A stretch of 16,418 nt of DNA from a candidate division FCPU426 bacterium (lineage in GTDB: Bacteria > Oederibacteriota > JAAXVQ01 > JAUVAV01): positions 1-16,418 of the forward strand of contig DAOWGI010000018.1 in NCBI GenBank assembly GCA_030637655.1, written 5' to 3'. The notes under the pieces were generated by a model. The model did not search any database. It saw only the letters and a list, made by a program, of their open reading frames with translations, and had not been told where the DNA came from. Positions 1 to 16,418 of the stretch are shown piece by piece. The position numbers and the translations under genes are program-made. The stretch's first letter is position 1. Every line of letters begins with the position of its first letter.

Positions 1-414
1 ATCCGGCTTTACCTCGTTGGTTAACCATTGGATGAGTGAGTTGAGCTCTTCTGTTTGTGAACCGGCTTCACCTTGCATGACTGAGATGGTCATTTTTTCC
101 AGACCCTTGGGATCTGTGGTTCCGCTTTTTTTGGAGATCCAGTGCAAAAGTTTTTTGGAGTTTAATAGAGTTTGAACCCAGCGCGGCAGATGTTTGAATA
201 TCGGCGCATATTCTTTAAGATAAACATTGAGGGCGCCGTAAAAAATCGGATTGTCAATGGTTAAGGGCGGATTCCAGGAAACGGGGATATACATCGGTGC
301 CAGCACAGCCGTATGGCCTTGAGCAGTTATGGCTTGGAAAACACTCTGGTTTTGCATGCAGTTTTGGCAGTAAAAGGTATTACCAAAACCCGGGACAACA
401 TATACAATTTTCAT
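1..414 (-). CDS. Glycosyltransferase family 4 (GT-B) protein, N-terminal 138 aa, truncated by window edge
   Basis: Manual translation, not in the ORF track. ATG at 414-412 overlaps the TGA of the upstream gene (ATGA) and the frame is open to position 1: MKIVYVVPGFGNTFYCQNCMQNQSVFQAITAQGHTAVLAPMYIP...IFYGALNVYLKE...WLTNEVKPD. The MKIxY..PG, GHxxxL and KPD pattern resembles GT4 N-terminal domains. Confidence 0.8.
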   Translation of the reverse strand, partial: MKIVYVVPGFGNTFYCQNCMQNQSVFQAITAQGHTAVLAPMYIPVSWNPPLTIDNPIFYGALNVYLKEYAPIFKHLPRWVQTLLNSKKLLHWISKKSGTTDPKGLEKMTISVMQGEAGSQTEELNSLIQWLTNEVKPD

Positions 415-1610
415 CGACCGGCTCCTTGAGCCTGGCTGCCAAAGACATAGACCCTTCCGTCTTCAGCGCCAATTACTATTTTGTCTTGGGCAAAGGCCGG
501 TGATCCGGTCAAGGCGGCACCGACCTGGTAAGACCAAACTTCCTCGCCATTGGTTAGGTTTATACAATACAACCATCCATCCGAGGAAGCTGCAATAATC
601 CGGTTCTGGCCTATAAGCGGGGAGCTATCCACATTGCCGCGGGTGGGAAAGGTCCAACGCTTTTTGCCGGTGGCTAATTCAAAACAATGCACCTGTTTGT
701 CGCGGGCACCAATCACCACCACAGCACTGTTTAGTGCCGGAGAAGCGATGATCGCGCTGCCCTCCAGATCATAGGTCCAAAGGATTTTGCGCTTGTCCAG
801 ATCAAGGCAGGTCAAGCTGCCCGCGTAATTGCCCACCACAGCCAAATGGCCGGCTATAGCGGCAGAGCCGGCCACATAGGAACCAATATCCAAAGAGAGA
901 ATCTTCTGGCCGCGCAGCGCAGAGACGATATGAAATTTGCTGTCACATCCTCCGAATACGATTTGGTCTTGATAAACAGCCGGTGTTCCGTTAATGAAAT
1001 TATCCGTGGGATAATTCCAGAGCACGTTTCCAGTATCAGTGTCCAGGCAATAGAGCGAATTGTCATAACTTCCCACAATGAGGTAGGGCTTGTTTTTCAA
1101 ATGAATAATATTGGCAGAACCCAGGATCGGCTCGTCAGTTGTGTGTTTCCATACCAGAGTGCCGTCCTTTGCACGCAGAGCATAGATAGTGCCGTCAGTG
1201 GAAGGCGCAAAAACCATATTATCAAAATACAGCGGAGGCGCTTCGATCGCTTTTTTGGTTTTGAAAGACCAGAGTTTTGTGCCAGTGTTCAGATCAAGGG
1301 CATAGAGGAAGGTGTCGTTGGAACCAATGAATACTTGGGAACCGTATATGACAGGAGAGGATTTGATGCTGTCCTGGGTTTGAAATGACCACAGTAGTTT
1401 TATGGCTGCAGGAAATTGAGCGTTGGTATTGCCGCTAAGTTGCGGGTCGTGACGGAAGATCGGCCAGTTTTCACTGCCGGGCACAGTTGCCGCTTTTTGA
1501 GAAATATCGGGCTGCTTTGAATGGTCTGTGGTTTTGGAACCACTGCATCCGAGAAAAGATGCGGCGAAAAAAAATACTATGATTGAAACTATGATTTTAT
1601 GTTTCTGCAT
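411..1610 (-). CDS. PQQ-binding-like / BamB-like beta-propeller lipoprotein
   Basis: 399 aa. Lipobox FLG-C after a hydrophobic stretch, WPIFRHD motif, repeated YALDxxTGxxLW blades. RBS AGGAG at 1625-1621. Confidence 0.85.
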   Translation of the reverse strand: MQKHKIIVSIIVFFFAASFLGCSGSKTTDHSKQPDISQKAATVPGSENWPIFRHDPQLSGNTNAQFPAAIKLLWSFQTQDSIKSSPVIYGSQVFIGSNDTFLYALDLNTGTKLWSFKTKKAIEAPPLYFDNMVFAPSTDGTIYALRAKDGTLVWKHTTDEPILGSANIIHLKNKPYLIVGSYDNSLYCLDTDTGNVLWNYPTDNFINGTPAVYQDQIVFGGCDSKFHIVSALRGQKILSLDIGSYVAGSAAIAGHLAVVGNYAGSLTCLDLDKRKILWTYDLEGSAIIASPALNSAVVVIGARDKQVHCFELATGKKRWTFPTRGNVDSSPLIGQNRIIAASSDGWLYCINLTNGEEVWSYQVGAALTGSPAFAQDKIVIGAEDGRVYVFGSQAQGAGR

Positions 1611-1625
1611 ATTCGTTCATCTCCT

Positions 1626-1653
1626 GTAAGGGCGCGATTCATCGCGCCCTTAC
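1626..1653. repeat. 28-bp REP-like palindrome (GTAA variant)
   Basis: GTAAGGGCGCGAT-TC-ATCGCGCCCTTAC, 13-bp perfect arms. Intergenic and directly abutting the RBS of the next gene. Confidence 0.85.
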
Positions 1654-1657
1654 AATA

Positions 1658-2719
1658 TTAAATATCATTCCAACACAAGGCGCCGGTAGGACATTTTTCA
1701 ATGCAGACTTTCAATACACGTTGCAATTCATCGTTTTCAAAACGATCAAAGGGTACGCCCATGCGAATATCAAATCCGCGATTGAAAAAGGTGAAACCGG
1801 ACAACACTTTCGCTTGTTCGCAAAGTTTGGTGCAGATTCCACATTTAATGCATTTGCCGGGTTCATAGATATAATCCTTAAACACATGCTGCGTATAAGG
1901 TATACGCTCTCCGGCAAAGGCAAATTGTTTGGCCAGGTGTTTATCCGCCTGGCTTCTCAAGCCACAGGCATCCTGTTTTCTGCAATCACAGTGCAGACAG
2001 CGGAGACTTTCACGCCTGGCTTCCTCGGGAGTGAAACCTGAGGACGGATTTTGGGGTTGTGTTCTTTGGTCCGGGGAAGCGTGTTGGGAAAAAACCATTA
2101 TTTCTTCCGGAGAAATTTTACGTATACTTGAGCTGAACCCGGGTTTTGTTTTAGGGGACCGGTTGTTTTGGGGCAACTGCGGTTTTTGCGTGGCATGGGT
2201 TTGGGCAGCGCGGATTAATTGCGCGATGGCAATTGGTTGGTCATGCAAATGCCGGCGGCATACCGTTTCACACGGCTGTTTGCATTCGTCGCAAAGCGAA
2301 GTATCCCAAGTATCTGTGGACAGAGCTATGGTTGCGAGCGCTTGGTTGAAATCGCCTGCCTGAATATGGCGTATCACCAAAGGGATGTTTAGGTTCTGAG
2401 CACAGGCCCGTTGGCAGGGAGCCAGACAGTCGCCGGTGTGTTCGCTCAAAAGTAAAGAAACGGCGTGCTTTCTGGCTGAGAGCACTTCCGGAGTATTGGT
2501 GCGCACTTCCATGCCTTCCTCTGCCAGGGCACTGCAGGAAGGAACCAGGGTTGTTTGGCCCTGGATGGCCACGAGGCAGACCATACACGAGCTGGAAGGT
2601 GTTAGCTCCTGTACAAAGCACAGGGTGGGTATGGAAATGCCGAGGCTCTGAGCGGCCGCTAAGACCGTGGTATTGGGTTCAACCGTGACGGCTTGATTGT
2701 CAATCTTAAGAGTAATCAT
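1658..2719 (-). CDS. Fe-S protein: NuoG/HydA-type N-terminal [2Fe-2S] domain + GltD/NfnB-like Fe-S domain + C-terminal ferredoxin domain, no catalytic domain
   Basis: 353 aa. MITLKID..IPTLC..SCMVCLV..PSC; EHTGDCLAPCQRAC; CDECKQPCETVCRR; GFTPEEARRESLRCLHCDC; KCIKCGICTKLC..RGF..CIEKCPTGAL. No GxGxxG motif, H-cluster motif or molybdopterin domain seen. Confidence 0.8.
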   Translation of the reverse strand: MITLKIDNQAVTVEPNTTVLAAAQSLGISIPTLCFVQELTPSSSCMVCLVAIQGQTTLVPSCSALAEEGMEVRTNTPEVLSARKHAVSLLLSEHTGDCLAPCQRACAQNLNIPLVIRHIQAGDFNQALATIALSTDTWDTSLCDECKQPCETVCRRHLHDQPIAIAQLIRAAQTHATQKPQLPQNNRSPKTKPGFSSSIRKISPEEIMVFSQHASPDQRTQPQNPSSGFTPEEARRESLRCLHCDCRKQDACGLRSQADKHLAKQFAFAGERIPYTQHVFKDYIYEPGKCIKCGICTKLCEQAKVLSGFTFFNRGFDIRMGVPFDRFENDELQRVLKVCIEKCPTGALCWNDI

Positions 2720-2722
2720 ATA

Positions 2723-5050
2723 TTATTCCCGAATAATCGCTTTTTGCGGGCAGACCTGCCGGCACACATCACACTTGGTACATAATTCCTGATCAATTTC
2801 CTGTTGTTGGTAGGGCCGCATTTCAATGGCATCGGCCGGACAATTTTGCACGCACTTGGTGCAGCCAATGCATTTGTCGGTAATTCGATAGGTGATGAGA
2901 GCAGTGCATTTTTTGGCCGGACAGCGTCCCTCGCTATGCGCGATGAATTCCTGTTCAAAATATTGTAAAGCGGATATTACCGGATTGGGAGCCGCGCGGC
3001 CTAATCCGCAGAGACTGTTGGTCTTGATCTCCCGGGCCAGCTCTTTTAACTGGGCGATATGACAGGCTTGTCCCTGCTTGGTGGTCAATTTATCCAGGAT
3101 CTCCAGCATGCGTTTGGTGCCGATCCGGCCAAAGGTGCATTTGCCGCAGGATTCATTCTGCGTAAAACGCATAAAGTATTTGGCAATATCTACGATACAA
3201 TCATCTTCATCCAAGACGATCATACCGCCGCTTCCCATAATTGTGCCCAATTGCTTTAAAGCCTCATAATCCACCGGCGTATCAATCAAGGCGGCGGGGA
3301 CGCAACCACCGGCCGGGCCGCCGATCTGGACGGCTTTTAGCGCTTTGTTATCTTTAATACCATTTCCGATTTTATAAATAATATCCCGGAGTGTGGTCCC
3401 CATTTCCACCTCAATCAATCCGCCTTTGTTGATTTTGCCGGCCAGAGCAAAGGCTTTGGTACCAGGGCTGTTCGGAGTTCCCAGGGAGGAAAATGATGCT
3501 GCCTCGTGTAATACAATCCACGGAACCAGGGAGAGTGTTTCGACGTTGTTGATCAGTGTCGGTTGATTCCATAGTCCCTGCTGTGCCGGAAAGGGTGGCC
3601 GAAGACGCGGATTGCCGCGATTACCCTCAATGGCTGCGAGCATGGCGGTTTCTTCGCCGCAGACAAAGGCGCCGGCGCTGACAATCAATTCCAAGTCCAG
3701 TCCGGCCAGAAGTTTTCTTTGCCTACTGAGCGAGATGGCTTTTTGCATTCGCTCAATAGCCAGAGGGTATTCGGCCCGTAGAAAGATATAGCCTTTTTTA
3801 ATTCCGCACGCAAAAGCGGCAATGGCCAGGCCTTCCAAAACCCGGAAAGGGAATGATTCCATGAGCATGCGATCCATAAAGGCGCCGGGATCACCCTCAT
3901 CACCGTTGCAAATAATATATTTGGTTTCGCTCTCAGCTTGTCGGACCGCAGCCCATTTGAGGTGAGTGGGGTAGCCCGCGCCCCCGCGTCCGCGCAATCC
4001 GCTTTGCGAAATGGTGGCGATAATCGTCTCAGGGGAATTCGCGCGTACGCAGGATTGCAGAGCTGCAAAACCGCGGTGACTCATGTATTCATCAATGTCC
4101 AATGGATCCAACTGACCACTGTGCTGGGTTGCGATCGGCTTTTGGCAGGAAAGGTAGTGATCCGCGGAAGTATCCCGGACAGGGGTAAGGTACCGGGTGA
4201 TGGGAGCTGGTTCCTCATCCGCAATAATTCTCTCCAACAAGGTAAATACGCTATGCCGCAATTGATGGAGCAGGGTTTTGGGTTTGAAATGCGCGGTGAG
4301 AATCGCTTCCACATCATCTTCTTTGACCAGTCCATAGTGGAAGCTTTTATGCTCCGGGGTTTCAATTTCAAGCAAGGGTACTTGATACGAGGTGCCGGTA
4401 CAGCCGACAATTTTGAGTTGAACCGGTAATTTTTCCCGGGAGATTCGTTTTTGCAGAGCAGTATGGATATGTTGGGAACCGGCAGCCACGCAACTGGAAC
4501 ACAGGCATATTTTTATGGTAGCAACAATTTTGTCGTGTTTAGGTGTAGGCTCTGCGATTGGGGGAGAATCTGCAAAACTCCGGAGAAAATCATAAAGAAT
4601 GAATCCAATGGATTTGGAGCTTACCGGGCCATAGGTTAATTCATCAATTTGGACAGCCGGTGCCAGCATGCAGCAGCCTAAACAAGCAACTTTGGTGAGG
4701 GTAAACAAACAATCGCGGTCCGTGTCCTCCTCAGCCGGGATTTTTAAATACAGTTTGAAATCATCATATAATTTTTCAGCGCCTTTGACATGGCAGGCTG
4801 TTCCAACGCATATTTTGATCAGGTGTTTGCCCGCCGGTTTTAGACGGAACTGGCTATAAAACGTGACGACCCCCATGATGGTTGCGGGTGAGATATCGGT
4901 AATCGCGCTTAAATGGTTTAATGCTTGCTCGGGCAAATAATGGTAGGTGTCGTGAATCGCGTGCAACAGGGGAACCAACTGGTGTTTGGTGCGGCCCAGG
5001 GACTTGACTATGTCTTGTATTTGATTTAAATCAACGGCTCCGGGTGTCAT
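2723..5050 (-). CDS. Fused NuoE/HydC-NuoF/HydB-like NAD(H)/FMN-binding Fe-S oxidoreductase with C-terminal 2x[4Fe-4S] domain
   Basis: NuoE part: CVGTAC...CLGCC. Second thioredoxin-like domain: CLCSSC...GC. NuoF part: GRGGAG, CNGDEGDPGAFMDR, GAFVCGEETA, INNVETL, MGSGG, ESCGKC, SLCGLG. C-terminus: HxxGxCPAKKC, CIGCTKCVQNCP, CTKCDVCRQVCP. Start moved from TTG 5071 to ATG 5050 (ATGA overlap with upstream stop); 775 aa. Confidence 0.9.
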   Translation of the reverse strand: MTPGAVDLNQIQDIVKSLGRTKHQLVPLLHAIHDTYHYLPEQALNHLSAITDISPATIMGVVTFYSQFRLKPAGKHLIKICVGTACHVKGAEKLYDDFKLYLKIPAEEDTDRDCLFTLTKVACLGCCMLAPAVQIDELTYGPVSSKSIGFILYDFLRSFADSPPIAEPTPKHDKIVATIKICLCSSCVAAGSQHIHTALQKRISREKLPVQLKIVGCTGTSYQVPLLEIETPEHKSFHYGLVKEDDVEAILTAHFKPKTLLHQLRHSVFTLLERIIADEEPAPITRYLTPVRDTSADHYLSCQKPIATQHSGQLDPLDIDEYMSHRGFAALQSCVRANSPETIIATISQSGLRGRGGAGYPTHLKWAAVRQAESETKYIICNGDEGDPGAFMDRMLMESFPFRVLEGLAIAAFACGIKKGYIFLRAEYPLAIERMQKAISLSRQRKLLAGLDLELIVSAGAFVCGEETAMLAAIEGNRGNPRLRPPFPAQQGLWNQPTLINNVETLSLVPWIVLHEAASFSSLGTPNSPGTKAFALAGKINKGGLIEVEMGTTLRDIIYKIGNGIKDNKALKAVQIGGPAGGCVPAALIDTPVDYEALKQLGTIMGSGGMIVLDEDDCIVDIAKYFMRFTQNESCGKCTFGRIGTKRMLEILDKLTTKQGQACHIAQLKELAREIKTNSLCGLGRAAPNPVISALQYFEQEFIAHSEGRCPAKKCTALITYRITDKCIGCTKCVQNCPADAIEMRPYQQQEIDQELCTKCDVCRQVCPQKAIIRE

Positions 5051-6759
5051 GGTTGAGAGCTTCCAATACAATAGAGGTGCTGCTCGCCGCGGATCAGAAT
5101 TTTCTGCTTCACAAAAGCGGGCGTGGCCACACAGGCTTCCGGCACTCTGGGATCGGCAATACTGGTGAAGGTGGAGTCGAGTCTGAATATTCTCATTACA
5201 CCCGAGGTGTCCAGTAGATAAACCATATCATCACAAATGATGGGCGAGGCCTTGAAGCCCGTCTCAAAGCGATGCTCCCAGTGCAAGGCCCCGGTTTGGG
5301 CATTCAGACAACTCACTTTACCAAAACTGGTGGGTACTATGAGAAAGCCCTGGCTTGCCACCGGGCTGGGGATGTCTGAGAGATTACGGTCATACTCCCA
5401 GACTACTTTTTGTTGCTGAATATTCACGCCGGCCAAGGTTGAGTACTGATTAATGAAAAACAGCATATCATTATCAAAGGCCGGAGAGGGGCCTATCTCG
5501 CCGCTGACTACCTCTTCCAGCTGCCACAGAGGCGCGCCGGTAGCGGGGTTATAGGAAACAACGAGCGGGTTAGAGGTTAATATCAGCTGCACACCGGTAC
5601 TGGTGGGAGCGATGATGGGTGATGCCCAGGAGGTATCCACCGGGCGCTTTTTGCTCCATTGTCGCTTCCCGGTAAACATATTAAAAGCCATGAGTTTGGC
5701 ATTCTGAGCATAATCGTACTGTACCAATAATGTATCCTGGTACGTGATCAAGGAGGAAGCATGCCCGTAATGATTGGCAGGCATTGGCAGTTTTTTCTCC
5801 CAAAGGATAGTGCCGTTAAAGTCCAGGGTCAGCAATTCTCCGGTGGCGAAAATCGCGGACACGAATCTGCCGTCTGTGGCCATCGTCGGCGCGGCCAGTC
5901 CGGTGTCTTCGCTGACTTTTGGAAGGGTGATCTCTTTTTTTGTGGTAGTGCTTTTTCTCCAAAGCAGTTCACCGGTCTTTAAATCGAAACAAAAGACTTC
6001 CCTGGAGGCAATGTCCGCTCCGCTGAGAAAGACACGGTTTTCCCACACAATGGGCGAGTTGAACCCCGGCTTGGGTATTTCGTTTTTCCAGAGTATGTTT
6101 TTATTGCTAGGAACGTCCCAGTCTGTGGGTGGAACCTGGTCAAAGGCTAAGCCCAATCCCTGATAGCCCCGGAATGAGGGCCAATTGGCTTTGAGAGTCA
6201 ACACATCAGGCAAGGGGATGGCCGGCTGTGCGTTTTGTTTGCCATCAGGAACGGACCAGGGAGCAGAAAGGAAACGGGGTAGCACCAACGCGAGCAGTAC
6301 CAGCAGCACGGCAAAACCTAAAAGGGAATACTGCAACCAACGCATTTTAGCGGGATGCTCTTCCAATTCTTTGAATTTATCAGGCTTGGGCAGCTGGCGT
6401 TTTAATTCATAGGCAAGTTTGAGAAAGAGTAAAAACAGGGAAAGTCCCCCCAAGAGCAGGTAAGCGCCGAATCGATTGAAAGCCAAGGCAGTAAAATGCG
6501 CCTTGCGAATCAAAAGGTCATAGGCCCGGACAGAGTCTAAAAATTCAGGCCCGCTGTTGCCCTGTTGAATCTGGGCGATGAGTTTAGGCATATGAACTGA
6601 GTTGATAGGGTCAGCGGTTTTAAAATGCCAGAAACTTAAACCCAGGATTATGCACACCACCGCGCTAAAACAACCGGCTACAATTGTGATATTACGGGCC
6701 AATTGGTAGTATTGAAATAAGCGTTGCTTTTTATCTTCCGGCAATTGCAAGGTGTTCAT
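5047..6759 (-). CDS. Membrane-anchored PQQ-binding-like beta-propeller protein (about 3 N-terminal TM segments)
   Basis: Three hydrophobic N-terminal segments, then NWPSFRG, NILWK, SPIVW, TGELLW and ASPII blades. Start set at ATG 6759 (ATGA overlap with upstream stop 6756-6758); 570 aa. Confidence 0.85.
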   Translation of the reverse strand: MNTLQLPEDKKQRLFQYYQLARNITIVAGCFSAVVCIILGLSFWHFKTADPINSVHMPKLIAQIQQGNSGPEFLDSVRAYDLLIRKAHFTALAFNRFGAYLLLGGLSLFLLFLKLAYELKRQLPKPDKFKELEEHPAKMRWLQYSLLGFAVLLVLLALVLPRFLSAPWSVPDGKQNAQPAIPLPDVLTLKANWPSFRGYQGLGLAFDQVPPTDWDVPSNKNILWKNEIPKPGFNSPIVWENRVFLSGADIASREVFCFDLKTGELLWRKSTTTKKEITLPKVSEDTGLAAPTMATDGRFVSAIFATGELLTLDFNGTILWEKKLPMPANHYGHASSLITYQDTLLVQYDYAQNAKLMAFNMFTGKRQWSKKRPVDTSWASPIIAPTSTGVQLILTSNPLVVSYNPATGAPLWQLEEVVSGEIGPSPAFDNDMLFFINQYSTLAGVNIQQQKVVWEYDRNLSDIPSPVASQGFLIVPTSFGKVSCLNAQTGALHWEHRFETGFKASPIICDDMVYLLDTSGVMRIFRLDSTFTSIADPRVPEACVATPAFVKQKILIRGEQHLYCIGSSQP

Positions 6760-8042
6760 GCGTTTTTCATACTTTCGTCGGATTGGGTTGGGCAGTATTC
6801 CATACAGCGGCCGCAACTGAGGCAGTGGAACCGGTCCGGTTCGTAGTCTTCACGTTGGGGCCGCTGCATAAGCACAATAATTTTTATTGATATTACCAGG
6901 CCGATAAAAATACCGAGCAGCCACAGTCCGGTCTTGAATTGCCGGCGAGTGCGCGCGGCTTGCGAGTAGAGCTCCGTAACCCGGGTCTGTTCTTGGCGAA
7001 AGGCATCGCTGTCCAGAGTGCTGCTCTGGATGGTATTGGTCTCTTCTTGATGGATTCTCTCTGCCAAGCTAACCGTCCGGTCCTGCCGGGAAAAGACATC
7101 GGATAATTGAGAAAAACCAAATCCCAAGGTAATTAGAATCAAGGGGATGCATGCGATGAAAATCCCCAACTTCTTTATCTGCTCCTGCTTGGTGGTTTTG
7201 TACAGTTTAGGCGAGGGCGGATTAATGGCATCAATGGGGCAGGCATTTTCACACAGCTTACACTGGGTGCATTCCCGGGGAGTGATGGTCAGATGTTTTT
7301 TGGAAAAGTAGGAGAACACACCCAGCAGCACGCCATAGGGACAGAAGAAACGGCAATAAGGGCGGGCAATGAAAATGCCAATGAGCAAAAAAGCCAGGCC
7401 CAAAAGCAGCATGCCGGAAGTGGCGGTCAGACGGAAAAAACCGACAAACGGATCAAAACGGCAGATGATAAAACCGCTGCCCGTGACAGTGAAAAGCACG
7501 GCCAGACCAAGATACAGATAAGGAATGAGACTGAGCACGTGTTTGAGGGGCTGGGGAAGTTTAAGGGGCTTGAAAATAACCACCTCTTGCAGCGCGCCCA
7601 AGGGACAGATCGAAGCGCAGAACACCCGGCCGAAAAATAATGCGAATACCAGTGGGAGCGCGAAGAATAAAATCACCCCGAGGGGTATAAGGTAATCTCC
7701 GGAAAACGAGAGCGTAACATTTTGGATGGAGCCAATCGGGCAGATACACCCTTTGCGAAAAAAACCGAAGTATAGAATGGAAGAGAGTGTGAGCAGATAC
7801 AAGCCCAAACGAGAACGTTTTTTAAGCGCGAAAAAAGCGGCCAGGCTCAAACCGATCAGCAGTACGCCAATATCCAGGTATTCGAAAAAATCCCGGCGCG
7901 GCTGCGGATGTTCGGGCGAGGGGATCTGGTACTGGGTCTCAAATTCCGGCGCCGGAAAGCGCTCTGCTGCCTTGGCAGGAGTTGAGACCAACACACCGGC
8001 TGTCAACAAAAGTATGAGGAAGAGGATTCTGAATTTATTCAT
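6756..8042 (-). CDS. NapH/MauN/NosR-C-terminal-like integral membrane polyferredoxin (4Fe-4S binding protein)
   Basis: 428 aa with many TM segments. Two CxxxCP motifs (FCASICPLG, YCRFFCPYG) plus CICP, and ferredoxin motifs CTQCKLCENACP and CLSCGRCMEYCP. The N-terminus is signal-peptide-like (AKA/A). Confidence 0.85.
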   Translation of the reverse strand: MNKFRILFLILLLTAGVLVSTPAKAAERFPAPEFETQYQIPSPEHPQPRRDFFEYLDIGVLLIGLSLAAFFALKKRSRLGLYLLTLSSILYFGFFRKGCICPIGSIQNVTLSFSGDYLIPLGVILFFALPLVFALFFGRVFCASICPLGALQEVVIFKPLKLPQPLKHVLSLIPYLYLGLAVLFTVTGSGFIICRFDPFVGFFRLTATSGMLLLGLAFLLIGIFIARPYCRFFCPYGVLLGVFSYFSKKHLTITPRECTQCKLCENACPIDAINPPSPKLYKTTKQEQIKKLGIFIACIPLILITLGFGFSQLSDVFSRQDRTVSLAERIHQEETNTIQSSTLDSDAFRQEQTRVTELYSQAARTRRQFKTGLWLLGIFIGLVISIKIIVLMQRPQREDYEPDRFHCLSCGRCMEYCPTQSDESMKNA

Positions 8043-8589
8043 TTTTTAAATATGCTTTCCTGGCCGGAATTCTGACAAAGGCATTCCCTGGGCAGACCCT
8101 GGCAATTGAGCATTCATTACAGTTTTTACAAAGATCATGGCGCACCTGCAGAAACAAAGAACCATTGCCGAAAAGATTGCAGCCTTGTACGCACTTGCCG
8201 CAGCCAATGCAGAGCGCTTCATTGACAGTGTATTCAAAAAAAGGTTCTTCCACAAATCGGCGCTGTAACGCGCCGGTGGGGCAGAGTTGATTTTCTGCGT
8301 CCGCGGTGAGGTGGGCGGCACCTGGCTGGAAATATCCAAAACAGAGATTGCAATATCCGCAGGTCTCAAATTCATGCACGCATTTCACAGCCGAGGGATT
8401 GATCACGCAGGCAGTGGCGCAGCGTCCGCATTTGACGCATTTTTTAGGGTCAATCTGCCAGACATAGCCGGCTTGGGCGGATTTAAAGAGACGGGTGAAC
8501 ACAAAGGAACCCAGCAGTAAAAGCAGCAGCTTATGCAATAGGTCTTTGATAAATTCCCGCCGGGTTAATTTGTTGGTTTTATTTTTCAT
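8035..8589 (-). CDS. Multi-[4Fe-4S] ferredoxin with twin-arginine signal (functionally NapG/MauM-like)
   Basis: 184 aa. LTRREFI followed by a hydrophobic stretch; CVKCGRCATAC, CGYCNLC, CPTGA, CIGCGKCVQGC, CKNCNEC...CP. Overlaps the next gene by 8 bp. Confidence 0.85.
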   Translation of the reverse strand: MKNKTNKLTRREFIKDLLHKLLLLLLGSFVFTRLFKSAQAGYVWQIDPKKCVKCGRCATACVINPSAVKCVHEFETCGYCNLCFGYFQPGAAHLTADAENQLCPTGALQRRFVEEPFFEYTVNEALCIGCGKCVQGCNLFGNGSLFLQVRHDLCKNCNECSIARVCPGNAFVRIPARKAYLKNE

Positions 8590-8617
8590 AATACCAATCC
8601 AAATATTATTTGAAATC

Positions 8618-8645
8618 GTAGGGAACAGTCGCGACTGTTCCCTAC
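8618..8645. repeat. 28-bp perfect GTAG...CTAC REP-like palindrome
   Basis: GTAGGGAACAGTCG|CGACTGTTCCCTAC is its own reverse complement. Confidence 0.9.
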
Positions 8646-8650
8646 AACTT

Positions 8651-8772
8651 CAGGTCGTAAACCTGCCCTTACGGTTTTTAAATGTCAACCACCTGGAGAG
8701 CGGGTTTGGAACCCGCCCCTACGGAATTAAATGTCAACCACCTGGGGGGCGGGTTTGGAACCCGCCCCTACG
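8651..8772 (-). repeat. Tandem cluster of one-ended GTAG/GTAA REP hairpins (BIME-like)
   Basis: Two 46-bp direct repeats (8678-8723 and 8727-8772; 44/46 identical, period 49). The 8727-8772 copy reads GTAGGGGCGGGTTCCAAACCCGCCCCCCAGGTGGTTGACATTTAA on the minus strand. A truncated unit GTAAGGGCAGGTTTACGACCTG lies at 8672-8651. Confidence 0.85.
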
Positions 8773-9744
8773 TTATTTTTTCACAAAGATCCTGACCTGT
8801 TTTTTAAAACGATCCACCACATAAATCCGGCCTTGTGAATCCGTTGCCAGACCCACGCCAGTCAAGCCTTCCTGGAAAGCATCCGGTGGTGCCACCACAC
8901 TGCTGAAAGCGCCGGTCTTAGTATACACTTTTATGCGTACCAGTCCTTTTTCAACGGTAATAAACTGTCCATTGGGAAGCAGGGTGAAATGCGTGGGGTT
9001 GCAGCAGCCGGCAAAGCCGTCCAGGTTCATGCCGGGCTTTCCCCAGTATGATTTTAAAGTGCCGTCAAGCGCATAGTTTTCCAGACGGTGCAGGCCCGGG
9101 TTAACTGCCCAGATGGTGCCATTGGCGCCGAAATTGACGTCAAAATACGGACTCGGAATTTTAAATCCCTCTGCGTGTCGATGCCCGCTTTTGAGTCCGA
9201 TGAATCGCTTTAACCTGCCTTGAGTATCAAAAAGCCAGAGCTGTTTATGCCCGTAGTCCGCGACCACCACATGAGAAGTATTGGCAGCCATACCGGTTAT
9301 AAATGCTTTTTCACCTAAGGTGTTCCAGGTTTGCTTAAGTTTTCCTTTATAAGTATAGACCTCAATGTGGTCTTGGTAAGCCACATAGATCGCTTCTGAG
9401 GTAAGCGCGGCCAGGCTGTGCGGTTGCTGTTTTAAGGCAAAGGAAGCGCTGGCTGTTTTATCGGAATTGAATATATGAAGTTTCTTATCCGTGGCTACCA
9501 GCAGCACATCGTCTTTAGTGAGAGTGACACATTTCGGCAGAGCATCTTGGAAAAGAATCGGATTCAGTTCCTGGTGCGTGATCCGGCTTGGTTTTACTTT
9601 TTTAAATTGATCAATATTGTACGCATAAGGGTTTTCCGCCTGGGGTACGGGTTGCTTAGCTTTGCATCCGGTGGTCTTGCCGACGACCAAAGCCAGACCA
9701 CCGGCGAGTATGGTTTGCATAAATTGTTTTCGGGTCATTTTCAT
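8773..9744 (-). CDS. NHL-repeat beta-propeller protein with Tat-like (RK) / lipoprotein signal and GCCNP motif
   Basis: 323 aa. N-terminus MKMTRKQF...TTG-C. NHL-like blades VVVADYGHKQL and GLATDSQGRIYVVDRFKKQVRIF. FAGCCNP at about 8995-9015. Confidence 0.75.
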   Translation of the reverse strand: MKMTRKQFMQTILAGGLALVVGKTTGCKAKQPVPQAENPYAYNIDQFKKVKPSRITHQELNPILFQDALPKCVTLTKDDVLLVATDKKLHIFNSDKTASASFALKQQPHSLAALTSEAIYVAYQDHIEVYTYKGKLKQTWNTLGEKAFITGMAANTSHVVVADYGHKQLWLFDTQGRLKRFIGLKSGHRHAEGFKIPSPYFDVNFGANGTIWAVNPGLHRLENYALDGTLKSYWGKPGMNLDGFAGCCNPTHFTLLPNGQFITVEKGLVRIKVYTKTGAFSSVVAPPDAFQEGLTGVGLATDSQGRIYVVDRFKKQVRIFVKK

Positions 9745-9760
9745 AATGGTTGCCTATTTT

Positions 9761-9788
9761 GTAGGGGCACGGCATGCCGTGCCCCTAC
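9761..9788. repeat. 28-bp perfect GTAG...CTAC REP-like palindrome overlapping a stop codon
   Basis: GTAGGGGCACGGCA|TGCCGTGCCCCTAC. Bases 9787-9785 are the TAG stop of the upstream gene. Confidence 0.9.
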
Positions 9789-11239
9789 GGTTTTAATTCC
9801 AAACATATCATTTGTTCAAAATCACGCAAGAGCATTTTAGAGCCGGCGATTGCGATCGGTGCCCATGATTCCCGGCCTTGCAAGACTTTGACCTGACTTA
9901 ATTGTAAATAGCGGGTACTACTGGCTTTGGCTATGGTAAGCATACCATGATCGTCCAGAATAAAGATCTTATTATCCGCGATAATAAAAGGGCCTAAACC
10001 AAAACGGTGATCGCGTCCACTTTGCCACTTTATCTTTCCCTCCGGGGTCAGGCAGACCAGCTGGCGGCTAAATTCACCCGCGTCATTGGGCATAACGCTA
10101 TACAAATATCCTTTATAATATACAGGGGTATGCTGTTCACAGGCAAATACTTCTTTATCTAATTTGAACAGACTCTCTATGCTAAAACGGTTGTTGGCTT
10201 GAGTCAGCTTAAACATCATACTGCCGCCGCCATAGCCGGCAGTGACAAAAATGTTGTTTTCCGGAATCCGGACCGGGGAGGGACTGATCACGGATTGGTT
10301 CCAGGCCTTGGTCTGCCAGAGGATTTGGCCTGTGTCCGGCCCAAAGGCGGATATGCCGGCCATGCCGCCGATCGCGCAATAGACATACATCTTTTGCTGA
10401 AAAAAGGTCATGGGTATAATCGAAGAGTGGGACATTTTAAATTTATCCGGATTGGGAGTTTCCCAGAGTATTTTCCCGGTTTCCAGATCCACACCCAGGA
10501 GCAAGGCTTTGCCGCCCGGTGCCAGGACCGCAGTTGAACCATCAATGATTGGGCACTGACCGGTGTACCACAAGGGCACCTCGGTTCCGTATTGCGCAGC
10601 CAGATCCAGTCCCCATTTAAAATCACCGGTAATGGCATCCACGCACATGACCTGGCATTTGGGCCCCATGGTCACGACATATTTATCCGAAACCGCGGGA
10701 ACAGTTCTGGAAATGCCGTGATTGCGCTTGATGGGAATACGATAGGCTCTTCGCCAGATTTCTTTGCCGGTATCCAGGGAAAAACAACGCAACGCATCGC
10801 TCTGTTTTTCTTTGTCATAATCCAGTACATAGACGCGTCCGTTGCCCACAGCAGCGCCGGCATAGCCTTCACCCAGCTTTTGTGACCACAGAATGGGCAG
10901 GTCGGATTCGTTTAAGGTGCTGCGTAGGGGGGTGGATTCGCGGACCACGTTATTGTATTGTCCGCCGCGAAATCCGCTCCATGTAGGGGCACGGTGCACC
11001 GTGCCCCTACCAGAAAATGGAATTTCTGAGAATTTTGTAAACGTACCTTTGATATTTATTTTCTGGACAGCTAAGGCTTTGGCCATTTCATCTTGAGGGG
11101 GAGCGCTTCGCATTTGGATTGGTATTTTGGGCACGACTTGAAACCACATGGCAATGAGCACCAGACCCGCGATAGAGAGGGAGGCGGTGGTAAGTGTGTT
11201 GATAAACTGGATATTGGGTTTTTTAAAAGTAATCTGCAT
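9785..11239 (-). CDS. PQQ-binding-like beta-propeller protein with N-terminal membrane anchor (first gene of operon)
   Basis: N-terminal TM segment, WSGFRGG, LWSQKLGEGY, DTGKEIW and ETGKILW blades. The ORF-track TTG at 11311 coincides with the -35 box, so the start is set at ATG 11239; 484 aa. Confidence 0.85.
   Translation of the reverse strand: MQITFKKPNIQFINTLTTASLSIAGLVLIAMWFQVVPKIPIQMRSAPPQDEMAKALAVQKINIKGTFTKFSEIPFSGRGTVHRAPTWSGFRGGQYNNVVRESTPLRSTLNESDLPILWSQKLGEGYAGAAVGNGRVYVLDYDKEKQSDALRCFSLDTGKEIWRRAYRIPIKRNHGISRTVPAVSDKYVVTMGPKCQVMCVDAITGDFKWGLDLAAQYGTEVPLWYTGQCPIIDGSTAVLAPGGKALLLGVDLETGKILWETPNPDKFKMSHSSIIPMTFFQQKMYVYCAIGGMAGISAFGPDTGQILWQTKAWNQSVISPSPVRIPENNIFVTAGYGGGSMMFKLTQANNRFSIESLFKLDKEVFACEQHTPVYYKGYLYSVMPNDAGEFSRQLVCLTPEGKIKWQSGRDHRFGLGPFIIADNKIFILDDHGMLTIAKASSTRYLQLSQVKVLQGRESWAPIAIAGSKMLLRDFEQMICLELKP
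10983..11010. repeat. 28-bp perfect GTAG...CTAC palindrome located in frame inside a CDS
   Basis: GTAGGGGCACGGTG|CACCGTGCCCCTAC, 24/28 identical to 9761-9788. Translated as GRGTVHRAPT. Confidence 0.9.
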
Positions 11240-11282
11240 GATCAAAATCCAATATATTAGGGGTGAATAATTATTTGCCCTT

Positions 11283-11311
11283 AATTTATCAGTCCAATAA
11301 GCATGTGTCAA
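11283..11311 (-). promoter_or_regulatory. Sigma70-type promoter of the redox operon
   Basis: Minus strand: TTGACA (11311-11306), 17-nt spacer, TAAATT (11288-11283), with extended -10 TG at 11291-11290. About 45 nt upstream of ATG 11239. Confidence 0.7.
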
Positions 11312-11621
11312 TTATTAACCCTAAAACCGAAATGGAAATTTCACAAAATAGAAGCAATCGGTTTTAAAACCAACCTCAAATCACTGAATCGGCCTAAATG
11401 AAAAATGAGTTCTAGGTATTCAGGAAAAGGTGCCAAGCACAAATGGAATTATTTTTGATTACATGCAGTATATTTTTAAGTTTGAAACGTCTTGGAGATT
11501 TTAAGGGGAAAGTGCAGGAAGAATTACACAGGAGGAAGAAAAAAGAAGACGTATTTTAAAGTGTTTTTTTCATCACGACATAGTTAGCCCTTCTAATGAC
11601 AGGTCCATTCAGCATTGAATT

Positions 11622-12266
11622 TCAATTTAATCTGTTTTTCACCTCCTTTATAAATTTGCCGGAACCAAAGAAAGTCAATTTATGAAAAGTGCCATGGCAT
11701 TTATCAGCTTCATGATCCGGTTCAATCACCAGGCTTAAATATATTTGGCGTCGTTTTTCTTTGTTTTCAGACAATGCCAGATAAGTGGGATGAGGTTTAA
11801 GGGGAAGCAGGGGGTGGATTCTGCCATAAGCATAACTGTGAAAAGAACTAAAAAGCCACTTGTCAGGATGGTCCACCAACTGGGCTTTAAGCGGATTGCG
11901 GTCAATATACCTTAAGCAGGTCAACATATGCTTGTCATCCTGGACAATTGTGGAACAAAACCGGTCTCCCCAGAAATGGCCGGAAATCTTATATTTTTTA
12001 TTAAAATATTTGGCATAAAACGTTTTGATTTCACACATAACCTGGGAGAGGTCGGAATTGTTTTCAATGCGAATGATCATATGGAAGTGATTCATCATGG
12101 GTGTGAAAGCATACAAAATAACGCCATACTTCGATAAAATCAGTTTAAGGATTTTGCATAAAGCTTTTTGATCCTGCTTTTTCTTTAAAAATAGGCGTTT
12201 ACCGTTGGTGCGTGAAGTAATGTGGTAGGTCAAGCCAGGTGTTTTCAATCGAAGCGGTCGGCCCAT
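11622..12266 (-). CDS. REP-associated tyrosine transposase (RAYT; Y1 HUH, IS200/IS605 superfamily)
   Basis: 214 aa, frame intact. MGRPLR..PGLTYHITSR; HUH motif MMNHFHM; GHFWGDRF; catalytic Tyr in YIDRNP; WLFSSF. RBS AGGAGG at 12278-12273. Confidence 0.9.
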   Translation of the reverse strand: MGRPLRLKTPGLTYHITSRTNGKRLFLKKKQDQKALCKILKLILSKYGVILYAFTPMMNHFHMIIRIENNSDLSQVMCEIKTFYAKYFNKKYKISGHFWGDRFCSTIVQDDKHMLTCLRYIDRNPLKAQLVDHPDKWLFSSFHSYAYGRIHPLLPLKPHPTYLALSENKEKRRQIYLSLVIEPDHEADKCHGTFHKLTFFGSGKFIKEVKNRLN

Positions 12267-12306
12267 ATTCTGCCTCCTGTAAATGTAAGTTTGATGCTTG
12301 TTTATT

Positions 12307-12334
12307 TAGACGGGAAATAGAGGGAAAAATTGCA
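12307..12334 (-). promoter_or_regulatory. Possible ECF-sigma-type promoter of the RAYT gene
   Basis: Minus strand TGCAAT-N16-CGTCTA, about 40 nt upstream of the ATG. Resembles the TG(A/T)AA(C/T)-N16-CGT(C/A) ECF consensus. Confidence 0.3.
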
Positions 12335-12345
12335 AAAAAAATAAA

Positions 12346-12404
12346 AAAAAGTGGCTGGCACCAGTTCGGCACCAGTTCAAAAAGTGGCTGGCACCAGTTC
12401 GGCA
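12346..12404. repeat. Nested direct repeats upstream of RAYT
   Basis: AAAAAGTGGCTGGCACCAGTTCGGCA occurs twice (12346-12371, 12379-12404). GGCACCAGTTC occurs three times (12357, 12368, 12390). Confidence 0.85.
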
Positions 12405-12405
12405 G

Positions 12406-12519
12406 ATGGTCGTGGGCATGGTGCTGGATAACCGGATTTTATGGTTATTGCTGGACCTGGTGGTCATCGTGGGATGTTGCGGAATCGGCTTTCTCCTGTT
12501 GTTTAATAAAATCCGCTGA
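12406..12519 (+). CDS. Small single-TM protein (37 aa) or 3' remnant of a membrane-protein gene
   Basis: Manual translation: MVVGMVLDNRILWLLLDLVVIVGCCGIGFLLLFNKIR*. Hydrophobic helix with a basic tail; no clear RBS. Confidence 0.35.
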   Translation: MVVGMVLDNRILWLLLDLVVIVGCCGIGFLLLFNKIR

Positions 12520-12702
12520 TCGCGAAGATGGGAAAAATTAATTTGACTGCCCCGCAGCCGCCGAAGGCATAGTGCAGACCCCGACCGGAAAGATAATTGA
12601 AGTACGGGACTGGAGGCGCCACCGAACTGGAAGCAGACTTTCTCCGGTAGGCAGACCCGGCCCGGCGGACCGGATCGCGTCGCGCAGAGCGCAAAAAAAG
12701 CT

Positions 12703-12732
12703 TTGCGGCCGGGGAACAGTATGGTATAAAAT
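12703..12732 (+). promoter_or_regulatory. Possible sigma70 promoter for the PilZ gene
   Basis: TTGCGG (12703-12708) followed by TGGTATAAAAT (TATAAA at spacer 16 or TAAAAT at spacer 18). Confidence 0.3.
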
Positions 12733-12825
12733 TATCCTGTTGGACGGGTAAAGTCGTTTGATTTCGCCGTGGTGATTGGTGTGATGCGCTTATCATCCAG
12801 ATTGACGCCTAAGGGGTGATCACTG

Positions 12826-13272
12826 ATGAAGTCCAAGGTATATAAAGGCGAAGCCACCGCCGAAAGACGAAAATATCCAAGAATTCCCCTGACGCTTTCC
12901 GTGCAATTTATGATGGTCGACCGGGAAAAACTTTCTGCTGTGCTCGAAACGGTTTCAGATGATCTGGGCGTGGAAGGGATGGCCATGGTCAGCACGACCA
13001 AACTTTCAAGAGACCAGAAACTGCTGCTCACCCTGTTGGTCCCGGAAGACGCCAATGACAAGCTGATGAATCACAATGCCTCCATCTGCACGGAAAAAGG
13101 CTGCATCCCAGTGGCAATTTTTTCCCGCGTGGCATGGTGCGAGGATGTGGATGATCACAAATACCGCATTGGGGTGCAGTTTATCGAAATCACGGAGACC
13201 GGCCGGCAGATACTCAAGGATTTCTTCCTGGATTATAAACTGGACTATTCCAATTCAAACCTCATGCACTGA
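12826..13272 (+). CDS. PilZ domain protein (putative c-di-GMP receptor)
   Basis: 148 aa. ERRKYPR (RxxxR), DLGVEG (DxSxxG variant), RVAW...YRIGVQF. RBS-like AAGGGGTG upstream. Confidence 0.85.
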   Translation: MKSKVYKGEATAERRKYPRIPLTLSVQFMMVDREKLSAVLETVSDDLGVEGMAMVSTTKLSRDQKLLLTLLVPEDANDKLMNHNASICTEKGCIPVAIFSRVAWCEDVDDHKYRIGVQFIEITETGRQILKDFFLDYKLDYSNSNLMH

Positions 13273-13293
13273 CCGAACGCTTCGGCTGTTCGG
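13273..13293 (+). terminator. Hairpin directly after the PilZ stop (possible terminator or stabiliser)
   Basis: CCGAAC-GC-TTCG-GC-T-GTTCGG with a cUUCGg loop. The T-run starts about 15 nt downstream, so it is not a canonical intrinsic terminator. Confidence 0.3.
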
Positions 13294-13491
13294 AAACCTG
13301 CCTAGCCATTTCTTTTTTTACAGCATGGACGGAAACCGGTATTCAGCGATATGCTCCACTGCACTTTCTTCGAAGAATCTTTGTTTAGGGGACCAAGTAA
13401 ATATTATGCCGGCGGCAGAGCCAATCCAAAAATCGCTTTCTTCTGGAACCCGTGGCTGTTACAATGGCAGAAAATAGTCAAGGAGGAAGCT

Positions 13492-13680
13492 ATGTTTGGT
13501 CTGGGATTACCGGAACTTCTGGTAATATTGGTTATCATTTTATTGTTGTTCGGAGCCAGAAAATTGCCTGAAATTGGAAGGGCTTTGGGAAAAGGGATGA
13601 AAATGTTTAAAAAAGAGGCCAATGAACTTAGGGAGGCAGTTTCGGATATTGAAGAAGACGAAAAAACTAAAAAAAAGTAA
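13492..13680 (+). CDS. tatA: Sec-independent translocase TatA/TatE subunit
   Basis: [35 protein letters not shown], 62 aa. RBS AGGAGG at 13481-13486 supports ATG 13492 over the ORF-track start at 13351. Confidence 0.95.
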
Positions 13681-13717
13681 CTCGCCTTCCGGCCGCAACC
13701 AACAGCCGGAGCAGAGC

Positions 13718-14410
13718 ATGACCTTTCTTTCACACCTGGAAGAATTGCGTCAACGAATTTTCTGGATGGTTATTACCCTGGTTCTGGCGACGATTGGTGC
13801 GTATCTGTTTGCAGAGGAATTAATCCTGTTTTTTTCACGCCCAATTGAGGAATTGGTGTTTATCAAACCGTTCGAAGCATTCCTGGTAAAAATCAAAGTG
13901 TCCCTATTTGCCGGTTGCTTGATGGCTATTCCGGTTATCTTTTATCAACTCTGGAGTTTTGTTGCCAAAGGAGTGACCCGAAAAGAGAAAAAAATTATTC
14001 TGGTGTATTTGCCGCTTTCCATTTTGTTGTTTTTTTCCGGAGCGCTTTTTGCCAATACGCTCATCGTGCCGGTGGGCATGCAATTTTTTCTGAGTCAATC
14101 CATGGCCACCTTAATTCCCATGATTTCGATTAGCGCTTATTTTTCTTTTCTGTTTTGGATGCTCTTGGTTTTTGGGCTGATGTTTGAACTGCCGCTGGTG
14201 GTTTTCTTTTTATCCCAATTCGGCCTGCTTACACCGGACGCGTTGAAAAGGCAACGCCGGGTTATTATCGTGTTGTTATTCATTATAGCTGCTTTTTTGA
14301 CCCCGCCGGATATCATTTCACAGGTTCTGCTGGCCGTGCCGCTGTGGTTGCTGCTGGAAATCAGTATTTTTATTGCCGGGGTGGTGTATAGGAAAAAACA
14401 GTCCCGGTAG
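13718..14410 (+). CDS. tatC: Sec-independent translocase TatC
   Basis: MTFLSHLEELRQR, PFEAF, YQLWSFV, FGLMFELP, AAFLTPPD, PLWLLLEISI; about 6 TM. Start uncertain: the frame is open from 13622, and GGAG precedes ATG 13718. Confidence 0.93.
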   Translation: MTFLSHLEELRQRIFWMVITLVLATIGAYLFAEELILFFSRPIEELVFIKPFEAFLVKIKVSLFAGCLMAIPVIFYQLWSFVAKGVTRKEKKIILVYLPLSILLFFSGALFANTLIVPVGMQFFLSQSMATLIPMISISAYFSFLFWMLLVFGLMFELPLVVFFLSQFGLLTPDALKRQRRVIIVLLFIIAAFLTPPDIISQVLLAVPLWLLLEISIFIAGVVYRKKQSR

Positions 14411-14421
14411 AGGAATCTATA

Positions 14422-14449
14422 GTAGAGACGCGATTAATCGCGTCTCTAC
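14422..14449. repeat. 28-bp perfect GTAG...CTAC REP-like palindrome
   Basis: GTAGAGACGCGATT|AATCGCGTCTCTAC, 11 bp after the tatC stop. Confidence 0.9.
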
Positions 14450-14461
14450 AAATAAAAATCC

Positions 14462-14492
14462 GGATTCCCGCTAAAGGCATGCGGGAATGACA
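14462..14492 (-). repeat. GTC-tagged ATTCCCGC...GCGGGAAT palindromic repeat (second REP class, dRS3-like core)
   Basis: Minus strand TGTCATTCCCGC-ATGCCTTTA-GCGGGAATCC; 8-bp arms at 14464-14471 and 14481-14488. Confidence 0.65.
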
Positions 14493-14612
14493 AACTTAAG
14501 AAAATACGCTTCCGCAACAGGAACTAATAGTTGTAAAATTAAATATTTTTAAAATACCAGGTATAGTAAAATTTAAATCCTGAAAGATAACTTAGAAAAA
14601 GTTGGCATAACC

Positions 14613-16418
14613 ATGTGGGATAAATTTATTGCTTTTTTTGCCAAACGGCACATGTTGGCGAATTTAATGTTCATTGGTATTATGGTGGCCGGTGTGTACT
14701 TTTGGTTTGCCACCAATAAGGAAGAACTCCCCAATGTCACCCGGGACAGGGTCAGAATATCCTGCTCGTATCCCGGCGCGTCAGCAGAACAGGTGGAGTA
14801 TTTTGTCACCAAGGAAATTGAGGATAAGCTAAAGGGTCTGGATGGGATCTATAAGGTCACCAGCAATTCCGGGGCCGGATCCTCCAGCATCAGTGTGGAA
14901 CTGGAATTGAGACGTCCGGACCGGGATGAAATAATAACCGAGATTAAAACTGCGGTTTATGACGCCAAACTGCCTGATGAGGTAACGGAAGATCCCCGCG
15001 TCCGGGAATTCAAATCTTCCAAAAAAGCCATTATGGACATAGGAGTTTTTGACAAAAGTGCCCGCCTCTTGACCCCGGAAAAGAGAAGAAAACTTCATGC
15101 GTACGCACTGGCCCTGGAAAATCAGCTGCTCAATCTGAAAAACATCAGCGAAGTAAGCCGCCGGGCTTATCAGAATCCGGAAATACGCATCGAGGCGGAT
15201 CCTGAAAAACTGAAAGAGTACAATATCTCCCTCAATACCATTTCCACTGAAATAAAAGCCTTGAATTCACGCCAACCGGCAGGTAGTCTGGAAGATAAAT
15301 TCGAATCCAAGGTAACGCTGGATTCCGAATTGGATACAGTGGCTGAGCTGGAAAAAGTAATCATTAAGGGAGGCTTTGAGGGGCAGAAGGTTCGCGTGAA
15401 AGACATTGCGACCGTAACCGAAAATTTTGAAAAGACAAAGTTTATCCAGAAAATAAACGGCCGGGAGGGTATTTTTCTCAATGCTGTGAAAACCGCGGAT
15501 TCCGATATCCTGGAATCCGTTGACGCCGTGAAGGCGTTGGTAAAAAAGGTCAGCGAAAATACGTTCCAAGGAACGGATTATGAAATTGTGCTATTGGATG
15601 ATGAATCCCGGGAGCTTCGGAATCGCCTGAATATCATCCTGTACAACGGTACGATTGGACTGACTCTGGTTTTGGTCGTACTGCTGGTATTCCTGAATTT
15701 TCACACCGCCTTTTGGGTGGCCATGGGTATTCCGTTTACCTTTGCTTTCACCATGGTCGGTATAAATATGCTCGGGTACACGATCAATAATATTACGCTC
15801 GGCGCCATTATCATTGTCATGGGTATGATTGTGGATGATGCCATAATTGTCGCGGAGAATATATCCCGGTACCGTTCCAATGGCATGGCGTTTGAGGAAG
15901 CGGCTATTAAAGGAACATCGTATGTACTTTTGCCGATCACGGCGGCGATTGTTACGACCTGCCTTTCCTTTACTCCGCTGTTTATGAATCTAGGCGGTTG
16001 GCACGGTGTGATGATCAGCTTTCTGCCGCCGGTGATCTTTCTGATGCTGGCAGCTTCTTTATTTGAATCCGTGCTCATTCTTCCCAGCCATATGAGCATA
16101 CGTATGCCTCGGATATTCATGGGCAGATTGAAAACATCCGAGGTAATCCACACCTAAGTCAAAACAGAGTAAAAAAACCGGCCTCCAGGCCAAGCCGCAA
16201 ACCGAAGAACGTGTCCGTCACTGGTTTCTAGCCTATGAAAAAGGGTATGGGCAATTGCTCGAAAAAGCACTCAAAGCGAAATACTGGGTTTTTTTAGCGG
16301 CACTGTTCATTCTAGTCGGGTCATTTGTACTCGCGGCTAAGACCATGAAGTTCACTATGTTTCCGCGAACCGAATCGGATCAGATCACCCTAAGGGGCGA
16401 AGCTCCCAGCGGCACTAC
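14613..16418 (+). pseudogene. AcrB/AcrD/AcrF-family RND transporter permease with a +1 frameshift (real lesion or sequencing error); runs off right edge
   Basis: First frame, 514 aa: YPGASAEQVE, GMIVDDAIIVAENI, ESVLILPSH; stops at 16155-16157. The +1 frame is open from 16147 to the window end and encodes the expected continuation: HWFLAYEKGYGQLLEKALKAKYWVFL...FTMFPRTESDQITLRGEAPSGT. Confidence 0.8.

Follow-up and report, generated by a model that had tools for sequence, protein, structure and literature searches.

Among described systems, the closest to the locus reported here are the Bfu enzymes NfnABC and StnABC (Bfu Type 1; PDB 9n5u, 9bov and 8oh5) and the membrane conduits NapGH, NosGH and MauMN. 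A BfuBC core and varied third substrates are described for Bfu enzymes in PMC9304861 (Schut et al. 2022), where the words 'NapH', 'propeller' and 'periplasm' do not occur in the main text. Each of the NapGH, NosGH and MauMN conduits joins a four-cluster ferredoxin, exported by the Tat route, to a polytopic membrane protein. NosR/NosGH serve NosZ and MauMN serves methylamine dehydrogenase, as maintenance or maturation conduits; NosZ and the MauB heavy chain are beta-propellers, as are the periplasmic enzymes of nos, nirS and exaA clusters and the MauMN-served methylamine dehydrogenase. NapH-like proteins are presented in PMC8238504 (Meheust et al. 2021) as modular transmembrane electron-transfer units, and the flavinylated extracytosolic systems described there embody the same concept as the present locus, with a PF12801 membrane Fe-S unit serving periplasmic reductases or oxidases.

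The locus consists of nine closely packed genes, g1 to g9 (Table 1), on contig C87, whose 16.4 kb are the entire stretch of DNA analysed (the window). An earlier note on this DNA had described nine co-directional reading frames with tight junctions, and these proved exact: all nine are on the minus strand, with ATGA overlaps at 414-411, 5050-5047 and 6759-6756, an 8-bp overlap between the ATG at 8042 and the stop codon at 8035-8037, and a 3-bp gap at 2720-2722. The longer gaps carry REP palindromes, as had been proposed, and these are of the GTAG...CTAC type; those between g2 and g3 are at 8611-8652 and 8746-8768, with a second copy of the latter type visible by eye at ~8700-8720. The start assigned to gene 1, TTG 11311, is probably not the right one: orthologues begin at ATG 11239, which is therefore most likely the true start, and a TTGACA hexamer starts with this TTG. 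The strong promoter claimed for the operon is present as a sigma-70-like pair ~44 nt upstream of the g1 start, but its strength could not be sustained: promoter-like matches are about as frequent here as chance predicts (18 vs 17.1 expected), and we therefore treat the pair as a consensus match only. The family assignments (NuoE/NuoF HydBC-like core, NapG/NapH-like pair, four beta-propellers and GT4) hold, as do the predicted localisations: g3 carries a Tat signal, and g1, g2, g4, g5 and g8 each have a signal peptide, a lipobox or a TM anchor.

Table 1. Features of the window, with the basis on which each was assigned.
Feature	Coordinates	Strand	Basis
g9: GT4 glycosyltransferase (first 138 codons), N-terminal CxxC	1..414	-	contig end cuts gene
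g8: lipoprotein (LGC lipobox) PQQ_2 propeller, invariant G-G-C222-D	411..1610	-	Pfam, signal, orthologue columns
REP palindrome, g7-g8 gap	1625..1654		palindrome located in sequence
g7: Fe-S-only remnant of StnA/NfnA (BfuA)	1658..2719	-	Pfam and alignment to 9bov_A
g6: fused NuoE-like and NuoF-like protein (BfuC-BfuB)	2723..5050	-	Pfam and PDB matches
g5: three TM helices and PQQ_2 propeller	5047..6759	-	Pfam, hydropathy; g4 always precedes
g4: NapH/NosH-like polytopic membrane Fe-S protein	6756..8042	-	Fer4_5 5.8e-14, TIGR02163 3e-14
g3: NapG-like periplasmic ferredoxin, Tat signal TRREF, four 4-Cys cluster motifs	8035..8589	-	profile matches
REP palindromes occupying g2-g3 gap	8611..8768		palindromes located in sequence
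g2: exported six-bladed NHL propeller, lipoprotein-like here	8773..9744	-	Pfam NHL
REP palindrome across g1 stop and g1-g2 gap	9761..9788		palindrome located in sequence
g1: N-terminal TM anchor and eight-bladed PQQ_2/BamB-like propeller	9785..11239	-	Pfam PQQ_2 2.6e-18, hydropathy
REP palindrome within g1, in-frame insert in linker between TM anchor and propeller	10983..11010		palindrome located
Sigma-70-like -35/-10 pair (TTGACA, 17 nt, TG-TAAATT)	11283..11311	-	consensus match, 10/12
tatA-like and tatC genes, facing away from operon	13489..14410	+	TatC Pfam 6.5e-64; TatA-like ORF read from sequence

The nine-gene arrangement is far beyond chance and recurs both in relatives and in the best loci of a genome scan. 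Of 40 relatives, 5 carry an orthologous cluster, and in the best 80 loci of the species-genome scan g4 lies beside g3 and/or g5 in every case (80/80) and beside both in 73. Conservation is strong: among 36 loci with complete 10-kb flanks (full-flank loci), g3, g4, g5 and g6 are each present in all 36, g1 in 35, g2 and g7 in 34 each, g8 in 31 and g9, the least constant member, in 23, while all nine families occur together in 22 and follow the window's order in 18. Carriers come from many phyla, cultured Marinilabiliales among them. Apart from these nine, the families that reach at least 6 of the 86 clustered sources are a LolD-like ABC ATPase, permeases of the FtsX/MacB type, a small Tat-type Cys4 peptide and, in 6 loci, a family of short unannotated ORFs.

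The same comparison bears on whether the genes simply sit side by side, as two or three independent operons that share no function. In six Planctomycetota-labelled loci g8 and g9 lie ~5 kb upstream instead of downstream, and one Omnitrophota locus has the membrane/periplasmic half with no Bfu genes in the ~4 kb fetched past the last cluster gene, so that the two halves of the cluster can be genetically separate; that g8 and g9 are not universal likewise counts against a single nine-gene machine. Yet the order and adjacency of g1-g7 are preserved in 32 of the 36 full-flank loci across many phyla, and four junctions overlap or nearly abut, which amounts to translational coupling; we give unrelated operons very little credence.

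The truncated g9 is 64% identical to the N-terminus of a 445-aa orthologue (genome G004) that matches Glycos_transf_1 and Glyco_transf_4; full-length members of the family have ~430-445 aa and invariant C16, C19 and C164, and the remainder of g9 was not found in the assembly. A sugar or glycan substrate is an idea whose sole basis is this inconstant GT4 gene.

The cytoplasmic core is indeed of NuoE/NuoF type, as the HydBC-like label implied, but within the Bfu family it is nearest to the Stn/Nfn branch, not to hydrogenase HydBC. The fused protein g6 (775 aa, ~six clusters) has an N-terminal Trx-like and a C-terminal 2x[4Fe-4S] domain, with Pfam matches to Complex1_51K (1.6e-44), 2Fe-2S_thioredx (2.1e-44), NADH_4Fe-4S and the C-terminal dicluster. 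It matches NfnB/StnB over the whole NuoF core and C-terminal dicluster domain (7e-186 to 3e-176), the best PDB match being NfnB 9n5u_B (7e-186), followed by 9bov_B and 8oh5_B and then by HydB chains. It shares the NuoE/NuoF-type core with HydABC; unlike HydABC, the operon has no H-cluster domain. The FMN/NADH motifs and cluster cysteines are kept in 58/58 orthologues, with one exception: the NuoF-type [4Fe-4S] motif of the window's g6 has Gly as its third ligand residue in place of Cys (codon 3130-3128), a state seen in 3/58 orthologues, so this copy could be impaired, which counts against the reading that we favour below.

In the partner protein g7, [2Fe-2S] and Fer4_20 domains are followed by a CxxCxC...C plus ferredoxin motif at the C-terminus. 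Its counterparts in the Nfn/Stn A subunits are their N-terminal and middle Fe-S domains, and it aligns to 9bov_A, 8oh5_C and 9n5u_A in two pieces (9bov_A residues 4-171 and 545-671); the FAD/NADP(H) domains of these subunits are skipped, and their pterin-like C-terminus has no equivalent in g7. At most other loci a long form of g7 keeps one Rossmann remnant, which is wholly lost in the window. The repeated loss of this Rossmann remnant from g7 is new here. The cofactor-ligand set fits the BfuBC core as defined in PMC9304861. Two further differences from NfnABC/StnABC are that BfuC and BfuB form one chain here and that a membrane conduit apparently takes the role of 'third substrate'.

That conduit would be formed by g3 and g4, which reproduce the pairing seen in NapGH, NosGH and MauMN and, as in NapGH homologues, sit beside periplasmic beta-propellers. 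In g3, R10, F13, the 16 motif cysteines and C70 are invariant (24/24, alignment A4; same picture at n=71), and the Tat motif RR...F is invariant across orthologues. The neighbouring tatA-like and tatC genes may serve export of g3. Separately, a cluster-adjacent ORF in G004 resembles TatC by N-terminal sequence alone. The g2-g3 gap holds a small Cys4 ORF in 37 of 71 related loci, with a Tat-type RR motif in the copies listed; this ORF is absent from the window's gap. In the membrane protein g4, a signal peptide is accompanied by two CX3CP and two CxxCxxCxxxCP motifs, all four of them invariant (alignment A1), and by conserved C99, C101 and C194 that hydropathy predicts to lie at the outer face. 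The two CX3CP and two cytoplasmic [4Fe-4S] motifs are those of NapH; what sets g4 apart is that its signal peptide is cleavable and that it has an additional pair of TM helices with an insert in the periplasm. A bilayer-bridging intramembrane cofactor is not evident in g4, a further point against the reading favoured below.

If g4 were a quinol dehydrogenase or quinone reductase, as NapH is in Nap, then g6/g7 and g4 would together be an alternative NADH:quinone oxidoreductase, with g3 fed from the quinone pool. Pfam Fer4_5 places g4 in the NapH/MauN family, with a weak TIGR02163 match, NapH is called a putative quinone-binding subunit in PMC8238504, and the genome has two UbiA-family genes. 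However, g4 scores far below the NapH cut-off (53 vs 213 bits), the best menA match falls short of its cut-off, MqnA was not found in this 91.6%-complete genome, and the Fe-S domains of g7 resemble a direct wire. Quinone coupling seems to us decidedly doubtful. As for the comparison with NapGH, g3 also scores far below its family cut-off (21 vs 269 bits), the locus has no NapC/cytochrome partner, and its electron source is apparently a cytoplasmic flavoprotein, not necessarily quinol.

The propeller set comprises three eight-bladed PQQ_2 proteins (g1, g5 and g8) and one six-bladed NHL protein (g2). In g1 (alignment A3, 24 sequences across phyla; mean column identity 53%), the invariant residues fall in two long loops, K171-R172-N173-H174-G175-x-S177-R178-T179 (numbered from ATG 11239) and a QCP loop; its AF2 model (pLDDT 88.4) best matches YxaL (Z 34.3), BamB (Z 32) and tetrathionate hydrolase 6l8a (Z 30.2, 365 residues). 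In g2 (AF2 pLDDT 89.3; NHL folds at Z ~29), the loop F244-x-G246-C247-C248-N249-P250 and E265, K266 and R270 are invariant in 71/71 orthologues (25/25 in alignment A2). These residues fall in loops offset by even strand numbers, and they therefore probably share one propeller face. The cofactor-free PQQ-like/NHL propellers BamB, YxaL, 6l8a and SOQ1/NHLRC2 match in fold (g1 Z 30-34, g2 Z 23-29), but sequence identity is only 12-20%, their contexts are unrelated and, as far as the alignments show, they lack the GCCNP and KRNHGxSRT motifs. The invariant vicinal Cys-Cys (GCCNP) of the NHL propeller g2 and the invariant KRNHGxSRT loop of g1 are new here.

No redox cofactor could be assigned to any propeller, fold searches returning fold-level matches only (BamB, YxaL, TRIM-NHL and similar); this too speaks against the reading favoured below. 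The expectation that the operon has no hydrogenase, pterin or haem subunit is borne out both by the window's genes and by the families recurrent at orthologous loci, which were used to show what lies past the contig edge; CxxCH motifs occur in 0/9 proteins. The flavinylated systems of PMC8238504 are defined there by an FMN-binding domain and ApbE, neither of which (Pfam FMN_bind, ApbE) is matched in the nine proteins; ApbE genes lie on other contigs of the genome. We found no description of a system with this composition in the literature, in agreement with the earlier note.

The propellers' own reaction might alternatively be non-redox, for example a hydrolytic or lytic reaction on a glycan or a sulfur compound, with the Fe-S chain giving only the few electrons needed to build, activate or repair a propeller site, such as by keeping the g2 Cys-Cys reduced. 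In PMC8238504, nos, nirS and exaA clusters pair NapH-like proteins with periplasmic enzymes; cofactor-free PQQ-like propellers can be hydrolases, one example being the tetrathionate hydrolase 6l8a that g1 matches; and g2 matches the NHL domain (Z 23.7) of lumenal Trx-NHL-CTD SOQ1, which a preprint (10.1101/2024.11.01.621559) presents as a thiol-driven methionine sulfoxide reductase. A Bfu-type flavoprotein of 775 aa and ~six clusters, kept in 36/36 full-flank loci, nevertheless seems excessive for a trickle supply, and we regard such a maintenance or maturation role as unlikely.

The domains and cofactor-ligand motifs present, the export signals, the conserved synteny and the invariant residues lead us to infer, at slightly better than even chances, that the nine products physically assemble into one envelope-spanning redox machine that runs outward to a terminal site in the propellers; trans-membrane electron flow to the propellers is suggested by domain content and synteny. 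The cofactors of such a machine would be iron-sulfur clusters and one FMN only. The flavoprotein g6 would bind NAD(H) and probably ferredoxin; g7, a putative Fe-S 'wire' left of a StnA/NfnA subunit after loss of the NADP-reducing flavin domain, would pass electrons to the cytoplasmic clusters of g4, and g4 would pass them to g3, which would serve the membrane- or lipid-tethered propellers g1, g2, g5 and g8.

Outward flow seems to us the most likely direction. All-[4Fe-4S] chains are usually low-potential, and simple downhill flow from NADH is therefore not obvious. The same machine could instead run inward as an electron-uptake device, with a periplasmic donor oxidised at the propellers, electrons entering via g3/g4, and g6/g7 bifurcating onto NAD+ and ferredoxin. 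The low-potential cluster types of the chain would suit this direction, Bfu enzymes are described as reversible and as bifurcating from a mid-potential third substrate (PMC9304861), and PMC8238504 reports NapH-like systems that go with oxidases and others that go with reductases. On the other hand, the propellers show no recognisable oxidising cofactor (PQQ, haem, Mo or a Cu ligand set), most descriptions of the named carriers are of fermenters, and for electron disposal the genome already has a true HydABC [FeFe] hydrogenase, whose HydC, HydA (Fe_hyd_lg_C 4.6e-95) and HydB are encoded by distinct genes on contig C27. An outlet therefore fits the fermentative carriers and the HydABC of this genome better than uptake, which we consider improbable.

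For the outward-running machine, terminal chemistry probably takes place on the invariant Cys-Cys face of g2 and/or at the KRNHGxSRT/QCP loops of g1, and would therefore be thiol-based or metal-assisted and not PQQ-, haem- or pterin-dependent. Such a machine would act as a reductase in the periplasm, or as an outlet for electrons, in a fermenter that has a HydABC hydrogenase as well.

The nine-gene cluster is real, widespread and assembled from known modules, and it is apparently undescribed; very probably it encodes one conserved envelope-spanning redox machine, the assembly of its proteins into a single complex being our proposal from their sequences and a weak point of this reading. The earlier note had described nine head-to-tail ORFs in one operon, and this is borne out: all nine, numbered g1 to g9 from the promoter-proximal end (see the table), lie on the minus strand, and its close junctions are confirmed throughout, with three ATGA overlaps (414-411, 5050-5047, 6759-6756), one overlap of 8 bp (8035-8042) and one gap of 3 bp (2720-2722). 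REPs do occupy the longer gaps, as GTAG...CTAC palindromes at 1625-1654, 8611-8652, 8746-8768 and 9761-9788. The start of g1, placed by the same note at TTG 11311, moves to ATG 11239, where the orthologues begin; the TTG is the opening of a TTGACA hexamer that is followed 17 nt downstream by TG-TAAATT. These two elements are what stands of the proposed 'strong promoter', while its strength does not: because shuffled sequence gives promoter-like matches about as often as this region does (17.1 versus 18), it is a consensus match only. The window is one contig in full, from an assembly of 120 contigs (3.28 Mb, 45% G+C, 91.6% complete).

Genes of the operon and the substituted cluster ligand, in window coordinates
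Feature	Position	Strand	Description
g1	9785-11239	-	TM anchor and PQQ_2 propeller
g2	8773-9744	-	Exported NHL-repeat protein
g3	8035-8589	-	Twin-arginine signal TRREF and four ferredoxin-type Cys motifs
g4	6756-8042	-	Polytopic, Fer4_5/NapH-like
g5	5047-6759	-	Three TM helices and PQQ_2 propeller
g6	2723-5050	-	NuoE-like/NuoF-like fusion with C-terminal 2x[4Fe-4S] domain
g7	1658-2719	-	Fer2_4 and Fer4_20 domains, Cys-rich C-terminus
g8	411-1610	-	PQQ_2 propeller lipoprotein
g9	1-414	-	N-terminal fragment, GT4 by orthologue
g6 Cys-to-Gly site	3128-3130		Residue 648 from TTG 5071, or 641 from ATG 5050

Several side observations concern the DNA around these genes. A further GTAG...CTAC REP palindrome, 28 bp long (10983-11010), lies in frame within g1 and adds ∼9 residues to the linker between TM anchor and propeller. 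The locus is near-identical in three sequencing runs labelled cold seep metagenome (X1-X3, 81-90% of sampled words), and a contig from X1 skips 52 bases at 8720-8773, equal to a single copy of the REP, with 4 other letters between; the skip suggests that REP copy number varies in the population or that the assembly is at fault. An IS200-like Y1 transposase gene (11622-12266, minus strand; Pfam Y1_Tnp, 8.1e-19), a candidate RAYT for the genome-filling REP family, is located immediately upstream of the operon, and just upstream of this gene a tandem motif of ∼22 nt (..GAACTGGTGCCAGCCACTTTTT..) is present in two or three copies at ∼12340-12425. A PilZ-domain ORF (12826-13272, plus strand; 7.2e-09) separates the transposase from a pair of tat genes. 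Towards the contig end, an AcrB-family gene (14613-16157, plus strand) ends at 514 codons, covering profile positions 1-487 of 1021, and seems to continue in another frame at 16147-16416 (plus strand); either the gene is frameshifted or split, or the sequence has an error here.

Conservation of the cluster was followed from g4. At E≤1e-90, a g4 orthologue occurs in 5 of 40 relatives, and the cluster order is the same in all five. Homologues scattered without synteny would speak against the operon as a unit, and the synteny is conserved: among the best 80 loci, all 80 keep g4 beside g3 and/or g5, and 73 keep it beside both. Set beside these counts, a mere juxtaposition of unrelated genes is extremely unlikely. 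A pattern scan with one genome per species returned at least 599 stretches, at least 579 of them encoding a g4 relative, which places g4 relatives in at least hundreds of species genomes of a 185,579-species collection. We counted gene presence as same-strand tblastn matches in the 36 loci whose 10-kb flanks are complete, using identity thresholds of our own setting (g1 38%, g2 27%, g3 45%, g4 40%, g5 26%, g6 40%, g7 29%, g8 33%, g9 28%): g3, g4, g5 and g6 are present in all 36, g1 in 35, g2 and g7 in 34, g8 in 31 and g9 in 23, with all nine genes in 22 loci and the window's order in 18. One Omnitrophota locus has the membrane/periplasmic half only. Also recurrent are an ABC ATPase (35 loci), permeases of the FtsX type (20 and 10) and a family of short unannotated ORFs (6).

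The titles of carrier genomes name Bacteroidota, Planctomycetota, Verrucomicrobiota, Kiritimatiellae, Lentisphaeria, KSB1, Calditrichota, Muiribacteriota, Hydrogenedentota, Omnitrophota, Armatimonadetes, Aegiribacteria, Poribacteria, Neomarinimicrobiota and a Spirochaetaceae MAG. The carriers of the full cluster include six cultured strains of Marinilabiliales: Marinifilum flexuosum DSM 21950, M. fragile JCM 15579, Sunxiuqinia elliptica, Gaoshiqia sediminis, Labilibaculum sp. K2S and Ancylomarina sp. DW003. A conventional catalytic subunit just beyond the contig edge would have changed the picture, and here two orthologous loci, from two of the five relatives, served as proxy: the cluster ends after the glycosyltransferase, and the neighbours scanned with Pfam or NCBIfam comprise one more propeller, an ABC ATPase resembling LolD and a permease of the FtsX/MacB type, with no hydrogenase, formate dehydrogenase or AOR.

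On the cytoplasmic side, g6 contains a NuoF-type module (Pfam Complex1_51K, 1.6e-44) whose FMN/NAD(H) motifs GRGGAG...KW and NGDEGDPGAF are invariant in 58/58 orthologues, as are the Cys set of the NuoE-type [2Fe-2S] cluster, eight C-terminal cysteines, and H712, C717 and C722. The closest solved relatives are NfnB (9n5u_B, 7e-186), 9bov_B and the StnB-type chain 8oh5_B, followed by bifurcating HydB chains; complex I NuoF is far behind all of these. The Bfu review defines that family by a BfuBC core with FMN and six clusters (PMC9304861), and as a family the g6 orthologues appear to fit this core, with six clusters in BfuB plus BfuC. In the Trx-like domain that precedes the NuoF core, the [2Fe-2S] ligand region (g6 residues 189-228, window ∼4388-4507) presents C193, C194, C224 and C228 in 47 of the 58 orthologues and a shifted set, C189, C/D191, C194 and C224, in 11, among them the window and loci labelled Verrucomicrobiota, Pirellulales, Aegiribacteria and Muiribacteriota; the two patterns resemble a ligand swap with compensation. 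In the NuoF-type CxxCxxC motif, 55/58 orthologues keep the third Cys, and in the assembly sequence of the window it is Gly (CxxCxxG; 3/58), the same change being found in loci from Muiribacteriota (L016) and Armatimonadetes (L093). One cluster ligand is therefore missing in this copy, which is another weak point of the redox-machine reading.

The second cytoplasmic protein, g7, aligns to the BfuA-type StnA/NfnA chains 9bov_A, 8oh5_C and 9n5u_A, in the case of 9bov_A in two pieces (residues 4-171 and 545-671). Because only these two pieces of the A subunit align, we regard g7 as the Fe-S wire of StnA/NfnA: unlike those proteins, it has neither the FAD/NADP(H) domains between the pieces nor the pterin-like C-terminus. 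A relaxed Pfam scan of its own C-terminus gave nothing useful. Most g7 orthologues are ∼520-540 aa long and keep one Rossmann remnant, which is absent from g7 of the window, of the relative G004 and of the loci L016, L068 and L085; because these five fall into both g6 ligand groups, the loss happened at least twice. A canonical bifurcating-type [FeFe] hydrogenase, HydC-HydA (H-cluster)-HydB, is encoded on contig C27 of the window's genome (4134-8776; locus L096), and because the true HydABC is thus found elsewhere, g6 and g7 constitute a second, dedicated Bfu paralogue. Some loci have extra genes, between g6 and g7 or at other points, which were considered as additional subunits and rejected: examined by eye from their sequences, they looked like unrelated insertions.

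The membrane and periplasmic Fe-S proteins resemble known pairs. Like NapH, MauN and NosH, g4 is polytopic with two CX3CP and two four-Cys [4Fe-4S] motifs, and like NapG, MauM and NosG, g3 has a Tat signal and four ferredoxin-type Cys motifs. We call them NapG/NapH-like, not NapGH, because their scores are far under the curated NCBIfam cut-offs (g4: TIGR02163, 53.2 versus 213 bits, and NF007013, 44.6 versus 234; g3: NF007012, 20.9 versus 269). The Fer4_5 match of g4 reaches 52.2 bits against a cut-off of 22, and its TM segments are seen by hydropathy. The motifs C142x3C146P, C230x3C234P, C258..C268P and C407..C417P are invariant in 14/14 orthologues from several phyla, and C99, C101 and C194 likewise in this alignment. 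In our hydropathy-based topology model, to which one weak helix was added by eye, the CX3CP and four-Cys motifs would face the cytoplasm and C99, C101 and C194 the outer side. The C-terminal third of g4 yielded nothing useful in a relaxed Pfam scan, and the closest named relative of the protein is annotated 'candidate division FCPU426'. In g3, every aligned sequence (24/24) keeps R10, F13 and the 16 motif cysteines, and R11 is nearly invariant (90% or more). In the relative G034, the g4 orthologue is split (L015, 5918-7209) into ORFs of 280 and 150 aa, and the match contains internal stops (2 TGA, 1 TAG).

A tatA-like ORF and tatC are located at 13489-14410 (plus strand), ∼2 kb from the operon and oriented away from it, and a TatC-resembling ORF also flanks the cluster in G004 (L011, 13014-13778). 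Such tat genes beside the cluster are consistent with Tat export of g3. A small Cys4 ORF directly precedes g3 in 37 of the 71 loci having g3. In the window this gap holds REPs in its place, and six queries for the small Tat Cys4 peptide did not find it in the window's genome (best E 0.017, for a match spanning 32 residues that include its hydrophobic anchor). As a natural 'deletion' variant, the window shows that both the Rossmann remnant of g7 and this peptide are presumably dispensable.

No CxxCH haem-binding motif is present in the nine window proteins, and the lack of a visible bilayer-bridging cofactor counts against the redox-machine reading. Quinones might be coupled via g4; the 91.6%-complete genome has two UbiA-family genes, its best menA match is below cut-off and a search for MqnA found none, and we judge such coupling very unlikely.

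At the periplasmic end are the propellers. The AF2 models of g2 and g1 have pLDDT values of 89.3 and 88.4. g2 is a six-bladed NHL propeller (PF01436, 35.7 bits versus 20; 24 strands in the model) that matches the NHL domains of Lin41 and TRIM2 (Z∼29), peptidylglycine lyase (25.6), SOQ1 (23.7) and NHLRC2 (23.3), and g1 is an eight-bladed PQQ-like propeller that matches YxaL (Z 34.3), Rv3035 (32.2), BamB (32), tetrathionate hydrolase (30.2) and PQQ alcohol dehydrogenases (∼26). Because these matches are at the level of the fold only, neither protein is given an enzyme assignment. When 1.84 billion representatives were searched with the g2 profile, the best 150 matches comprised 147 proteins with a single domain (304-391 aa) and 3 giant multi-NHL proteins, with no informative domain fusion as a Rosetta-stone hint; a search of the ESM Atlas with g1 returned generic 'BamB family / PQQ repeat' clusters only, and a relaxed Pfam scan of the g5 TM region gave nothing useful. 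Two identities were rejected: g1, g5 and g8 score 18-88 bits against the 480 bits of TIGR03075 for PQQ-dependent dehydrogenases, and the best TIGR03300 score, 159 bits for g8 versus 285, leaves only the fold in common with BamB. In the same 91.6%-complete genome, no pqqE match exceeds the cut-off and no pqqC match was obtained, the latter a weak blank since control genomes gave no pqqC match either.

Sequence conservation nevertheless marks candidate sites in these proteins. In g2, F244, G246, C247, C248, N249, P250, E265, K266 and R270 are invariant in 71/71 orthologues and, in the model, should lie in loops sharing one face of blades 4-5; a vicinal Cys pair amid Lys, Arg and Glu would be suited to thiol chemistry, with a substrate that is anionic or contains sulfur. 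For g1 (numbered from ATG 11239), the mean column identity is 53%, on par with the Fe-S subunits, and the loops K171-R172-N173-H174-G175-x-S177-R178-T179 and Q228-C229-P230 are invariant, as is GGCD in g8. Complex prediction of the g1 propeller and the g2 NHL domain with mature g3 gave a score of 0.01 against a mark of 0.32, which is uninformative both ways. That the propellers have no assignable cofactor is a further point against the redox-machine reading. The conduit could also serve the maintenance or activation of propeller enzymes that are not themselves redox-active, which we consider quite unlikely.

The earlier note had considered a sugar or glycan as the possible substrate, given the ninth gene. 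Its assignment to GT4 holds for the family, by way of the orthologue in G004, but not for a complete gene, as g9 is cut by the contig end; a search of the assembly did not find the remainder. The 138-aa fragment, which has no Pfam match of its own even in a relaxed scan, is 64% identical to the N-terminus of the 445-aa orthologue, and this full-length protein contains Glyco_transf_4 and Glycos_transf_1 (GT-B fold; 6.8e-21 and 5.8e-14). Because g9 is present in only 23/36 full-flank loci, we did not adopt the glycan as the main reading.

In the mechanism that we propose for the redox machine, g6 would oxidise NADH, probably together with ferredoxin, and electrons would pass from g6 through g7, g4 and g3 to the propeller set. 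On balance we think it probable that electrons run outward from NADH and ferredoxin; inward flow along the same chain is improbable. A terminal thiol site on g2 is doubtful. The full scheme, to be held only tentatively, is a haem-free, all-Fe-S transmembrane wire, without periplasmic flavin, that links a possibly bifurcating Bfu-type NADH/ferredoxin module to a new periplasmic reductase with catalysis at the g2 Cys-Cys pair together with g1. Candidate acceptors would be sulfur species, disulfides, sulfoxides, or the Fe(III) and Mn(IV) of 'fermentative-type' reduction in Labilibaculum. Labilibaculum strains are reported to reduce Fe(III), and one also Mn(IV), during glucose fermentation, with the genes behind this 'fermentative type' of reduction stated there as unknown (PMC5760507). 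Other Labilibaculum genomes carry the cluster (loci L042 and L062), which makes this a lead only, not a link.

The cluster is a variation on both the Bfu-family and the NapH-like themes. A full-text search of the literature returned no description of it. The Bfu review has no mention of 'NapH', 'propeller' or 'periplasm' in its main text (PMC9304861), and the survey of NapH-like systems in eLife deals with flavinylated clusters and uses neither 'propeller' nor 'NHL' in its main text (PMC8238504). Since the full cluster is found in cultured Marinilabiliales, the question can be put to a direct test. If the proposal is true, the cluster would represent an unstudied, widespread route for cytoplasmic reducing power into the periplasm, one in which no quinones, cytochromes or flavinylated proteins take part, and an energy-relevant electron outlet for anaerobic sediment fermenters in many phyla. 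The Bfu family of bifurcating enzymes would gain a membrane-wired member, and a function would be found for 'BamB-like/PQQ-like' and NHL proteins, which are abundant and receive misleading names from annotation pipelines.
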